From contig DASXKH010000015.1 of assembly GCA_036496915.1 (NCBI GenBank), positions 902 through 64,901 on the forward strand: DNA of 64,000 bases, given 5' to 3'. Under the pieces are notes generated by a model. The model had not been told where the DNA came from and searched no databases. It was given only the letters and a program-made list of their open reading frames with translations. How positions within the stretch are numbered: the first letter of the stretch is position 1; each line of letters opens with the position of its first letter. Shown here in pieces: positions 1 through 64,000 of this stretch. Origin of the DNA: Solirubrobacteraceae bacterium. GTDB lineage: Bacteria; Actinomycetota; Thermoleophilia; Solirubrobacterales; Solirubrobacteraceae. The position numbers and the translations under genes were made by a program.

Positions 1-1026
1 TACGGATACGACCAGGCTGGGAGCCTGATCTCGGTCGAACGACCGAAAGAAGGCGAAGTGGCGAAGATCGAAGACTCCTACGCCTACAACGGCGAAGGGC
101 TACGCGTCTCCCAGACGATCTCGGGGACGACCACGTACATGGCATGGGATATGGCCGAAGGACTCCCGCTGCTGCTCACCGACAGGACAAACAGCTACAT
201 CTATGGGCCGGGTGGCATACCGATCGAGCAAATCAACAACAGCACCGGCACCACCCTCTACCTGCACCATGACCAACAGGGGTCCACGCGTCTACTGACG
301 GGCTCAACTGGAGCCAAAGAAGCGTCGATGACATACGATGCCTATGGCAACACCACCGGCGCCACTGGCGCTGCCACGACCTCGCTCGGCTACGACGCCC
401 AATACACCAGTTCTGACACAGGCCTGATCTACATGCGAGCACGCACCTACGACCCGGCTACAGCGCAGTTCCTGACCGTCGATCCGATGGTGGGCAACAC
501 GCGGGCGCCCTACTACTACGCGGGCGACAATCCCGAGAACTACATGGACCGCACTGGCCTATGCAGCATCGTCCCCGGGTCGGCAGAAAACTGCTTTTCT
601 GAAACACCAGGCGCGATCATCTCCGGGGTGGAATCCGTTGCGGAACATCCAGTCGAGGTCGGAGGTATTGGCCTCGGAGTAGTCTCACTGGGTACAGGCG
701 CCGCAGCGGTGGCTGGGGTCAGCGGGGCGGAGGTCCTGGGTGGTAGCGTCGGACTAGGAGGCATTTCAGCACTCACGGGAGCCGGCGGGGCTGCACTTGA
801 CGGATCAGCGTGTTTCAATGGAAATAGCGTAGCGTGTGGGGGCCTGGGTCTAAACGGAGCCGGCTCGGCACTAGGACTCGGAGCTACGCTCCTTGATGCG
901 GGTGTCATCGAGGGCTCTGACGCTCTCAAGGAAACGCTCGGATATAGTGGTCTTGGCTCGGCAGTGCTTGGGTTCGGGGCAGATATCTACGGATTCATCC
1001 ACGGATTGAGCTGCGGACAGCCTTGA
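1..1026 (+). CDS. RHS repeat-associated core protein, 3' part (starts left of window), with Gly-rich hydrophobic C-terminal putative toxin domain
   Basis: Frame open from base 1 (YGYDQAGSL...). YD-type repeats and RHS core signature GLIYMRARTYDPATAQFLTVDP...YYYAGDNPENYMDRTGL, followed by a divergent Gly/Ala/Leu-rich tail. Confidence 0.92.
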   Translation, partial: YGYDQAGSLISVERPKEGEVAKIEDSYAYNGEGLRVSQTISGTTTYMAWDMAEGLPLLLTDRTNSYIYGPGGIPIEQINNSTGTTLYLHHDQQGSTRLLTGSTGAKEASMTYDAYGNTTGATGAATTSLGYDAQYTSSDTGLIYMRARTYDPATAQFLTVDPMVGNTRAPYYYAGDNPENYMDRTGLCSIVPGSAENCFSETPGAIISGVESVAEHPVEVGGIGLGVVSLGTGAAAVAGVSGAEVLGGSVGLGGISALTGAGGAALDGSACFNGNSVACGGLGLNGAGSALGLGATLLDAGVIEGSDALKETLGYSGLGSAVLGFGADIYGFIHGLSCGQP

Positions 1027-1400
1027 GTTGGCTGCTTCCTACTCCGAAGTTGGAGCCGGGCGAGCGCATGCTTTGGTGCCGAAGCGGTGGCTTTTCTCGG
1101 TCAAGGGGATGGGTCGGAGGAACGCTCTGCGTCACGTCGTCCCGAGTAATGTTCGTTCCAGCGCGGCTAGCGGCTATTTCGTTTGCTCCGCTGAAGTTGC
1201 AGCAGCTCCCGCTTGATGATCTCCAATCCGTCACGGTGCAAGACCGGGACTTCACGCCGTATACAGGAGGGATGCGGAAGCGACTATGCCTCACGTTCCG
1301 AAACGGAGATACTATGCTCGTTGCTGTGAAGGACTTGGATAGGGCTGTAAATGAATTGCAGGACGTCATCAAAAGGTCTGTGATAGCAAGTCACGAGTAA
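1023..1400 (+). CDS. Putative immunity protein, PH/GRAM-like fold
   Basis: TTGA overlap with the RHS stop. GGTLCVTSSRVMF resembles the GRAM/bacterial PH motif GxLxLTxxRLxF. AT-richer codon use. Confidence 0.6.
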   Translation: MSWLLPTPKLEPGERMLWCRSGGFSRSRGWVGGTLCVTSSRVMFVPARLAAISFAPLKLQQLPLDDLQSVTVQDRDFTPYTGGMRKRLCLTFRNGDTMLVAVKDLDRAVNELQDVIKRSVIASHE

Positions 1401-1408
1401 CCCGCGGT

Positions 1409-2776
1409 TCAGGGCGTGGTGTCGTCCTCGACGAACCGAGCCAGGCTTTCCTCGCCCGACTTGATCCCCACGTGCATCCCGACGACGCGAGCCGCGACCT
1501 GCTGCATCGTGATCGTCCGCTCGTTACGAGCGCTGCCGACGAACGCGGTCAGCCACTTGAGCAGCACGATCCAGCGGTTCTTGAAGCCCGTGAGGAACGT
1601 GAGGTGGACGAACGCCCACATCAGCCAGCCGACGAACCCGCCGATCTTCAGGCCCTTGAAGCTCACGATCGCGCGAAAGCGCGAGATCGTCGCCATGCTG
1701 CCGAGGTCGCGATACACAAACGGCCTGGCCGCGGCGGCGTCGCCCTGCACGCGTCGTTTGATCGTGCGAGCCGCATGGATGCCCGACTGCATCGCGACCT
1801 CCGCGACCCCCGGGAGCCCGTTCAGGGACATCATGTCGCCGACGACGAACACCTCCGGATGCCCGGGCAAGGTGCAGTCGGGGAGCACCCGCACGTGTCC
1901 GGCGCGGTCGGTCCCGGCGCCGGTGGCCTTGACCAGCATCTCACCCAGCGGTGAGGCCTGAACGCCCGCCGACCACACCTTCGTGTGGCACGCGATGCGT
2001 TCCTCGCCGTCGGGGCCCTGGACGACGATCGCGTCCGGTTTCACGTCGGTCACGATGCTGCGCATCCGCAGCTGGACGCCCGTGCGCTCGATCTGGCTCG
2101 TGGCCTTCGCCGAGAGCGCCTCGCCGAACGTGGCCAGGGGGGCCTCGCCGCCGTCGAACAGGAGCACCTGTGCGCCGGCCGGATCGATCCTGCGGAAGTT
2201 CCCCTTCAGCGAGCGCCGCGACAGCTCGGCGATCTGTCCGGCCATCTCCACGCCCGTGGGCCCGGCGCCGATCACCGCGAACGTCAGCCACGCCCGCCGG
2301 GCCTCGGGGTCCTCCTCGATCTCGGCCATCTCGAACGCGCCGAAGATGCGCCCGCGCAGCTCCAGGGCGTCGTCCACGGTCTTCATCCCCGGCGCGAAGC
2401 GCGCGAACTCGTCGTGCCCGAAGTAGGAGCCCGTGGCGCCGGCGGCCACGATCAGGGAGTCGTACGGAACCGTGATGGCCGTCCCCAGGGGCCTGGCGGC
2501 GGTGACGGTCCGGGCTTGCAGATCGAATCCCGTGACCTCCGCGAGCTCGACACACACGTTGCGGTGCTTGCGCAGCACCTCGCGCAGCGGCGGCGCGACC
2601 GCGCCCTCGGACAGGATGCCCGTCGCCAGCTGGTAGAGCAGCGGCTGGAAGGTGTGGTGGTTGGTGCGGTCGATCAGCGTCACCCGCACCGGCGCACGAC
2701 GCAGGAACTTCGCCGCGAACAGGCCGCCGAAGCCGCCGCCCACGATCACCACGCGGTGGGCGGACGCGCCGTTCAT
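1409..2776 (-). CDS. ndh: Type II NADH dehydrogenase
   Basis: VVIVGGGFGG FAD motif, FQPLLYQLATG, VIGAGPTGVEMAG, YRDLGSMATI. The ATG at 2776 overlaps the cydB stop (ATGA). Confidence 0.93.
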   Translation of the reverse strand: MNGASAHRVVIVGGGFGGLFAAKFLRRAPVRVTLIDRTNHHTFQPLLYQLATGILSEGAVAPPLREVLRKHRNVCVELAEVTGFDLQARTVTAARPLGTAITVPYDSLIVAAGATGSYFGHDEFARFAPGMKTVDDALELRGRIFGAFEMAEIEEDPEARRAWLTFAVIGAGPTGVEMAGQIAELSRRSLKGNFRRIDPAGAQVLLFDGGEAPLATFGEALSAKATSQIERTGVQLRMRSIVTDVKPDAIVVQGPDGEERIACHTKVWSAGVQASPLGEMLVKATGAGTDRAGHVRVLPDCTLPGHPEVFVVGDMMSLNGLPGVAEVAMQSGIHAARTIKRRVQGDAAAARPFVYRDLGSMATISRFRAIVSFKGLKIGGFVGWLMWAFVHLTFLTGFKNRWIVLLKWLTAFVGSARNERTITMQQVAARVVGMHVGIKSGEESLARFVEDDTTP

Positions 2777-3843
2777 CCGCCCGGCTGTGTCCGCGGTGCC
2801 GCCGGTGCGCTCGTGCCCGCCGGTGGTGGCGCATGCGACCGCTCGGGCCGTTGTGCCTGTGGAGCCTTCAGGCGGCCACGAAAGACGTGGAACGACCAGC
2901 CCTGGTAGATCAGCACGAGCGGGAAGAAGATCACCGCCACCACGGTCATGACCGTCAACGCGTAGTGGCCGGAGGCGACGTTGTTGACGGTCAGGTTGTA
3001 GGCGGCGCTGGTGCTCGAAACCATCACGTTCGGATACAGATCGATGAAGATCGAGCCGACGGTCGCTGCGATCGCGACAGCGGAGGAGGCGAAGGCCAGA
3101 CCGTCGTGATCGCTCATCGCCATGCGCGCGGCGAACATCGTGGCGATCACAGCGAGAATTTCCACGGGCTGGGGCACGTCGGGTCCTCCGGCGACGCTGC
3201 GCGTCCAGATCACCCAGCCCACCACGAACGCGATCGTCGCCCATCCCAACGGCCGTGCGATGGCGCGGGCGCGCTCGCGCACGCGATCGGTGGTCCTGAG
3301 CTTCAGAAAGGTCGCTCCGTGCAGCAGACACAGTCCGAGCAGCGTCACGCCGGTCCACAGGCCGTAGGGGGTGAGCAGGTCGAAGAAGTTGCCGGTGTAC
3401 TCATGGCTTGAGTCGATCGGCAGGCCGTTCAGCAGATCCCCCAGCCCGACGCCGAGCAGCAGCGGGATCAGCAGACAGCCGATCGTCATCGCCCACCGCC
3501 AGGTTCCTCGCCAGCGCGGATCCTCGCTCTTGTCTTTGAACTCGAAGGCCACCCCGCGCGCCATCAGCGACGCGAGCACGAGCAGCAGCGCCAGATACAG
3601 GGCCGAGAACATCGTCGCGTACCAGCCGGGGAACGCCGCGAACATCCCTGCGCCGGCCACCACCAGCCACACCTCGTTGCCGTCCCACCACGGGCCGATC
3701 GTGCCCAGCGCGAGCTTGCGCTCGTCCTCGTCACGACCCACGAGCACGTGCAGCGCGCCGACGCCGAAGTCAAAGCCCTCGAGCACGAAGAACCCGACCC
3801 AGAAGATGGTGATGATCACGAACCAGATCGTGTGCAGTTGCAC
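2773..3843 (-). CDS. cydB: Cytochrome bd ubiquinol oxidase subunit II
   Basis: FFVLEGFDFGVG, IGPWWDGNEVWLV, AAFPGWYATMFS. GTG start after an AGGAG RBS. Confidence 0.95.
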   Translation of the reverse strand: MQLHTIWFVIITIFWVGFFVLEGFDFGVGALHVLVGRDEDERKLALGTIGPWWDGNEVWLVVAGAGMFAAFPGWYATMFSALYLALLLVLASLMARGVAFEFKDKSEDPRWRGTWRWAMTIGCLLIPLLLGVGLGDLLNGLPIDSSHEYTGNFFDLLTPYGLWTGVTLLGLCLLHGATFLKLRTTDRVRERARAIARPLGWATIAFVVGWVIWTRSVAGGPDVPQPVEILAVIATMFAARMAMSDHDGLAFASSAVAIAATVGSIFIDLYPNVMVSSTSAAYNLTVNNVASGHYALTVMTVVAVIFFPLVLIYQGWSFHVFRGRLKAPQAQRPERSHAPPPAGTSAPAAPRTQPGG

Positions 3844-3932
3844 AATGCGTCTCCTAGCGCCCAAGTCCCCCGGCTCTGGGCCGCGGCGGATGGAGATGGG
3901 GGTGGTGTCGGAGGCGATACATCGGACGCCCG

Positions 3933-5333
3933 CTAATAGCTCATGGCCGGGGTCGTGGGCGGCGTGGCCGAGCTCGCCCCGTCGGGCCCGTCCTCGTCGG
4001 GGTCCAGGCCTTTGCGTGCGTAGCGGAGCATCAAGATCAGGTCGGCTGCTCCCAACCCGATGTAGATCAGCACGAAGGCGATCAGGCTGATCCAGATATC
4101 GGTGGCGGTGACCGAGGGCGAGTTGGCGTTGACGGTCTTCATCAAGCCCTGCACGATCCAGGGCTGGCGCCCGCTCTCGGTCAGCAGCCAGCCGGCGGTG
4201 TTCATCACGAATGGCGTCACCACCGCCCCCAGTCCCGCGCGCAGAAACCACTTCGAGCGCGCGAGCGTGCCCCGGTGCACGAGCCACGCGCCCCACAGCG
4301 CCAGCAGCGCGATCAGCGACCCCAGGTAGGCCATCACGCGCATCGACCAGTATTGGATGAACACGTCGGGGATGTAATTACCGGGCCCATACTTGGCTTC
4401 GCCTTCGCGCTGCAGCTGGTTCAGCCCGACGACCGCGCCGTTCCAGGTTCCGGTCGCGAGCACCGACAGCAGATGCGGGATCGCGATCAGCTGCGTCGGG
4501 GTCTTGTCATTTTTACCGCCGCCGATCTGAAACACCGAGAACGAGCACGGCCGGCAGTTTTCCCACTGCGCCTCGGACGCGGCGATCTTGGCCGGCTGGT
4601 ATTTGGCCTCGATTTCACCGAGCTTGTTGCCGATGAACATCTGCAGCAAAATCGCCGGCAGCAGCACCAGCACCGACAGCCGCGCCGTGGGATAGAAGGC
4701 CTGCACTTCGCGCTGCCCCAGCAGATACCAGGCCGAGATCGCGAGCATCACCAGCGCGCCCGTCACCAGCGAGGCGAGGATCACGTGCACGTATCCCCAC
4801 AGGAACGTCGGATTTGTGAACAGCGCCCAGACGTTGTTCAGCACCGGCTGCCCGTGGCCGTTCAGCACATAGCCGACCGGGTGCTGCATCCACGAGTTGG
4901 CCGCCAAGATGAACAGCGCTGAGAGCATCGCGCCGCCCGCCACCAGCCAGATGCAGGCCAGATGCACGCGCTTGGGCAGCCGATCCCAGCCGAAGATCCA
5001 CAGCCCCAGGAAGGTGGACTCCAAGAAGAACGCCGCCAGGCCCTCCATCGCCAGCGGGCCGCCGAAGACGTCGCCGACGAAGCGCGAATAGGCCGACCAG
5101 TTCATCCCGAACTCGAACTCCTGCACCAGCCCGGTGACGACCCCGATCGCGACGTTGATCGTCAGCAGCACGCCGAAGAAGCGCACGATGCGCCTGTACT
5201 CGGGCCGCTGATTGCGATGCCAGCTCGTCTGCAGCAGCGCGACGAGGAAGGCCAGCCCGATCGTCACCGGCACGAACAGGAAGTGGTAGATGCTCGTCGT
5301 TGCGAACTGCCAGCGCGCAAGATCGTTGGTCAT
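3933..5333 (-). CDS. cydA: Cytochrome bd ubiquinol oxidase subunit I (short Q-loop type)
   Basis: ARWQFATTSIYHFLFVP, GLVQEFEFG, FFLESTFLG, NSWMQHPVG, GRQPWIV. Confidence 0.96.
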   Translation of the reverse strand: MTNDLARWQFATTSIYHFLFVPVTIGLAFLVALLQTSWHRNQRPEYRRIVRFFGVLLTINVAIGVVTGLVQEFEFGMNWSAYSRFVGDVFGGPLAMEGLAAFFLESTFLGLWIFGWDRLPKRVHLACIWLVAGGAMLSALFILAANSWMQHPVGYVLNGHGQPVLNNVWALFTNPTFLWGYVHVILASLVTGALVMLAISAWYLLGQREVQAFYPTARLSVLVLLPAILLQMFIGNKLGEIEAKYQPAKIAASEAQWENCRPCSFSVFQIGGGKNDKTPTQLIAIPHLLSVLATGTWNGAVVGLNQLQREGEAKYGPGNYIPDVFIQYWSMRVMAYLGSLIALLALWGAWLVHRGTLARSKWFLRAGLGAVVTPFVMNTAGWLLTESGRQPWIVQGLMKTVNANSPSVTATDIWISLIAFVLIYIGLGAADLILMLRYARKGLDPDEDGPDGASSATPPTTPAMSY

Positions 5334-5378
5334 CCAACGAGCAGTCTACGCCTGACCCTCGGACGTTTCTTTGCAGTT

Positions 5379-5472
5379 CCGAGGGCGCATGCGCCCTCGG
5401 CCGGACGGTGCATGCACCGTCCGGGGAAACCGCGCATGCGCGGTTTCCGGGAGGGTCGCATGCGACCCTCCC
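5379..5472. repeat. Four abutting perfect palindromes (22, 24, 24, 24 bp), each centred on GCATGC
   Basis: CCGAGGGCGCATGCGCCCTCGG (5379-5400), CCGGACGGTGCATGCACCGTCCGG (5401-5424), GGAAACCGCGCATGCGCGGTTTCC (5425-5448), GGGAGGGTCGCATGCGACCCTCCC (5449-5472). Confidence 0.95.
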
Positions 5473-5479
5473 CATCCGG

Positions 5480-6535
5480 TCAGCTTTCGTGCTCGGCCGG
5501 CTGCTTGGGCTTCTCGTCGTGCCCGCCGAACCCCTTGCGCATCGCCGACTGCACTTTGCCCGCGTACTCGTCCAGCCCGCGCGAGCCAAAGCGCGAGTAC
5601 AGCGCCGCCGTGAGCACGGGCGCGGGCACGCCCTCCTCGATCGCCGCGATCGACGTCCAGCGGCCCTCGCCCGAGTCCGACACGCGGCCGGCGAACTCCT
5701 GGAGCTTGGGGGACCTGAACAGCTCCTGCGCCGTCAGGTCCAGCAGCCACGAGCCGACCACGCTGCCCCGTCGCCACACCTCGGCGACCTCGGTCGTGTC
5801 GATCTCGTACTTGTAGAACTGCGGGTTCTCCAAAGGGCTCGTCTCGGCGTCCTGCTCCTGTGAGCGCAGGCCCGCGTCGGCGGAATGGATGATCGACAGG
5901 CCCTCGGCGTAGGCGGCCATCAGCCCGTACTCGATGCCGTTGTGCACCATCTTCACGAAGTGCCCCGCGCCGTTGGGGCCACAGTGCAACCAGCCCTGCT
6001 CGGACGGGCTCGGCTCGCCGCTGCGCCCGGGCGTGCGTGGGGCGGAGTCCACCCCGGGCGCGATCGTGGCGAACAGCGGGCTCAGGCGCTGCACGACCTC
6101 GCTCTCGCCGCCGATCATCAGGCAGTAGCCGCGCTCCAGCCCCCACACGCCGCCGCTCGTGCCGCAGTCGACGTGATGGATGCCCTTGCCCTTCAGTTCC
6201 TTGGCATGGCGGATGTCGTCGTGGTAATGCGTGTTGCCGCCGTCGATGATCGTGTCGCCCGGCTCCAGCGCCTGCGCCAGCTCGGCGATCGTCTTGTCGG
6301 TGATCTCGCCGGCCGGGACCATCACCCAGGCCGTGCGCGGCTTCTCCAGCTTGGCCACGAGCTCCGCGATCGTGCCCGCGCCCTGCGCGCCGTCGGCCGC
6401 GAGCGCCGCCACCGCGTCGGCGCTGACGTCATAGCCGACGCAGCGGTGCCCGTCGCGCAGCAGTCGCCGCACGATGTTGGCGCCCATGCGCCCCAGTCCG
6501 ACCATCCCCAATTGCATAGATGTGTCAGTCGCCAT
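5480..6535 (-). CDS. gnd: 6-phosphogluconate dehydrogenase, decarboxylating (short type)
   Basis: GMVGLGRMG, IIDGGN, VDCGTSGGVWG, GHFVKMVHNGIEYG, DSGEGRW, SAMRKGFGGH. Confidence 0.95.
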   Translation of the reverse strand: MATDTSMQLGMVGLGRMGANIVRRLLRDGHRCVGYDVSADAVAALAADGAQGAGTIAELVAKLEKPRTAWVMVPAGEITDKTIAELAQALEPGDTIIDGGNTHYHDDIRHAKELKGKGIHHVDCGTSGGVWGLERGYCLMIGGESEVVQRLSPLFATIAPGVDSAPRTPGRSGEPSPSEQGWLHCGPNGAGHFVKMVHNGIEYGLMAAYAEGLSIIHSADAGLRSQEQDAETSPLENPQFYKYEIDTTEVAEVWRRGSVVGSWLLDLTAQELFRSPKLQEFAGRVSDSGEGRWTSIAAIEEGVPAPVLTAALYSRFGSRGLDEYAGKVQSAMRKGFGGHDEKPKQPAEHES

Positions 6536-6656
6536 CGTCGGGCTCCTTCGCTAGTCGGTTTGCCAAGCCGGCGCCCAGGGGCCGGTGTCTCGATCTCGTG
6601 CTTCTCGCCGGGCCGGCCTCGGAGCGGGGCCGCGGGCCGGTACCGTGCTCTCTGCA

Positions 6657-7511
6657 GTGTCGCTCAATTCGCCCTCGTCCAGCGCCTCGCCCGCGATCGG
6701 GCTGCTGCTCGCCGACGTCGACGGCACGCTTGTCACGCAGGAGAAGGTCCTCACCGAGGCGGCGATCGCGGCCGTGGGCGAGCTGCACGAGGCCGGCATC
6801 CTGTTCGCGCTCACCAGCGGGCGCCCACCGCGGGGGATGTCGATGCTGATCGAGCCCCTCGACGTGCGCACTCCGATCGCCGCCTTCAACGGCGGTCTGC
6901 TCGTGGACCGCGACATGACGGTGATCGAGCAGCGCACGATCCCACCCGAGCTCGTCCCCCTGGCGATCGATTTGCTCAGGGCCCACGACCTGGACGTGTG
7001 GCTCTATCAGGGCGCCGACTGGTTCGTGCAGGACGTGGCCGGTCCGCACGTGGATCGCGAGGCCGCGACCGTGCGGTTCGCGCCGACGTTGCGCGCCGAC
7101 TACGACGGCCTCGTCGAGAGCATCGCCAAGATCGTCGGCGTCGGCGACGACCACGACGCGGTCGCCCGCGCCGCGACAGACGCCCAGGAGCGCTTCGGCG
7201 ATCGTGTGTCCGCGGCGCGCTCACAGCCCTACTACGTCGATGTGACGCATCCCCAGGCGAACAAGGGCAGCGTCGTCGAATACCTGGCGCGCCGGTACGA
7301 CATCCCCGGCGAGCGGATCGCCACGATCGGGGACATGCCCAACGACGTGCTCATGTTCGCCCGCTCGGGCCTGTCGATCGCAATGGGCAACTCCGACCGC
7401 GAGGTCCAGCGCGCCGCGCGACGCGTGACCGCCGGCAACGATCACGACGGCTTCGCCCAGGCCGTCCGGCGCTTCGTGCTCCCGCGGGCCCCTCAGCGCA
7501 GCGAGCGGTAA
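6657..7511 (+). CDS. Cof-type HAD-IIB hydrolase
   Basis: [32 protein letters not shown]. Start position uncertain. Confidence 0.9.
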
Positions 7512-9112
7512 CGCCGGATCAGGGCGTTGGTCGAGCTGTCGTGCGCAAGCTCGGGCTCGGCCGCGCTCGTCAGCTCGGGGATTATCTCCTGCGCGAGCTT
7601 CTTCCCCAACTCGACTCCCCATTGGTCGAAAGAGTCGATCCCCCAGACGGTCCCCTGCGTGAACACGCTGTGCTCGTACAGCGCCACCAGCGTCCCCAGC
7701 GCGTAGGGCGTCAGCTTCTCCGCCAGGATCACGTTCGTTGGGCGGTTGCCCTCCATCACCTTGTGCGGGACCACCGCCTCCTCGATGCCTTCCGCGCGGA
7801 TCTCCCGCGCGGTCTTGCCGAACGCGAGCGCCTGTGCCTGTGCGAACACGTTCGACATCAGGATGTCGTGGTGCTCCCCCAGTGGGTTCAGCGTCTGGCC
7901 GAACCCGATCAGATCGACTGGGATCAGCTTCGTGCCCTGATGGATCAGCTGGTAGAAGCTGTGCTGGCCGTTCGTTCCCGGCTCGCCCCAGTAGATCGCG
8001 CCCGTCTGCGTAGCGACCTTCACGCCGTCGAGCGTCACGTGCTTGCCGTTCGACTCCATCGTCAGCTGCTGCAGGTAGGCCGGCAGCCGCTTCAGATATT
8101 GCTCGTAGGGCATCACCCCGCAGGTCTGCGCGCCGAAGAAGTCGCCGTACCACACCGACAGCAGCCCCATCAACGCCGGCAGGCTCTCGCGCGGAGGCGC
8201 CGTGCGGAAGTGCTCGTCGATCGCGTGCATCCCCGCCAGCATCTCCGCGAACCGCTCCTGGCCGACCGCCAGCATCGTCGACAGCCCGATCGCCGAGTCC
8301 ATCGAATACCGCCCCCCGACCCAATCCCAGAACCCGAACATGTTGTCCGTGTCGATCCCGAACTCGCTCACGCCCCGCGCGTTAGTGGAGACCGCGACGC
8401 AGTGCTTGGCGATCGCGGCCTCGTCGCCCAGAGCCCCGAGCAGCCACGCGCGCGCCGAGCGGGCGTTGGTCATCGTCTCCAGGGTCGTGAACGTCTTCGA
8501 GGAGACGATCACAAGCGTCTCGGCCGGGTCGAGGTCGCGTGTGGCCTCGACGAAGTCGGTCGCGTCGACGTTCGAGACGAACCTGAAGGTCAGCCCGCGG
8601 GCGGAGTAGTGCTTCAGCGCCTCATAAGCCATCACCGGACCGAGGTCCGACCCGCCGATGCCGATGTTCACGACGTTGCGGATCGGCCTGCCGGTGTGGC
8701 CCAGCCACTCTCCCGAACGGACCCTCTCGGCGAACGTCCCCATCCGCGCGAGCACCTCGTGCACCTGCTTGACCACGTCCACGCCGTCGACGATCAGCGA
8801 CGCGCCGTCCGGCATCCGCAGCGCCACGTGCAACACCGAACGGTCCTCCGAGACGTTGATGCGCTCGCCCGCGAACATCGCCGCGGTTCGCTCCCGCAGA
8901 CCCGACTGCCGCGCCAGCTCGGCGAGCAGATCAAGCGTCTCCTCGGTGATGCGGTTCTTGGAGTAGTCCAGATACAGCCCCGCCGCCTCGACGCTCATCC
9001 GCTCTCCCCGCCCGGGGTCGGCGGCGAACAGCTCGCGCAGGTGCGTGTCGCGGATCGCCCCGCAATGCGCCTCGAGCGCCGCCCACGCGGGACGCTCGCG
9101 CAGCGGTGGCAC
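7493..9112 (-). CDS. pgi: Glucose-6-phosphate isomerase
   Basis: [51 protein letters not shown]. Start approximate (GTG at 9112). Confidence 0.96.
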
Positions 9113-9131
9113 GGCTTCTACGACTACGGCG

Positions 9132-9338
9132 CTACTCCTCGACGGGAGCTTCGGCGCCGGAGTCGAGGACGTCCTGACCCCTGTAGGAGCCGCAGCTCGG
9201 GCACACGCGGTGAGGCAGCTTGGGCTGGTGGCACTGCGGGCACTCGTTCGACGCCGCAGGCACGATTTTGTGCTGTGCGCGGCGCTTATGAGTGCGCGAG
9301 TAGGACTGCTTCTGCTTGGGGGTCTGGCCGCCGGACAT
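9132..9338 (-). CDS. rpmF: 50S ribosomal protein L32, Zn-binding form
   Basis: [14 protein letters not shown]...[29 protein letters not shown] -10 box lies 7 nt before the ATG. Confidence 0.92.
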
Positions 9339-9377
9339 CGAGGGCACTCTATCAACGGGGCAGGTTAGTCTCATCCG
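9339..9377. promoter_or_regulatory. Back-to-back putative leaderless promoters for rpmF and the aminotransferase gene
   Basis: TAGAGT on the minus strand (9346-9351) and TAGTCT on the plus strand (9366-9371), each 6-7 nt from an ATG with no SD. Confidence 0.55.
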
Positions 9378-10778
9378 ATGTCCTCACGACGGCCTATCCC
9401 CGGCATCAGCGAGCTGATCCAGGCGCGCACCGGCGAGGAGCTGGCGCTGAACGATCGCTACCTCAACCCTCAGATGGGCAGGATCCTGCGCACGCTCGGC
9501 TTCGATCGGACCTGGGCGGGGGGCGAGGGCGCGCATCTGATCGATTCCACCGGCGAGCGCTACCTCGACCTGTTCGGCGGCTACGGCGTGTTCGCGATCG
9601 GGCGCTCGCACCCACAGGCGATCGCCGCGATCGAGGAGGCGATGGCGGCGCGCACCGGCAACCTGCCCCAGCTGGGCGTCACCCTGCTGAGCGGCGTGCT
9701 GGCCGAGCAGCTGCTCGCCCGCGCGCCGGGCTCGGTCGGCGCGATGGTGCCCGCGAACACCGGCACCGAGGCCGTGGAGGCGGCGATCAAGATCGCCCGC
9801 GCCGCGACCGGCCGCCCGCGCGTGCTCTACGCCGAGCACGCCTTTCACGGCCTGACGCTCGGCTCGCTCTCACTCAACGGCGATGACATGTTCCGCGACG
9901 GCTTCGGGCCGCTGCTGCCCGGCTGCGATCCCGTGCCGTGGGGCGATCTGGCTGCGCTGGGAGCCCAGCTCGCGCGCGGGGACGTGGCCGCGTTCGTGGT
10001 CGAGCCGGTGCAGGGCAAGGGCGTCAACCTTCCGTCCGACGGCTACCTGGAGGGTGCCCAGACGCTGTGCCGCGAGCACGGGTCGCTGTTCGTGTGCGAC
10101 GAGGTGCAGACCGGTCTCGGGCGCACCGGGCGATTCCTCGCGCTGGAGCACTGGGATCTGCAGCCCGACCTGATCTGTCTCTCCAAGGCGCTGTCCGGGG
10201 GGATGGTGCCGATCGGCGCGGTGCTGGTCTCGCGCGCGGCCTTCGATCGCGTGTTCGACGGCATGGAGCGCGCGGTCCGCCATGGCTCGACGTTCGGCGG
10301 CAACGACCTCGCCGCGGCCGCCGCGCTGGCGACGCTGCGCGTGCTCGAGCAGGAGGATCTGATCGCCCGCTCGCAGCGCCTGGGCGCGCTGCTGCTCGAG
10401 CTGACCGCACCGCTGGTCGAACGCTACGAGGTCGTGCGCGACGTCCGCGGCCTCGGCCTGATGTGGGCGATCGAATTCGGCCCGCCCTCGGGCGCGGCGG
10501 CCCGTCGGCTGTGGGAGACGGTCGAGCGCCGCCAGCCCGGCCTGTTCTCTCAGCTGATCACAGTGCCGCTGTTTCACGAGCACCACATCTTCTGCCAGGT
10601 CGCGGGCCATCGCATGAACGTGATCAAGGCGCTCCCGCCGCTCGTGATCTCCGAGGAGGAGATCCGCCGCTTCGCCGCTGCGCTGGAGGAGACGATCGCG
10701 GCGGCCGAGCGCTACCCCTCGGCGCTCGCGCGCTTCGGTTTGCGTACAGGTATCAGGACGGCACGCTCGCACCGCTAG
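9378..10778 (+). CDS. Class III PLP aminotransferase, HpnO-like
   Basis: [55 protein letters not shown]. The N-terminus [16 protein letters not shown] resembles the hopanoid aminotransferase HpnO family. Confidence 0.8.
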
Positions 10779-10789
10779 CCTGTCGGACC

Positions 10790-12640
10790 GTGCTCGTCCC
10801 CAGAGATGACATCCGCAACGTCGCGATCGTCGCGCACGTCGACCACGGCAAGACCACGCTCGTCGACGCGATGCTGTGGCAGTCGGGCGCCTTCCGCGTC
10901 GGACAGGACGTGGCCACGCGCGTGCTGGACTCTATGGACCTCGAGCGCGAGAAGGGGATCACGATCCTCGCCAAGAACACCTCGCTGCGCTACCGCGACG
11001 TCAAGCTGAACATCGTCGACACCCCCGGGCACGCCGACTTCGGCGGGGAGGTCGAGCGTGGGCTGACGATGGTGGACGGGGTGCTGCTGCTCGTGGACGC
11101 CTCCGAGGGTCCGCTGCCGCAGACGCGGTTCGTGCTGCGCAAGGCGCTCGAGGCGGGGCTGCCGGTGATCCTCGTCGTCAACAAGGTCGATCGTCCCGAC
11201 GCGCGCGTGGCGGAGGTCGTGGACGAGGTGTACGAGCTGTTCCTCGACCTCGACGCCGACGAGCACCAGATCGAGTTCCCGATCGTCTACTGCAACGCCA
11301 AGGCCGGGGTTGCCTCGCTCGCGTACGACTCGAATCTGCCTGGTGGGATCAAGGTCGAGGGCGGCAACCTCGCGCCGCTGCTGGACCTGCTGCTGGAGCG
11401 CATCCCCGCGCCGACATATGACCCCGAGCACCCGCTGCAGGCGCTCGTGACGAACCTCGACGCCTCCCCCTACGTGGGCAGGCTGGCGGTCTGCCGCGTG
11501 CGCCACGGGACCATCAAGAAGGGCCAGCAGATCGCCTGGTGTCGCGCGGACGGCTCGATCCAGAAAGCGCAGGTGGCCGAGCTGTACGTCACCGACGCGC
11601 TCGACCGTGTCGACGCGCCCGCGGCGGGGCCGGGGGAGATCATCGCCGTGGCTGGCATCGCCGAGGTGACGATCGGCGAGACGCTCGCCGATCCCGGCGA
11701 TCCGCGGCCGCTGCCCGTGATCACCGTGGACGAGCCCGCGATGTCGATCACGCTCGGCGTCAACACCTCGCCGCTGGCGGGCAAAGACGGGAGCAAGCTG
11801 ACGGCCAGGCAGATCAAGGCCCGGCTCGACCAAGAGCTGATCGGCAACGTCTCGCTGCGCGTGCGCGAGACCGCGCGGCCGGACACGTATGAGGTGCAGG
11901 GCCGCGGTGAGCTGCAGCTGGCGGTGCTCGTGGAGATGATGCGGCGGGAAGGCTTCGAGCTCACCGTCGGGCAGCCGCACGTGGTCGAGCGCGAGATCGA
12001 CGGCAAGCGCCACGAGCCGGTCGAGCGCCTGTCGGTGGACGTGCCCGAGGAGCACGTCGGGACGGTCACGCAGCTGCTGGCGGCGCGGAAAGGGCGGATG
12101 GAGCACATGACCAACCACGGCACGGGCTGGGTGCGCATGGACTACCTCGTGCCGGCGCGCGGGCTGATCGGGTTTCGCACCGAGTTTCTCACCGAAACGC
12201 GCGGCACCGGGATCATGCACCACGTGTTCGACCGCTGGGAGCCGTGGGCGGGTGAGCTGCTCACGCGCCAGAGCGGCGTGCTCGTGGCCGATCGCCGCGG
12301 CGAGACGGTCACGTTCTCGCTGTTCACGTTGCAGGAGCGCGGCTCGCTGTTTGTGGGCCCCGGCGAGGAGGTATACGAAGGGATGATCATCGGCGAGAAC
12401 GCCCGCTCGGATGACCTCGACGTGAACCCGGTCAAGGAGAAGCACCTGACGAACATGCGCTCATCCACTTCCGACGTGCTCGTGCGCCTGGACGCGCACC
12501 GCAAACTGACGCTCGACGAGGCGCTCGAGTTCGTGCGCGAGGACGAGGCCGTCGAGGCGACGCCCTCCTCGGTGCGCATGCGCAAGGTCGTGCTGCCGAA
12601 GGTCGAGCGGTTGAAGGCGATGCGCAACGCGCGCAAGTGA
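10790..12640 (+). CDS. typA: Translational GTPase TypA/BipA
   Basis: [70 protein letters not shown]. Confidence 0.97.
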
Positions 12641-13524
12641 GCGAGATCGGCCTCAACGGGCTGGTCAAGTCCTTCCCCGGCCCGGACGGCCCGATCGAGG
12701 CGGTGCGGGGGATCGACGTGCGGATCGCGGCGGGCGAGACGGTCGCACTGCTGGGCCCCAACGGCGCGGGCAAGTCGACCACGATCGACATGCTGCTCGG
12801 GCTGCTGGAGCCCGAAGCGGGCAGCGTGTCGGTGTTTGGCCGCTCGCCCGGCGAGGCGGTCGCGCAGGGCGCGGTCGGCGCGATGTTGCAGACGGGTGCG
12901 CTGATCAGGGACCTGTCCGCGCGCGAGCTGGTCACGATGATCGCCTCGCTTTACCCCGCGCCGCTCGGCGTCGAGGAGGTGCTGAAGCTGACGGGCGCGA
13001 GCGAGTTCGCCGACCAGCGCACGCAGAAGCTGTCGGGCGGGCAGACCCAGCGCGTGCGCTGCGCGATCGCGCTCGTCAGCGACCCCGAGCTGCTGGTGCT
13101 GGACGAGCCGACCGCCGCCATGGACGTGGAGGGCAGGCGCTCGTTCTGGGCGACGATGCGCGAGTTTGCCGCGCGCGGCAAGACGATCCTGTTCGCCACT
13201 CACTACCTGGAGGAGGCTGACGTCTACGCCGACCGGGCTGTGCTGATGGCCCACGGTCGGATCGTCGCCGACGGGCCGACGAACGAGATCAAGGCGATGG
13301 TCGGCACGCGCACGATCCGCGCGACGCTGCCAGACGGCGATCAGGCCACGCTGGCGGCGCTGCCTGGTGTCGGCGGGGTCGAGCGCCGCGGCGAGGCGGT
13401 CGTCCTGAGCTGCACCGACTCCGACGCGGCGATCAGGGCGCTGCTGTCCGCCTACCCCGAGGCGCGCGACATCGAGATCGTCGCCGCGGGCCTGGAGGAG
13501 GCGTTCGTGGAGCTGACGGGATGA
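12637..13524 (+). CDS. ABC exporter ATP-binding subunit
   Basis: [29 protein letters not shown] overlap with typA. Confidence 0.93.
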
Positions 13525-14258
13525 ACCCGCTCGTCTACACCCGGTATGAGCTGCTGCGGACGCTGCGCAACCGCCGCTTCTTCTTTCTGTCGCTCGCGTT
13601 TCCGCTGATCCTGTACTTCGTGATCGCGGGCTCGAGCCGCAACGTGAAGAACCTCGCCGGCACGGGCATCTCGGCGCCGCTGTACTTCATGGTCGGGCTG
13701 GCGGCGTTCGGGACGATGAGCGCGATGCTCTCGAGCGGCGCGCGGATCGCCGCCGAGCGGGCCGTGGGCTGGAACCGGCAGCTGCGCATAACGCCGCTGT
13801 CGACGCGCGACTACTTCCGGGCGAAGGTGCTGACGGCGTACATGATGGCGCTGATCAGCCTGTTCGCGCTGTACGCGGCGGGGGCGTCGCTCGGTGTCAG
13901 CCTGGCGGCGAGCGACTGGCTCGCGATGACCGGCCTGATCGTCGTCGGGCTGATCCCGTTCGCCGCGGGAGGCGTGATGCTCGGGCACATGCTCACCCCC
14001 GAGTCGATCGGCCCGGCGATGGGCGGAGGCATCGCACTGCTGGCGTTCTTCGGCGGCACCTGGTTCCCGCTCCCCACCCATGGATTCCTGCACGACCTGG
14101 GGCAGTTGCTGCCCTCCTACTGGCTCGTGCAGGCCAGCCACGTCGCGCTCGGCGGGCACGCCTGGCCGCTGAAGGGATGGGTCGTGATCGCGGTCTGGAC
14201 GATCGTGCTGAGCCGGCTCGCCGCGCGCGCGTATCGGAAGGACACGGGGCGGGTTTAA
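13521..14258 (+). CDS. ABC-2 type permease
   Basis: Six predicted TM segments, IAAERAVGW, GTWFPL, LPSYW. ATGA overlap. Confidence 0.92.
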   Translation: MNPLVYTRYELLRTLRNRRFFFLSLAFPLILYFVIAGSSRNVKNLAGTGISAPLYFMVGLAAFGTMSAMLSSGARIAAERAVGWNRQLRITPLSTRDYFRAKVLTAYMMALISLFALYAAGASLGVSLAASDWLAMTGLIVVGLIPFAAGGVMLGHMLTPESIGPAMGGGIALLAFFGGTWFPLPTHGFLHDLGQLLPSYWLVQASHVALGGHAWPLKGWVVIAVWTIVLSRLAARAYRKDTGRV

Positions 14259-14262
14259 CAGA

Positions 14263-14287
14263 CGAGGCCCGCGGTGAGCGGGCCTCG
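14263..14287 (+). terminator. GC-rich hairpin after the ABC permease
   Basis: CGAGGCCCGC-GGTGA-GCGGGCCTCG; no U tract. Confidence 0.55.
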
Positions 14288-14357
14288 GGGTGCAACGCGA
14301 CCGTCCCTCGTACTGTGAATGCTACCGATGTCGGCTGGTGTCGATAAGGTGCCGCCG

Positions 14358-14834
14358 ATGAGATCGATGAGAGTTGCCCCCATCGCCCTGTTGAGCGTGG
14401 TCCTGGCGATGACTGTAACTGCCATGAGCGCGTCGGCGGCGACCGTGATCCACTTCCAGAGCGAGAGCCTGCCGGCGTTCGAGGCTCAGCTGCACAAGCG
14501 CGAAGTGCACGCGGTGACGTTCCACCCGACGCCCGCGCCGGGGCACATCCACGTCTCGATGAACGACGGCAAGCACTACACGGTCATCTACAGCGCCTCC
14601 GACCAGGCGCACCTGATCACGCTTGCGACCGCGAACGGCGCGCGCTATACGGTCGCGACGGTCAAACCGAAAGCCGCGAAGTCGACGCACCACACGCTGC
14701 GCTACATCGCCGGCGGGATCGTGATCGTCGTGATCGTGGTCGTCGTGACGGTGCTGCTGGTCGATCGCCGCCGCAAGCTGAACGAGGGCGGCGACGCGGA
14801 TGCCAAGCCTGCCCCGGGGGATTCCGCTACGTAG
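14358..14834 (+). CDS. Exported membrane-anchored hypothetical protein (FtsH extracellular-domain-like)
   Basis: Signal peptide ending ASA, soluble domain (LPAFEAQLHKREVHAVTF), C-terminal TM IAGGIVIVVIVVVVTVLLV followed by DRRRK. A TAAGGT -10 box 7 nt before ATG 14358 supports this start. Confidence 0.75.
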   Translation: MRSMRVAPIALLSVVLAMTVTAMSASAATVIHFQSESLPAFEAQLHKREVHAVTFHPTPAPGHIHVSMNDGKHYTVIYSASDQAHLITLATANGARYTVATVKPKAAKSTHHTLRYIAGGIVIVVIVVVVTVLLVDRRRKLNEGGDADAKPAPGDSAT

Positions 14835-16265
14835 TCAGAACCCGGTGTTCGTCTTGACGCGTTTGCGATCGGCCTCGTGCAGGCCGCCCTTGGCGTCGAG
14901 CGTGGCGCAGGCCTGCTTGATGTCCTGGCCGAGGGCGACGGTGAGCGAGTGGCTGAGCGTCTGCTTGACGAGCACGCGCATGATCTTGACGTGCTCGGCG
15001 TTGGGGGGGAGCGTGTAGGCGGGCACCATCCAGGCTCGCTCGGCAGCCAGCTGAGCGGCGACGTCGAACTCGTCGTAGTCGTGTTCGCCTGAGAGTTTGA
15101 AGGCGACGAGCGGGAGCTGCTCGTCCTGTTCGCCGCCGATCAGCTCGAAGTCGCAGTCGGCGATCTCCTTCGCGAGCGTGCGCGCGTTGTACTTCATCGT
15201 CTCCATCGCGTAGCGGTAGCCGGAGTGGCCGAGGCGGACGAAGTTGTAGTACTGCGCGAGCACCATCGCCGAGCCGGTGGAGAAGTTGAGCGTGAAGGTG
15301 GCATCGCGCTTACCTAGGTAGTTCTCGTAGAAGACGAGGTCCTCGGCGAGGTCGCTCTTCTCTCTGAAGATCAGCCAGCCGATGCCGGGGTAGACGAGCC
15401 CGAACTTGTGGCCGGAGACGTTGATCGAGCGGACCTGTTGCAGGCGGAAGTCCCATTCGGAGCCGGGGTAGAGGAACGGCCAGACGAAGCCGCCGGAGGC
15501 GGCGTCGACATGGATCGGCACGTCCAGGCCCTTGTCGTGCTTGAGGCCGACGAGCAGGTCGTTGATCCCTTGAACGTCGTCGGCGTGCCCGGTGAACGTG
15601 GTGCCGAGCACGGCGGCGACGGCGATCGTGTTCTCGTCGACATGGGGCTCCACGTCCTCGGGGCCGATCGTGTACTTGTCGGGCGCGAGCGGGACGATGC
15701 GCGGCTCGACGTCGAAGTAGCGGCAGAACTTCTCCCACACGACGTGCACGTCGCCCCCGAACACGAGGTTGGGGCGGCTGGTGTCCTTGCCGGCGGCCTC
15801 GCGGCGCTCGCGCCACTTCCACTTCAGCGACAGCGCGCCGAGCATGATCGCCTCGGACGATCCCTGCGTGCGCGCGCCGGTGGTCTCGCCGGGGGCGTTG
15901 AAGAGGTCGGCGAGCATGCGGATGCAGCGCTGCTCGATCTCGGCCGACTGCGGGTACTCGGCGTGGTCGATGAAGTTCACCTTCAGCGCAGCGTCGATCA
16001 CCTGGTGGGCCTCGGGCTCCATCCAGGTGGTGACGAACGTCGCGAGGTTGCGCATGGGCAGGCCGTCGAGGATCATTTCCTCGCCGACCAGGCGCATCGC
16101 TTCCTGGGCGGACATGCCCGTCTTGGGAAGTTTGTTGTCGGGCGGGGGCTCGAGCAGGAAGCGGTTGCCGAACTTGCCCTCCAATTTCTCGATTTGCGCG
16201 AGCGTCAGCGGGGGCGGGCTCGTATCGGGCCGATCCTCGGCAGGTTGCTGCTGGTGGGGCGGCAT
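14835..16265 (-). CDS. gadB: Glutamate decarboxylase
   Basis: NLATFVTTWME, NFIDHAEYP, GSSEAIML, IHVDAASGGF, NVSGHKFGLVYPG. A TATGAT -10 box lies 8 nt before the ATG. Confidence 0.95.
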   Translation of the reverse strand: MPPHQQQPAEDRPDTSPPPLTLAQIEKLEGKFGNRFLLEPPPDNKLPKTGMSAQEAMRLVGEEMILDGLPMRNLATFVTTWMEPEAHQVIDAALKVNFIDHAEYPQSAEIEQRCIRMLADLFNAPGETTGARTQGSSEAIMLGALSLKWKWRERREAAGKDTSRPNLVFGGDVHVVWEKFCRYFDVEPRIVPLAPDKYTIGPEDVEPHVDENTIAVAAVLGTTFTGHADDVQGINDLLVGLKHDKGLDVPIHVDAASGGFVWPFLYPGSEWDFRLQQVRSINVSGHKFGLVYPGIGWLIFREKSDLAEDLVFYENYLGKRDATFTLNFSTGSAMVLAQYYNFVRLGHSGYRYAMETMKYNARTLAKEIADCDFELIGGEQDEQLPLVAFKLSGEHDYDEFDVAAQLAAERAWMVPAYTLPPNAEHVKIMRVLVKQTLSHSLTVALGQDIKQACATLDAKGGLHEADRKRVKTNTGF

Positions 16266-16317
16266 GCGTGGCGATCATACTCGCGACCCGCGCGGGCGGG
16301 GAGAGCGCCAAGGCAAG

Positions 16318-16336
16318 AATAAGACTCAATCTTGAT
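16318..16336. promoter_or_regulatory. Putative Zur/Fur operator upstream of the metal ABC operon
   Basis: AT-rich imperfect palindrome AATAAGACTCAATCTTGAT in a very GC-rich context, immediately upstream of the operon that encodes the Fur-family regulator. Confidence 0.45.
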
Positions 16337-16347
16337 AGGGTGGGCAA

Positions 16348-17343
16348 GTGGCTGTGCACGGACAGCGCGAAGGGTGTCGCTCCCGCTCACGCGGGCGGGC
16401 GGTGTGGCCGGCGCGTCCACGCATGTTGGCGGTGGTGGTCTGCGCTCTGGTGGCCGCGTTCCTCGCGGGCTGCGACAAGAGCGGGCCGAGCGCGCCGGCC
16501 GGCACGGGAGGGGGCGCCGGCAGGCTGAGGGTGGTGGCCGCGGAGAACTTCTGGGGCGGCATCGCGAGCCAGCTGGGTGGGAGCAGGGTCGCTGTGAGCA
16601 GCATCATCGTCAACCCGGACACCGATCCGCACAGCTACGAGCCGACGGCGGCGGACGCGCGGACGATGGCGGGCGCACGGCTGGCGATCGTGAACGGGAT
16701 CGGGTACGACAACTGGGCGCCTAAGCTGCTCGCGGCCAGCCCCGCGGAAGGCGACGGGCGAGTGGTGCTGAACGTGGGCGAGGCGGTGGGGCTGAAGGAC
16801 GGCGATAACCCTCACCAGTGGTACTCGCCGGCGAGCGTGAGGCGGATCGTGGGGGAGATCGTCGCCGATTACGACAGGCTCGACCCGGCCGGCGCGGAGT
16901 ACTACGCCGCACGGGAGAGGGCCTTCGAGACCAAGAGCCTCGCGCGCTACGACGAACTGCGGGCGCAGATCCGGGCGCGATACGCGGGCACGTCGGTGGG
17001 CTACAGCGAGAGCATCTTCCGACCGCTCGGCGAAGACCTCGGGCTGAGGCTGATGACCCCTTACAGCTTCGCCAAGGCGATCGCCGAGGGCGGCGAAGTG
17101 AGCGCGCAGGACAAGCGGACGGTGGACCGGCAGGCCGAACGTCGCGAAATCAAGGTGTGGGTGTTCAACAGCCAGAACGTCACGCCGGACGTGCAGCGCG
17201 TCAACGAAATCGCGCGGGCGCACGGGATTCCGATCGCGACCGTGACGGAGACGCTGGCGCCAGCGGGCGACACCTTCGAGCAGTGGCAGGTGGCGCAGCT
17301 GGAAGGGCTCGAGCGGGCGTTGCGCGCGGGGACGGGGCGGTGA
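16348..17343 (+). CDS. Zn/Mn ABC transporter substrate-binding lipoprotein (ZnuA-like)
   Basis: Lipobox LAGC, DPHSYEPT, NPHQWYSP, SES and ET ligand motifs. Start uncertain. Confidence 0.92.
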   Translation: MAVHGQREGCRSRSRGRAVWPARPRMLAVVVCALVAAFLAGCDKSGPSAPAGTGGGAGRLRVVAAENFWGGIASQLGGSRVAVSSIIVNPDTDPHSYEPTAADARTMAGARLAIVNGIGYDNWAPKLLAASPAEGDGRVVLNVGEAVGLKDGDNPHQWYSPASVRRIVGEIVADYDRLDPAGAEYYAARERAFETKSLARYDELRAQIRARYAGTSVGYSESIFRPLGEDLGLRLMTPYSFAKAIAEGGEVSAQDKRTVDRQAERREIKVWVFNSQNVTPDVQRVNEIARAHGIPIATVTETLAPAGDTFEQWQVAQLEGLERALRAGTGR

Positions 17344-17347
17344 GCCC

Positions 17348-18220
17348 GTGACGGGCATCGCCGTGGACGGCGAGCCGGCGATCGAGCTGCGCGACGCGTC
17401 GCTGCGCCTCGGCGGGCGCACGATCTGGAGCGGCGTCGATCTGCTTGTGGGAGAGGGGGAGTTCGTCGCGATTCTGGGACCGAACGGAGCGGGCAAGTCC
17501 ACCCTGCTGGAGGTGTTGCTCGGCCTGCTTGAGCTCGCGCACGGCGAGGTCGCGGTGCTGGGCGGTCCGGCCGGTTCGGGCAACGAGCGCATCGGCTACC
17601 TGCCGCAGCGGCGGGTGTTCGACGCGAGCACGCGGGTGCGCGGAATCGACGTCGTACGCCTGGGTCTGGACGGGCGGCGCTGGGGGGTGCCGTTGCCGCT
17701 GGCGGGGCGGTTCAGTGCGCGGGCGCGCTCCGATCGCGAGCTGGTGGCGCAGGCGATCGAGCAAGTCGGCGCGAGCGCGTACGCGGGACGGCCGATTGGA
17801 GAGTGCTCGGGCGGAGAGCAGCAGCGGTTGCTGATCGCCCAGGCGCTCGTGCAGTCTCCGCGAATGCTGATCCTGGACGAGCCGCTCGACGGCCTCGACC
17901 TGCCCAACCAGGCGGGGGTCGCGGCGCTGGTGCAGGGCATCTGCCGCGCGCAGGGGGTGACCGTGCTGCTGGTCGCACACGACGTCAACCCGCTGCTGCC
18001 CTATGTCGATCGCGTTCTGTACCTGGCCGGGGGCCACGCGGCGATGGGAACGCCCGAGCAGGTGATCACGAGCGAGACGCTGAGCGGCCTGTATGGGGCG
18101 CCGGTGGAGGTGCTCAAGGCGCGTGACGGGCGGCTGGTCGTCGTCGGTGAGCCGGAGGCGCCCCACCAGCACGGACCGCGACATGGGCATGAGCACGGAC
18201 CGCGGCACGTGTTGCGATGA
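17348..18220 (+). CDS. Metal ABC transporter ATP-binding subunit with His-rich tail
   Basis: [30 protein letters not shown]-terminus HQHGPRHGHEHGPRH. Confidence 0.93.
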   Translation: MTGIAVDGEPAIELRDASLRLGGRTIWSGVDLLVGEGEFVAILGPNGAGKSTLLEVLLGLLELAHGEVAVLGGPAGSGNERIGYLPQRRVFDASTRVRGIDVVRLGLDGRRWGVPLPLAGRFSARARSDRELVAQAIEQVGASAYAGRPIGECSGGEQQRLLIAQALVQSPRMLILDEPLDGLDLPNQAGVAALVQGICRAQGVTVLLVAHDVNPLLPYVDRVLYLAGGHAAMGTPEQVITSETLSGLYGAPVEVLKARDGRLVVVGEPEAPHQHGPRHGHEHGPRHVLR

Positions 18221-19062
18221 ATCCCCACCTCACGTGGAACCTGGCGGCGGACGTGCGCCAGCTGGTGGAATACAGGTTCATGGTCAACGCCCTTCTGGCG
18301 GCGAGCGTGGTGGCGGTGATGGCGGCGGTGGTGGGCTGGTTCATGGTGCTGCGGCGGGAGACGTTCGCGGGACACACGCTGTCGATGATGTCGTTCCCGG
18401 GCGCGGCGGCGGCGGCGCTCATGGGGCTGCCGCTCGCGGCGGGCTACTTTGCGTTCTGCACCGCCGGCGCGCTCGTCATCGCCGGCGCCTCTGGCGTGGG
18501 TGGAAGGCGCGCGCCGGCACAGGAGTCGGCCGTCATCGGGACGGTGGGGGCGCTGGCGCTGGCGCTGGGATTCCTGCTGCTGAGCGTGTATGGCGGAGTG
18601 CTGGAGAGCCTGGAGTCGCTGCTGTTCGGCTCGATCCTGGGAGTCACGCGTGGGCAGGTTCTGACCCTGGCGATCGTGGCGGTGTGCGTGCTCTCGCTGC
18701 TCGCCCTCGCGGGGCGCCCGCTGCTGTTCGCGTCCATCGACGAACCGCTCGCCCGCGCACGTCGCGTGCCTGTCGGCTCGCTGTCGGTGGCGTTCCTGCT
18801 GATGCTCGGGCTCGCGGTCGCCGCGACCGCGCAGATCACGGGCGTGCTGCTGGTGTTCGCGCTGCTCGTGGCGCCGGCCGGGATCGCGCGCGAGCTGACC
18901 CCGCGCATCGACGCCGGTCTCGCACTGAGCGTGCTGCTGGGGCTCGTGATCGCGTGGGTCGGCCTGGGATTGTCGTACTTCACCAACTACTCCCCCGGGT
19001 TCTACGTGAGCACGATCGCGCTCGTGCTCTACGCGGGCGCGCGCGTCGCGCGGAGCGTGTGA
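18217..19062 (+). CDS. Metal ABC transporter permease 1 (ZnuB-like)
   Basis: GWFMVLRRETFAGHTLS, LLFG, RPLLFASID. ATGA overlap. Confidence 0.92.
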   Translation: MNPHLTWNLAADVRQLVEYRFMVNALLAASVVAVMAAVVGWFMVLRRETFAGHTLSMMSFPGAAAAALMGLPLAAGYFAFCTAGALVIAGASGVGGRRAPAQESAVIGTVGALALALGFLLLSVYGGVLESLESLLFGSILGVTRGQVLTLAIVAVCVLSLLALAGRPLLFASIDEPLARARRVPVGSLSVAFLLMLGLAVAATAQITGVLLVFALLVAPAGIARELTPRIDAGLALSVLLGLVIAWVGLGLSYFTNYSPGFYVSTIALVLYAGARVARSV

Positions 19063-19847
19063 TGGGGTTCTTTGACAATGCGCTGCTCGCGGGCTCCTGC
19101 ATCGCGATCGCGAGCGGTCTGATCGGCTGGTTCGTGGTGCTGCGAGTACAGGTGTTCGCCGGAGACGCGCTCAGCCATGTCGCGTTCACCGGCGCCCTGG
19201 CAGCGGCCGCGGCGGGACTGGATCTGCGTCTGGGGCTGTTCGTCGCGACCGTCGCGGTGGCGCTGGGGCTGGCGGCGCTGGGCGAGCGCGCGCGCGCGGA
19301 CGACGTGACGATCGGCATCGTGTTCGTGGGGACGCTCGGACTCGGCGTGCTCTGCCTGGACCTGTTCAACGCGGGCGCGGCCGGGGCGAACGGGACGATC
19401 GCCGCGCGCGCCCTGTTCGGCTCGATCTTCAGCCTGACGGCGGGCGAGGCTCAGCTCGCGGCGCTGATCGCGGCCGGGATCGTGGCTGCGCTGCTGAGCA
19501 TCGGTCGGCCGCTGCTGTTCGCCTCGCTGGACGAGTCGGTCGCGGCCGCCGGCGGGGTGCCGGTGCGGGCGCTCGGGCTCGCCTTCCTGGCGCTGCTCGG
19601 CCTCGACGCCGCCGAGGCGACGCAGGCGGTCGGCGCGCTGCTGCTGCTCGGTCTGCTCGCGGCGCCGGCCGGCGCCGCTCATCGACTGACCGCGAGCCCG
19701 TACCGAGGGATGGCGTTGTCGGCCACGATCGCGCTGGTCTCGATGTGGATCGGACTGGCTTTGAGCTACTGGATCGCGGTGTTGGCACCGGGCAGCATGG
19801 TGGTCCTCGTGGCGGCGGCGTTCTACGCTCTTACTGCCCTGCTATGA
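19062..19847 (+). CDS. Metal ABC transporter permease 2 (ZnuB-like)
   Basis: GWFVVLRVQVFAGDALSHVAF, LFGSIF, RPLLFASLD. TGATG overlap. Confidence 0.92.
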   Translation: MGFFDNALLAGSCIAIASGLIGWFVVLRVQVFAGDALSHVAFTGALAAAAAGLDLRLGLFVATVAVALGLAALGERARADDVTIGIVFVGTLGLGVLCLDLFNAGAAGANGTIAARALFGSIFSLTAGEAQLAALIAAGIVAALLSIGRPLLFASLDESVAAAGGVPVRALGLAFLALLGLDAAEATQAVGALLLLGLLAAPAGAAHRLTASPYRGMALSATIALVSMWIGLALSYWIAVLAPGSMVVLVAAAFYALTALL

Positions 19848-20305
19848 GCCCCGAGTCGCACACCGATACCTGGTCTGAGCGCGCCGAGGCGACGCTGGCC
19901 GCCACTGGGCACCGTCGCGGGGGCGCCAGACGCGCGCTGCTGGAGCTGTTGGACGGGCAAGAGTGCGCGCTTACCGCGCACGAGATCGAGGAGGCGCTGC
20001 GGGCGCGGGGCAAGGGTCGGCGCGTGGTGAGCCGGGCGAGCGTGTATCGGATCCTCGACGAGCTCGAGCGGTTGCGGTTGGTGCAGCGAGTGGAGACCGG
20101 CCAGGCGATGGTGCGCTACGAGCGCGTGTGCGAGGACCACGACCACCACCATCATCTCGTGTGCGACGAGTGCGGCGTGGTGATGCCCTTCTCCGATCCC
20201 GCGCTGGAGCGCGCGATCCAGACGCTCAGCGAGCGGGTGCCGCTGGCGGTGTCCGAGCACGAGATCGTGCTGCACGGCGCCTGCCGAGAGTGTCGCGCGG
20301 CGTAG
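19844..20305 (+). CDS. Fur-family regulator, Zur-like
   Basis: SRASVYRIL, HHHHLVCDECG, HGACREC. ATGA-coupled to the metal permease. Confidence 0.9.
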   Translation: MSPESHTDTWSERAEATLAATGHRRGGARRALLELLDGQECALTAHEIEEALRARGKGRRVVSRASVYRILDELERLRLVQRVETGQAMVRYERVCEDHDHHHHLVCDECGVVMPFSDPALERAIQTLSERVPLAVSEHEIVLHGACRECRAA

Positions 20306-22397
20306 AGGCTCGCGCGGCGACGGGCCGCCCCCACAGGTAGGCGAGCACGCAGATCAGCGTGAACACGGCGACCACGAGCAGGACCGGGCCGGAATCCTCC
20401 ACGAGCGCGCCGACGACGCCCGCGGCCAGGCCCCCGCAGAGCGCGGCCAGCCAGGCGGGATCGCCCGCGACGGGGGCCAGCAGCCGCTCGCGCCGGCGCG
20501 CTCCCCAGACCGCGCAGATGAGCGCGAGGAACGTGGCCACGGGCATCGCGTGGTTGTGCAGCTCGCCGAAGGCGGCGGTGTAGCGGCGGACGATCACATC
20601 GCGCAGGTCGCCGGCTGAGCGGGCGTGCAGGATGCTGCCGGTGTAGTGGCCGGAGCCGTGGGCGGTGAGCAGGTCGAGCGCGGCGAGGGCCACCAGCGCG
20701 AGGATCGGCGCGATCAGCACGACCAGGGCGCGCCTGCGCGTGAGGGCGCCCGGCAGCAGCATGACGCTCGCGACGGCGGTCCCGGCGCCGACCAGGATCA
20801 CCCCGCCGACCCCGGCGCCGATCCGCGCCGAGCCCTCGACGATTGCGAGCACGACGCCCGCCCCGGCCATCGAGAGCGCGCCGCGGCGACCTCTGATCGC
20901 GGGATACAGCGCCGCGGCGACCGCCGCCAGCACGAGCACCGCGAGTCCGGACTTGAGCTCGTTGCCGATGCCGTAGAAGCGCGCGCCGAGGATCGGGTTG
21001 GGGCCGAGCAGCGAGCGCATCAGCAGCTGCGTGCCCGCGAGCGCGTCGAGGGCAAGCGCGACGATCGCCACGACCGCGGGAGCGAGTGGCGCCCGTGGCC
21101 ACGGCAGCAGCAGGTCGGTGAGAGCGCCCAGCGTCAGGCAGGCGAGCGCGATCGCCATGTACTCGACCGCGGCACTCGGCTGCAGCGCCGCGGGAATCAA
21201 CACGACGACGGGTGCCCACAGCACGCCGAGCGCGCCCACGCGCATCGCCCAGGCGCGCGCGCGCGGCGAGGGCACGCATACGATCAGCAACAGCGCCCAG
21301 GCGCTCAACAGCCAGCCCAGCGCGCGCAGTCGCCGGGGGCCGATCACGTGCAGGCGGGCCATCAGCGCGCGCAGGCTCGCGGAGTGCAGCGGGCCGTCGG
21401 TGTGGATCGGATCGCCGCGCATGTCCGCGGGGATCGGCTCACCGACCGGGTCCAGGCGCCGAAGGATCGTCGGGGCGAGATCGATCGCTGCGATCAGGCC
21501 GCGCTGGTTGGTCGTCTGTGAGCTGAGCACCGTCGATGACGGCGCCTGGATCGCTCCCGGCGTCGTGTCCCCGAGGCGTTCGTCCGGCGCAAGCCCGGCT
21601 GCACCGGCCCACAGCAGCTCGTGCCCGCGCGGGGCGCGCGCCCGCTGCATGACGAGCAACAGCTCGCCCGTCGCCCGGGCGGTGCTGAGGGCGTGGAGAT
21701 CTTCATAGCCGGCGGCGCCGGCCGGCAGGTCGGCGACGACGAGGGGGTGAGTGCGCCTCAGCAGCACGATGCGCGCGAGCAGCGTGGTGGCCGGACCCAG
21801 CGAGACGCCGGCCACGTGTCCGCCACGGTCGGCGGCGGCGATCGCGTCGAGGTGGTCGATCCCATAGATGCCCGCATAGGCGCCACCGCCTAGGATCTGC
21901 GTCGCGAGCAGACCGGGGCGCAGCAGCTGGGGGGCTTCTTCGGCGCGCTTGCGCGCCGCCCGCCAGCCCGCGATCGCGCCTTCGGGACCGACCGTGCGCA
22001 GCGACATCGCCGGTGGGCGCGAGGTGGCGTAGGCCGAGCTCGCGACGCGCGCGCCCTGGGTGATGTCGAGCAGCATCTGCGCGGCGGTGTAGGAGCCCTG
22101 GGTCGCGGAGACGATCCCGACGGACATGCCCGGAACGCTCGCCAGGGCGCGCTCGTCGGTGGGCAGGAACGCCAGCACGACCGAGCCCCGCCGGGGCCGT
22201 GGAGTCGACGTGAGGACGCTGCGGGTCCGCGCTGTCGCTCCAGTCACGCCGGACGCGGCCCGCGCGGGTGTGGCGTGCGGCGCGGGGCCCGCGAAGCCCA
22301 TCGTCGCCGCGTTCGGCGCGAGTGCGCCCGCGAGCGCGATGGTCGCGGCGCCGACGAGAGGGAGGGCGACGCTCGCCGCCGTCCCCCGCCGTATCAA
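20226..22397 (-). CDS. Large hypothetical membrane protein (extracellular domain plus multi-TM domain)
   Basis: TTG start 2 nt after the MMPL stop; signal-like N-terminus; RGLIAAIDLAPTIL motif; GARFYGIGNE; about ten TM segments. Confidence 0.75.
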   Translation of the reverse strand: MIRRGTAASVALPLVGAATIALAGALAPNAATMGFAGPAPHATPARAASGVTGATARTRSVLTSTPRPRRGSVVLAFLPTDERALASVPGMSVGIVSATQGSYTAAQMLLDITQGARVASSAYATSRPPAMSLRTVGPEGAIAGWRAARKRAEEAPQLLRPGLLATQILGGGAYAGIYGIDHLDAIAAADRGGHVAGVSLGPATTLLARIVLLRRTHPLVVADLPAGAAGYEDLHALSTARATGELLLVMQRARAPRGHELLWAGAAGLAPDERLGDTTPGAIQAPSSTVLSSQTTNQRGLIAAIDLAPTILRRLDPVGEPIPADMRGDPIHTDGPLHSASLRALMARLHVIGPRRLRALGWLLSAWALLLIVCVPSPRARAWAMRVGALGVLWAPVVVLIPAALQPSAAVEYMAIALACLTLGALTDLLLPWPRAPLAPAVVAIVALALDALAGTQLLMRSLLGPNPILGARFYGIGNELKSGLAVLVLAAVAAALYPAIRGRRGALSMAGAGVVLAIVEGSARIGAGVGGVILVGAGTAVASVMLLPGALTRRRALVVLIAPILALVALAALDLLTAHGSGHYTGSILHARSAGDLRDVIVRRYTAAFGELHNHAMPVATFLALICAVWGARRRERLLAPVAGDPAWLAALCGGLAAGVVGALVEDSGPVLLVVAVFTLICVLAYLWGRPVAARASTPRDTLGRRRAARSRARTPPAAPAR

Positions 22398-22399
22398 GC

Positions 22400-24841
22400 T
22401 CAGCCTTCGGCCCCCTCGGTAGCCACGCCCGGGCGCGGGTGTGGAGTGGGGCCGGGGAGCGTCGGCGGGCCGCTGGGCGCGGCGCCATCCACGGCGTCTG
22501 GGGGCAGCTCTGTGCCCTCGACGTTCAGCTTCGGCAGTACCCTGTCCAGCCAGCCCGGGATGTGCCAGGTGCGCTCGCCGACGAGATGCAATACCGCCGG
22601 CAGCAGCAGGCAGCGCACGACGAGCGCGTCGAGGAACACGGCGCTGGCGAGGCTCAGGCCGAACTCCTTGATTACGCGATTTTCGCCGAGCATGAAGGAG
22701 AGGAAGACGCACACCATGATCGCCGCGGCCGCGGTCACGACGCGCCCGGTCAGCGCCAGTCCCTCGGCGACCGCGCGCGAGTGTTCGCGGGTATGCGTCC
22801 AGCGCTCGTGCATGCGCGAGATCAGGAAGACCTCGTAGTCCATCGACAGGCCGAACACGATCGCGAACAGCATCACCGGGATGAACGACTCGATCGGGCC
22901 CTGCTGGACGCCGAAGACGCTCCCCAGCCAGCCCCACTGGAAGATCATCACGATCACTCCGAGCGCGGCGCTGATGCTGAGCAGGTTCATGATCGCGGCC
23001 TGCAGCGGGATCACGAGCGAGCGGAACACGACCATCAGCAAGAGCGCGGAGAGCAGCACGACGACGCCGATGAACAGCGGCAGCTTGTGGCCGAGCACGG
23101 CGGCGAAGTCGACCGCGCCGGCGGTCACGCCGCCGACGTACACGGACATGCCGGTCTGGGTCTCGATCGGTGGGACCACGCTGTCGCGCAGGCGGTTGAC
23201 GAGCTGGGTCGTCGCGTACGCCTGGGGGGAGGAGTGCGGGTAGACGGTGATCGTGGCCACTTCACCGCTCGGACTGAGCTTTGCCGGGGCGACCGAGACG
23301 ACGCCCGCGGTGGAGGCGATCGCGCTGCGCAGCTTTTCGACCGACGCCGGCGCGGTGCCGGAGGAGGAGGAGGAGCTGGGGGAGGGGGCGCTGGGGGACG
23401 AGGTGGATGGGAGGGCCTGTTTGGTCGTTTCGCCGCTTGGGTTGGGGACCTTGGCGACGACCAGCAGCGGGCCGTTGAACCCTTCGCCGAAGCCCTGCGC
23501 CAGCAACTCATATGCGCGGTGCGTAGTCTGGTTCGCCGGATCGTTGGAGGCGTCGCTGGAACCGAGTCGCAGCGCCATCGCCGGAGCGGCGATCAGCAGC
23601 ATCACCAGCGTCGAGGAGATCGCGATCGTCCACGGACGGCGCTGCACGAACGCGCTCCAGCGCAGCCACGTGTGGCCCGCTTGGAGCGTGGGCTCGTCGG
23701 TTGCGAGCGCCTGTGCGCCGGCCGTTCCCTGTGTTGGTGAGCCGTTCGCCGCAGGCGAGCCGCTCGCCGCGGCGGCCGTGCCGGCCTGTGCCTCGCGAGC
23801 TTCACGCGCGCGCGCGCGACGGCTCGGACGGGCGACGCGCGCGCCGGCGATCGTCAGCAGCGCCGGCAGCAGCGTGAGCGAGGCAAGCATCACCAGCAGC
23901 ACCCCGATCGACGCCGCGATCGCGACCCCGTAGAGGAAGTCGACGCCCAGCAGCATCATCCCGAGCAGCGCGATCACGACGGTCGTCCCGGCGAACAGGA
24001 CCGCGCGTCCGGCGGTGTCCATCGCGCGCACGACCGACTCGCGCGCGTCGCCGAACGTCGGCCCGGGGGTGCGGTAGGCCTCGCGGAAGCGCGTGAGGAT
24101 GAAGAGCGCATAGTCGATGCCCACGCCGAGCCCGATCATCGCGGCCAGCTCGGAGGAGAAGTCGGGGGTGTCGACGACGTGCGTGAACAGCGCGATCGCG
24201 CCGAGGCCCGTGCCCAGGCCGAACAGGGCGGTGACGATCGGCAGGCCCATCGCCGTGAGCGAGCCGAACGTCAGCAGCAGCACGACGATCGCCGCCAGCA
24301 GGCCGACGGCGGTGGACAGGCCGAAGCCGGCCTGCTCGGTCGACTCGATCGCCTGTCCACCGAGCTCGACCTGCAACCCCGGCTGCGCCGCCGCGCGGGC
24401 GGTGTTGACGACGCGTTCGGCGGCCTCTTTCGGGAGGTTGTTCGCTTTTTCGTCGAACACGACCGTCGCGAACGCGATCTGGCCGTTCGCGGAGATCGCC
24501 TTGCCGGCCGACGCGCCGACGTAGGGGCTGATCACGCCCGCGACGTGCGGGAGCTTTTTGACCTGCGCGAACGTGGCGTTCATTCGCGCGCGCACGGCGG
24601 GGTCGAGGACCGTGCCGGAGGAGACCTTGTAGACGATCGTGTCGCGGTCGCCCGCCTGGGCGGGGAAGCTGTGCTGCAGCAGATCGGCGGCGCGCTGGGA
24701 GTCGGAGTTGGGCAGCGTGAAGTTGTTCGAGTAGCTAGTGCCCGCCGATTGCGCGAGCATGTTCACGCCGATCAGCAGCACGATCCAGCCGATGACTACG
24801 TACTTGCGATGGGTTGTAGACCAGCGAGCGAGCTTCAACAT
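22400..24841 (-). CDS. MMPL/RND family transporter
   Basis: GLGVGIDYALF, AGRAVLFAGTTV, LFAIVFGLSMDYEVFL, TGRVVTAAAAIM. Confidence 0.95.
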   Translation of the reverse strand: MLKLARWSTTHRKYVVIGWIVLLIGVNMLAQSAGTSYSNNFTLPNSDSQRAADLLQHSFPAQAGDRDTIVYKVSSGTVLDPAVRARMNATFAQVKKLPHVAGVISPYVGASAGKAISANGQIAFATVVFDEKANNLPKEAAERVVNTARAAAQPGLQVELGGQAIESTEQAGFGLSTAVGLLAAIVVLLLTFGSLTAMGLPIVTALFGLGTGLGAIALFTHVVDTPDFSSELAAMIGLGVGIDYALFILTRFREAYRTPGPTFGDARESVVRAMDTAGRAVLFAGTTVVIALLGMMLLGVDFLYGVAIAASIGVLLVMLASLTLLPALLTIAGARVARPSRRARAREAREAQAGTAAAASGSPAANGSPTQGTAGAQALATDEPTLQAGHTWLRWSAFVQRRPWTIAISSTLVMLLIAAPAMALRLGSSDASNDPANQTTHRAYELLAQGFGEGFNGPLLVVAKVPNPSGETTKQALPSTSSPSAPSPSSSSSSGTAPASVEKLRSAIASTAGVVSVAPAKLSPSGEVATITVYPHSSPQAYATTQLVNRLRDSVVPPIETQTGMSVYVGGVTAGAVDFAAVLGHKLPLFIGVVVLLSALLLMVVFRSLVIPLQAAIMNLLSISAALGVIVMIFQWGWLGSVFGVQQGPIESFIPVMLFAIVFGLSMDYEVFLISRMHERWTHTREHSRAVAEGLALTGRVVTAAAAIMVCVFLSFMLGENRVIKEFGLSLASAVFLDALVVRCLLLPAVLHLVGERTWHIPGWLDRVLPKLNVEGTELPPDAVDGAAPSGPPTLPGPTPHPRPGVATEGAEG

Positions 24842-24926
24842 GGCGGTTTCTCCGGGGAGGGTCGGCGGGCGGGGAGGGATACGCTCCCTGCAAGGGTAGC
24901 CATCTCTCCCGATCCGGCGGCGCCCT

Positions 24927-25475
24927 TCAGTTCACGCTCGGGTCCGCGGGCATGCGCGCGAGCAGCGCATAGCCCCCGCCCATGCGGTTCAGGACCATGC
25001 TCCACAGGTTTCCCGGCACTTCGGTGAACACGTCGTCGGGGACCGCGGCATGTGCGATCCAATCGCCGTCGGCGACCTCCTCGTCGAGCTGTCCTTCGCT
25101 CCAGCCGGCATATCCCGCGAACACCCGCCGGCGCGCGGTCGCCTCGGTCAGCTCCTCGATCCCGGCGTCTGGAGCGGGAAAACCGATGCGCCCGAGCACG
25201 AGCAGTCCCGCCGGGGAGGGGTCCAGGAACTCCGCCAGGCACACGATCGCGCTGGGCTGGACCGGTCCGCCGACATACACGGGCTCCTCCTCGGCGACGG
25301 CCTGCTCGAGCTGAGGCACCGCCTCGCCGACCGTGACCGTGGAGGGGCGGTTGAGCACCACGCCCATCGCGCCCTCCTGACTGTGCACCCCGATCAGGAT
25401 CACGGCCCGCTCGAAGTTGGGGTCGTGCACCGCCGGCGAGGCGAGCAGAAGCTGACCGCGAAGCGATTCCTCCAT
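24927..25475 (-). CDS. YqgE/AlgH family protein
   Basis: LLLASP...DPNFERAVIL, GAMGVVLNRP, GGPV, AGYAGWSEGQL. Confidence 0.93.
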   Translation of the reverse strand: MEESLRGQLLLASPAVHDPNFERAVILIGVHSQEGAMGVVLNRPSTVTVGEAVPQLEQAVAEEEPVYVGGPVQPSAIVCLAEFLDPSPAGLLVLGRIGFPAPDAGIEELTEATARRRVFAGYAGWSEGQLDEEVADGDWIAHAAVPDDVFTEVPGNLWSMVLNRMGGGYALLARMPADPSVN

Positions 25476-25631
25476 GATGTCATTCAGGCTAGCGCGCCGG
25501 AGGCCGATCGGCGCACGCGCGCGAGGGCATCGAGATCGGACGCCGGAAAGGCGCGGACGGTGGACCGCCACGGCCACGAACGCGGCGCCGATGCGCGGCG
25601 AAATGGGTAAATGCGACGAAGGGAGGCAGCT

Positions 25632-27053
25632 GTGAGCGCGAACGAGCTCGATGTGGTCGTGATCGGCGCCGGACCGGCGGGCGAGGTGTGCGCGGGACGG
25701 CTGGCCGCCGGCGATCTGGAGGTCGCGCTGGTCGAGCGTGAGCTGGTCGGCGGAGAATGCTCCTACTACGCGTGCATGCCCTCCAAGTCGCTGCTGCGCG
25801 CGGGTCAGGCGCTGGCGGAGGCCAGGCGCGTACCGGGCGCCGCGCAGGCGATGAACGGGGAGATCGACGTCGCCGCGGTGCTGTGCCGCCGCGACGAGGT
25901 GGTGCACGATCTGCACGACGATGCGCAGCTGCCGTGGCTGCGCGAACGGGAGATCGAGCTGGTGCGCGGACACGCGACGCTCACCGGTGAGCGTGAGGTT
26001 CTGGTCGGCGAGCGGACGCTGCGGGCGCGGCGCGCGGTCGTGCTCGCCACTGGCTCCACCGCCGCGATCCCGTCGATCCCGGGGTTGCGCGAGTGCGAGC
26101 CGTGGACCAACCGCGAGGTCACCACCGCCCACGCGGTTCCCGCCTCGTTGCTGATCCTCGGCGGTGGCGTGGTGGGTGTCGAGATGGCGTGCGCGTACGC
26201 CTCGCTCGGGGCGAGCGTGACGATCGTCGAGGGCTCCGAACGGCTGATCGCCCGCGAGGAGCCGTTCGCTTCCGAGCAGGTGCGCGAAGCGCTGGAGTCG
26301 CGGGGCGTCGAGGTCGTGCTCGGTGTCCCGGCGGCCTCGGCGCGGCGGGAGGCGGGCGGCGGGCGGACGCTCGTGCTGGAGGACGGCCGCGAGCTCGAGG
26401 GCGAGGAGTTGCTGGTCGCGGTCGGGCGCCGCCCGAACACCGGCGAGCTGGGCCTGGAAGCGCTCGGCCTGCGGCCGGGCGAGCCGATCGCCGTGCGCGA
26501 CGGCATGCGCACGATCGAGCACGAGTGGCTGTATGCGATCGGGGACGTGAACGGGCGCGTGCTGTTGACGCACATGGGCAAGTACCAGGGCCGCGTGGCC
26601 GCCGCGCACATCCTCGGGCGGGCGATCCCGCTGCTGAGCGATGGCCCGCTCTCCCCGCGCGCGATCTTCGGCGAGCCCCAGATCGCGGCTGTGGGTCACA
26701 CGCTCGCGAGCGCGCGGGAGGCGGGTCTGAACGCGCGCGCCGTCGACGTGCCCACGGGCGCCAACGCCGGCGCCAGCTTCGTCGGACACGAAGCACCCGG
26801 GACGTGCCGGCTCGTGCTCGACGAGGATCGGGGGACGATCGCCGGCGCGACGTTCACGGGTGCCGAGATGGCCGAGTCGCTACACGCCGCCACGATCGCG
26901 GTCGTCGGCGAGGTTTCGCTGGAGCGCATCTGGCACGCGGTCCCGTGCTTTCCCACTCGCAGCGAGGTATGGCTGAATCTGCTGGAGGCGATCGGCGCCG
27001 ATATCGATATTCTGACTGCGCGGGAAGATCGTCAAGCGAACGGGAGGACGTAG
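25632..27053 (+). CDS. Pyridine nucleotide-disulphide oxidoreductase (Lpd/MerA family)
   Basis: VIGAGPAG, redox-active GGECSYYACMPSK, LGGGVVG, AIGD. GGGAGG RBS before the GTG start. Confidence 0.9.
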   Translation: MSANELDVVVIGAGPAGEVCAGRLAAGDLEVALVERELVGGECSYYACMPSKSLLRAGQALAEARRVPGAAQAMNGEIDVAAVLCRRDEVVHDLHDDAQLPWLREREIELVRGHATLTGEREVLVGERTLRARRAVVLATGSTAAIPSIPGLRECEPWTNREVTTAHAVPASLLILGGGVVGVEMACAYASLGASVTIVEGSERLIAREEPFASEQVREALESRGVEVVLGVPAASARREAGGGRTLVLEDGRELEGEELLVAVGRRPNTGELGLEALGLRPGEPIAVRDGMRTIEHEWLYAIGDVNGRVLLTHMGKYQGRVAAAHILGRAIPLLSDGPLSPRAIFGEPQIAAVGHTLASAREAGLNARAVDVPTGANAGASFVGHEAPGTCRLVLDEDRGTIAGATFTGAEMAESLHAATIAVVGEVSLERIWHAVPCFPTRSEVWLNLLEAIGADIDILTAREDRQANGRT

Positions 27054-27059
27054 AGCACC

Positions 27060-27527
27060 ATGGCCAAGACTCCGCAGGTGGGCGAGCCGGCGCCGGACTT
27101 CGAGCTTGCCGGGACCGACGGTACCTTCAGGCTCTCAGAGCATCGTGGCGAGCGCGTCGTGCTGCTTTTCTACCCAGGAGATCGAACGATGGTCTGTACC
27201 AAACAGTTCTGCTCCTACCGTGACCGGACCGAGGATTTCAACGAGCTTGGTGCGACTGTCGTCGGGATCTCGGCTCAGGATGTTGCTTCCCATGAGGACT
27301 TCGTTACAAAGAACTCGCTCACGGTGCCGCTGCTGGCCGACATCGGCGGGACCGTCGCAAAGCAATACGGTGCATGGGGGGGAAGGCTCGGTACCAAGCG
27401 GGCGGTGATCGTGATTGACGAGGACGGGATCGTCCGTCATCGTCATGATCATCTGTTGGGGCTTGATTACCAGTCTGTGGACGACCTCAAGGCGGCGCTG
27501 GACGCACTGCCCGGCCGGGCCGCCTGA
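27060..27527 (+). CDS. bcp: Peroxiredoxin, BCP/PrxQ type
   Basis: FYPGDRTMVCTKQFC (PxxxTxxC with a resolving Cys). Confidence 0.88.
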   Translation: MAKTPQVGEPAPDFELAGTDGTFRLSEHRGERVVLLFYPGDRTMVCTKQFCSYRDRTEDFNELGATVVGISAQDVASHEDFVTKNSLTVPLLADIGGTVAKQYGAWGGRLGTKRAVIVIDEDGIVRHRHDHLLGLDYQSVDDLKAALDALPGRAA

Positions 27528-27599
27528 GGGGTAGCATCGCATCCAACGGCTTTCGGGAAAGGCTTTGAAAAAACGAAGCCCTATGGGTAGTCTGAGGGT

Positions 27600-27758
27600 A
27601 TGGCTACTAAGCATGATCGTGCTCTAGCGTCGTTTCTGGTCGGTCTGGACGATGTGGCACATTCCGTTTTCGTGGTGGACACGGTCGCCCGTACGCCTGA
27701 CTTCTCCGTGACCCTGCGGTGCGACGCTGAAACCAAGGAGCGCGGAACCCTCGGCTGA
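27600..27758 (+). CDS. Possible 52-aa hypothetical protein
   Basis: GAGGGT RBS-like sequence, then ATG MATKHDRALASFLVGLDD...RGTLG. No recognisable motif. Confidence 0.25.
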   Translation: MATKHDRALASFLVGLDDVAHSVFVVDTVARTPDFSVTLRCDAETKERGTLG

Positions 27759-27935
27759 CTCGCTCCTGCTTCTCGTCCGGAGCGCAAGCTCGGCAGTGGG
27801 GTGGGTGGGCTGTCGCGATGCTCAGCTAGCAGGCGTTTCGTTTGGGCCTACACACCTGGGCCGTCCGTCCTGAGCGGCGGTGGGTGCCCGACTCCGCCAG
27901 CCCTGGCCCTCGCATGCCGCGAATGCGAGCTGTCG

Positions 27936-28259
27936 CTAGCCGCCCGCCTCGGCTTCCGCAATCCGTCCCGCCTGGCCGCGCTTTTCGACCACGACATAAC
28001 CGGGGTAGACCTCGACGGTCGACTCGATGGCCGGTTCCTCGTGCCCTGGGAGCACGACGAACCGGCGCGGATGGGATCGCACGCGTGAGTATTCCCCGAT
28101 CGAGAGGTCGAGTACCCCGCCGCAATCCACGCGGATGCACTCGCATATGAAGGTGTCGGCCGACTCTCCGTTGCGTGGACGCTGGTACTCGATCCTGTCG
28201 TTTATGCGCCGTGCGAGGGCCTCGTTCTGCGCCATACGGCGCTTGCGTTGATCGTCCAC
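27936..28259 (-). CDS. Hypothetical 107-aa protein with CEC-x3-C/His motif
   Basis: RMAQNEALARRINDRI...FICECIRVDC...YSRVRSHPRRFVVLPGHE...VVVEK; reads like a recurrent Thermoleophilia small-protein family (recollection). Confidence 0.75.
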   Translation of the reverse strand: MDDQRKRRMAQNEALARRINDRIEYQRPRNGESADTFICECIRVDCGGVLDLSIGEYSRVRSHPRRFVVLPGHEEPAIESTVEVYPGYVVVEKRGQAGRIAEAEAGG

Positions 28260-28291
28260 TCCAGGATCATCCCACTCGAGCGGGGAGATCG

Positions 28292-28879
28292 CTATCGGTA
28301 CAGATCGATGAGCTGGCGTGCCATCGACTTGCCTCGCCGCGCGGCTTGCGCATCGCCCTCGGCTGCTACGACGATCGAGCCCTCCATGAGGATGTGCCAC
28401 GAGCGCGCGAACGACTCGGTGTCGCGCAGACCGGCTTCCTCGGCTAGGCGGCGTACGATCGCGCGGATCTGCTCGAGATGCCGTACGCTGGCGCCGCCTG
28501 CGGGATGGTTGGGGCCGAGTTCGAGCAGTACCTTGATGAACGAGCCCGCCTCGAAGTCGTCGCGATGGAACCACTCGTCGAGTACATCGAAGATGGCAAG
28601 TAGTCGCTCCTCGGGGTTCGAGCCGCGACGGATGGCCCCGGCTTCAATGAGGTCTTTGGTCCAGCGCTGTTCGCGGAGGTCGAGGAACGCGAGCACGAGC
28701 CTGTCCTTGGAGGGGAAGTGCCGGTAGAACGTCGCGGTCGCGACGCCCGCGCGCTCAGTCAGCTCGTTGACCCCAACCGCTTGGATGCCGCGTCGCGAGA
28801 ACAGCTCGTAGGCGGCATCCAGAATCCGCTCGCGGGCGCTTACACCCGTCTCGGTCGGTTGGCGGTGGGTTTCAAGCAT
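28292..28879 (-). CDS. TetR/AcrR family regulator
   Basis: ARERILDAAYELFSRRGIQAVGVNELTERAGVATATFYRHFPSK. Confidence 0.95.
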   Translation of the reverse strand: MLETHRQPTETGVSARERILDAAYELFSRRGIQAVGVNELTERAGVATATFYRHFPSKDRLVLAFLDLREQRWTKDLIEAGAIRRGSNPEERLLAIFDVLDEWFHRDDFEAGSFIKVLLELGPNHPAGGASVRHLEQIRAIVRRLAEEAGLRDTESFARSWHILMEGSIVVAAEGDAQAARRGKSMARQLIDLYR

Positions 28880-28892
28880 CCTCAGAAGGGTA
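28869..28892 (+). promoter_or_regulatory. SigB/SigF-type general-stress promoter
   Basis: GTTT-N15-GGGTA, matching the established consensus, upstream of the small-protein genes. Confidence 0.6.
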
Positions 28893-28896
28893 CCAC

Positions 28897-28939
28897 TAGA
28901 AAGAGCGCTCTCTCTATGATAGAAAGAGTGTTCTCTCTC
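28897..28939. promoter_or_regulatory. Tandem TetR-type operators flanking a TATGAT -10 box
   Basis: TAGAAAGAGCGCTCTCTCTA (one-mismatch palindrome) and TAGAAAGAGTGTTCTCTCTC, 23-bp period. Confidence 0.7.
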
Positions 28940-28984
28940 CTCGCTAAGGCTTGCTGAGGAGCATCCAACGTAAAGGAGGATCCT

Positions 28985-29140
28985 GTGGGGCTCTTGGAGT
29001 TGCTTTTGATTGTCCTAGTCATCGCAGCCGTCGCAGGCGGGATCGGCGTAAGCCCGTTGCTTTGGCTGCTGCTTGTGATAGCGCTCGTGGTCTTCCTCAC
29101 GGGCGGCGGATTCGGCTATCGCAGAGGCGGGCGGGTCTAG
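28985..29140 (+). CDS. 51-aa hydrophobic membrane protein (absent from the ORF track)
   Basis: AAAGGAGG RBS; MGLLELLLIVLVIAAVAGGIGVSPLLWLLLVIALVVFLTGGGFGYRRGGRV. Confidence 0.8.
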   Translation: MGLLELLLIVLVIAAVAGGIGVSPLLWLLLVIALVVFLTGGGFGYRRGGRV

Positions 29141-29142
29141 CT

Positions 29143-29349
29143 ATGACCCTCGGAACATCAATTTTCCTCATCGCCGTCGGCGCGATCATCCGCTACGGCC
29201 TGACATTTCACGTGTCGGGCGTATCGCGGCCAACGATCGGCCTGATCCTCATCATCGCCGGCATCGTCGGTTTGGTGCTGTCGCTGTTCTACATGGCCAC
29301 CGCTCGACGGCGAGTAGTCGGCGGACCTTATGAAGAACGGCGCCTGTAG
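29143..29349 (+). CDS. 68-aa two-TM protein, DUF6458-like
   Basis: MTLGTSIFLIAVGAIIRYG...GLILIIAGIVGLVLSL; starts 2 nt after the previous stop. Confidence 0.8.
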   Translation: MTLGTSIFLIAVGAIIRYGLTFHVSGVSRPTIGLILIIAGIVGLVLSLFYMATARRRVVGGPYEERRL

Positions 29350-29356
29350 TCCGAGT

Positions 29357-29383
29357 GACCCCCTGCGAGCGCCGCAGGGGGTC
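29357..29383 (+). terminator. Hairpin after the DUF6458-like gene
   Basis: GACCCCCTGCG-AGCGC-CGCAGGGGGTC. Confidence 0.6.
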
Positions 29384-29562
29384 GGCCCGTCAGGCGCCTA
29401 CGCGGCTCGCCCTGCTGCTGGGCGGCGAGCTCAGCTCGAGACGCCGCGCAGACTCCGCGGCCTTTAGCTCCAGCGGCACTAGGGCCCACGGCGCCTGCCC
29501 GGGCTAGATGTCTTCGCGTCAGCCACAGGAAGCTAAACAAAGCTAGCTACAGGAGGGAAACC

Positions 29563-29961
29563 GTGAACACCGGAACGATCATCGGAATTGCTGTTGGCGC
29601 CGTGGTGGTGCTACTGCTCATCGCCCTCGTCGCTCGCGCCGCGAGCCGCAGGCGGGACGAACGTCGTCGTGAGCAAGCGGGTGAGCTTCGCCAGGAGGCC
29701 AGAAGCCGTTCGATCCAAGCGGAAAGCGCGCGTGCCTCGGCTGATGAGCAAGCCGCCGAAGCCAAGCGTGCTCAGGCTGAAGCTGAGGAACGCGCCGCTC
29801 AGGCGCGGCAAGGACATGCCGCCGCAGAGCGACAGGCAGTTGAGGCTGAGCATCTGACCGAGTCTGCCCGCGATCAACACGCGCAGGCACGTGCGATCGA
29901 CCCAGATGCGAGCGACAGCGGCCACGACGAGGCACTGGCTATCAACGAACGCACTGACTGA
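29563..29961 (+). CDS. Membrane-anchored coiled-coil hypothetical protein
   Basis: AGGAGG RBS; N-terminal TM followed by an A/E/R/Q-rich helix. Confidence 0.8.
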   Translation: MNTGTIIGIAVGAVVVLLLIALVARAASRRRDERRREQAGELRQEARSRSIQAESARASADEQAAEAKRAQAEAEERAAQARQGHAAAERQAVEAEHLTESARDQHAQARAIDPDASDSGHDEALAINERTD

Positions 29962-30015
29962 CCAGTTTTATTGGAAGCCACTCAGTGAGAAGGAACAAAT
30001 ATTGAGGAGGAACAA

Positions 30016-30303
30016 ATGACTAAGAGTGAAACAGACCTATTCAAGAGCCTGAGGGCGCGAGGAGTCCGCAAGAAGATCGCCAAGCAAATGACCCGTGCTA
30101 CGAGCGGCGCTGGTAAGCCAAAGGTCGCCACGCGCGCGATGGCGGACCTTAGCTCGGTCGTCGGGGATGTTAGTGATCGCCTTCGCCACGGACCGGAGAA
30201 GCGGAGTGCGGCAGCGAAGAAGGCCGCGCGTACGCGCAAGCGAAAGGCTCACAAGCGCAGTCAGTCTGCCAAGCGCGGCGCCCGGACTCGCGCTCGGGCG
30301 TAG
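30016..30303 (+). CDS. Small, very basic hypothetical protein (histone-like tail)
   Basis: GAGGAGG RBS; RSAAAKKAARTRKRKAHKRSQSAKRGARTRARA. Confidence 0.8.
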   Translation: MTKSETDLFKSLRARGVRKKIAKQMTRATSGAGKPKVATRAMADLSSVVGDVSDRLRHGPEKRSAAAKKAARTRKRKAHKRSQSAKRGARTRARA

Positions 30304-30329
30304 AGCCGCGGGTGACCGCTACGCCAATG

Positions 30330-30849
30330 TTACGAGTGCGTGAATCCAGTCGTCAGCAACGGCCGGCTCGGCAGCCTCGTCAAGTCGTCTCGGCACTCCA
30401 CGCCCTGTATGTCGAACTCGCACACCGCGCCGTCGGTGAGCGCGAGTCCGGGATTCTGGAAGCCGAGCTCGCTCCAGCGCGGTCGCCCGTCGTGGGCGTC
30501 GAGGGCGAGCAGCATTTCGTCGGGGTTCCCGCTCCGACCGAGACCGTTCGCCACTGCCACACCCGGGTGGCGCCATCGCCGAATACACATGTGGAAGCAC
30601 CCCGGTGAGACAACGGGTGGGGTGATCGCCAAGCTCCCCAACGAACAGGTCAACAAAACGAGGATGTCGTTCACGTGGGACTACCGGCAGAAATCTGAGA
30701 TTCAGGCACCCTCCGAATACGAAGAAGGCGCGACGAAAGTCTCGGCCTACCTTACGAGCGTCGTCGGTGTCGGTGGCCTCCATGTGAGAACCGGTGAGGA
30801 AGCCACGGAAACCATGACGTTCTCCAGCAACGTCGAGATCAGCGCATAA
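30330..30849. pseudogene. Two divergent 5'-truncated gene remnants
   Basis: Minus strand carries LLALDAHDGRPRW (PQQ-like repeat); plus strand carries HMWKHPGE...SNVEISA. Neither has a plausible start. Confidence 0.35.
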
Positions 30850-30896
30850 ACAACAATACGAGCGTGGTCGTCAGCGTCTGAGATCGCGACCGAAAC

Positions 30897-30923
30897 GTGG
30901 GGGATGGCGCCGCCGTCCCCCAC
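30897..30923 (-). terminator. Hairpin terminating the copper operon
   Basis: GTGGGGGATGGCG-C-CGCCGTCCCCCAC, followed by GTTT on the minus strand. Confidence 0.6.
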
Positions 30924-30970
30924 AGCCGGTCGGGTCCGATGGCGCCGGACCAAGTTGGGGCCTATCGGAG

Positions 30971-31702
30971 CTACGCGGTCGTCCTGCGCCGCGCGGCGAG
31001 GAGCGCGGCGAGGCCGGCGATCAGCCCGAGCGCGCCGAGGATCAGGCCGGCGACGGCGAGACCTTTGCTCGCAGCGCTGCCGCTGGAGCTCGCCGCGGCC
31101 GGTGTCGATGCCGACGCGGACGGGCTCGCGGCCTTCTGTCCCGCTTCCGGTCCGGCCTCGTCGCCGGCGATGTCCTGAATCACTCCGCCCTTTGCGGTGA
31201 CGTTGATCCTCGGGGAGGGGTGTTCGGCTGTCAGCGAGGGCGAGATCCAGTGGACCACCTGCCCGTTGCTGTAGGTCTGCACGGTCCTGAATTCGAGCGC
31301 CCTGCCGGTCGCGTCGGTCGGGATCGCCAGCGAGAGCGGGAACTGGACGAACTGTCCGTTGCCTACCTTGCCCAGCGGGCCGGTCCACGTCCAGACGATC
31401 TGTGAGACCTCGGTGTCGATCGTTTCACCGTCTTCTTTGATCGGGGTGGTGAGCTTGGCTTCGATCACGCGCGTGCTCCAGCCGGGCACGTTTTCGTAAT
31501 CCACCCCGGCGAACCCCTGCGGGAACAGCGTGTCCACCTTCTTGACATAGGCGCCTTCCTGCTCGCCGGGGACGCGCACGTCGAGCGTCGCGAACGCCCC
31601 TGCGGGGATCGTGTTGGGGTGCAGGCTGATGTGGGCCTGCGCGCCCGCCGGCGCCAGCAGGGCTCCGGCGGTGAGCAGGGCGGCGAGACGCTTGGCTTTC
31701 AT
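30971..31702 (-). CDS. YcnI (DUF1775) family copper-binding membrane protein
   Basis: Signal ending AQA-H(ISL), RVPGE, PGW, QTYSNG...W, C-terminal TM. Confidence 0.92.
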   Translation of the reverse strand: MKAKRLAALLTAGALLAPAGAQAHISLHPNTIPAGAFATLDVRVPGEQEGAYVKKVDTLFPQGFAGVDYENVPGWSTRVIEAKLTTPIKEDGETIDTEVSQIVWTWTGPLGKVGNGQFVQFPLSLAIPTDATGRALEFRTVQTYSNGQVVHWISPSLTAEHPSPRINVTAKGGVIQDIAGDEAGPEAGQKAASPSASASTPAAASSSGSAASKGLAVAGLILGALGLIAGLAALLAARRRTTA

Positions 31703-31727
31703 GCTTAGGTGTTCCTCCTGGATGGGT

Positions 31728-33626
31728 TCATTGGATGGGCACCTTCACCGTGCGGCTGAACTGTTCGAATTCAGACACCCGGTCGACGAATTCGATCTCC
31801 CAGGTCCCGCCGGGGCTGAGCACGGTGGAGCTGATGATGTAGTGGCCCGGTCCCGCCACGGTCGGCTTCAGCGCCAGCGGGCCGATCCCCTTGGCGGGCA
31901 GCCTGGCCGTGGCCGTGAGTTCCTTGGTGGCGGTGAACTGGGCGCCAGTCCTGGCGTCGATCAGATAGAGGTGGATCGTGTTCAGCCCGACCCTGGCCGG
32001 TTCGACGGTCATCTCGAGCTCGGCCGGACCCAGTGTCGTGTTGACGGAGAACGGCCCCGACGCCGCGTCGATCGGGGGCGCGTAGCCGATCAGCGCCGCG
32101 GTCACGCCGAACACGCACAGCATCAGCGCGAGCTCGCCGCGCATCGTGCGACGGGCCAGCGCGCCGACTCCACCAGGCGGCCGGCCGTCGCCCACCAAGC
32201 GCTCGAGTGCCGGGATGATCCGTTCGCGGTGAACCCAGCCGAGGCCGAGCAGCGTCGCCAGCAGCGCGACCTTGACGACGATCAGCGCGCCGTAGGTCGT
32301 GTGGAAGAGCCCGTGCAAGCTCCGTACGTCGATGTACGCCTGGACGACCCCGGTCGCGGCGATCGCGATCACCGCGCCCAGGGCGATCGGAGAGAAGCGC
32401 GCGAGCGTGCCGAGCAAAAGGCGGCTGCGCTCGTCGCCCTCGAGCCGGCGCGTGGCGCCCGGCAGCGCGAGCAGCAGGCACGCGATCCCTCCGACCCAGA
32501 CGCTCGCGGCGAGGACGTGCAGCGCATCCGAGGGGAAGAACACGACGACGGGGCTCTCGACGCTCGCGTGGCCGGCCAGCGCCGGGGTGATCGCCAGGTA
32601 GAGAGCGCCGATCGCGAGCAGGGCGAGGATCGCGCGCGGCGCGGGTGGGGTCAGCGACAGTCCCTCCTCGCCCGGGGTGCTCGTCAACGGCGTGTCCCGG
32701 GCCGTCGCCCGTGGTGTGTCCCGGGTGCTCGCCGGGGGAGTGTCCCTCGCTGCGGGCGGCGGCGTGTCTCGGGCACTCGAGCGCAGCGTGCGGATGACAT
32801 CCCGGCCGAGCACCCTGGCGAGCAGCAAAAGCGCGCCGAGCGCGAGCCAGTCGATCGCGCGCAGGCCCCACACGCGGCCAAAGCGGCTTTCCAGGGTGCT
32901 TTCGAGGATCGGGTCTTTCAGTGACGCCCACAGCGACACGCCCGCAGCGCTCGCCCCTTGCAGCAGCACGCCGAGCACGCTCACGATCACGCCCAGCACG
33001 ATCGCGAGCGCGAACAGCCGCCACAGGCGCGAGGCGAACGCGCGCGAGGCCTCGACCCAGCGCGGTCGCGCGCCCGCGAGCGCCGCGAGGCCGGGAAGCC
33101 AGGCGCAGAACAGGAAGGCGAGCCCGCCGAGCATCAGCGCGATCGTCAGGTAGTTAAGCGCGCGCACGACGCCGAAGGCGACGGTGGTGGCCTCGCCGCT
33201 CCGGCTCTTGCCGATCAGCCCGGCGACCGTGAACTTCGGCGCGGCGCCCGCGTGCCCGATGTTGAACACCAGCCCGCCATAGACGATGTGCGTGTCGGCC
33301 GAGATCACGCGGTAGGTGGCGGTATAGGTGCCGTCCGGCAGATGCGGCTTCAAACCGACGCCCATCCAGCGCTCGTCGCCGTATGGGTGCGAGACGTCCA
33401 GGTCGTCTACCTCCTCGCCCCGCGCGTCATAGACGCGGACGGCGCCCAGCGTGCCGCCGACGTCCTGGTCGAACTCGAAGATCACCTCATGGGGCTGAAT
33501 CTGGACGGTCGAGCCCGACGTTGGCGAGGTGCCGAGCAGCTGCGCGTGCGCCCACGCCGGCGGGGCGCTCGCGAGCGTGGCGGCGAGCGTGATGGCGAGC
33601 ATCGGCAAGATGAGACGGCGGGACAT
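31728..33626 (-). CDS. CopC/CopD fusion copper importer (YcnJ-like)
   Basis: AWA-HAQLLGTSP, YRVISADTH, LAGHA, LHVLAASVWVGG, C-terminal YtkA-like domain. Confidence 0.93.
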   Translation of the reverse strand: MSRRLILPMLAITLAATLASAPPAWAHAQLLGTSPTSGSTVQIQPHEVIFEFDQDVGGTLGAVRVYDARGEEVDDLDVSHPYGDERWMGVGLKPHLPDGTYTATYRVISADTHIVYGGLVFNIGHAGAAPKFTVAGLIGKSRSGEATTVAFGVVRALNYLTIALMLGGLAFLFCAWLPGLAALAGARPRWVEASRAFASRLWRLFALAIVLGVIVSVLGVLLQGASAAGVSLWASLKDPILESTLESRFGRVWGLRAIDWLALGALLLLARVLGRDVIRTLRSSARDTPPPAARDTPPASTRDTPRATARDTPLTSTPGEEGLSLTPPAPRAILALLAIGALYLAITPALAGHASVESPVVVFFPSDALHVLAASVWVGGIACLLLALPGATRRLEGDERSRLLLGTLARFSPIALGAVIAIAATGVVQAYIDVRSLHGLFHTTYGALIVVKVALLATLLGLGWVHRERIIPALERLVGDGRPPGGVGALARRTMRGELALMLCVFGVTAALIGYAPPIDAASGPFSVNTTLGPAELEMTVEPARVGLNTIHLYLIDARTGAQFTATKELTATARLPAKGIGPLALKPTVAGPGHYIISSTVLSPGGTWEIEFVDRVSEFEQFSRTVKVPIQ

Positions 33627-33665
33627 CGAAGGCTCCTCGTGGCGTATCCGGGCATGGCGATCGCG

Positions 33666-33697
33666 GAACGGTCACGACGAGATCGACGTGACCGTTC
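33666..33697 (-). promoter_or_regulatory. 11-bp stem hairpin between the leader ORF and copC/D
   Basis: GAACGGTCACG-N10-CGTGACCGTTC. Confidence 0.6.
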
Positions 33698-33752
33698 ATG
33701 ACTGGGGTCTGAGGACGAGCAGCCGCCGCCCCGGGCGGGACGGAAGTGAGGT

Positions 33753-34010
33753 CTAGCTCGCCGCGATCGGCACGGGCGGCGGGCGCACCGCCAGGGAGCA
33801 GCCGATCAGCCGACCGCCGCGCACCACCCACGACACGACACCGGTACGCGCGGGCTCAGACGAGCGTGGGCGTGGCCATTGAGCCGGCTCCATGCCCCTT
33901 CGCAGCGCGAGCAGGGCGCGCTCGCCCGGATAGCGACGCGCGAGGAGCGGTATCGCCAGTGCGATCGCAGGGAGCAGACAGAGCAAAGCATGCAGCACGG
34001 CTGCAGACAC
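33753..34010 (-). CDS. 85-aa leader ORF of the copper operon, ending in an RPPP motif
   Basis: GGAGGAG RBS and GTG start; hydrophobic N-terminus containing His and Cys; C-terminus GRLIGCSLAVRPPPVPIAAS. Confidence 0.7.
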   Translation of the reverse strand: MSAAVLHALLCLLPAIALAIPLLARRYPGERALLALRRGMEPAQWPRPRSSEPARTGVVSWVVRGGRLIGCSLAVRPPPVPIAAS

Positions 34011-34160
34011 TACTCCTCCGCTCCTCCCATCAGTGCGGCCTGGGCCGCCGTCTCGACCTGGGCGCGAACCTCCCGTCAAAACGCCACTGCGGTGACCGGC
34101 GCCGGCAGGGCTGTGGGAACCCGCGGGCTATGGGTCACCCATCCAACCCCGCGAGCGTCC

Positions 34161-36323
34161 TCAGCCGACCGGCGCGGTCTCCCCGGCGCGCGGGTGCTCC
34201 TCGGGAGCGCGCCGAGAGTGCAGCTCCGCGAGCTCCAGCTGCAGGTTGCGCGGGCGCTCGCTCGGGCCGGGGGAGCGTCGGGTCCAGACGCTCTCGGCAT
34301 CGAGCTCCCACGAGCTCTGGTTGTCGGCAAAGGCCCGCTCCAGAGCGTCAAGCAGCTCGGCACGCAGCGCAGGAGACTCGATCGGGGTCGCGAGCTCGAC
34401 GCGGTGGTCGAGATTGCGCGGCATCATGTCGGCCGAGCCGATGTAGATCGTGTGCTCGCCGGCGCGCTCGAAGGCGTATACGCGCGAATGCTCGAGCAGC
34501 CGTCCGACGATCGAGACGACGCGGACGTTCTCGGAGACGCCAGGTACGCCTGGTCGCAGGCAGCAGATCCCGCGCACGTTCAGATCGACCCGGACGCCCG
34601 CCTGGGAGGCCTCATACAGCGCCCGGATGCAGCGCCCGTCGACGAGCGCGTTCATCTTCATCATGATCCGGCCGGGCGTCTGTGGAGAATGCGAGGCGAT
34701 CGTCTGCTCGATCTGGGCGAGGATGCCATCGCGCAGCTGGTTGGGCGCGATCAGCACCTTGCGGTAGTGCAGCGGGCGGCCGAAGCCGGTCAGGTAGTTG
34801 AACATGTCGGCCACGTCCGCGCCGATCTGCTCGTCGGTCGTGAACAGCCCAAAGTCCGTGTACAGGCGCGCGGTCGCCGAGTGGTAGTTGCCGGTGCCGA
34901 TATGCACGTAGTTGCGCACGCCGTCGCCCTCGCGGCGCACGACCAGCACGCACTTGGCGTGCGTCTTCAGCGCGGGCTGACCGTAGACGACGTGCACGCC
35001 GGCCTCCTCCAGCGCCTTGGCCCAGTGGATGTTCATGCGCTCGTCAAAGCGCGCCTTCAGCTCGACCAGCGCGACCGCCTGCTTGCCGCGCTCGGTGGCG
35101 TCGATCAGCGCCGGCACGAGCGGCGAGTCATCGCTCGTGCGATACACGGTCTGCTTGATCGCGAGCACGTTCGGGTCGGCCACGGCCTGCTGGACGAAGC
35201 GCTCCACGGAGGTGGAGAAGGAGTCGTAGGGGTGGTGCACGAGCAGGTCGCCTTCACGCATCGCGCCGAACACGTCCGGGCGCTCGGAGTCGTGGCGCAA
35301 GAGGCGCGGGTGGGTGTTGCCGAGCAGTGGCTCCTCGCGCAGCTCGCCGTGGCCGGGCAGGCGCACGAGCTGCCACAGCGCGCCCATGTCGAGCAGCCCG
35401 TCCACCGGGTAGACCTCGTCCTCGGCGACGCCCAGCAGCTCGATCAGCTCCTCGCGCAGGCGGTGCGAGCAGCGCGTGCCGATCTCCACGCGCACGATCT
35501 CGCCGAAGCGCCGGCGGCGCAGCTCGTCCTCGACCGCCTGCAGCAGGTCGGCGGCGTCGTCGGAGACCTCCAGGTCGGCGTCGCGCGTGACGCGGAAGAC
35601 GTCGCAGTCGACGATCTCCATGCCTGCGAACAGCGCGTCGAGATGGTGCGCGATCACGTCCTCCAGCGCAACCAGCGTGAGCGGACCGTCCGCGGGCTGC
35701 TCGAGCGCGACGAAGCGCGGCAGGATCTCGGTGGGGACCTTCACGCGCGCGAACACAGTCTCCTCGGTCGCCGGATCGCGCACGAGCACGGCCAGGCTGA
35801 GGGAGAGGTTGGAGATGTAAGGGAAAGGGCGCCCGGGGGCGACGGCGAGCGGTGTCAGCGCCGGGAAGATCACGCGGCGAAAATGGCGGGCCAGCTCGGC
35901 ACGCTGGTCCTCGTCGAGCTCGTCCACGGCGACCACCGCGATCCCGTGCTCGGCCAGGGCGGGGCGCAGGCGCCCTTCGAAGCAGTCGCTCAGGCGCACC
36001 CCGAGCTCCTGCGCGCGCTCGCGGATCAGGGCGATCGTCTGCGAGGGCGTGCGCCCGTCCTGGCTGGGGCTCTCCACGCCCGCGTCGATCTGGTCGTGCA
36101 GGCCGGCGACGCGCACCATGTAGTACTCGTCGAGGTTCGTCGTGTAGATCGCGCAGAACTTGACCCGCTCGAGCAGCGGCGCGGACTCGTCCTCGGCGAG
36201 CTGCAGGACGCGGTCGTTGAAGTCCAGCCAGGAGAGCTCGCGGTTGATGTACAGCGCGGGATCCTCCAATGCGGGACCCTCCACGGCCGGACCGTCTGCT
36301 GCGGGGTGATCGTCGTCGAACAT
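34161..36323 (-). CDS. ppk1: Polyphosphate kinase 1
   Basis: INRELSWLDFNDRVL, NLDEYYMVRVAGL, VHHPYDSF, KQTVYRT, ELKARFDE, KTHAK, GTGNYH. Confidence 0.97.
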   Translation of the reverse strand: MFDDDHPAADGPAVEGPALEDPALYINRELSWLDFNDRVLQLAEDESAPLLERVKFCAIYTTNLDEYYMVRVAGLHDQIDAGVESPSQDGRTPSQTIALIRERAQELGVRLSDCFEGRLRPALAEHGIAVVAVDELDEDQRAELARHFRRVIFPALTPLAVAPGRPFPYISNLSLSLAVLVRDPATEETVFARVKVPTEILPRFVALEQPADGPLTLVALEDVIAHHLDALFAGMEIVDCDVFRVTRDADLEVSDDAADLLQAVEDELRRRRFGEIVRVEIGTRCSHRLREELIELLGVAEDEVYPVDGLLDMGALWQLVRLPGHGELREEPLLGNTHPRLLRHDSERPDVFGAMREGDLLVHHPYDSFSTSVERFVQQAVADPNVLAIKQTVYRTSDDSPLVPALIDATERGKQAVALVELKARFDERMNIHWAKALEEAGVHVVYGQPALKTHAKCVLVVRREGDGVRNYVHIGTGNYHSATARLYTDFGLFTTDEQIGADVADMFNYLTGFGRPLHYRKVLIAPNQLRDGILAQIEQTIASHSPQTPGRIMMKMNALVDGRCIRALYEASQAGVRVDLNVRGICCLRPGVPGVSENVRVVSIVGRLLEHSRVYAFERAGEHTIYIGSADMMPRNLDHRVELATPIESPALRAELLDALERAFADNQSSWELDAESVWTRRSPGPSERPRNLQLELAELHSRRAPEEHPRAGETAPVG

Positions 36324-36489
36324 TGCCTGCGCTCACGCTACACCCTCGGCGGCCGCGATCTGTCGTCAAGCGCCGCCTGCAACGCGCATGTCCCTCCGTG
36401 GGTCGCCCGGACTCCGTCCCCGGCACGCCGCACGCCGAGGACGTCCTGTCAATGGCGATGGTGCAGAGCGCGCTAATCTGATGCCGGGC

Positions 36490-36996
36490 ATGGCGCGCCA
36501 ACTCTGGCTACTACGTCACGCCGAGGCCGAGCCGCACGGGACGCGCCCGGACTCGGAACGACGGCTGACCGCGCGCGGGGAGCAGCAGGCGCGCGCGGCC
36601 GGGGTCGCGATCCAGCGGCTGGCGGTCGCCTTCGACGAGGTGCTGTTCTCTCCCAAGGAGCGCGCCCGTGCGACCGCCGAGCTGGCCGCCGAGGGCTGGA
36701 GCGCCCAGCAGCGTGAGCTGTTGCGCGAGCATCCCCCGCTGGCGGGCGGGTTTCACTCCTCGCAGGCGATCGACGTGCTGGCCGGGACGCCGCCGCAGGA
36801 TGGTCGCCTGCTGCTGGTCGGTCACGAGCCGGACCTCTCGCTGACGGCCGGCGGGCTGACCGGCGGGCGGATCGACCTGAAGAAGGGTGGCCTGGCGGTC
36901 GTGCGGCTAGAGGGCGCCGGCGGTGAGCTCGCGCTCCTGATGCGTCCCCGCGAGCTCGCGCTGATCGCGGGCGTTACCCCAATCGACCGGGACTGA
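36490..36996 (+). CDS. sixA: Phosphohistidine phosphatase SixA family
   Basis: LLRHAEAE, RRLTARG, SPKERARATA, LVGHEP. Confidence 0.88.
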   Translation: MARQLWLLRHAEAEPHGTRPDSERRLTARGEQQARAAGVAIQRLAVAFDEVLFSPKERARATAELAAEGWSAQQRELLREHPPLAGGFHSSQAIDVLAGTPPQDGRLLLVGHEPDLSLTAGGLTGGRIDLKKGGLAVVRLEGAGGELALLMRPRELALIAGVTPIDRD

Positions 36997-37833
36997 GGCA
37001 GCGGCGTCGGCCGCGCCGGGGGCGACCGAGATGTCGATGTCGCCCTCCCGCGCGGAGCTCGCCGCGCCGGCGGCGATCGCGTCCAGCGACTCCGCGGCGA
37101 AGCGGTAGCCGATGCCGAAGTGGGTGTGGATGTAGCGCCAGCGCGGCGAAGCCCGCTCGAGCTTCTGGCGGAGCTTGCGCACGAACACGTCGACCGAGCG
37201 GTCGCCGCGCACCATCGCGTAGCCCCACAGGCGCGAGTAGATCTCCTCGCGCTCGAGCACCCGGCCCTCGGCGGCGGCGAGCAGCTCGATCAGCTCGAAC
37301 TCGCGCCTGGTCAGGTCGAGGCTTGAGCCTGCGACGAACGCCTGGAAGCGGTCGGTGCGGATCTCGACCTCCCCCGCCTGCAGCGGCTTGACCTCGGCGC
37401 GGCCGCTGGCGCGACGGCGACGGCGCGCGACGCCCTGCACGCGGGCGATGACCTCCTCGGGGTGGCAGGGCTTGGTGATCCAGTCGTCGGCGCCCAGACG
37501 CAGCCCGCGCACGCGCTGGGCGACCGTCGAGGGGCCGGTGCAAACGACCACGCCGAGCTCGGGCAGCGCGCCGCACAGGCGCTCCAGCCACTCCCACGCC
37601 TGCGGGCCGAGCACCGCCAGATCGACGATCAGGGCACTCAGACGCATCGAGGCGATCGCGTCGGTGGGGACGGGTCCGGCGAGCACGCGGTGCTCCCAGG
37701 CGAGGCGGTCCAGACGCTTGCTCAGGACCTGAATGAAGCCACTGTCGCGGTCGAGCACCGCAATACGCAAGGAGCTTGCGCCCGGGGTGCTGGACGGCGC
37801 CGCCTCCTCCGTGGCGCGGATGCTTTCCGTCAT
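36907..37833 (-). CDS. OmpR/PhoB-family response regulator (no adjacent kinase)
   Basis: Receiver domain (IVDL, VCTG, GADDWITKP) plus winged helix (LTRREFELI, RSVDVFVRKLRQKL, HTHFGIGY). A TAAACT -10 box lies 8 nt before the ATG. Confidence 0.92.
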   Translation of the reverse strand: MTESIRATEEAAPSSTPGASSLRIAVLDRDSGFIQVLSKRLDRLAWEHRVLAGPVPTDAIASMRLSALIVDLAVLGPQAWEWLERLCGALPELGVVVCTGPSTVAQRVRGLRLGADDWITKPCHPEEVIARVQGVARRRRRASGRAEVKPLQAGEVEIRTDRFQAFVAGSSLDLTRREFELIELLAAAEGRVLEREEIYSRLWGYAMVRGDRSVDVFVRKLRQKLERASPRWRYIHTHFGIGYRFAAESLDAIAAGAASSAREGDIDISVAPGAADAAASVPVDWGNARDQRELAGTHQERELTAGAL

Positions 37834-37885
37834 CGCCGCGCAGTTTAGGGGACCGCGCGGACCGCGTGTGCAACGTCCTGCCCAC

Positions 37886-37903
37886 GGTAACAGGATGTTC
37901 ACA
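37886..37903 (+). promoter_or_regulatory. PHO-box-like direct repeat upstream of the response regulator
   Basis: GGTAACAGGATGTTCACA; TAACA and TCACA are 11 bp apart. Confidence 0.45.
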
Positions 37904-37938
37904 AGCGAAAATCGCTATTTGCGAGCCGATCGAGGCGC

Positions 37939-38748
37939 TCAGCGCGGCTCGGGCGCGGCATCGGGCGGCACGCCGGCCGGGTGCGACGAGTCGGAGAACT
38001 CCCTGAACAGCCCGGTGACGACGAACGCGACCTGCTCGCCGATGTCCACGGCGTTGTCGCCGATCCGCTCCAGCGCGCGGGCCACGAGGATCATGTGCAT
38101 CGCCCACTCGCGCGTGTCGGGATCCTCGCCGATCTCGATGGCCATGCGAAAGATGTCGCGGTTCAGGCGGTTGATCTCGTGGTCCTGGCGCACCAGGTCC
38201 TCGGCCAGTTCGACGTCGCGCCCGGAGAAGGCCGCGCGCGACTGCACGACCTCCGAGCGCGCCTGCGCGCCCATCTTCGCCAGCGCGTCCAGGACCTCGC
38301 GGCGCACGGGCGGCTCGTGGCCGGAGAGCGGGATCAGCTTGGCGATGTTCACGCACTGATCGCCCATCCGCTCGACGCGCATGATCACGTGCAGGAGCGC
38401 GGCGACCAGGCGCAGGTCCCCAGCGACGGGCGCCTGCAGGGCCAGCAGCGAGAGGATCCCCTGGTGGACCTCCAGGTAGCGCCCGTCGAGGCGGTCGTCG
38501 TCGGCGATCACCATCTGCGCGAGCTCCACGTCCTGATGACCCAGCGCCTCCATCACGCGATCCAGCTGCTCGACGACGAGATCGAGGCCGCCGAGCGCGC
38601 GCTCCTGCAGCTCCAGCAGCTGCTGCTGGAAGTGCACACGGCCCTGGGCCGGAGGCGGGGGCGCGCCGTCGTTGGGGCCGCCGAGCGAGTCGGGGATTTC
38701 AGGCTGAGCTGCGCCCGTGCGTGGGTCATTGCCGGCAGCCCCGGTCAT
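37939..38748 (-). CDS. phoU: Phosphate signalling protein PhoU
   Basis: IADDDRLD, QAPVAGDLR, ERMGD, LERIGDNAVDIGE. Confidence 0.95.
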   Translation of the reverse strand: MTGAAGNDPRTGAAQPEIPDSLGGPNDGAPPPPAQGRVHFQQQLLELQERALGGLDLVVEQLDRVMEALGHQDVELAQMVIADDDRLDGRYLEVHQGILSLLALQAPVAGDLRLVAALLHVIMRVERMGDQCVNIAKLIPLSGHEPPVRREVLDALAKMGAQARSEVVQSRAAFSGRDVELAEDLVRQDHEINRLNRDIFRMAIEIGEDPDTREWAMHMILVARALERIGDNAVDIGEQVAFVVTGLFREFSDSSHPAGVPPDAAPEPR

Positions 38749-38760
38749 TGTCCCAAGCTC

Positions 38761-39765
38761 CTAGCCGAACTTTCCGGTGACATATTCCTCAGTCCTCGGG
38801 TCCGATGGGGTGGTGAAGATCTCGTCGGTCGGGCCGACCTCGACGAGCCGCCCGTCGAGCAGGAAGGCGGTACGGTCGGCCACGCGCGCGGCCTGCTGCA
38901 TGTTGTGGGTCACGATCACGATCGTCACACGCGCCTTGAGCTGGTCGATCAGCTCCTCGATCTTGAGCGTCGCGATCGGGTCGAGCGCCGAGCAGGGCTC
39001 GTCCATCAGGATCACCTCGGGGTCGACCGCGAGCGAGCGGGCGATGCACAGCCGCTGCTGCTGTCCGCCGGAGAGGCCCGCGCCGGGCTCGTGCAGCCTG
39101 TCCTTGACCTCCTCCCACAGCCCGGCGCCGCGCAGCGCCGCTTCGACCTTCGGCTGCTGGACGGCCTTCGAGCGCGAGCGCCGTCCGTGCGCGGTCAGGC
39201 GCAGGCCGGCGGCGACGTTGTCGAACACGGACATCGTCGGGAACGGGTTGGGCTTCTGGAAGACCATCCCGATCGCGCGGCGCACGGCGACGACGTCGAC
39301 CGAGGGGTCGTAGACGTCGAAGTCATCCAGCAGCACCTTGCCCTGCGCGCGGGCGCCCGGGATCTCCTCGTGCATGCGGTTGATGCAGCGCACCATCGTC
39401 GACTTGCCACAGCCCGAGGGCCCGATGATCGCCGTCACCTCGTTGGCGCGGAACTCAAGGTCCACGCCCTTGACCTGTTCGGCCTGACCGTAGAACGCGC
39501 GCAAGCCCCGCAGGCGCACGGCCAGCCCGGGCTTGCTCAGCGCGACGGGCCTGCTCGCGGCGGAAACCTCTGGGCGCGCGGGCTCGGGCGCGCGGGCTTG
39601 GCTTGGCTCAGCGAGCTCGTCGGGATCCATCGTGGCGGTCCTCGGGGTTTGAGTTGGCGTTTGGGTTTGAGTTTCGGCTGGGGTCGGGACGTCGGTGGTG
39701 TGAAGCGCGGTGGCGAGACCGTCGGTGCAGAGGCCGTCGTTGGTGTTGGGGGGAGATGCGGTCAT
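38761..39765 (-). CDS. pstB: Phosphate ABC transporter ATP-binding subunit (long N-terminal extension)
   Basis: [52 protein letters not shown] overlap with pstA. Confidence 0.96.
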
Positions 39766-40661
39766 ACAAGGCGACTCCTTCGCGCGACGAGTCGGGCTAT
39801 CAGGTTGAGTATGAGGATCATCGTGACCAGTGCGAGCGCGGCCCCCCACGCACGGTCTACCACGGCCGTAGTGGGAGATGTGACGTCGTTGTAGATTTGC
39901 ACGGGCAGCGAGTTCATGAAGCCCCCCAGGTCGGTGGTCGTCTTGTTCGTCGCGCCGGCCGTGAACAGCAGCGGCGCCGTCTCACCGGCGGCACGGGCGA
40001 TCGCGAGCAGCACGCCGGTCACCATCCCGGGCAGCGCGGTCGGCAGCACGACGCTGCCGATCACCCGCCAGCGGGGCGCGCCGAGCGCGAGCGCCGATTC
40101 GCGCAGGGCGCCCGGGACGAGCAGCAGCACGACCTCCGCGGCTCGGATCACGACCGGCAGCATCAGCAGCGCCAGCGCGATCGAGCCCTTGTAACCGGCA
40201 TAGGAGCTGCCGGTGCCGATGATCAGCGCGATGTAGACGAACAGGCCGAAGATGATCGAGGGCACGCCCGTGAGCACGTCGACGAAGAAGCGCACGGTGT
40301 TCGCGAACCAGCCGCTGCGCCCGTACTCGACGAGCCACACGGCCACGCCGATGCCGAGCGGGATCGCGATCACCGAGGCGAGCGCGACGATCTCGATCGT
40401 GCCGAGGATCGCGCTCTGCACGCCGCCGATGTCGGAGTTCTTGAAGAACGTGTTGCCGGTCGGGTCGGACGTGAAGAAGCTCCAGCTCCACGAGGACAGG
40501 CCCTTGCTGAGCAGGTACCAGACGATCAGCAGCAGCGGGATCAGCGCGAGGATCGTGCCGGCGAGGACTCCGCCGCGGGCGATGCGATCGCGGCGCTTGC
40601 GCGCGGGCGTGAGCGCGTAGCGGTCCAGGCGCCGGGCCGGCGTGGCGGGCGGCGGCGTCAC
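39762..40661 (-). CDS. pstA: Phosphate ABC transporter permease
   Basis: [36 protein letters not shown] overlap. Confidence 0.95.
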
Positions 40662-41689
40662 AGTCCGGCCGCTCCGGCGACCGTCGGTGGGACGCCCTCG
40701 GCGCGCTCGCGGACGGTGGTGCGCTTGGGCGCGCGGGAGCGCTCCGCGCGCATCACGATCAGGCGGGCGATCACGTTGACGATCAGGGTCAGCACGAACA
40801 GCAACAGGCCGGCGGCGAACAGAGCCGAGCGGTGCAGTCCCTGCGCCTCGCCGAACTCGTTGGCGATCACGGCGGCCAGCGAGTAGCCCTGACCGAACAG
40901 GTGCTGGGGCATCTGCGGCGCGTCGCCGATCATGATCGTCACCGCGATCGTCTCGCCGATCGCGCGGCCGAGCCCGAGCATCGCGCCGCCGATGATGCCG
41001 CCGCGGCAGTAGGGCAGCACGGCCAGGCGGATCATCTCCCAGCGCGTGGCGCCGAGGCCGAGCGCGGCCTCCTTGTGGTCGGAGGGGACGGTGGCCATTA
41101 CCTCGCGGGAGATGGCGCTGACGATCGGCAGGATCATGATCGCGAGGATCAGCCCGGCGACGAAGATGTTGGGGATCGTGACCACGCCCCCGCCGATGAA
41201 CGGGACGAAGGAGAAGGTGTCGGCGATCCACTGCTCGACCGGCACGAGCTTGGGCGCGAGGAAGAAGATGCCCCACAGCCCGTACACAACTGAGGGCACG
41301 GCCGCGAGCAGCTCGATCAGGACGGTGACGGGCGCCCGCACCCGCCCGGGGCAGAGCTCTGTGATGTAGATCGCGGTGGCGACCGCGACCGGCACGCCGA
41401 TCAGCAGCGCCAACCCCGACGTGATCAGCGTTCCGAGCACCAGCGGCAGCGCGCCGAACTGTTCGGCGGAGACGTTCCAGTCGTTGTCGAAGGTGAAGCC
41501 GAGAACGCCGAACTTGGCGAACGCCGGCTGCGCTTCGCCGGCGAGGCGGAAGAAGAAGTAGACGATCAGCGCCAGGATCAGCGCCGCGAGCGCGGTCAGG
41601 CCGTAGCGCAGCGCGCGATCGGGAAAGCGCGCGAGCGGTGAGCGCGAGAGAACGCTGCGGTCACCGCTCGGGATCGATGCGGCCTCCAA
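40658..41689 (-). CDS. pstC: Phosphate ABC transporter permease
   Basis: ELLAAVPSVVYGLWG, EAALGLGATRWE, GRAIGETIAV. Confidence 0.95.
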   Translation of the reverse strand: MEAASIPSGDRSVLSRSPLARFPDRALRYGLTALAALILALIVYFFFRLAGEAQPAFAKFGVLGFTFDNDWNVSAEQFGALPLVLGTLITSGLALLIGVPVAVATAIYITELCPGRVRAPVTVLIELLAAVPSVVYGLWGIFFLAPKLVPVEQWIADTFSFVPFIGGGVVTIPNIFVAGLILAIMILPIVSAISREVMATVPSDHKEAALGLGATRWEMIRLAVLPYCRGGIIGGAMLGLGRAIGETIAVTIMIGDAPQMPQHLFGQGYSLAAVIANEFGEAQGLHRSALFAAGLLLFVLTLIVNVIARLIVMRAERSRAPKRTTVRERAEGVPPTVAGAAGL

Positions 41690-41714
41690 TGCGCTTCCTA
41701 GTTCCCAGCGACCG

Positions 41715-41786
41715 CCGGATGACGCTCAGCCGACAACATCAGCTTCATTTTCACCACTGCCTCCATTGTCGTCTAAGCGTATCCGG
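41715..41786 (-). other. Long bulged stem-loop between pstS and pstC
   Basis: Minus strand CCGGAT/ATCCGG, ACGCTTAG/CTGAGCGT and CGACAA/TTGTCG pairings enclose a 29-nt loop. Confidence 0.65.
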
Positions 41787-41812
41787 GGTCCTGGGTGCGT
41801 GACTGTCGCGGA

Positions 41813-42907
41813 TCAGCCGCTGAGCGGCGAGCCGTTGCATTCCAGTTTCGTGACGGCTTCCTTGGACTTCGCCAGGATCGAGGACGGCAGCGCCGCGTAG
41901 TCGGCCTGAGCGAGCACGGACTGGCCCTGTGAGCCCAGACCGTAGTTCAGGAACTGCACGACGCCCTTGGCGGCCGCTTCGCCGCCGGGGATGCCGGCCT
42001 TGCACATGTCCTTGTAGACGACCACGAACGTCTGCGAGGTGATCGGGTAGGCCTGCGCGCCGACGGGGTTTGAGATCTTGATCCCGAGGTTCGCCGGCAC
42101 GACCACCACCGAGGCGGCTGCGCTGGTCGAGGCCAGGCTCGGCGCGACGAAGTTGCCGGCTTTGTTCTTCACCGATGCGTAGGTGAAGTTGTGCTGCAGC
42201 GCATAGGCCTGCTCGACGTAGCCGATGGCGCCCGTGGTCTGCTGCACCGCTCCGGCGACGCCGGCGTTGCCCTTGGCGCCCGTGCCGGTCGGCCACTGCA
42301 CGTCCTTGCCTTCGCCGACCTTGCTCTTGAATTCCGGTGCGACCGCCGACAGGAAGCCGGTGAAGCCGGCCGTCGTGCCGGATGAGTCCGAGCGGTGAAT
42401 GACCGTGATCGGGGTGCTCGGCAGCGAGACGCCAGGGTTCAGCGCCTTGATCGCGGCGTCGTTCCAGGTTTTGATCTTGCCCAGGTAGATGTCGGCGATC
42501 GTCGTGCCTTCGAGCTTCAGGCCGGTCTGCACGCCGGGGAGGTTGTAGGAGACGGTGATCGCGCCCAGGAACATCGGGATCTGCTGGACGGGGCCGACCT
42601 TTTCAAGCGACGCGAAGTCGGCAGGCTTCAGCGGTGGGTCCGAGGCGCCGAAGTCGACGGTCTTGGCCGCGAGCGAGGTGATTCCCGCCCCCGAGCCGAC
42701 CGCCTGGTAGTTGACCGTTAGGGGCGAGAGCGACGACGCCCACTGCTGGTAGACCGGTGCCGCGAACGTCGAGCCGGCGCCGGAGATCGTGCCCCCGGTG
42801 CTGCTCGATGACGACGAGCTTGAGCTTGAGGAGCTGGAGCCGCAGGCACCGAGGCCGAGCGCCAGCGCCGCGACGCCTGCGAGCGCGCCAATCTTGTTAT
42901 GGATCAC
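41813..42907 (-). CDS. pstS: Phosphate-binding lipoprotein
   Basis: Lipobox LGAC, Ser linker, GAGSTF, GSGAG, FGASD, HRSDSSGTT, AYPI. Confidence 0.96.
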   Translation of the reverse strand: MIHNKIGALAGVAALALGLGACGSSSSSSSSSSSSSTGGTISGAGSTFAAPVYQQWASSLSPLTVNYQAVGSGAGITSLAAKTVDFGASDPPLKPADFASLEKVGPVQQIPMFLGAITVSYNLPGVQTGLKLEGTTIADIYLGKIKTWNDAAIKALNPGVSLPSTPITVIHRSDSSGTTAGFTGFLSAVAPEFKSKVGEGKDVQWPTGTGAKGNAGVAGAVQQTTGAIGYVEQAYALQHNFTYASVKNKAGNFVAPSLASTSAAASVVVVPANLGIKISNPVGAQAYPITSQTFVVVYKDMCKAGIPGGEAAAKGVVQFLNYGLGSQGQSVLAQADYAALPSSILAKSKEAVTKLECNGSPLSG

Positions 42908-43011
42908 TGAGAGTCTCTCCCTCTACTGGGTTATGTGGTGCCGGTCGCCACGCCGCGAGCGTTTGCACGCAAGCGGAGTTCCCTGCCGGCCGATGTTGGC
43001 TTGCGTAAGTC

Positions 43012-43467
43012 TCACGAATCCCCCACGGCACCGATGTGAACATTTCGTAAAAGCGCGCCGGTGGGCTCTTCGGTGGCCTCGGAAACGTCCACCGTCTCGC
43101 TCGCGGCGCCGCCCCCGCTGCCGGCCTCGCGCGCGGGCTGAGGCTGGAAGCGGTAGCCGAAGCCCGGATGGGTGTGGATGAAGCGACGGTCGGGCATCGC
43201 CGTCTCGAGCTTGCCCCGCAGCTTGCTCACGTAGACGTCGACCGAGCGGTCGCCGGGTCGCAGCTCACCGCCCCAGACCTCGGCGTAGAGCGCCTCGCGC
43301 GTGACGATCGCGCCGGCGTGCCGGGCCATCGCCGCGAGCAGTTCGAACTCGCGCACCGACAGCGTCAGCGCCCGTCCCGTGGCCAGCACGAGACCCTCGC
43401 CGAGCCGGATCTCCAGTTCGCCGGCGTAGAGGGTGCTCGTGTTCTCAGCAGCGGCCGCCACGGGCAC
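43012..43467 (-). CDS. Winged-helix (OmpR/PhoB DNA-binding domain)-only protein
   Basis: LSVREFELL, RSVDVYVSKLRGKL, HTHPGFGYRF. No receiver domain fits before the divergent DUF47 promoter. Confidence 0.85.
   Translation of the reverse strand: MPVAAAAENTSTLYAGELEIRLGEGLVLATGRALTLSVREFELLAAMARHAGAIVTREALYAEVWGGELRPGDRSVDVYVSKLRGKLETAMPDRRFIHTHPGFGYRFQPQPAREAGSGGGAASETVDVSEATEEPTGALLRNVHIGAVGDS
43036..43051 (-). promoter_or_regulatory. PHO-box-like repeat upstream of pstS
   Basis: Minus strand TTTACGAAATGTTCAC; TTTAC and TTCAC are 11 bp apart. Confidence 0.45.
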
Positions 43468-43503
43468 ATAGCCTTGCCTGGACCGTCTCGGGGCGGGTTG
43501 CGA

Positions 43504-43536
43504 AGTCGTGATCGAGTCGTGAAGAACTCGTGAAGA
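43504..43536. promoter_or_regulatory. Three 11-bp direct repeats (PHO-box-like) in the wHTH/DUF47 divergent promoter
   Basis: AGTCGTGATCG AGTCGTGAAGA ACTCGTGAAGA (TTCACGA on the minus strand); CATAAT -10 box at 43561. Confidence 0.65.
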
Positions 43537-43574
43537 GAGCCCGCCGCCTCGGTGGAGGTCCATAATCTCCGCGG

Positions 43575-44204
43575 ATGAGCCTGTTCACACGCCCGATCGA
43601 CACGACCCTGGCGGCCCTGCTGGAGGACGCGGGGCGCAACGTCGAGCGCTCGGCGCTGCTGCTGCGCGAGCTGCTGCGCGCCTTCCCCGAGCACGCCTCG
43701 GTGGCGCAGGAGCTGGGCGCGTGCGAGCAGGAGGGCGACCGCATCACCCACGACATCATCCACCGCATGGGCGGCGGGCGGCGGGTGCGCGCGCCGTTCG
43801 ACGCGGGCGACGGCTACGCGCTGGCGACGGCGATCGACGACGTCGTCGACTACACCGAGCAGGCGGCGGCGCAGCTGGACCTGTACGGGGTCGAAGCGCC
43901 GATGGAGCAGGCGGTGGAGTTCGCCGACGTGCTCGTCGCGGCCGGCGCGGAGATCCTGGGGGCGCTGCGCTGCCTGCACAGCGGCGGCGAGCTCGGCCCG
44001 CACCTGGTGGAGATCCACCGCCTGGAGAACGAGGGCGACCGGCTCCAGCGCGATGCCGTGACCTCGCTGTTCGCGGGCGGCATCGACCCGATGGTGGTGA
44101 TCCGCTGGAAGGACATCTTCGAGTCGCTGGAGGCGGCGGTGGACGCTTGCGAGACGGTCGCGCACGTGCTCGAGGGGATCACCTTGAAGCGCAGACGGCG
44201 CTGA
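43575..44204 (+). CDS. DUF47 family (PhoU-like) phosphate transport regulator
   Basis: EQEGDRITHDI, LATAIDDVVD, IHRLENEGD, WKDIFESLEAAVDACE. Confidence 0.92.
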   Translation: MSLFTRPIDTTLAALLEDAGRNVERSALLLRELLRAFPEHASVAQELGACEQEGDRITHDIIHRMGGGRRVRAPFDAGDGYALATAIDDVVDYTEQAAAQLDLYGVEAPMEQAVEFADVLVAAGAEILGALRCLHSGGELGPHLVEIHRLENEGDRLQRDAVTSLFAGGIDPMVVIRWKDIFESLEAAVDACETVAHVLEGITLKRRRR

Positions 44205-44223
44205 GGAAAGCTGATGTTGTGTG

Positions 44224-44247
44224 GCCCAGGCCGCATGCGGCCTGGGC
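44224..44247. repeat. Solo 24-bp perfect palindrome centred on GCATGC
   Basis: GCCCAGGCCGCATGCGGCCTGGGC, between convergent genes; same length and core as the 5379-5472 array. Confidence 0.9.
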
Positions 44248-44254
44248 ACAGCAA

Positions 44255-44989
44255 TCACCCGAAGGTAGTCGCCGGAGCGCTCGCTTCCAGCCGGGCCCCG
44301 CTCGGGTCGCCCTGCAGGAACGCCTGAAACGGCAGCGACGCGCCCGCGCCGACTTCCGGCAGCACCGCTCTACCCGCCGCGACCACCTGTCCGGAGCGGC
44401 GCGCGAGCACGTACACGACGAGGTTCTGCTGGATCAAGCTCGACCCGTTGCGCACCGTGCCCGCTGCGCCGGTCGTGCCGCCTTCTTCGCTCGCGTGCAC
44501 TGCGCTGACTTCGATCCGCGGCAGGGCTCCATTCACGCTGGGTGCTTCGCCCACGATCGCGCTGACGCTCGCCGGCGTGCCCGACGCGAGGATCTGATCG
44601 TCGATCCACGTCTGCGTGCCATGCGCCGCCAGCGAGCCCAGCGAGGTCAGCGCCGGTTCCAGGCCCGCAGTGTTGTTCTGGAAGAGAATCGCCCCATGCG
44701 CGTCCTTGACCGTGAGCGCGACCGGGACCGCCCGCAGCGCCCGCGTGGAGGTGTTGCGCAGGGTGATCACGGCTGCGGCGCCTTCGTGGCCGTGCACGAT
44801 CGTCGCGCTCAGCACGCGCACGTCGCCGCTCGGCTTGGCGATCGTCAGGCCTTTTTCGGCCAGGCGCGTGTGATGGGCGGCCTTTTCGAGCTTCGCGCTT
44901 TTCTCGGCCGTCGTCTCGCACGCGCTGAGCGAGACCGCGAGCGCGGCCGCCGTCAACGCCGGCGCGAGCACCCTCGCGAGCGCTCTCAC
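44255..44989 (-). CDS. Lipoprotein with two FxLYD-like Ig domains
   Basis: Lipobox LSAC; TLRNT...TVKDAHG and GTVRNG...GQVVAAG...GASLPF beta-sandwich patterns. Confidence 0.75.
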   Translation of the reverse strand: MRALARVLAPALTAAALAVSLSACETTAEKSAKLEKAAHHTRLAEKGLTIAKPSGDVRVLSATIVHGHEGAAAVITLRNTSTRALRAVPVALTVKDAHGAILFQNNTAGLEPALTSLGSLAAHGTQTWIDDQILASGTPASVSAIVGEAPSVNGALPRIEVSAVHASEEGGTTGAAGTVRNGSSLIQQNLVVYVLARRSGQVVAAGRAVLPEVGAGASLPFQAFLQGDPSGARLEASAPATTFG

Positions 44990-45054
44990 CTGCCCTGCAC
45001 GTCTGTGCACGGCCGGCGAACACGGCACGAGGGGGAGTGGGGCGGCGGGCTCAT
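44986..45054 (-). CDS. 22-aa mini-ORF bridging pstB2 and the lipoprotein gene
   Basis: ATGA overlap with the pstB2 stop and GTGA overlap with the lipoprotein start; MSPPPHSPSCRVRRPCTDVQGR. Confidence 0.4.
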   Translation of the reverse strand: MSPPPHSPSCRVRRPCTDVQGR

Positions 45055-46079
45055 CCGAACGCCCCGCCGACGTAATCGCGCGTGCGCTGGTTGCGCGGCG
45101 CGCCGAAGATCTGCGCGCTCGGGCCGTACTCGACGAGCTCGCCCAGGTGCATGAACGCGACGTGATCGGCCACGCGCATCGCCTGCTGCAGGTTGTGCGT
45201 CACGATCACGATCGCCACGTCCGAGCGCAGCTCCACGATCAGCCGCTCGATCGTCGCCGTCGAGATCGGGTCCAGGGCCGAGCACGGCTCGTCGAGTAGC
45301 AGCACCTCCGGCCTGACCGCCAGCCCGCGCGCGATGCACAGCCGCTGCTGCTGGCCGCCCGACAGGCGCAGCGCGGGATGGTCGAGGTCGCCCGCCACCT
45401 CCTCGTACAGCCCCGCCCGCCGCAGCGCCGCGACCACCTCCGGCTCCAGCTCGCGGCGCGAGCGGCGCCTGCGGCGCCGTCCCGGGGCGTGCTCCTCGCG
45501 CAGTGCATAGGCGACATTCTCATAGATGCTCATCGGGAACGGGTTCGGCTGCTGAAAGACCATCGAGATGCGCCGCCGCAGCGCGTTGACCTCCATCGTC
45601 TCGACCTCCTCACCGTCCAGCGCGATCCGTCCCGCGCGCGTCGCGCCGTCGGTGATCTCCGTCAAGCGGTTCAGCGAGCGCAGCAGCGTCGTCTTGCCCG
45701 AGCCCGACGCGCCGATCAGCGCCAGCACCTCGCCCTGGCGCACCGGCAGGCTCACGTCGCGCACGACCCAGCGATCGCCGTACGCGAGCCACACGCCTTC
45801 GATCGACATCCGCTCGATTGTCGCGCCGGTCGGAGCCAAGGCATTCGCGGGGGTGCCGGGGATCGCCGCGACCGCGGCCGCGTGGCCGTTCTGGGCGAGC
45901 GTCCCGGTCGCCGGGGCGCCCGCGAGGCCAGGGCCGCCCGTTTGCCCCGGGCTGTCAGCCGCGAGTCCTGTCGCCGGGTCCGGCGGAGCGCCCGCGGGCG
46001 TGAGCGGACGCGGTTCGACGATCGTGGGGGCGCCGCCTCCGGCGATCCGGCGCGCGCGGGGCGGTTGCGTGGGACTCAT
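45051..46079 (-). CDS. pstB: Second phosphate ABC ATP-binding subunit
   Basis: [47 protein letters not shown]. Confidence 0.93.
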   Translation of the reverse strand: MSPTQPPRARRIAGGGAPTIVEPRPLTPAGAPPDPATGLAADSPGQTGGPGLAGAPATGTLAQNGHAAAVAAIPGTPANALAPTGATIERMSIEGVWLAYGDRWVVRDVSLPVRQGEVLALIGASGSGKTTLLRSLNRLTEITDGATRAGRIALDGEEVETMEVNALRRRISMVFQQPNPFPMSIYENVAYALREEHAPGRRRRRRSRRELEPEVVAALRRAGLYEEVAGDLDHPALRLSGGQQQRLCIARGLAVRPEVLLLDEPCSALDPISTATIERLIVELRSDVAIVIVTHNLQQAMRVADHVAFMHLGELVEYGPSAQIFGAPRNQRTRDYVGGAFG

Positions 46080-47122
46080 GCCTCGTCCTCGTTCGTGTTC
46101 TTCCAGAACGGCAGCCACGACCACGCCATCATCCGCTCGAACATGCCGCGGCGCTCGTGCGTGATGCGCGTCACCAGCGCGTTCAGCGCGATCACCATCA
46201 GCAGCAGCACGAACGCCGCCGCGTACGCCTTCTGCGCCTGGTTGCCTTCGCCCGCGGGGGAGAAATATTTGACGTAGCTCGTCAACGTGCCGCCGGTCCC
46301 GCGCAGCGTCGAGAGGCCCGGAGCCCCGCCCGCCCCTTCCAGGTGCAGCGTCGCCCCGAGCAGGATCACCACGATCGCCGTATCGCCGATGATCCGCCCC
46401 AGCCCCAAGGTCACCCCGCCCGCGATGCTGCGCCGGATCGAGGGCAGCAGCACCTTGCGGATCGTCGTGATCTTCGCCTTGCCCAGGGCGTAGGAGGCCT
46501 CGCGCACGTGACCGGGCACCTGCGCCAGCCCCTCGCGCGTGGCACCCACGACCAGCGGCAGCGCCAGCAGCGACATCATCGCGCCGGCCGTCAAGAACGA
46601 GCGCCCGAACACCGACCCCCCGGCCGAGGTCTGCGACAGGAACGCCAGGAACGGGCGCGAGAACATCAGCAGGCCGAAGATCGCCAGCACCACGCTCGGC
46701 GCGCCCGCGATCATCTCGATGCCCGATTCGACCGCCCGCGCCAGCGCCGCCGGCCGTCCGTACTCGCCCAGCCACACCGCCACCGCCACCCCCAGCGGCG
46801 CCGCGATCAGGATCCCGAGCGCCCCCAGCAGCAGCGTGCCGAGGATCGGATCCAGGAAGCCGCCCGAGGTCGCCTGCGTCGCGCCGACGCCCGGTGATGT
46901 GAACAGCAGGCTCGGGCGCACATAGGCGATGCCCTTCACCAACATGAACACCACGATCGCCCCCGCCGCCACGCACAACCCGATCCCGACCGCCCAGCAC
47001 AGCACGTAGGCGGCGCGGTCGATCAGCGGCCAGCTGCCCACCGAGTCGCGCGGGCGCTCGCGCCGCAGCGCGCTCGCGGGGGGCCCCGCCAGGGCCTCAG
47101 GTGTCGCCGCGGACGCGCTCAT
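46076..47122 (-). CDS. pstA: Second phosphate ABC permease
   Basis: AGAPSVVLAIFG, REASYALG, GRIIGDTA. ATGA overlaps at both ends. Confidence 0.9.
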   Translation of the reverse strand: MSASAATPEALAGPPASALRRERPRDSVGSWPLIDRAAYVLCWAVGIGLCVAAGAIVVFMLVKGIAYVRPSLLFTSPGVGATQATSGGFLDPILGTLLLGALGILIAAPLGVAVAVWLGEYGRPAALARAVESGIEMIAGAPSVVLAIFGLLMFSRPFLAFLSQTSAGGSVFGRSFLTAGAMMSLLALPLVVGATREGLAQVPGHVREASYALGKAKITTIRKVLLPSIRRSIAGGVTLGLGRIIGDTAIVVILLGATLHLEGAGGAPGLSTLRGTGGTLTSYVKYFSPAGEGNQAQKAYAAAFVLLLMVIALNALVTRITHERRGMFERMMAWSWLPFWKNTNEDEA

Positions 47123-48117
47123 GTCCTTATTCCGTACTTCTTCATCGGCTGCTTCACGGCCCACGCGGCCAGCGAGAGGAACGCGCAGGAAACCAGCAGC
47201 ACCGCCGCCATCGCATACAGCGTCTGTTCGAGCGGCACCACCGAGATGCCGTCGATGTAGGCGATCAGCGTCGCCGCCAGCGGGCGCACGGGCTCGAACA
47301 GGAACGTGACCCCGTCCAGCGGGTTGACCGCATACGCGCGCGAGCCTGCGACCATCGAGAGCATGATCGCCTCGCCCAGCGCGCGCCCGGTCGCGAGCAC
47401 CGTCGCGGCGAGGATCGCCGGGCGCACCGTGCGCAGCGACACGCGCCACATCGTGCGCCAGCGGTTCACGCCCAGCGCCGCCGAGCCCTCCGTCCACGAG
47501 CGCGGCACCGTCTCCAGCGCCGCCACGATGATCGCCACCATGATCGGCACGATCATCAGCGCCAGGATCACCACCGCCGTCGTGAGGTTAGTGCCCGTCA
47601 GCTGCACGATGTACTGCACCGAGTGCTTGCGCTGCTGGGAAATGTAGCCCTGAATCCAGGGCGCCACCACGAGGATCCCGATCAGCCCGTAGATCACCGA
47701 CGGCACGGCCGCCAGCAGCTGGATCACCGGGTCGATCGTGCGCCTCACCGGGGCGGGCGCCAGCTCGACGACGTACACTGCCGCCAGCACCGACACGCCG
47801 AGCGCCACGATCACCGCCAGCCCGGTCGTCACGATCGTGTCCCAGATCAAAGGCCACGCGCGGATGTGGTAGTCGTAGTGCGCCGGGTCGGTCGGCCCGG
47901 TGATGATCGCTTTCAGCTGCTGATCGACATCGCCGCCGGGAAAGAACCACTTGATCCCGTTATGCGCGAACGACGGCCACGCCTTCAGGAAGACGGTCAC
48001 CAGCATCAGCGCGATCAGCGCCAGCACGCCGACGGACAGCGAGCCGAGCATCAGCTCGGCTCGCCCATCGGGCGTTCCACGCGGTCGTCGATGCGTCCAC
48101 ATGGAGGATTTCCTCAC
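47119..48117 (-). CDS. pstC: Second phosphate ABC permease
   Basis: LLAAVPSVIYGLIG, EGSAALGVNRW, GRALGEAIM. Start uncertain. Confidence 0.9.
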   Translation of the reverse strand: MRKSSMWTHRRPRGTPDGRAELMLGSLSVGVLALIALMLVTVFLKAWPSFAHNGIKWFFPGGDVDQQLKAIITGPTDPAHYDYHIRAWPLIWDTIVTTGLAVIVALGVSVLAAVYVVELAPAPVRRTIDPVIQLLAAVPSVIYGLIGILVVAPWIQGYISQQRKHSVQYIVQLTGTNLTTAVVILALMIVPIMVAIIVAALETVPRSWTEGSAALGVNRWRTMWRVSLRTVRPAILAATVLATGRALGEAIMLSMVAGSRAYAVNPLDGVTFLFEPVRPLAATLIAYIDGISVVPLEQTLYAMAAVLLVSCAFLSLAAWAVKQPMKKYGIRT

Positions 48118-48194
48118 GACATTTCCACTTCAGCTAAAAAGCCGTTTCCTGCGCAAGCATTGCCCATCGCCGCTCAGGACTCCTCCCGAGCCGG

Positions 48195-48220
48195 GCGCCG
48201 GGCGGTCGTGCGCCCGGCGC
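48195..48220 (-). other. Hairpin after pstS2
   Basis: GCGCCGGGCG-GTCGTG-CGCCCGGCGC. Confidence 0.6.
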
Positions 48221-48244
48221 GCTGTGAACGGGTTGCGTCTGCGC

Positions 48245-49063
48245 CTAGTGGATCGTGATCCACTGCGAGCCGATGATCTTCTTGGTCGTCCTGTTGCCGC
48301 TCGTGATCCAGGCGATGAACTTCGCCGCGGCGCCTTTCGGCCGGCCCTTCGTGACCATCCAGAAGTTACGCACGCCCTGGTACTGGCCGGACTTGGCGTT
48401 CTGCAGCGTGCAGGGGATGCCCTGGTAGCCGACCGCGTTCACGCCGCCCGTGAACGCGAACGACACGAACCCGATCGCGTTCGGGTCGTTTTTGACCTTG
48501 CTCTGCACGAGGCCGTTCGTTTCCTCCGCATTCGCGCTCGGGGCGATCTTCAGGCTCGGCCCGAGGAAGATGTTCTGGAAGGCGTCCTGCGTACCCGAGG
48601 AGGCGATGCGGTCCACGAGGTCGATCGAGCCCGAGATTTTCGAGCCCGGCACTTCGCTCCAGTCGCGGATGTTGCCCGTGAAGATGCCCTGCACCGTCTG
48701 CTGGTTGAGGTTCGCCAGGCGATTGCTCGGATGGGTGATCATGCACACGCCGTCGCGCGCGATCTTCGTGAACACCAGCCCGTGCGGGTCCGAGCCGACG
48801 ATCGGGTCGCGCGAGACGTCGCCGATGTCGACTTTGCCGGCGTTAACTTCGTTGACCCCCGCGTCGGAGGTGCCTTGGTTCACCTTCGGCGTCGACTGGT
48901 GCGTCGCCTTGTGGTAGGCGGAGGCGAGCTGGATCATCAGCGGGTAGATCGAGGTCGAGCCGCTCAGCAGCAGCGCGCGCGCGCCGGCGGCGGCGGGCGC
49001 GGCCAGCGTGAGGGCTGTAACGGCCAGCAGGATGGTCAGGGTACGGGTGGGTCGTCGTCGCAC
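48245..49063 (-). CDS. pstS: Second phosphate-binding protein (different PstS clade, no lipobox)
   Basis: SGSTSIYP, GTSDAG, GDVSRD, RIASSGT, AIGFVS. AAGGAG RBS; the signal peptide has no Cys. Confidence 0.88.
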   Translation of the reverse strand: MRRRPTRTLTILLAVTALTLAAPAAAGARALLLSGSTSIYPLMIQLASAYHKATHQSTPKVNQGTSDAGVNEVNAGKVDIGDVSRDPIVGSDPHGLVFTKIARDGVCMITHPSNRLANLNQQTVQGIFTGNIRDWSEVPGSKISGSIDLVDRIASSGTQDAFQNIFLGPSLKIAPSANAEETNGLVQSKVKNDPNAIGFVSFAFTGGVNAVGYQGIPCTLQNAKSGQYQGVRNFWMVTKGRPKGAAAKFIAWITSGNRTTKKIIGSQWITIH

Positions 49064-49279
49064 GGACAGGCTCCTTGTGTGGGCGGTTTCGGCAGGTTCG
49101 CTGTTACCAGGGTTTTGCCGTCGAGGATCCGTCCCCGGCGAGGCGCCTGCCAGTTTCCAGCCCCTCATCCGCGCAAACGTAAAGAAAATGTGTTCGCTGC
49201 TAGAAATATGCTCAGGCGCGAAAGAGGGGTTCGCCGCACGAACCGGTCCCGGTCGCGAATGGAGCGGTGCGGGCGAAAT

Positions 49280-49297
49280 GTTCTCAACTCGTTAACA
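49280..49297 (+). promoter_or_regulatory. PHO-box-like repeat upstream of the exported-protein cluster
   Basis: GTTCTCA-ACTC-GTTAACA, 11-bp period. Confidence 0.55.
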
Positions 49298-49329
49298 GGT
49301 CGAGGCCTCCCAGGGATCAATCTGCCGGG

Positions 49330-51333
49330 GTGCTCCCTCTGCATCGCGCACGCGGTCTTCCGCGTCGTGCGAGCGCTCGTGCCCGAACGGCGGCCCTCCC
49401 GGCGCTCGTCCTCCTGGGGTTCGCGACGCTCGCGCACGCCCCCGCGGCGACCGCCCTGATCTCCCCGGTCACGACGCTGGACGGCGCCAGCTCGGAAATC
49501 GTCGAGCTCGGCGGCGTCGCGATGGCCTCTGACGGCAGCGGTGGGCTCGTCTATCGCAAGCGCGTTGACGGCCGCCCCCACATCTTCGCCGCGCTCTACT
49601 CCCACGGCGTCTGGCAGGTCCCCCGGCGCGTCGACGTCGGCCAGCCCTTCGAATCCTCCTTCCCGGCGATCGGCGCCGGCGAAGGCGGCAGGCTGGTGGT
49701 GGTCTGGACAAACCACTACTCCTCCACGACCGACGGCCTCTTCTCCGCTGCCCTGGAGCCCGGCTCGACCGGCTTTCAGTCGCCTGTCCCCGTCGACCTG
49801 AACATCGGCCAGGCGATCGGCACGTATCCCTCGGTGGCGATGAACCTCGCCGGCAACGCGCTCGTCGCCTACCGCGTGATCACCGCCGTCAGCGGGCCCT
49901 CCACGCCGGAAATCCCGCCCGGCTACGTCAAGGCCGAAATCCGCATGGCCCGCTTCGACGGCGAGTTCTGGTCCTCGTTCGGGCAGCCGCTGAACCGCAA
50001 CCCCGCCCAGCCGATGCTCGCGCCCACCGCCGCCAACTCCCCGCGCGTGGCGATCGACCTCACCGGGCAGGGCATCGTCGCCTGGCAGGAGCCCGACGAC
50101 TCGTTCGTCAACCGCATCTACGCGCGGCGCATCTTCGGGATGACGCCCGGCAACATCCTCCAGGTCAGCCCCTCCGCCTACGCGGGGCATGCGCTGAACG
50201 GCCCCGCCGACGAGCTCGCGCTCGACACCGCCGGCTTCGGCGAGGGCGCGGTCGCGTGGCGCCAGCGGCCCGCACCCGGCTCGGGCTTCACCCGCCCGCG
50301 CGTGCTCGTCGCGGAGATCCCCTCCTCGTTCGACCCCCACGGCGCCGCCTTCGCGCCCGCGCGGATCGTCGACGGCGCCGGCGCCGAAGGTCCCGCGGGC
50401 CCGGTCGGCCCGCTCAGCCTCGGCCTCGACGGCGAGGGCGACTTCGACGTCGGCTTCGGCTCAGGCGTCTCGAGCCTCGACGCGCGCGGAACCGCAATCG
50501 GCCTCACCGTGCCGGTGCGCATGGACGACGGCGCGAGCGATATCGCCGGCGACCCGGTGGTTACGCGCGCGGACAACGGCGCGCTCGCCGCCGCCTGGAA
50601 GGTCGACGAGCACGGCGCCGGCGCTGTCGGCGTGCTCGAGCGCCGGGCGGACGGCACCCCCAACCGTCAGCTGGTCTCCGCGCCCGGCGGCGGGACCGTG
50701 CACCAGCTGCAGCTCGGCGCCTCCCACCACGGCGACGCGATCGTCGGCTTCCTGCAGGGCGATGGCGCCAACACGAAGATCGGCGCCGTCGTCGTGCGCG
50801 CTCCCCCGGGCGAGTTCGTGCTCGACACGCCCTCGGGCTGGGTCCACGCCGCGAAAGTCCCGCTGCAATGGGAAACCCCCTTGGCGGGCGCCGGCACGCT
50901 CACCTACGGCGTGCTCGTCGACGACCGCGAAGTCGCCGAAAACCTCACCACCACCGGAACGATCCTCCACGGCTCGGAGATCCCGAGCGGCGTCCACACG
51001 ATCCAGGTGCAGGCGACCGACTCGCTCGGGCAGGTCGTCGACTCCGTGCCCGCCACGCTCAAGATCGACCGCACGCCCCCGCGCGTGCGCGTGCGCGTGC
51101 GCGGCAGCTCGGTCACCGTGCGCGTCAGCGACGGGGCCAAGGGGCAGGTTTCGGGCGTCAACGCGAGCTCGGTGCACGTCCGCTTCGGCGACGGCGGCCG
51201 TCACGGCAGCGCGCACGGGCGCACCCTGCTCGGTCATCGCTACGCCGCCAGGGGGTCCTACACGATCACGATCACGGCTTCTGACAAGGCCGGCAACCGG
51301 ACCAAAGTGCGCCGGGCGGTGAAGGTTTCGTGA
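49330..51333 (+). CDS. Exported protein with beta-rich N-terminal domain, Ig-like domain and C-terminal PKD domain
   Basis: Signal ending ATA; IDRTPP; VRFGDG...HRYAARGSYTITITASDKAGN. Confidence 0.8.
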   Translation: MLPLHRARGLPRRASARARTAALPALVLLGFATLAHAPAATALISPVTTLDGASSEIVELGGVAMASDGSGGLVYRKRVDGRPHIFAALYSHGVWQVPRRVDVGQPFESSFPAIGAGEGGRLVVVWTNHYSSTTDGLFSAALEPGSTGFQSPVPVDLNIGQAIGTYPSVAMNLAGNALVAYRVITAVSGPSTPEIPPGYVKAEIRMARFDGEFWSSFGQPLNRNPAQPMLAPTAANSPRVAIDLTGQGIVAWQEPDDSFVNRIYARRIFGMTPGNILQVSPSAYAGHALNGPADELALDTAGFGEGAVAWRQRPAPGSGFTRPRVLVAEIPSSFDPHGAAFAPARIVDGAGAEGPAGPVGPLSLGLDGEGDFDVGFGSGVSSLDARGTAIGLTVPVRMDDGASDIAGDPVVTRADNGALAAAWKVDEHGAGAVGVLERRADGTPNRQLVSAPGGGTVHQLQLGASHHGDAIVGFLQGDGANTKIGAVVVRAPPGEFVLDTPSGWVHAAKVPLQWETPLAGAGTLTYGVLVDDREVAENLTTTGTILHGSEIPSGVHTIQVQATDSLGQVVDSVPATLKIDRTPPRVRVRVRGSSVTVRVSDGAKGQVSGVNASSVHVRFGDGGRHGSAHGRTLLGHRYAARGSYTITITASDKAGNRTKVRRAVKVS

Positions 51334-53492
51334 AACGGATTCTCGCCTCGAGCCAGGTCGCGGTGCTCTGCACGCTCGTCTTCGCCGCTTCGACACACGC
51401 GATCTACGGGCCGGCCGCCGGTGGGCTTGGGGCGGACATCGTCTCGGTCGATCGCGCTTCGGATGAACAGGCCGACGCGCCCACGAGCGACGCCGCGATC
51501 TCGGCCGACGGGCGGTATGTCGTGTTTCAATCGCGCGCGACGAACTTCTTCGAAAACGATGGCGTGGCGAACGGTGACCCCGAACCGCTCGATGCCTGCC
51601 GCGAGGGTGGCATCTTCCGCTATGACCGGGACACCGGCGAACTGGCGCTCGTCGCTGACGGCAGCGAGGCGGTGCTGAACAAGAATGGCGAATGCGAACC
51701 GTCGCACGTGATTCTCGGTGGCGCCGAAAGTCCCTCGATCAGCGCAGACGGGCGCTACGTCGCCTTCGATACCGCCCAGCAACTCGCGCCGCAGGACACC
51801 AATGAAAATTACGACGTCTACGTCCGCGACATGACCGTGCCGCTGTCCGCAGAACGCAAGAGCTCGGGTGCGTACACGCTCGTCTCGGCCAAGAACGGCA
51901 CCGAAGAGCCGGCTGCCTACATATCCAAAGAAACCCCCCAGCCCGGTCGCGAACCCGGCGCCGAAGTGTGGCCCAACACCGCGATCTCGGCCGACGGTCG
52001 CTACGTTGCGTTCCGTACCGGCGAAGTCAGCTCGAATCTGCCGGACGACGCTGGAGTCGAAACGCCGCCGCAACAGCTGTTCGTGCGCGACCTACAGGCA
52101 AAGACGACCACGCTCGTCAGCACCCGGAAAAAGGGTGAACCCGAAGAAGGCAAGCCAGCCGGTGGCGCCATCGGCCCCACCACGATCAGCGGGGATGGCT
52201 CCACCGTTGCCTGGGTGGCAACCAATGCGCCCTCCCAAACGCGTTTCCTGTCCGGGGAGTCGCTGAACAACAGCGAGCCCTACTACCTCTGGCGGCGCTG
52301 GCAGGAACCGGCGGCCGTCACCCGCCGTGTGACCGGAATCGCCGATCCCGACGATCCCGCGTGCCCGCCGGATGGTGAAATTACGTTGAACCAGACCTCG
52401 ACAGGCCCCTGCTATGGACCCTTGAGCGAGCCGGAGTCAGCCCTTGGAAGCATCGCCCTTACGTCTCTTGGCCTGAGCGATGACGGCTACACGGTCGCTT
52501 TCCTGGCCGGTGCTGCGCTGCGTCCGAACATCACGAAGACAAATGGCCTGGATCTCTTTCTCACGAGCATGCGACCCGGCGTGTCGCGCAAGGCCGGTAC
52601 GCGCGAGTTGACGCTGGGTGTCAAATCCGGCAACCCGGGATCGACTCCCTCGATCGAATCGGTCGCGCTTTCCCCGGACGGCTCGACGATCGCATTCACC
52701 TCTTTGCGCGACGACTTCGTGCTGCCCGAACCGGATCCAGTGGGCGCCTTCCGTTCCTTTCCGACGGTGGGCGATCTATACGTTGTACACCTGGGTGCGA
52801 ATACGCTGGAACGCGCGATTGTCAGTTACGAAGGCGGCGATCCGAACAGGTCAGTCTTGGTCAATCCGACGCTCTCCCAGGATGGCTCCACGGTCGCGTT
52901 TGTCTCGGCGGCGACCAATCTCGTATTCGGCGACGGCAATGGCTTCCCCGATGCTTTCGCAGCGACGCTCCAGGCCCCCGGCGGCACGTCCACCCCACCG
53001 GCCGGGGTCAACGCGGGCTCGGGCGGCTTCTCACTAACCGCGGTGTCATCCCCAGAACTTGGCGTGACAGTGAAGCGGGCCAAGGACGGGGGGGTCACCC
53101 TGCTAGTGGAGACACCGGGCCCAGGCAAGCTGGTCGCCAAGGCGCGGGGCTCGATTCCCAAGGCCGCCGCGGCCAGGTCGTCGCGTGCGCACAAGTCCGC
53201 CGCCCGCGCGGCGAAGGCGAAGAAGAAGCCGAAGCCTCCACCCCCAGTCCTGCTCGCGAGCGGGGCGGCGACGGCGCGCTCGGAGGGCACGACCACCTTG
53301 ACGCTGCACATCTCCGCCAGGTACGTCAAGGACCTCAAGCGCGCCGTCAGGCTCAAGGCCAACGTCGCGATCGCTTTCACGCCGCCCGCGCCGGCCGAAG
53401 CGCTGTCGGACGAAGTCTCCGCGACGTTCGTCTCCGCTTCGCCGGCGAAGAAGCCTTCGCAGAAGAGCAAAGAGAAGAGGAAGAAGGGGTGA
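51330..53492 (+). CDS. Exported TolB/PD40-like beta-propeller protein with basic C-terminal domain
   Basis: Repeated (P/A)xISxDGRYV(A/V)F motifs; D(V/L)(Y/F)VRD; Lys-rich tail ending KRKKG. GTGA overlap. Confidence 0.88.
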   Translation: MKRILASSQVAVLCTLVFAASTHAIYGPAAGGLGADIVSVDRASDEQADAPTSDAAISADGRYVVFQSRATNFFENDGVANGDPEPLDACREGGIFRYDRDTGELALVADGSEAVLNKNGECEPSHVILGGAESPSISADGRYVAFDTAQQLAPQDTNENYDVYVRDMTVPLSAERKSSGAYTLVSAKNGTEEPAAYISKETPQPGREPGAEVWPNTAISADGRYVAFRTGEVSSNLPDDAGVETPPQQLFVRDLQAKTTTLVSTRKKGEPEEGKPAGGAIGPTTISGDGSTVAWVATNAPSQTRFLSGESLNNSEPYYLWRRWQEPAAVTRRVTGIADPDDPACPPDGEITLNQTSTGPCYGPLSEPESALGSIALTSLGLSDDGYTVAFLAGAALRPNITKTNGLDLFLTSMRPGVSRKAGTRELTLGVKSGNPGSTPSIESVALSPDGSTIAFTSLRDDFVLPEPDPVGAFRSFPTVGDLYVVHLGANTLERAIVSYEGGDPNRSVLVNPTLSQDGSTVAFVSAATNLVFGDGNGFPDAFAATLQAPGGTSTPPAGVNAGSGGFSLTAVSSPELGVTVKRAKDGGVTLLVETPGPGKLVAKARGSIPKAAAARSSRAHKSAARAAKAKKKPKPPPPVLLASGAATARSEGTTTLTLHISARYVKDLKRAVRLKANVAIAFTPPAPAEALSDEVSATFVSASPAKKPSQKSKEKRKKG

Positions 53493-53528
53493 TCGCGCCG
53501 ATCTTGTGACCACTTTACGCAAAGTGTT

Positions 53529-53579
53529 GTTACCAACTTGTTATCAATCTGGAACCAAGTCGTAACTTCTCGTCACAAC
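53529..53579 (+). promoter_or_regulatory. AT-rich array of 11-bp-period repeats (PHO-box-like)
   Basis: GTTACCA (53529), GTTATCA (53540), GGAACCA (53551), GTAACTT (53562), TCACAAC (53573). Confidence 0.55.
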
Positions 53580-53699
53580 TTGATGCCGCGGCGTTACCGC
53601 CTTGTATATCTTCTGTGAACGGGCTTGCGCTCGGGCGACGGGGCGTGTGAGACTCGCTTCTGTTCCCGACCTCTGCTCGTGAAAGGACTCATCCTGCTC

Positions 53700-55760
53700 A
53701 TGCGTGCAAGCTTTCCCCTGACCGCTGAACGCGGTCGTATCCGCGCCGTCGTAGCGGCGCTCTGTGCGGTGGCCGCGATGGCCGCTGTCGCAGCCGTGGC
53801 GCCGCCCGCGGCGCACGCCGCGTTTACTATCGGACGTTGCGAAGGCGCCCCCATCGAAGGCCAGGGCTCCTCTGCTCAGAAGGAAGCCCAGCTCGAATTC
53901 TGGAGCACTACCGTCTTTCACGGCGTGGAAGGCTGCGGCGCTTCGGCGCCTCACGTGGAATATAAGGGCAACGGAAGCGGCTGTGGGATCGCCTCAATCG
54001 GCGGCGCTGCGAGTTCGATCGAATGCCTTGGCTTTACGGCGGCTGAATCGAAACCCGGGTTCCGGGCTCCATCGACCCGCTACGCCGGAAGCGACGCGCC
54101 GCTGACCGTCACCCAGCAGCTTGCGGCCGACGCCGCCGGCGGGACGAAACCCGGCGTGATCCACCAGATCCCGGTTGCCTCGTTCGCGGTCGCGATCATC
54201 GTGCACTTCCCTGAAGGGTGCAAGCTCAAGGACCCGGGCTCCGGAGCTGCCTCCAACGGCACGGTGGGCAGCCTCAATGGCGATACAAGCACCGGTGGTC
54301 CCAATGATCCGCCTGGCGGAGAAACGGGGGACAAGGCGTCCGAAGAAACTCTGCGCGTTCACATCGAAGCGTCCGAGATGGAGACGATCTGGGACGGAAC
54401 GTCTCAGACCTGGGGAAACATTGTTCCCGAAGCGGATCTCGAAGGCGAAGGCAAAACCGCCAAAGAATGCGCTGAAGTGCCGGTAATCCGGATTGCCCGG
54501 TTCGATGGCTCGGGTACTACATACAATTTCAAGGCATACCTTAGCCTGCTGCCCGGCGCACCTGCTGGTCTGTGGACGGAAGCGCCGGTTGCCGGTGACA
54601 ACTCCACCTGGCCTGAAACCTTCAATTCTGAAAAGAAGAAGCCTGAAGCCGTCACGATTACAGAACCCGTCGGTAAAAAGACATTTGAATGCAAATCGTC
54701 CAACCACATCTGTACTGCTGCCGCCGAAGGGGGCGGTCCGCTCACCGAAGCTGTGGCTGGTGTCAACGGCTCGATCGGCTACGCGGACCTAGCGACGTCC
54801 CGCAAGCACGGCTTCTACATGGAAAAGAACAAAAAAGACCACACCTACTGGATTCCGATGCAGACCGTCAGTCCGGAAAAAGGCAACGAAGTAGGCGTGG
54901 GTTACGCTGAGCCCTCCGAAGTGGCGACTTCCAATTTGGTTGCCTCGCCCGAAGGCGCCAATTGCACGGACGCCGACTACCGCGGCTTCCCAACCGAAGG
55001 GGCAGACCCGACCCTTGGCGATTGGGAAAAATCGATCGCTACGGGTAGCACTGCCAGTGCAATCAAAAACGAACCGGTTCACGCCTATCCGATATGTGCC
55101 CTGACGTATGACTTCGCATGGGATGACGACGCGCCTGTGTACGGCGAAAGTCTGGAAGAGCAGGAAAAGGCCAGGACCGTCAAGGACTACCTGGAAGGTG
55201 TCGAGTCGACCAAGGGCCAGTTCCAGTTGGCTCTGCACGACTATGGAACGCTGCCGCTCAGCATCGTGCAGATCGCCCAAAACGGCGTGAAAGCGATCGA
55301 CTGGAACAAGTCGGCGGGCTCCGGTAAAGGCAGCGAAGAAGTTGTGAAACCGCCGGAAAGTAAAACTCCGACGGTGACCACCACGACCACAACGACGGTC
55401 GTTACACCCCCCAGCAACGTCTTCTCGGTCGCAGGGACCAAGATCAAGGGCAAGAGCGTCGTGCTCTCGCTGGTCCTCCCTGGCGCCGGGAGGGTCCAGA
55501 TCAAGGCGGTCGGTGGTGGTGTGACGGTGGCCAACGTCTCGGCGAGCGTGGGCGGCGGTCAGGGAACGGTGACGTTGCCGATCTCGAGCGCTGCGGTGAA
55601 GAAGCTCGCGAAGGTCAAGGGCCACAGGCTGTCGGTCAAGATCACGGTGACGTTTACGCCCACGGGCGGAGCGGCGGCGAGCAAGACGAAGACGATCACG
55701 ATCACCCAGGCCGCGATCACGGCGAAGAAGAAGACGAAGAAAGGCAAGAAGAAAGGCTAG
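53700..55760 (+). CDS. Exported PstS/DING-like phosphate-binding protein with insertions and basic C-terminal domain
   Basis: GQGSSAQ, GSGCG, AGSDAP, RFDGSGTT, GSIGYAD, YPICALTY; AHA signal cleavage site; Thr linker; tail ending KKGKKKG. Confidence 0.85.
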   Translation: MRASFPLTAERGRIRAVVAALCAVAAMAAVAAVAPPAAHAAFTIGRCEGAPIEGQGSSAQKEAQLEFWSTTVFHGVEGCGASAPHVEYKGNGSGCGIASIGGAASSIECLGFTAAESKPGFRAPSTRYAGSDAPLTVTQQLAADAAGGTKPGVIHQIPVASFAVAIIVHFPEGCKLKDPGSGAASNGTVGSLNGDTSTGGPNDPPGGETGDKASEETLRVHIEASEMETIWDGTSQTWGNIVPEADLEGEGKTAKECAEVPVIRIARFDGSGTTYNFKAYLSLLPGAPAGLWTEAPVAGDNSTWPETFNSEKKKPEAVTITEPVGKKTFECKSSNHICTAAAEGGGPLTEAVAGVNGSIGYADLATSRKHGFYMEKNKKDHTYWIPMQTVSPEKGNEVGVGYAEPSEVATSNLVASPEGANCTDADYRGFPTEGADPTLGDWEKSIATGSTASAIKNEPVHAYPICALTYDFAWDDDAPVYGESLEEQEKARTVKDYLEGVESTKGQFQLALHDYGTLPLSIVQIAQNGVKAIDWNKSAGSGKGSEEVVKPPESKTPTVTTTTTTTVVTPPSNVFSVAGTKIKGKSVVLSLVLPGAGRVQIKAVGGGVTVANVSASVGGGQGTVTLPISSAAVKKLAKVKGHRLSVKITVTFTPTGGAAASKTKTITITQAAITAKKKTKKGKKKG

Positions 55761-55794
55761 GCGTAAGCAGCTGGCCGACTCAAGGCAAGATCCA

Positions 55795-55849
55795 AGCACA
55801 CGGCCCCGGCGCCCGGCACCGCAGTTAGGCGCCGGGTGCCGTCCGTGCT
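55795..55849 (+). other. Long hairpin after the PstS-like gene
   Basis: AGCAC/GTGCT, ACGGC/GCCGT and CCCGGCGCC/GGCGCCGGG pairings. Confidence 0.65.
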
Positions 55850-55912
55850 CCGGCGGATGTTTGTTGTGTCCGCAGTTACGACAACCACGACGACAAGAGC
55901 GCTCAAACACCC

Positions 55913-58144
55913 ATGACTGACGACGACGATATCCAGCCCGAGGGCACAGAGCCCGGAGACACAAGTCCCACGCCCGCGAACGGCCGTGCTCCGGGGGAGA
56001 TCGCCGGGGCGTCCAAGCCCCGCCCGTCGGCCTCTCGCCCGTCGGTGCGCTCGGGTCTTGCGCATAAACGCAATCCGGTGCTTGCCACGGCGGGAGACAT
56101 CGCTGTCGGTGCGCGCCGGCTCGTGTTCCGCGACAAGCTCGCGCTGTTCCTGGCGGTCGCGTCGATCGCGCTGGCGGTGACGTTCTTCGTGCTGTTGGGG
56201 TCGATCGGCCCCTCCAGCCACGGCACGGAACTGCCGATCAGCCGCGTCGTCTCGCTGGCCGAGCACAAACAGGTCGCGACGGCGACGCTGCTCGACCACG
56301 ACGATCGCGTGGAGATCGCGCTGAAGGCGCCGACGGCGGCGGGCAGCGTGCCGGCCGGGACGGCGTCCGGCGGAACCACAGCGACAGGGACGACGACTGC
56401 CGGCTCCGAACAGCTCAACACGACTTCTAAAAACGCGCCGCTGGCCACGCCCGCGAAGCTCGAATATTGGGCCGCGTACCCCGTCTCGGGCGCGCAGACG
56501 CAGGGGCTTTTGCAGACCCTCACCCGCGCGGGCGTGGTCGTGAACGTCGATCAGCAGTCGGGCAAGGCGCCGCGCGCGATCCTCGTGCAGTTCCTGCTGC
56601 CGATCCTGCTGCTCGTGTGCCTGTTCGCGCTGTTCATGCGCATCGGCGCGGACGGCGGCGCGGGCGGGATCGCGGCGTTCTCGGAGTTCACCGGCAAAGG
56701 GCGCAAGAAGGGCAAGGGCAAAACTGAAGCGATCACGTTCGCGGACGTCGCCGGCGCCGGTGAGGCCGTGGCCGAGCTGCGCGAGATTCGCGACTACCTG
56801 AACGACCCTTCGCGCTATCTGAACGTGGGCGCGGCGGCGCCGAAGGGCGTCCTGCTGGTCGGCCCTCCGGGCACCGGCAAGACATTGCTCGCGAAGGCGG
56901 TCGCGGGTGAGGCAGACGCCTCCTTCTTCTCGCTGTCGGGGTCGGATTTCGTCGAGTCGCTTGTCGGCGTCGGCGCGGCGCGCGTGCGCGATCTGTTCGC
57001 GAAGGCGCGCAAGGCGGCGCCGGCGATCATCTTCATCGACGAGTTCGACGCCGCCGGGCGCAAGCGCGGCGCCGGCATCGGGCAGGGCAACGACGAGCGC
57101 GAGCAGACGCTGAACGCGCTGCTGGTGGAGATGGACGGCTTCTCCGGCGACGGCGGCCTGGTCGTGATGGGCGCGACGAACCGACCCGACATCCTCGACC
57201 CCGCGCTGCTGCGCCCCGGGCGCTTCGACCGCCAGGTCACGATCGACGTCCCCGACGTGCACGGGCGCCTGGAGATCCTGCGCCTGCACGGCGCCAAGCG
57301 CCCGCTCGGACCCGACACCTCGCTGGAGGAGATCGCGCACCAGACGCCGGGCTTCAGCGGCGCCGAGCTGGCGAACGTGATCAACGAGGCGGCGCTGCTG
57401 AGCGTGCGCGACTCAAACCACGAGATCGACCAGGCGACGCTCGAGGAGTCGATCGATCGCGTCGTCGCCGGACCGGCTAAAAAGCACATCCTCACGCGCG
57501 AGGAGCGCTGGCTGATCTCCGTGCACGAGGCCTCGCACGCCGTCGTCACGGATGCGCTGGGGCACACGAGCTCGACGCGCAAGCTCTCGATCGTCGCGCG
57601 CGGGCGCACGCTGGGCACGGCCGCGCACATGCTCACCGACCGCGATCAGGTGATCCAGACCGAGTTCGACCTGCAGCGTCAGCTGATCGTGATCGTCGCG
57701 GGCACGGCCGGCGAGCGGATCGCGTTCGGCAGTCTCTCCACGGGCGTGAGCGACGACCTGCACGCCGCGACCTCCCTGGCGCGCAGCATGGTCACCTCGT
57801 TTGGCATGTCAACCGCGCTGGGACCGGTGACGATCGGCGAGAAGGGCGGCGAGGTCTTCCTCGGCGCATCGCTGCAGGACCTCGGCTCGGTCGGACCGTC
57901 CACGCTCGACCTGATCGACCGCGAGGTCGAGCGGCTCGTCGGCGACGCCGAAACGCGCGCCGCGTTCATCCTCGACCGCCATTGGAGCGCGGTCGAGGAG
58001 ACCGCCAACGCCCTGCTGGAGCAGGAGACGCTGTCGGGCGTCGCGCTCGACGCCGTGCTTTCGACCGTGCACGAGATGACGCTCGAGGAGCTGCGCGACG
58101 TGCGCCGTCCCGCGCCCGAGCGGGACCCGGGGCGCAGACCTTGA
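55913..58144 (+). CDS. ftsH: FtsH-family AAA+ zinc metalloprotease paralogue
   Basis: Two TMs, [49 protein letters not shown]. Confidence 0.93.
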
Positions 58145-59919
58145 GGCGGCCCGCCGCCGGGATGCTGATCGCCGCGGCGATCGTCTCGGCCGGCGTCGCG
58201 TCCGCCCGGGGCGAAGCGAGCTGGCGCCTGGAACAACCACCGCCGCCGGAAGGAGCACCGTTCAAGGTCCCTCTCGGACGCGTCGACGACATGGAGTTCT
58301 TCGCACCCAACGAGGGCCTGTTGAGCGTCGAGGGCAACGCCACCATCTCCGCCGGTCTGTTCTTCTACAACGGGCGCGGCTGGCATCAGCTGGCGACCGT
58401 GTGTGGCGGCGCCGGAGAAGTCTCGCGCATCGCCTGGGCGGGACCCGACGAGTTCTGGACGATCACCGAACCGAGTGAGCCACGGGTGGGCTCCGGGCTG
58501 GGACTGTGTCACTTCAAGGAAGGCGTGGTCGTCGGTTCCTACTCGACGCCGCTGCAGTCCCCGGACCCGTTCCATCCGCTCGATGCGGCCGCCTGCAACG
58601 GCCCGGACGACTGCTGGTTTGCGGGCGTCGGGAGCGAGGATCCCTCGGGGCAGCGCATCGGCGCCTTTCATCTGCATTGGAACGGGACGGCCTTGACGAG
58701 CTCCTACCAGCCCCAGGGCCGTGGTGTCAGTGGGCTGGCGTTCTTCCACGGCGCCTTCTACGAGAGCACGTTCGTCGGCGCCGAAGCGGGCAACACGACC
58801 AAGCAGGTGACGTTGGCGACGCCCGAGCCCGAACACCCGATCCTGGTGCACAAGCTGGTCGGCTCGACGTTCACCGGCGCGAGCTTTCTGCCCTTCCCCT
58901 ACCCGGGCGTGCCGACCGAAGGCACCGAGCTGCTGTCGGCCAAGTCAGACGGCTCTGGCCTGTGGTTCTCCGGAGGCGGCGCCGCCTCGGGACCGGACGC
59001 ACCGCGTGACGGATCGGTGCCGAGCCCGCCCGTGGCGGTGCGCTACTCCGAACCCTTCTATCAGCAAGCCCCGATCGAAACCTCGCTGTTCGGACCTGAA
59101 GATCGCTTCATCGACATCGCACCGGTCCCGGGCACCGAAGATGCCTGGGTGGCCGACCAGCCCTATGCGTCACGCGGGAGCGCCACCGCCAAGGCCAAGG
59201 TCGCGCTGATCGGGGCGGACGGAGCGAGCACTCTGGACGTCCTGCCCGTCAGCGGCCCGGCGCGGGGAAGCGCGCAGGCGATCGCCGCCACCGGCCCCGA
59301 AGAAGCCTGGATGGCAACCTCCGCCGGCTGGTTGTTCCACTACACCAACGGGGCCGTACTGCCCGAAGACACCGATGCCAACTGGACGAGCACGATCACC
59401 CAGCGCCCGAACGAGTCGATCGAACAGTTCGTGCCCGACACTCCCCCGGCGGACAACTCGCAGCTGTTCGCGCCGCCCCCGGTCGCGGTTGAACAGGCGC
59501 AGAGCCTGGAAGCACCCGTGCCGGAGGTCATCCCGGCGCTGCTGAAGGACATAAAAGTCTCCCGCCACGGCCTGACCGTGATCGTCAGCTTCAAGCTGGC
59601 GGGCCTCGCCGATGTCCAGCTGATCGCCAAGCGCCACGGCAAGACGATCGCCAAGACCGCCAAGCTGCGCCTGAAGGCCGGTAGGCACTCATTGAAGCTG
59701 AGCTTCAGCGCCAAGCGCTGGCCGACCGGTCTGAGCTTCAAGACCAAGGCGCTCGTCAAGCTCAAGCCTGTGCCCGCGACCGGATGTGAAGGCAAGTCCG
59801 GTGCCTCGGGCGGCGGGGGCGCAGGCCCCAATGCGGTCGCGACGTCATGCGAATCGGGCTCCTCCTCCAGCTCCCCGGGCGCGGGGCCGAACGCGGTCGC
59901 CACGAGCCTGCGCCGATGA
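58141..59919 (+). CDS. Exported hypothetical protein (propeller-like) with basic C-terminal domain and duplicated GAGPNAVATS tail
   Basis: TTGA overlap with the ftsH stop; signal peptide; DCWFAG and EAWMAT blade-like motifs; Lys/Arg-rich C-terminal domain. Confidence 0.8.
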   Translation: MRRPAAGMLIAAAIVSAGVASARGEASWRLEQPPPPEGAPFKVPLGRVDDMEFFAPNEGLLSVEGNATISAGLFFYNGRGWHQLATVCGGAGEVSRIAWAGPDEFWTITEPSEPRVGSGLGLCHFKEGVVVGSYSTPLQSPDPFHPLDAAACNGPDDCWFAGVGSEDPSGQRIGAFHLHWNGTALTSSYQPQGRGVSGLAFFHGAFYESTFVGAEAGNTTKQVTLATPEPEHPILVHKLVGSTFTGASFLPFPYPGVPTEGTELLSAKSDGSGLWFSGGGAASGPDAPRDGSVPSPPVAVRYSEPFYQQAPIETSLFGPEDRFIDIAPVPGTEDAWVADQPYASRGSATAKAKVALIGADGASTLDVLPVSGPARGSAQAIAATGPEEAWMATSAGWLFHYTNGAVLPEDTDANWTSTITQRPNESIEQFVPDTPPADNSQLFAPPPVAVEQAQSLEAPVPEVIPALLKDIKVSRHGLTVIVSFKLAGLADVQLIAKRHGKTIAKTAKLRLKAGRHSLKLSFSAKRWPTGLSFKTKALVKLKPVPATGCEGKSGASGGGGAGPNAVATSCESGSSSSSPGAGPNAVATSLRR

Positions 59920-62900
59920 GCTCCGAAGGCTTGGTTGGTCGTCGTATCGGCGCCGTCGCAGGGATGGCGCTGCTTGCGCTGCTCGGTCTCTACTGCCTGG
60001 CGCATCTGGTCGGCTCCGGCGCGCGCGCGGACACGGGTGGGAACGATCCCCAGCCCCAACCGGTGCTCGGCACCGCCTCTGGTCCGACGGTCTTGATGGG
60101 TGCCGCCACCTCGGGTGAACCGGGAGAGGCGTGGGCGTACCGCGTACTGCCACTGAACGTTCCGCCACCCGCGAACGGGAACGGACGTGCGCAGTTCGCC
60201 GCGCCGCCGGGTGGCGAATCGCCACCGGGCCAGCTGGTGTTCGAGCGTGCGACCGACGCCAATCCCGATTGGACGGTCTACGAAACCCCACTGAGCGAAG
60301 CCCAGGCCCAGCCCTATCGGGGGATGAGCCCCGATCGGCCCTCGGCGAGAATCACGCCACACGCCGGCGGCCTGCTCGCCGGACAGGACCCGACGCGGCC
60401 CTCGGGCAAGCGGATCGTGGTGCTCGCACGCGATCCGGGCGGACGCTTTCACGTGCTGCCCGAACCGTCCACGGGGGTGCTGCCCGAAGCGGGCGAAGGC
60501 GGGGATCCCGCCGCGGGAACGCTGGGCGAAGGCGAAGGCGCCGGGGCGGTCGCCGACGCAGCTATTGAAAGCGCTGGTCACACCGAAGCGTATTTCGCCG
60601 CGCTTGGCCGCAAGCAGGATACGTCTATCGCGCGCTGGAGCGGCACGCAGTGGTCACGCGAGCCCGTGGAACTGCCCAGCGGCTACACCGGCTCCTTCAC
60701 GATCGTCGCGCTCGCCGGGACGACGCCACAGAACATGTGGCTGCTCGGCAAGGCGAGTCAGGAAAGCGGCCTCGGGCCGATGCTGTTCAAGCGCGTGGTC
60801 AACGGCTCGGGCGAAGGGCGCTGGGAACACGTCGAGCTCGGCTCGGCGCTGTTCGCCCAGGCTGCGACTCCGGCGCAGAACGTCTCGGACCTCGCGCCGC
60901 TCGCCAGTCCCGGTCAGTCGCTCACCGTCTCAGACCAGGGGGTGTGGATCGACGGCAACATGCAGGCGCCGGGCGGCGGCAGCAACGGTTACGACTTCAC
61001 TCTTTACTACGACATCGCCCAGGCCAAGGTCACGACGAGCTGGTGCGACGCCCATAGCGGCGGCGGGGAAGCGCTGTGCGCTCATCCGCTGGGCGTGCGC
61101 TTTGGACGCCTCGCGGGCTATCGCAGCTTCGCCTTCGACGGCGCCGGCTTCGGCTCGCGGATCGTCACCAACCCGCTGCAGCCCGGCGGCGGGGACTCGA
61201 CCAACATGGGTTCCTATTTGAGCCTCGAAGGCGCCACCTTCCAGCGGATGCCCGGCGCTGGGCCGAACGATGCGCCCGGTGGCGCCTTCTACACACCGAG
61301 CGATGGTTGGCTGGAAGGACTGGTGCAGATCACAGGTAATGCTCAGCCCCAGCGGCTGACGAGCTGGCCCGTGTCCGCGCGTGCGCCGTTCACGGGCGTT
61401 GCGCCTGCGCCCGGGACAACGCCGGGCGATCCCAATGCGCAGGCGCTCGCCGTCGGCGCCGGAGGGGCCGTCGCCCGCTACATCCCCGGACAGGGTTGGC
61501 AGCGTGAGTTCCTGCTCAGCTCGAGCGGCGCGGTCAGCTCGCCCACGCTACGGGCGGTCGCGTGGCCTGAGGCCAATCGTGCTTTCGCGGTCGGCGATCT
61601 CGGTGCGCTATGGGTGTGGCGCGCGGAAACCGGCCTGTGGGAGAAAGATCCGGCGGCGCCGCCGGAAGGCACTCACGCCGATCTGCTGGGGATCGCCTTC
61701 GACCCGAGTGATCCCGCGCTCGGCTATGCCGTCGGCCTCAGCGGGACGCTGTGGAGCTATGACAAGACCTGGACGCAGGACGCGCTGCCCGAACCATTCC
61801 AGAAGGAGCTCAGCGAAGGTCTCAACGGAAACCCCGAAGAAGCCCTGAAGGCGAACTTCACGTCGGTCGCCTTCGCCGGATCGGAGGCGATGGTCGTGGC
61901 GGAACACGATCTGCTCGTCAACTCCGGCTCCGGGTGGCGAATCGACCCTGAAGTCCACGCCCTGCTGGCGAGCTTGTCGAGCCGACCGCAGCTGAACGTC
62001 ATCGCCGGTCTCCCGAATGGCGGGGCGGTGCTCGCCGGGCACAACGTGGTGTTGGAGCGAGATGGCGCGACCGGCCCGTGGCGCTTCTCCGAACAGCCGA
62101 TCGTGGATGAGACCGCGGTTGCGGCGAGCGCCTATATGGATGGCTCGAAAGTGCGCGCCGTGCTTTCGGTGGTGCCGGACTTCATCTACCCACCACCGCT
62201 GATCCTGCCGCCGATCGACCCCAACACGCCGCCGCCGCTGATCCCGCCCAACCCCCTCCCCGGCGACGGCTACATGTTGCGCGAAACGGGCGGCGGCTGG
62301 GAGGACGAGGAGCGCGCCGCCTACGCGGGCGACAGCGAGGACAGGCCGGTCAAGGCCGATCCGATCGCCGCGTTCGATCTCGGCCCCGAAGGCTCGGGCT
62401 GGGCCGTCGGTGGATGGAGTGGGCACGCCGACGACGCCGGACGCGGGACGGACAACGGTGGCTCGGGTCAGGCGGTGCGCGAAAACGTGCAGACCGCCGG
62501 GATCTACCGTTACGCGCCCGGTGGTGGCGCACAGAGCCCGCCGAGCGCCGCAACCGCTCCCGTCTCGTTGCAGGCGAACGTCGCGACGTTCGCACTCGCC
62601 GGCCATGCCGAGTGCGCCGAACACTGTGCCGACCTTGCCGACGAGGGGATCGCCCCCGACCGCAATCTGACAAGTGCGCTGAGCGCGATCGATGGCCTTG
62701 CGGGCCAGCCCAACGGCCCGCGCGCGCTCCTCTACACCGGCGGACGCGAGACGCCGGGCGAGGGTCCGGAGTCGAGCGCCGAGGCCAACCGTTACGCCCA
62801 GCTGCTCGCCCAAGGCGGTGGGCTGGGAGTGTTCCCGGCCGTATCCGCGGGGGATTCCGAAGGCGGCGGCGCGGGCGCGTTCGGCGCGGCGTTCGCCGGC

Positions 62901-64000
62901 TTTCCCGCGCCGTTTGGCGAAGGCGGTCTGCCGGCGGGCGTCAGCACGTCGAACATCCCCGGCCCGAGCGGGCCCGTGCGCGCGGGAGCGCGCACGCACT
63001 ACGCTTTCGACAGCACCGGCTCGGCGGGCACCGTGCGGGTGATCGTGATCGACAACTCGCGCGGCTCGCTGGCGGCGAGCGATCCTTACCAGAACCCCGC
63101 CGAACCGCAGACGCCGTGGCTGGCCGAGATGCTTGCCGACGCCCGCGCTCGTGGCATCCCCGCGATCGTCGTGGGCTCTCGCGAGCTCAACCCCGGCCTG
63201 CCGCCTGCCCTGAACGTGGCCTCCGACGCGAGCGAAGAGGCGCAGATCATGGTTGCAGGTGGCGCTTCGGCGTACCTGTACGAGCGCCCTGAGGAAAGCC
63301 GCGCCAGCCGTATCCCCGCGGGTGCAGCCGTGACGATCCCCGAGCTCGGCACCGGCGCGCTCGGCTATCGCTCGGCGATCGGCGGATCGTTCACACCGGG
63401 CCAGCCGGATGCGCTGTTCGGCGCGACCGGCTACCTGCTCGTGAACGTCAACGTCGCTCAGCGCAACCCCGCGACGAACGTTGCGCCGGTCACGGCGCGA
63501 CTGATTCCGCTCGTACAGAGCCTGTCGCTGAACCCGCTCGACGGGACGCTGCTGCGGCGCAGCGCGCCAGCGTTGTTCGAGGGCCTGGCGCGGCGTCCTG
63601 TCAGCGGCGATCGCTGGGGGCCGGCGTCGGCCGACGGCAGTCCCAACCCGCCCGGCGCGAGCCCCTACAGCGAATTCCCCCAGCCCCTGTGCCTGCAATC
63701 CGACTGCGCGAGCGCGATCGAACCGGAATACACGTTCACCTCCTCCGAACCGGAAATCGCGAGCTTCGTCGCGCACGATCCCAACTCGACGAACTTGCGC
63801 AAGCCCCTGCAGGATGCCGCCGGGCATGTCATCCCCGACTCGAAATCGGGCATTCTGTGCGCATTCAACGCCGGTAACACGGTGGTCACGATCTCGGCCG
63901 GGGGACTGTCTTACTCTGTGCCGGTGACGGTCCTGGGCGGCAGCGTCGAGCAGCCCTGCGGCACCGTGCCGTTGGCCGCAAGCCGCTTTGCGAAAGCGGC
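59916..64000 (+). CDS. Giant (>1360 aa) exported protein: BNR/YCF48-like propeller repeats, degenerate metallophosphoesterase domain, Ig-like domain; truncated by the window end
   Basis: ATGA overlap; frame open to the window end by manual translation. LRAVAWP..RAFAVGDLG, LLGIAFDP..GYAVGLSG, HYAFD..TVRVIVIDNS, QTPWLAEML, FTSSEPEIA..GNTVVTISAG. Confidence 0.85.
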   Translation, partial: MSSEGLVGRRIGAVAGMALLALLGLYCLAHLVGSGARADTGGNDPQPQPVLGTASGPTVLMGAATSGEPGEAWAYRVLPLNVPPPANGNGRAQFAAPPGGESPPGQLVFERATDANPDWTVYETPLSEAQAQPYRGMSPDRPSARITPHAGGLLAGQDPTRPSGKRIVVLARDPGGRFHVLPEPSTGVLPEAGEGGDPAAGTLGEGEGAGAVADAAIESAGHTEAYFAALGRKQDTSIARWSGTQWSREPVELPSGYTGSFTIVALAGTTPQNMWLLGKASQESGLGPMLFKRVVNGSGEGRWEHVELGSALFAQAATPAQNVSDLAPLASPGQSLTVSDQGVWIDGNMQAPGGGSNGYDFTLYYDIAQAKVTTSWCDAHSGGGEALCAHPLGVRFGRLAGYRSFAFDGAGFGSRIVTNPLQPGGGDSTNMGSYLSLEGATFQRMPGAGPNDAPGGAFYTPSDGWLEGLVQITGNAQPQRLTSWPVSARAPFTGVAPAPGTTPGDPNAQALAVGAGGAVARYIPGQGWQREFLLSSSGAVSSPTLRAVAWPEANRAFAVGDLGALWVWRAETGLWEKDPAAPPEGTHADLLGIAFDPSDPALGYAVGLSGTLWSYDKTWTQDALPEPFQKELSEGLNGNPEEALKANFTSVAFAGSEAMVVAEHDLLVNSGSGWRIDPEVHALLASLSSRPQLNVIAGLPNGGAVLAGHNVVLERDGATGPWRFSEQPIVDETAVAASAYMDGSKVRAVLSVVPDFIYPPPLILPPIDPNTPPPLIPPNPLPGDGYMLRETGGGWEDEERAAYAGDSEDRPVKADPIAAFDLGPEGSGWAVGGWSGHADDAGRGTDNGGSGQAVRENVQTAGIYRYAPGGGAQSPPSAATAPVSLQANVATFALAGHAECAEHCADLADEGIAPDRNLTSALSAIDGLAGQPNGPRALLYTGGRETPGEGPESSAEANRYAQLLAQGGGLGVFPAVSAGDSEGGGAGAFGAAFAGFPAPFGEGGLPAGVSTSNIPGPSGPVRAGARTHYAFDSTGSAGTVRVIVIDNSRGSLAASDPYQNPAEPQTPWLAEMLADARARGIPAIVVGSRELNPGLPPALNVASDASEEAQIMVAGGASAYLYERPEESRASRIPAGAAVTIPELGTGALGYRSAIGGSFTPGQPDALFGATGYLLVNVNVAQRNPATNVAPVTARLIPLVQSLSLNPLDGTLLRRSAPALFEGLARRPVSGDRWGPASADGSPNPPGASPYSEFPQPLCLQSDCASAIEPEYTFTSSEPEIASFVAHDPNSTNLRKPLQDAAGHVIPDSKSGILCAFNAGNTVVTISAGGLSYSVPVTVLGGSVEQPCGTVPLAASRFAKA

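Follow-up and report, generated by a model that had tools for sequence, protein, structure and literature searches.

PstS proteins (TIGR00975 / PF12849), for which structures are available from E. coli (1IXH), M. tuberculosis (PstS-1, 1PC3), and cyanophage Syn19 (7XG7), share a two-lobed type II fold. In E. coli PstS, the phosphate ligands are T10, the F11 NH, S38, D56, R135, S139, the G140 NH, and T141. DING proteins carry a conserved N-terminal DINGGG signature and differ from PstS by four external loops and a pair of conserved disulfide bridges (PMC7922408), and they are secreted or surface-associated and encoded away from pst genes (PMC7922408, PMC3949141). In P. aeruginosa, PstS and DING proteins are found on surface appendages (PMC2242829, PMC3949141), while in Streptomyces (S. 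lividans and S. coelicolor) PstS is released and glycosylated (PMC2605767, PMC7866108). These cases set a precedent for PstS-type proteins that, when phosphate is limiting, work away from the transporter at the membrane, and they concern PstS or DING proteins of ordinary size with no dedicated anchor domain.

Here we describe a PstS relative encoded in a 64,000-nucleotide stretch of Solirubrobacteraceae DNA, the whole of which we call the window. The gene is a real one: a 686-aa ORF on the forward strand (53700-55760, ATG at 53700, stop at 55758-55760) that is preceded by the Shine-Dalgarno sequence GAAAGGA (53681-53687) and has more than 249 full-length homologues of its product. A first-pass annotation of the sequence had called this a third PstS, and the window does encode two others, PstS1 (41813-42907, reverse strand) and PstS2 (48245-49063, reverse strand). 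It had also predicted a non-lipidated product with a signal peptidase I site, which our analysis bears out. The first 40 residues (53700-53819, forward strand) form a Sec-type signal peptide with a hydrophobic segment at residues 12-40 and a predicted signal peptidase I cleavage at AHA/AF, around which A38, A40, and F42 are invariant in 36 aligned family members. Cys22, in AAL/C, is not invariant among the same members and lies in no lipobox; the protein thus lacks the lipoprotein anchor of canonical Gram-positive PstS, whereas PstS1 of the window has LGLGAC/G. These features support the prediction of a secreted, non-lipidated member of the PstS superfamily, with a mature protein of 66.6 kDa beginning at AFTIGRCEGAPIEGQGSSAQ.

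Most of the mature protein is an enlarged PstS-type domain (residues 41-537, 497 aa; 53820-55310, forward strand) of 51.9 kDa and pI 4.7, interrupted by about seven insertions and bearing ten Cys. Its similarity to PstS is distant. The TIGR00975 model matches it with an E value of 2.2e-12 and 46.7 bits, below the curated cut-off of 205 bits, and gives 346 bits for PstS1 of the window. A Pfam scan of the protein at E ≤ 10 returned no match, PF12849 included, and a phmmer search of the PDB returned only a chance nanobody match. When a profile of the family was compared with PDB sequences, however, PstS chains were the only matches (best E 1.2e-8), and hhalign aligned the protein with PstS1 of the window at a probability of 98.7 % (E 1.9e-16). 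The AF2 model has a pLDDT of 74, with most of the core at 80-95, and Foldseek searches with this model retrieved 7xg7 with an E value of 3.2e-12 and 1pc3 with a TMt of 0.78, within a PstS TM range of 0.77-0.79. Taken together, the protein is a distant PstS homologue with a modeled type II periplasmic-binding-protein fold. It is an uncharacterized, lineage-specific relative of the well-known PstS and not a new kind of system, and nothing about it alters how phosphate is known to be bound or transported.

The likeness to PstS extends to the phosphate site. All three of the phosphate-contact motifs expected from the first-pass annotation, GSSA (G56-S57-S58-A59), GSD (G130-S131-D132), and RxDGSGTT (R267-F-D269-G-S271-G272-T273-T274), are present and invariant in the 36 aligned members, and they line up with the ligand residues in PstS chains of known structure (2z22, 8ods). 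The eight positions that correspond to the PstS ligands, namely S58, A59 (backbone), S93, D132, R267, S271, G272, and T273, are likewise invariant in these members, and each is retained in 95 to 116 of the 118 diverse representatives obtained by clustering the family at 50 % identity. As judged from these alignments, the canonical phosphate site is intact, and we infer that the protein would bind orthophosphate.

Around this conserved site the protein departs from canonical PstS. As the first-pass annotation had suggested, the insertions are large and Cys residues are numerous: hhalign places ~170 extra residues in about seven blocks relative to the canonical PstS1 of the window, and the mature protein has ten Cys. 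Six Cys are found family-wide, and among the 118 representatives the pairs 95/109 and 331/338 each come and go together, a pattern that suggests disulfides; the pairings we predict are 47-79, 95-109, 174-257, 331-338, and 422-466. Asp/Asn-rich insertions are also conserved in the family (e.g., N193...NDP...D211). The label DING-like given at first pass holds as an analogy only. Like DING proteins, this protein belongs to the PstS superfamily of phosphate binders, would have added surface loops and disulfides, is predicted to be secreted or surface-associated, and is encoded apart from pst. Membership in the DING family was nevertheless rejected, as the protein has no DINGGG N-terminus, is of the wrong size, and, in the search of PDB sequences with the family profile, matched no DING chain at E ≤ 1. 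DING proteins are single domains of 38-40 kDa (PMC7922408), whereas the PstS-type domain alone exceeds this here and is followed by a C-terminal module; DING proteins have four Cys instead of ten. In Foldseek comparisons, the DING chains (PfluDING 2Q9T/4F1V and human HPBP 2V3Q) gave a TMt of 0.58-0.66, an identity of 13-16 %, and an rmsd of 7-10 Å, a poorer fit than that of the PstS structures.

Because phosphatase and nuclease activities have been reported for some DING members (PMC7922408), the protein could be imagined as an extracellular enzyme, for example a phosphatase or phosphodiesterase, and the conserved Asp/Asn-rich insertions would be in keeping with such a role. This reading is very improbable, since the protein is not a DING protein and domain searches of it revealed neither a catalytic domain nor a metal-site family. 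Nor are we aware of an established catalytic mechanism in proteins with the periplasmic-binding-protein fold.

Beyond the binding domain, the protein continues into a region that PstS lacks. A disordered, Thr/Pro-rich linker (residues 538-570; 55311-55409, forward strand) has a pLDDT below 50 throughout and a conservation of 0.48, among the lowest of any region of the protein; Conexibacter orthologues have Gly- or Pro-rich linkers in its place, and the Thr/Pro-rich version is a possible site of O-glycosylation. It is followed by an Ig-like beta-sandwich domain (residues 571-672; 55410-55715, forward strand) with the motifs PSNxFS...LPGAG...TFTPTGG, and by a Lys-rich polybasic tail, ITAKKKTKKGKKKG (55716-55757, forward strand). 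The Ig-like domain is modeled by AF2 as seven strands and one helix with a pLDDT of 91.9, and together with the tail it contains 21 Lys/Arg and no Asp/Glu (pI 12), which agrees with the basic C-terminal beta domain described at first pass. Its conservation, at 0.85, is the highest in the protein and above that of the binding domain. A Pfam search with the Ig-like domain found no family, Foldseek found nothing at E ≤ 0.001 (the nearest structures were generic beta-sandwiches, best E 1.8e-3), and a word-indexed search for the C-terminal domain by itself retrieved nothing but fragments of this family.

In a survey of all ORFs of at least 150 aa in 81 loci and the window, Lys-rich tails occurred only in orthologues of this protein and in its PD40 neighbor (described below), plus frameshifted fragments of both, and R/K/H-rich tails are found across the 50 %-identity representatives of the family. 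Paralogues without the C-terminal module have a Lys/His-rich N-terminus instead. No Pfam or NCBIfam match to LPXTG/sortase, SLH, LysM, GW, or WxL anchors was found in the C-terminal part, and no hydrophobic segment lies ahead of the basic tail. The Lys-rich tail of mycobacterial HBHA, like the polybasic tails of actinobacterial surface proteins, mediates polyanion binding, and it likewise occurs with no transmembrane or sortase signal. In the protein described here, by comparison, a conserved Ig-like domain precedes the tail, and a binding-protein head goes with it. From its composition, we think that the very basic C-terminal module probably retains the protein on the cell surface.

The first-pass annotation had offered three roles, those of a phosphate sponge, a sensor, or an S-layer-like protein. 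A stand-alone gene, an extracytoplasmic product, and pstS-like codon usage could all suit a sensor or S-layer protein. However, the protein has no transmembrane segment beyond its signal peptide and no signaling domain, on which grounds the sensor reading was dismissed, and it has no SLH or other S-layer anchoring or wall-binding Pfam domain. Ten cysteines are also unusual for S-layer proteins, and the S-layer reading was dismissed as well. We therefore regard both as highly unlikely and unsupported, and of the three only the sponge is carried forward below as the best reading.

The gene is flanked by a PD40 gene and ftsH, with the pst2 operon oriented divergently. The PD40 gene immediately upstream (51330-53492, forward strand) encodes a secreted, TolB-like beta-propeller protein (PF07676, E 8e-15), and its product ends in an Ig-like domain and Lys tail homologous to those of the PstS relative. 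An HMM of the C-terminal domain built from close relatives missed this neighbor, whereas a profile built from diverse representatives detected it (E 1.3e-8 for PD40 of the window) and matched 68 PD40 orthologues. Across loci, the PD40 gene nearly always directly precedes the gene studied here, and this adjacency persists in the rearranged loci L074, L076, and L079, so that the propeller protein is a probable partner. More broadly, a conserved block of genes for secreted or membrane-anchored proteins (PKD, PD40, the PstS relative, D1, and D2) lies beside a pst operon, although the synteny could in part stem from a general stability of gene order in genomes of this small size. The shared C-terminal module and the conserved surface-protein block had both escaped the first-pass annotation. 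D1, D2, D3, and the PKD protein gave no informative Pfam or NCBIfam match, and PDB sequence searches with the PD40 and PKD neighbors found nothing.

The persistence of this block through rearrangements, a C-terminal domain better conserved than the binding domain, and a polybasic tail suited to binding polyanions would all fit a mainly structural or adhesive part of a surface assembly (PKD, PD40, the PstS relative, D1, and D2), in which the pocket, instead of scavenging free phosphate, would grip phosphate groups in a polymer or mineral. M. tuberculosis PstS-1, moreover, also acts as an adhesin. Candidate ligands under such a reading include teichoic acid, phospholipid, eDNA, polyphosphate, and apatite. 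In solved E. coli PstS structures, however, the pocket wholly encloses orthophosphate. All eight ligands are kept here, among them the Asp responsible for selecting protonated phosphate, and it is hard to see how an ester or polymer would fit. With no known adhesin or wall-binding domain detected in the protein, we consider this explanation distinctly unlikely.

Upstream of the gene lies a promoter region rich in repeats, as the first-pass annotation had proposed. Array A (53528-53578, forward strand) consists of five 11-bp phased units (TGTTACC, TGTTATC, TGGAACC, CGTAACT, and CGTCACA), of which TRF reports an 11-bp tandem at 53527-53547. It is conserved in 45 orthologous upstream regions and may comprise candidate sites for an OmpR/PhoB-family regulator. 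Array B (53592-53620, forward strand) adjoins the -35 element on its 5' side with CGTTACC, TGTATAT, and TGTGAAC at 11-bp spacing, and CTTCTGTRAAC is kept at this position in 43 loci. Together, the two arrays make up eight 11-bp phased units that are conserved in 45 loci. The box TGTTACN5TGTTAC has five matches in the window with up to two mismatches, against 0.2 expected; with up to one mismatch, a scan of 54 loci of ~22 kb yielded 33 matches, all just upstream of this gene, 32 being no more than 500 nt from its start. Since a generic sigma-70 scan found no promoter for the gene, the putative core promoter (53625-53654, forward strand) is placed from conservation, its blocks being conserved in 45 of 45 aligned upstream regions: a -35 TTGCGC (53625-53630), an 18-nt spacer, and an extended -10 TGT-GAGACT (53646-53654). 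Downstream, the hairpin recognized at first pass is GC-rich and terminator-like (55800-55842, forward strand) and lies between the gene and ftsH; in 23 loci a 12-16 bp stem occupies the same place, its sequence differing among them. An Rfam scan of 53300-56000 found no RNA family. A conserved promoter and terminator of its own support the prediction of a stand-alone transcription unit.

Similar repeats mark other promoters in the window. The divergent intergenic region between pstS2 and the PKD gene holds a GTTCTCAACTCGTTAAC box (49280-49296, forward strand) that points to the PKD-PD40 operon and is found on the forward strand at that position in nearly all of 45 matching loci, many of which read ...CGTTCAC. 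The pstS2 promoter has 11-bp spaced GTTCAC repeats across loci, and the GAGACT/GACACT element also occurs 3' of its PHO-type boxes. An OmpR-family response-regulator gene (36907-37833), which adjoins phoU, has a TGTGAAC-atcc-TGTTAC box in its promoter (37887-37903, reverse strand), and this mixed TGTGAAC/TGTTACC box is of the type found in the promoter studied here. GTT(C)AC-type 11-bp repeats are thus common to the promoters of the PstS relative, the PKD-PD40 operon, pstS2, and the response-regulator gene, which suggests Pho control. The first-pass annotation was silent on the likeness of the repeats to the PHO-type boxes of pstS2. The core of the boxes is GTTACC here but GTTCAC in pstS2, and the regulator could therefore be another OmpR-family protein. 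The GlnR-box pattern is gTnAc-n6-GaAAc, and the repeats would fit this as well. In Streptomyces, PhoP binds 11-nt direct repeat units, and a PHO box is defined as two or more such units at a promoter (PMC7866108); competition between GlnR and PhoP at promoters is also reported (PMC3561978).

The gene does not belong to a pstSCAB operon. The pst2 operon runs on the reverse strand from pstS2 (TIGR02136-type; Pfam and NCBIfam) through pstC2 (47119-48117), pstA2 (46076-47497), and pstB2 (from ~45051). The description of the gene as detached from permeases is right for its transcription unit but not for its position, as it lies 4.5 kb from pst2 in conserved synteny. This phosphate gene neighborhood, another trait in common with PstS, raises the question of whether the protein is an alternative receptor of a Pst ABC transporter, most plausibly Pst2, that docks on PstC/PstA with its C-terminal module replacing the lipid anchor. 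The intact phosphate site and the conserved location near pst2 favor such a role, as do a PstS2 that is below its own family cut-off and not lipidated, and a flexible linker of ~33 residues that could bring the head to the membrane. Against it, each of the two pst operons comes with a PstS already, the core is surrounded by large insertions, the gene is served by a promoter and terminator of its own, and the rearranged loci L074, L080, and L066 keep it with PD40, D1, and D2, not with pst. On balance, we find a receptor role unlikely.

The best reading, to which we would give an even chance, is that the protein is a phosphate-limitation-induced, envelope-retained phosphate scavenger, or sponge. 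In this model, a Sec-secreted, non-lipidated, and disulfide-stabilized head would bind orthophosphate in a canonical closed cleft, with the flexible Thr-rich linker connecting this acidic head to the extremely basic module formed by the Ig-like domain and the poly-Lys tail. The tail would most likely retain the protein through non-covalent contacts, either with anionic material of the cell envelope or with a conserved partner, and retention would thus be built into the polypeptide and common to a neighboring protein, in contrast to the P. aeruginosa and Streptomyces cases. The phased 11-bp repeats of its promoter are GTTAC-type, like those to which OmpR/PhoB regulators bind. When phosphate is limiting, the gene is probably induced along with the pst genes. 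With the PD40 propeller protein encoded next to it, which has a matching anchor module, the scavenger would form an outer phosphate-capture layer, from which captured phosphate may be passed to the membrane Pst transporters or buffered at the surface. A broader proposal, which we hold to be doubtful, is that Solirubrobacterales possess a phosphate-limitation-induced surface phosphate-harvesting assembly (PKD, PD40, the PstS relative, D1, and D2) with members targeted or held by an undescribed Ig-like and polybasic module; if true, the module would give monoderm Actinomycetota a new signal for non-covalent surface display.

Solirubrobacterales are abundant in soil, where phosphate is often limiting, and have hardly been studied. 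If confirmed, the scavenger would represent a built-in, surface-tethered phosphate trap separate from the transporter's own receptor, by which thick-walled bacteria could extend phosphate capture past the membrane. As a candidate surface-retention signal, the Ig-like and polybasic module may be of use in surface-proteome prediction and display engineering, and a disulfide-rich phosphate binder could serve as a robust reagent for phosphate sensing or recovery.

The family has ~1,300 representatives, none of them characterized and all from Solirubrobacterales or related Actinomycetota, and our literature search found no paper on it. Cultured bacteria that carry the gene include Conexibacter stalactiti, Conexibacter sp. 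CPCC 205762, and Solirubrobacter soli DSM 22325. Sequencing runs that hold the sequence are DNA metagenomes only, with no RNA-seq run among them. Codon usage of the gene is like that of pstS1 and pstS2 (GAA 0.88, with raised GGT and CGT). Its low GC3 is conserved in ~72 genomes, and we therefore rejected recent horizontal transfer as the source of this composition.

The longest open reading frame at the gene for the enlarged PstS-like protein (the target) covers 53625-55760 (+), and the true start is ATG 53700. GAAAGGA lies 12 nt before this codon, and the homologues all begin with MR(A/V)S(F/L)PLTAERGR at its position. Residues 1-40 of the 686-aa product (53700-55760) form a predicted signal peptide ending in AHA|AF, with A38, A40, and F42 invariant among the aligned family members. 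As the first-pass annotation had proposed, the protein has a signal peptidase I site and appears non-lipidated: no lipobox was found in it, and Cys22, in the context AAL|C, forms none and is not conserved in the family alignment, whereas PstS1 of the window (41813-42907, -) has the classic lipobox LGLGAC|G. The mature protein has a computed mass of 66.6 kDa.

No Pfam family matched the target even at E≤10, and NCBIfam TIGR00975 (PstS) aligned in three stretches (E 2.2e-12), scoring 46.7 bits against a cut-off of 205 bits. A PDB search with a 36-member family profile returned only PstS chains (best 8ods, E 1.2e-8), and hhalign paired residues 32-357 of PstS1 with target residues 43-535 (probability 98.7 %, E 1.9e-16). 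In Foldseek, the AlphaFold model of the target (pLDDT 74, pTM 0.68) matched cyanophage Syn19 PstS (E 3e-12) and M. tuberculosis PstS-1 (TMt 0.78). Based on these results, the target is a true yet distant member of the PstS superfamily, closest to the TIGR00975 type. It had also been described as DING-like, a description we reject: the family profile matched no DING entry in the PDB at E≤1, and DING proteins fitted the model more poorly in Foldseek (TMt about 0.6, rmsd 7-10 Å).

The phosphate-contact motifs said to be retained are all present and are invariant in the family alignment (GSSA 56-59, GSD 130-132, and RFDGSGTT 267-274). Alignments to 2z22 and 8ods place S58/A59, S93, D132, R267, S271, G272, and T273 on the eight E. 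coli PstS ligand positions, which we take to be T10, F11, S38, D56, R135, S139, G140, and T141. These positions are kept in 95-116 of 118 representatives (at least 430 aa, drawn from the best 150 exhaustive-search matches and clustered at 50 % identity), and their retention across so diverse a set argues that the ligand site is under selection. The phosphate-binding chemistry of the target is standard, and orthophosphate binding would be the natural expectation. The first-pass annotation, whose observation is confirmed and whose interpretation is right in part, had offered a surface-displayed phosphate sponge, a sensor, or an S-layer-like protein; the sponge is the best-supported reading, and we give it roughly an even chance. 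The sensor and S-layer readings, like that of an enzyme, are weak.

Relative to PstS1, the PstS-type head (residues 41-537) is enlarged by about 170 residues, which hhalign distributes over roughly seven blocks (about 68-80, 103-123, 172-215, 245-257, 309-343, 380-400, and 415-450), in keeping with the large insertions reported earlier, and some of these are highly conserved (e.g., N193...T198-G199...N202-D203-P204...D211). The multiple cysteines, likewise reported, number ten in the mature protein. Six are family-wide (47, 79, 174, 257, 422, and 466), and the pairs 95/109 and 331/338 are gained or lost pairwise across representatives, a pattern compatible with five disulfides. This enlarged and putatively disulfide-rich head is new.

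After residue 537, the AlphaFold model shows a Thr-rich linker, predicted to be disordered, followed by a 102-residue Ig-like beta-sandwich (residues 571-672; pLDDT 91.9 when modelled separately) and the tail ITAKKKTKKGKKKG. The head has a pI of 4.7; the Ig-like domain and tail together hold 21 K/R and no D/E (pI 12), as expected from the basic C-terminal beta domain of the first description. Conservation of the C-terminal domain is the highest in the protein (0.85, versus 0.67-0.79 for the binding core). No Pfam family covers the domain, and Foldseek gave no specific structural neighbour (best E 1.8e-3, generic sandwiches). When all ORFs of 150 aa or more in the 81 loci and the window are compared, Lys-rich C-termini are confined to target orthologues, the PD40 propeller protein encoded directly upstream (51330-53492, +), and their frameshifted fragments. 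A C-terminal-domain HMM based on diverse representatives recovered 76 target orthologues and 68 of PD40, with virtually no other hits and with the window PD40 protein at E 1.3e-8, and PD40 retains the module in loci whose target paralogue is without it. This undescribed Ig-like and polybasic module, common to the two neighbours, suggests that they are co-localized, and it could bind an anionic envelope polymer or a partner of both proteins. A structural or polymer-binding role for the target as a whole, which such a module would also suit, has to be set beside the selected ligand site, and we consider it quite improbable.

The target lies near a phosphate island that runs on the minus strand from ppk (34161-36323) through an OmpR-family response regulator (36907-37833), phoU (37939-38748), pstB (38761-39849), pstC (40658-41689), and pstS1 to pstB2, pstA2, pstC2, and pstS2 (about 45051-49063, with the TIGR02136-type pstS2 at 48245-49063); a DUF47 gene lies at 43575-44204 (+). 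Divergent from pstS2 is a PKD/Big protein gene (49267-51333, +), followed by PD40, the target, ftsH (55913-58144, +), D1 (58141-59919, +; signal peptide, no known family), and D2 (59916 to past the window end, +; signal peptide, with a C-terminal membrane anchor seen in the L001 orthologue). About 60 of 79 loci, those of Conexibacter and S. soli among them, preserve the order PKD-PD40-target-ftsH-D1-D2 beside pst2. Where it is disrupted, the target remains with PD40, D1, and D2, not with pst or ftsH; the order is PKD-PD40-D1-D2-target in L080 and D2-PKD-PD40-target-paralogue in L074, and PD40 also adjoins the target in L076 and L079. This conserved gene module of surface proteins around the target is new. 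That the target serves as an ordinary Pst receptor would suit its binding chemistry and usual place beside pst2; given also the rearranged loci, we regard it as unlikely, and the phosphate sponge remains our preferred reading.

Three conserved proteins are encoded past ftsH (in part at L001 16252-20943 and 20940-21734), and their linkage to the target persists in rearranged loci. D1 (~590 aa) combines a signal peptide with a basic C-terminal segment, by eye maybe Ig-like; D2 (~1,500 aa) also has a signal peptide, together with a C-terminal transmembrane helix and an Arg-rich tail; and D3 (~262 aa) has an N-terminal transmembrane helix. None matched a Pfam or NCBIfam family. Directly upstream of pstS1 and abutting the opposite-strand DUF47 gene, ORF 43012-43584 (-; 190 aa stop to stop) contains an OmpR-family winged-helix DNA-binding domain alone, with no match to a receiver domain, and could represent a regulator that is truncated or lacks its receiver.

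The region upstream of the target shows striking conservation across 45 loci, including those with only 45-60 % protein identity, and agrees with the earlier view that the gene has its own repeat-rich promoter. Array A (53528-53578, +) consists of TGTTACC, TGTTATC, TGGAACC, CGTAACT, and CGTCACA in 11-bp phase (TRF), array B (53592-53620, +) of CGTTACC, TGTATAT, and TGTGAAC, and the conserved region includes a putative core promoter (-35 TTGCGC, an 18-nt spacer, and TGT-GAGACT). Across 54 loci of about 22 kb, the 33 occurrences of TGTTACN5TGTTAC with at most one mismatch all fall at the target promoter; with at most two, the motif occurs five times in the window (0.2 expected), and one of these matches, TTGTGAACATCCTGTTACCGTGGG, belongs to the promoter of the response-regulator gene adjoining phoU. 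The pstS2 promoter has GTTCAC repeats at 11-bp spacing, then GAGACT or GACACT, an arrangement that matches the Streptomyces PHO box, which is built of direct repeat units of 11 nt (PMC7866108). In nearly all of the 45 loci with a match, a GTTCTC-N5-GTT(A/C)AC box for the PKD-PD40 operon lies on the strand of that operon, and in Conexibacter loci this box lies upstream of the target itself. The simplest reading of these motifs would be a shared OmpR/PhoB-type regulator, probably the Pho regulator. The repeat core differs between the target (GTTACC) and pstS2 (GTTCAC), and the target pattern presumably also fits that of a GlnR box. GlnR and PhoP are reported to compete at promoters (PMC3561978).

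Around 49063-49330, the mechanically called ORFs probably extend too far at their 5' ends; the likeliest start codons are GTG 49063 for pstS2 (VRRRPTRTL...) and a GTG near 49330 for the PKD gene, which leaves a divergent regulatory region of ~265 nt with boxes in both orientations. As about 30 nt separate the end of the PKD box from the start codon, the PKD-PD40 mRNA may be leaderless. In L003-L053, a second conserved promoter-like element, TGTGACGATTTTGTGAA and ATTCTGTGAAC, lies past D3 on the minus strand, at a distance of about 11.2-11.7 kb downstream from the target start and equivalent to ~64.9-65.4 kb, just beyond the window; it has the TGTGAAC unit in common with the target promoter. 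The downstream hairpin of the first-pass annotation was recovered as a GC-rich structure at 55800-55842, 3' of the target stop codon. A stem of 12-16 bp occupies the equivalent position in 23 loci, and because this position is kept despite differing sequences, we read the hairpin as a probable conserved terminator.

A word-indexed protein search found 249 full-length matches (52-89 % identity in the top 120), named 'hypothetical' or 'ABC-type phosphate transport system substrate-binding protein'. An exhaustive search retrieved 1,319 representatives at E≤1e-3 (208 at E≤1e-30), including 430-520-aa forms without the C-terminal module; the few that are named are Conexibacter or Actinomycetota MAG proteins. 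A literature search found no publication on the family. The 79 target loci in GTDB species genomes, with Conexibacter stalactiti, Conexibacter sp. CPCC 205762, and Solirubrobacter soli as cultured carriers, are labelled Solirubrobacterales, Thermoleophilia, or unclassified Actinomycetes except for two, labelled Chlamydiae and Bifidobacterium breve. The former (L048, CAJCHW010000098.1, 'Chlamydiae bacterium') is a typical Solirubrobacterales locus with pst, PKD, PD40, target, ftsH, D1, and D2, and the latter (L065, CAMCVN010000021.1, a 'Bifidobacterium breve' MAG) has the target then ftsH only; mis-binning or mislabelling is the probable cause in both cases. Divergent orthologues retain the full plan of AxA|AF, binding domain, Gly- or Pro-rich linker, PSNxFS, Ig-like domain, and basic R/K/H tail. 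Shorter paralogues without the C-terminal module occur at L074 11707-13350, L076 4164-5744, L079 6441-7880, and L080 9881-11389, and two of the four have a Lys/His-rich stretch directly after the signal peptide, as if the anchor had been relocated N-terminally. Longer relatives point to other fusion architectures: the enlarged PstS-like domain is C-terminal, after 450-630 profile-unmatched residues, in P0221 (726 aa), P0235 (936 aa), and P0247 (901 aa), and N-terminal (4-659) in P0212 (944 aa).

GC3 is lower in the target (0.75) and PD40 (0.78) than in ftsH (0.885) and pstC2 (0.92), and because this holds across about 72 genomes, we reject recent transfer as the cause. GAA makes up 88-89 % of Glu codons in the target and 88 % in pstS1, whereas cytoplasmic genes prefer GAG, and GGT and CGT fractions are highest in the target. 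The suggestion that the gene is highly expressed is compatible with this codon usage, which may equally reflect a bias specific to secreted proteins. Among the secreted or surface proteins examined (pstS1, pstS2, PKD, PD40, target, D1, D2, and DUF1775; window regions 30971-31744, 41813-42907, 48245-49063, 49267-55760, and 58141-64000), the GAA fraction is 0.52-0.88, versus 0.03-0.19 for most proteins of the cytoplasm or membrane (ppk, response regulator, phoU, pstC, and FtsH; 34161-41689, 45051-48117, and 55913-58144). This split by protein location, which could stem from either cause, is kept over about 70 genomes (eight gene families counted; loci L003-L081).
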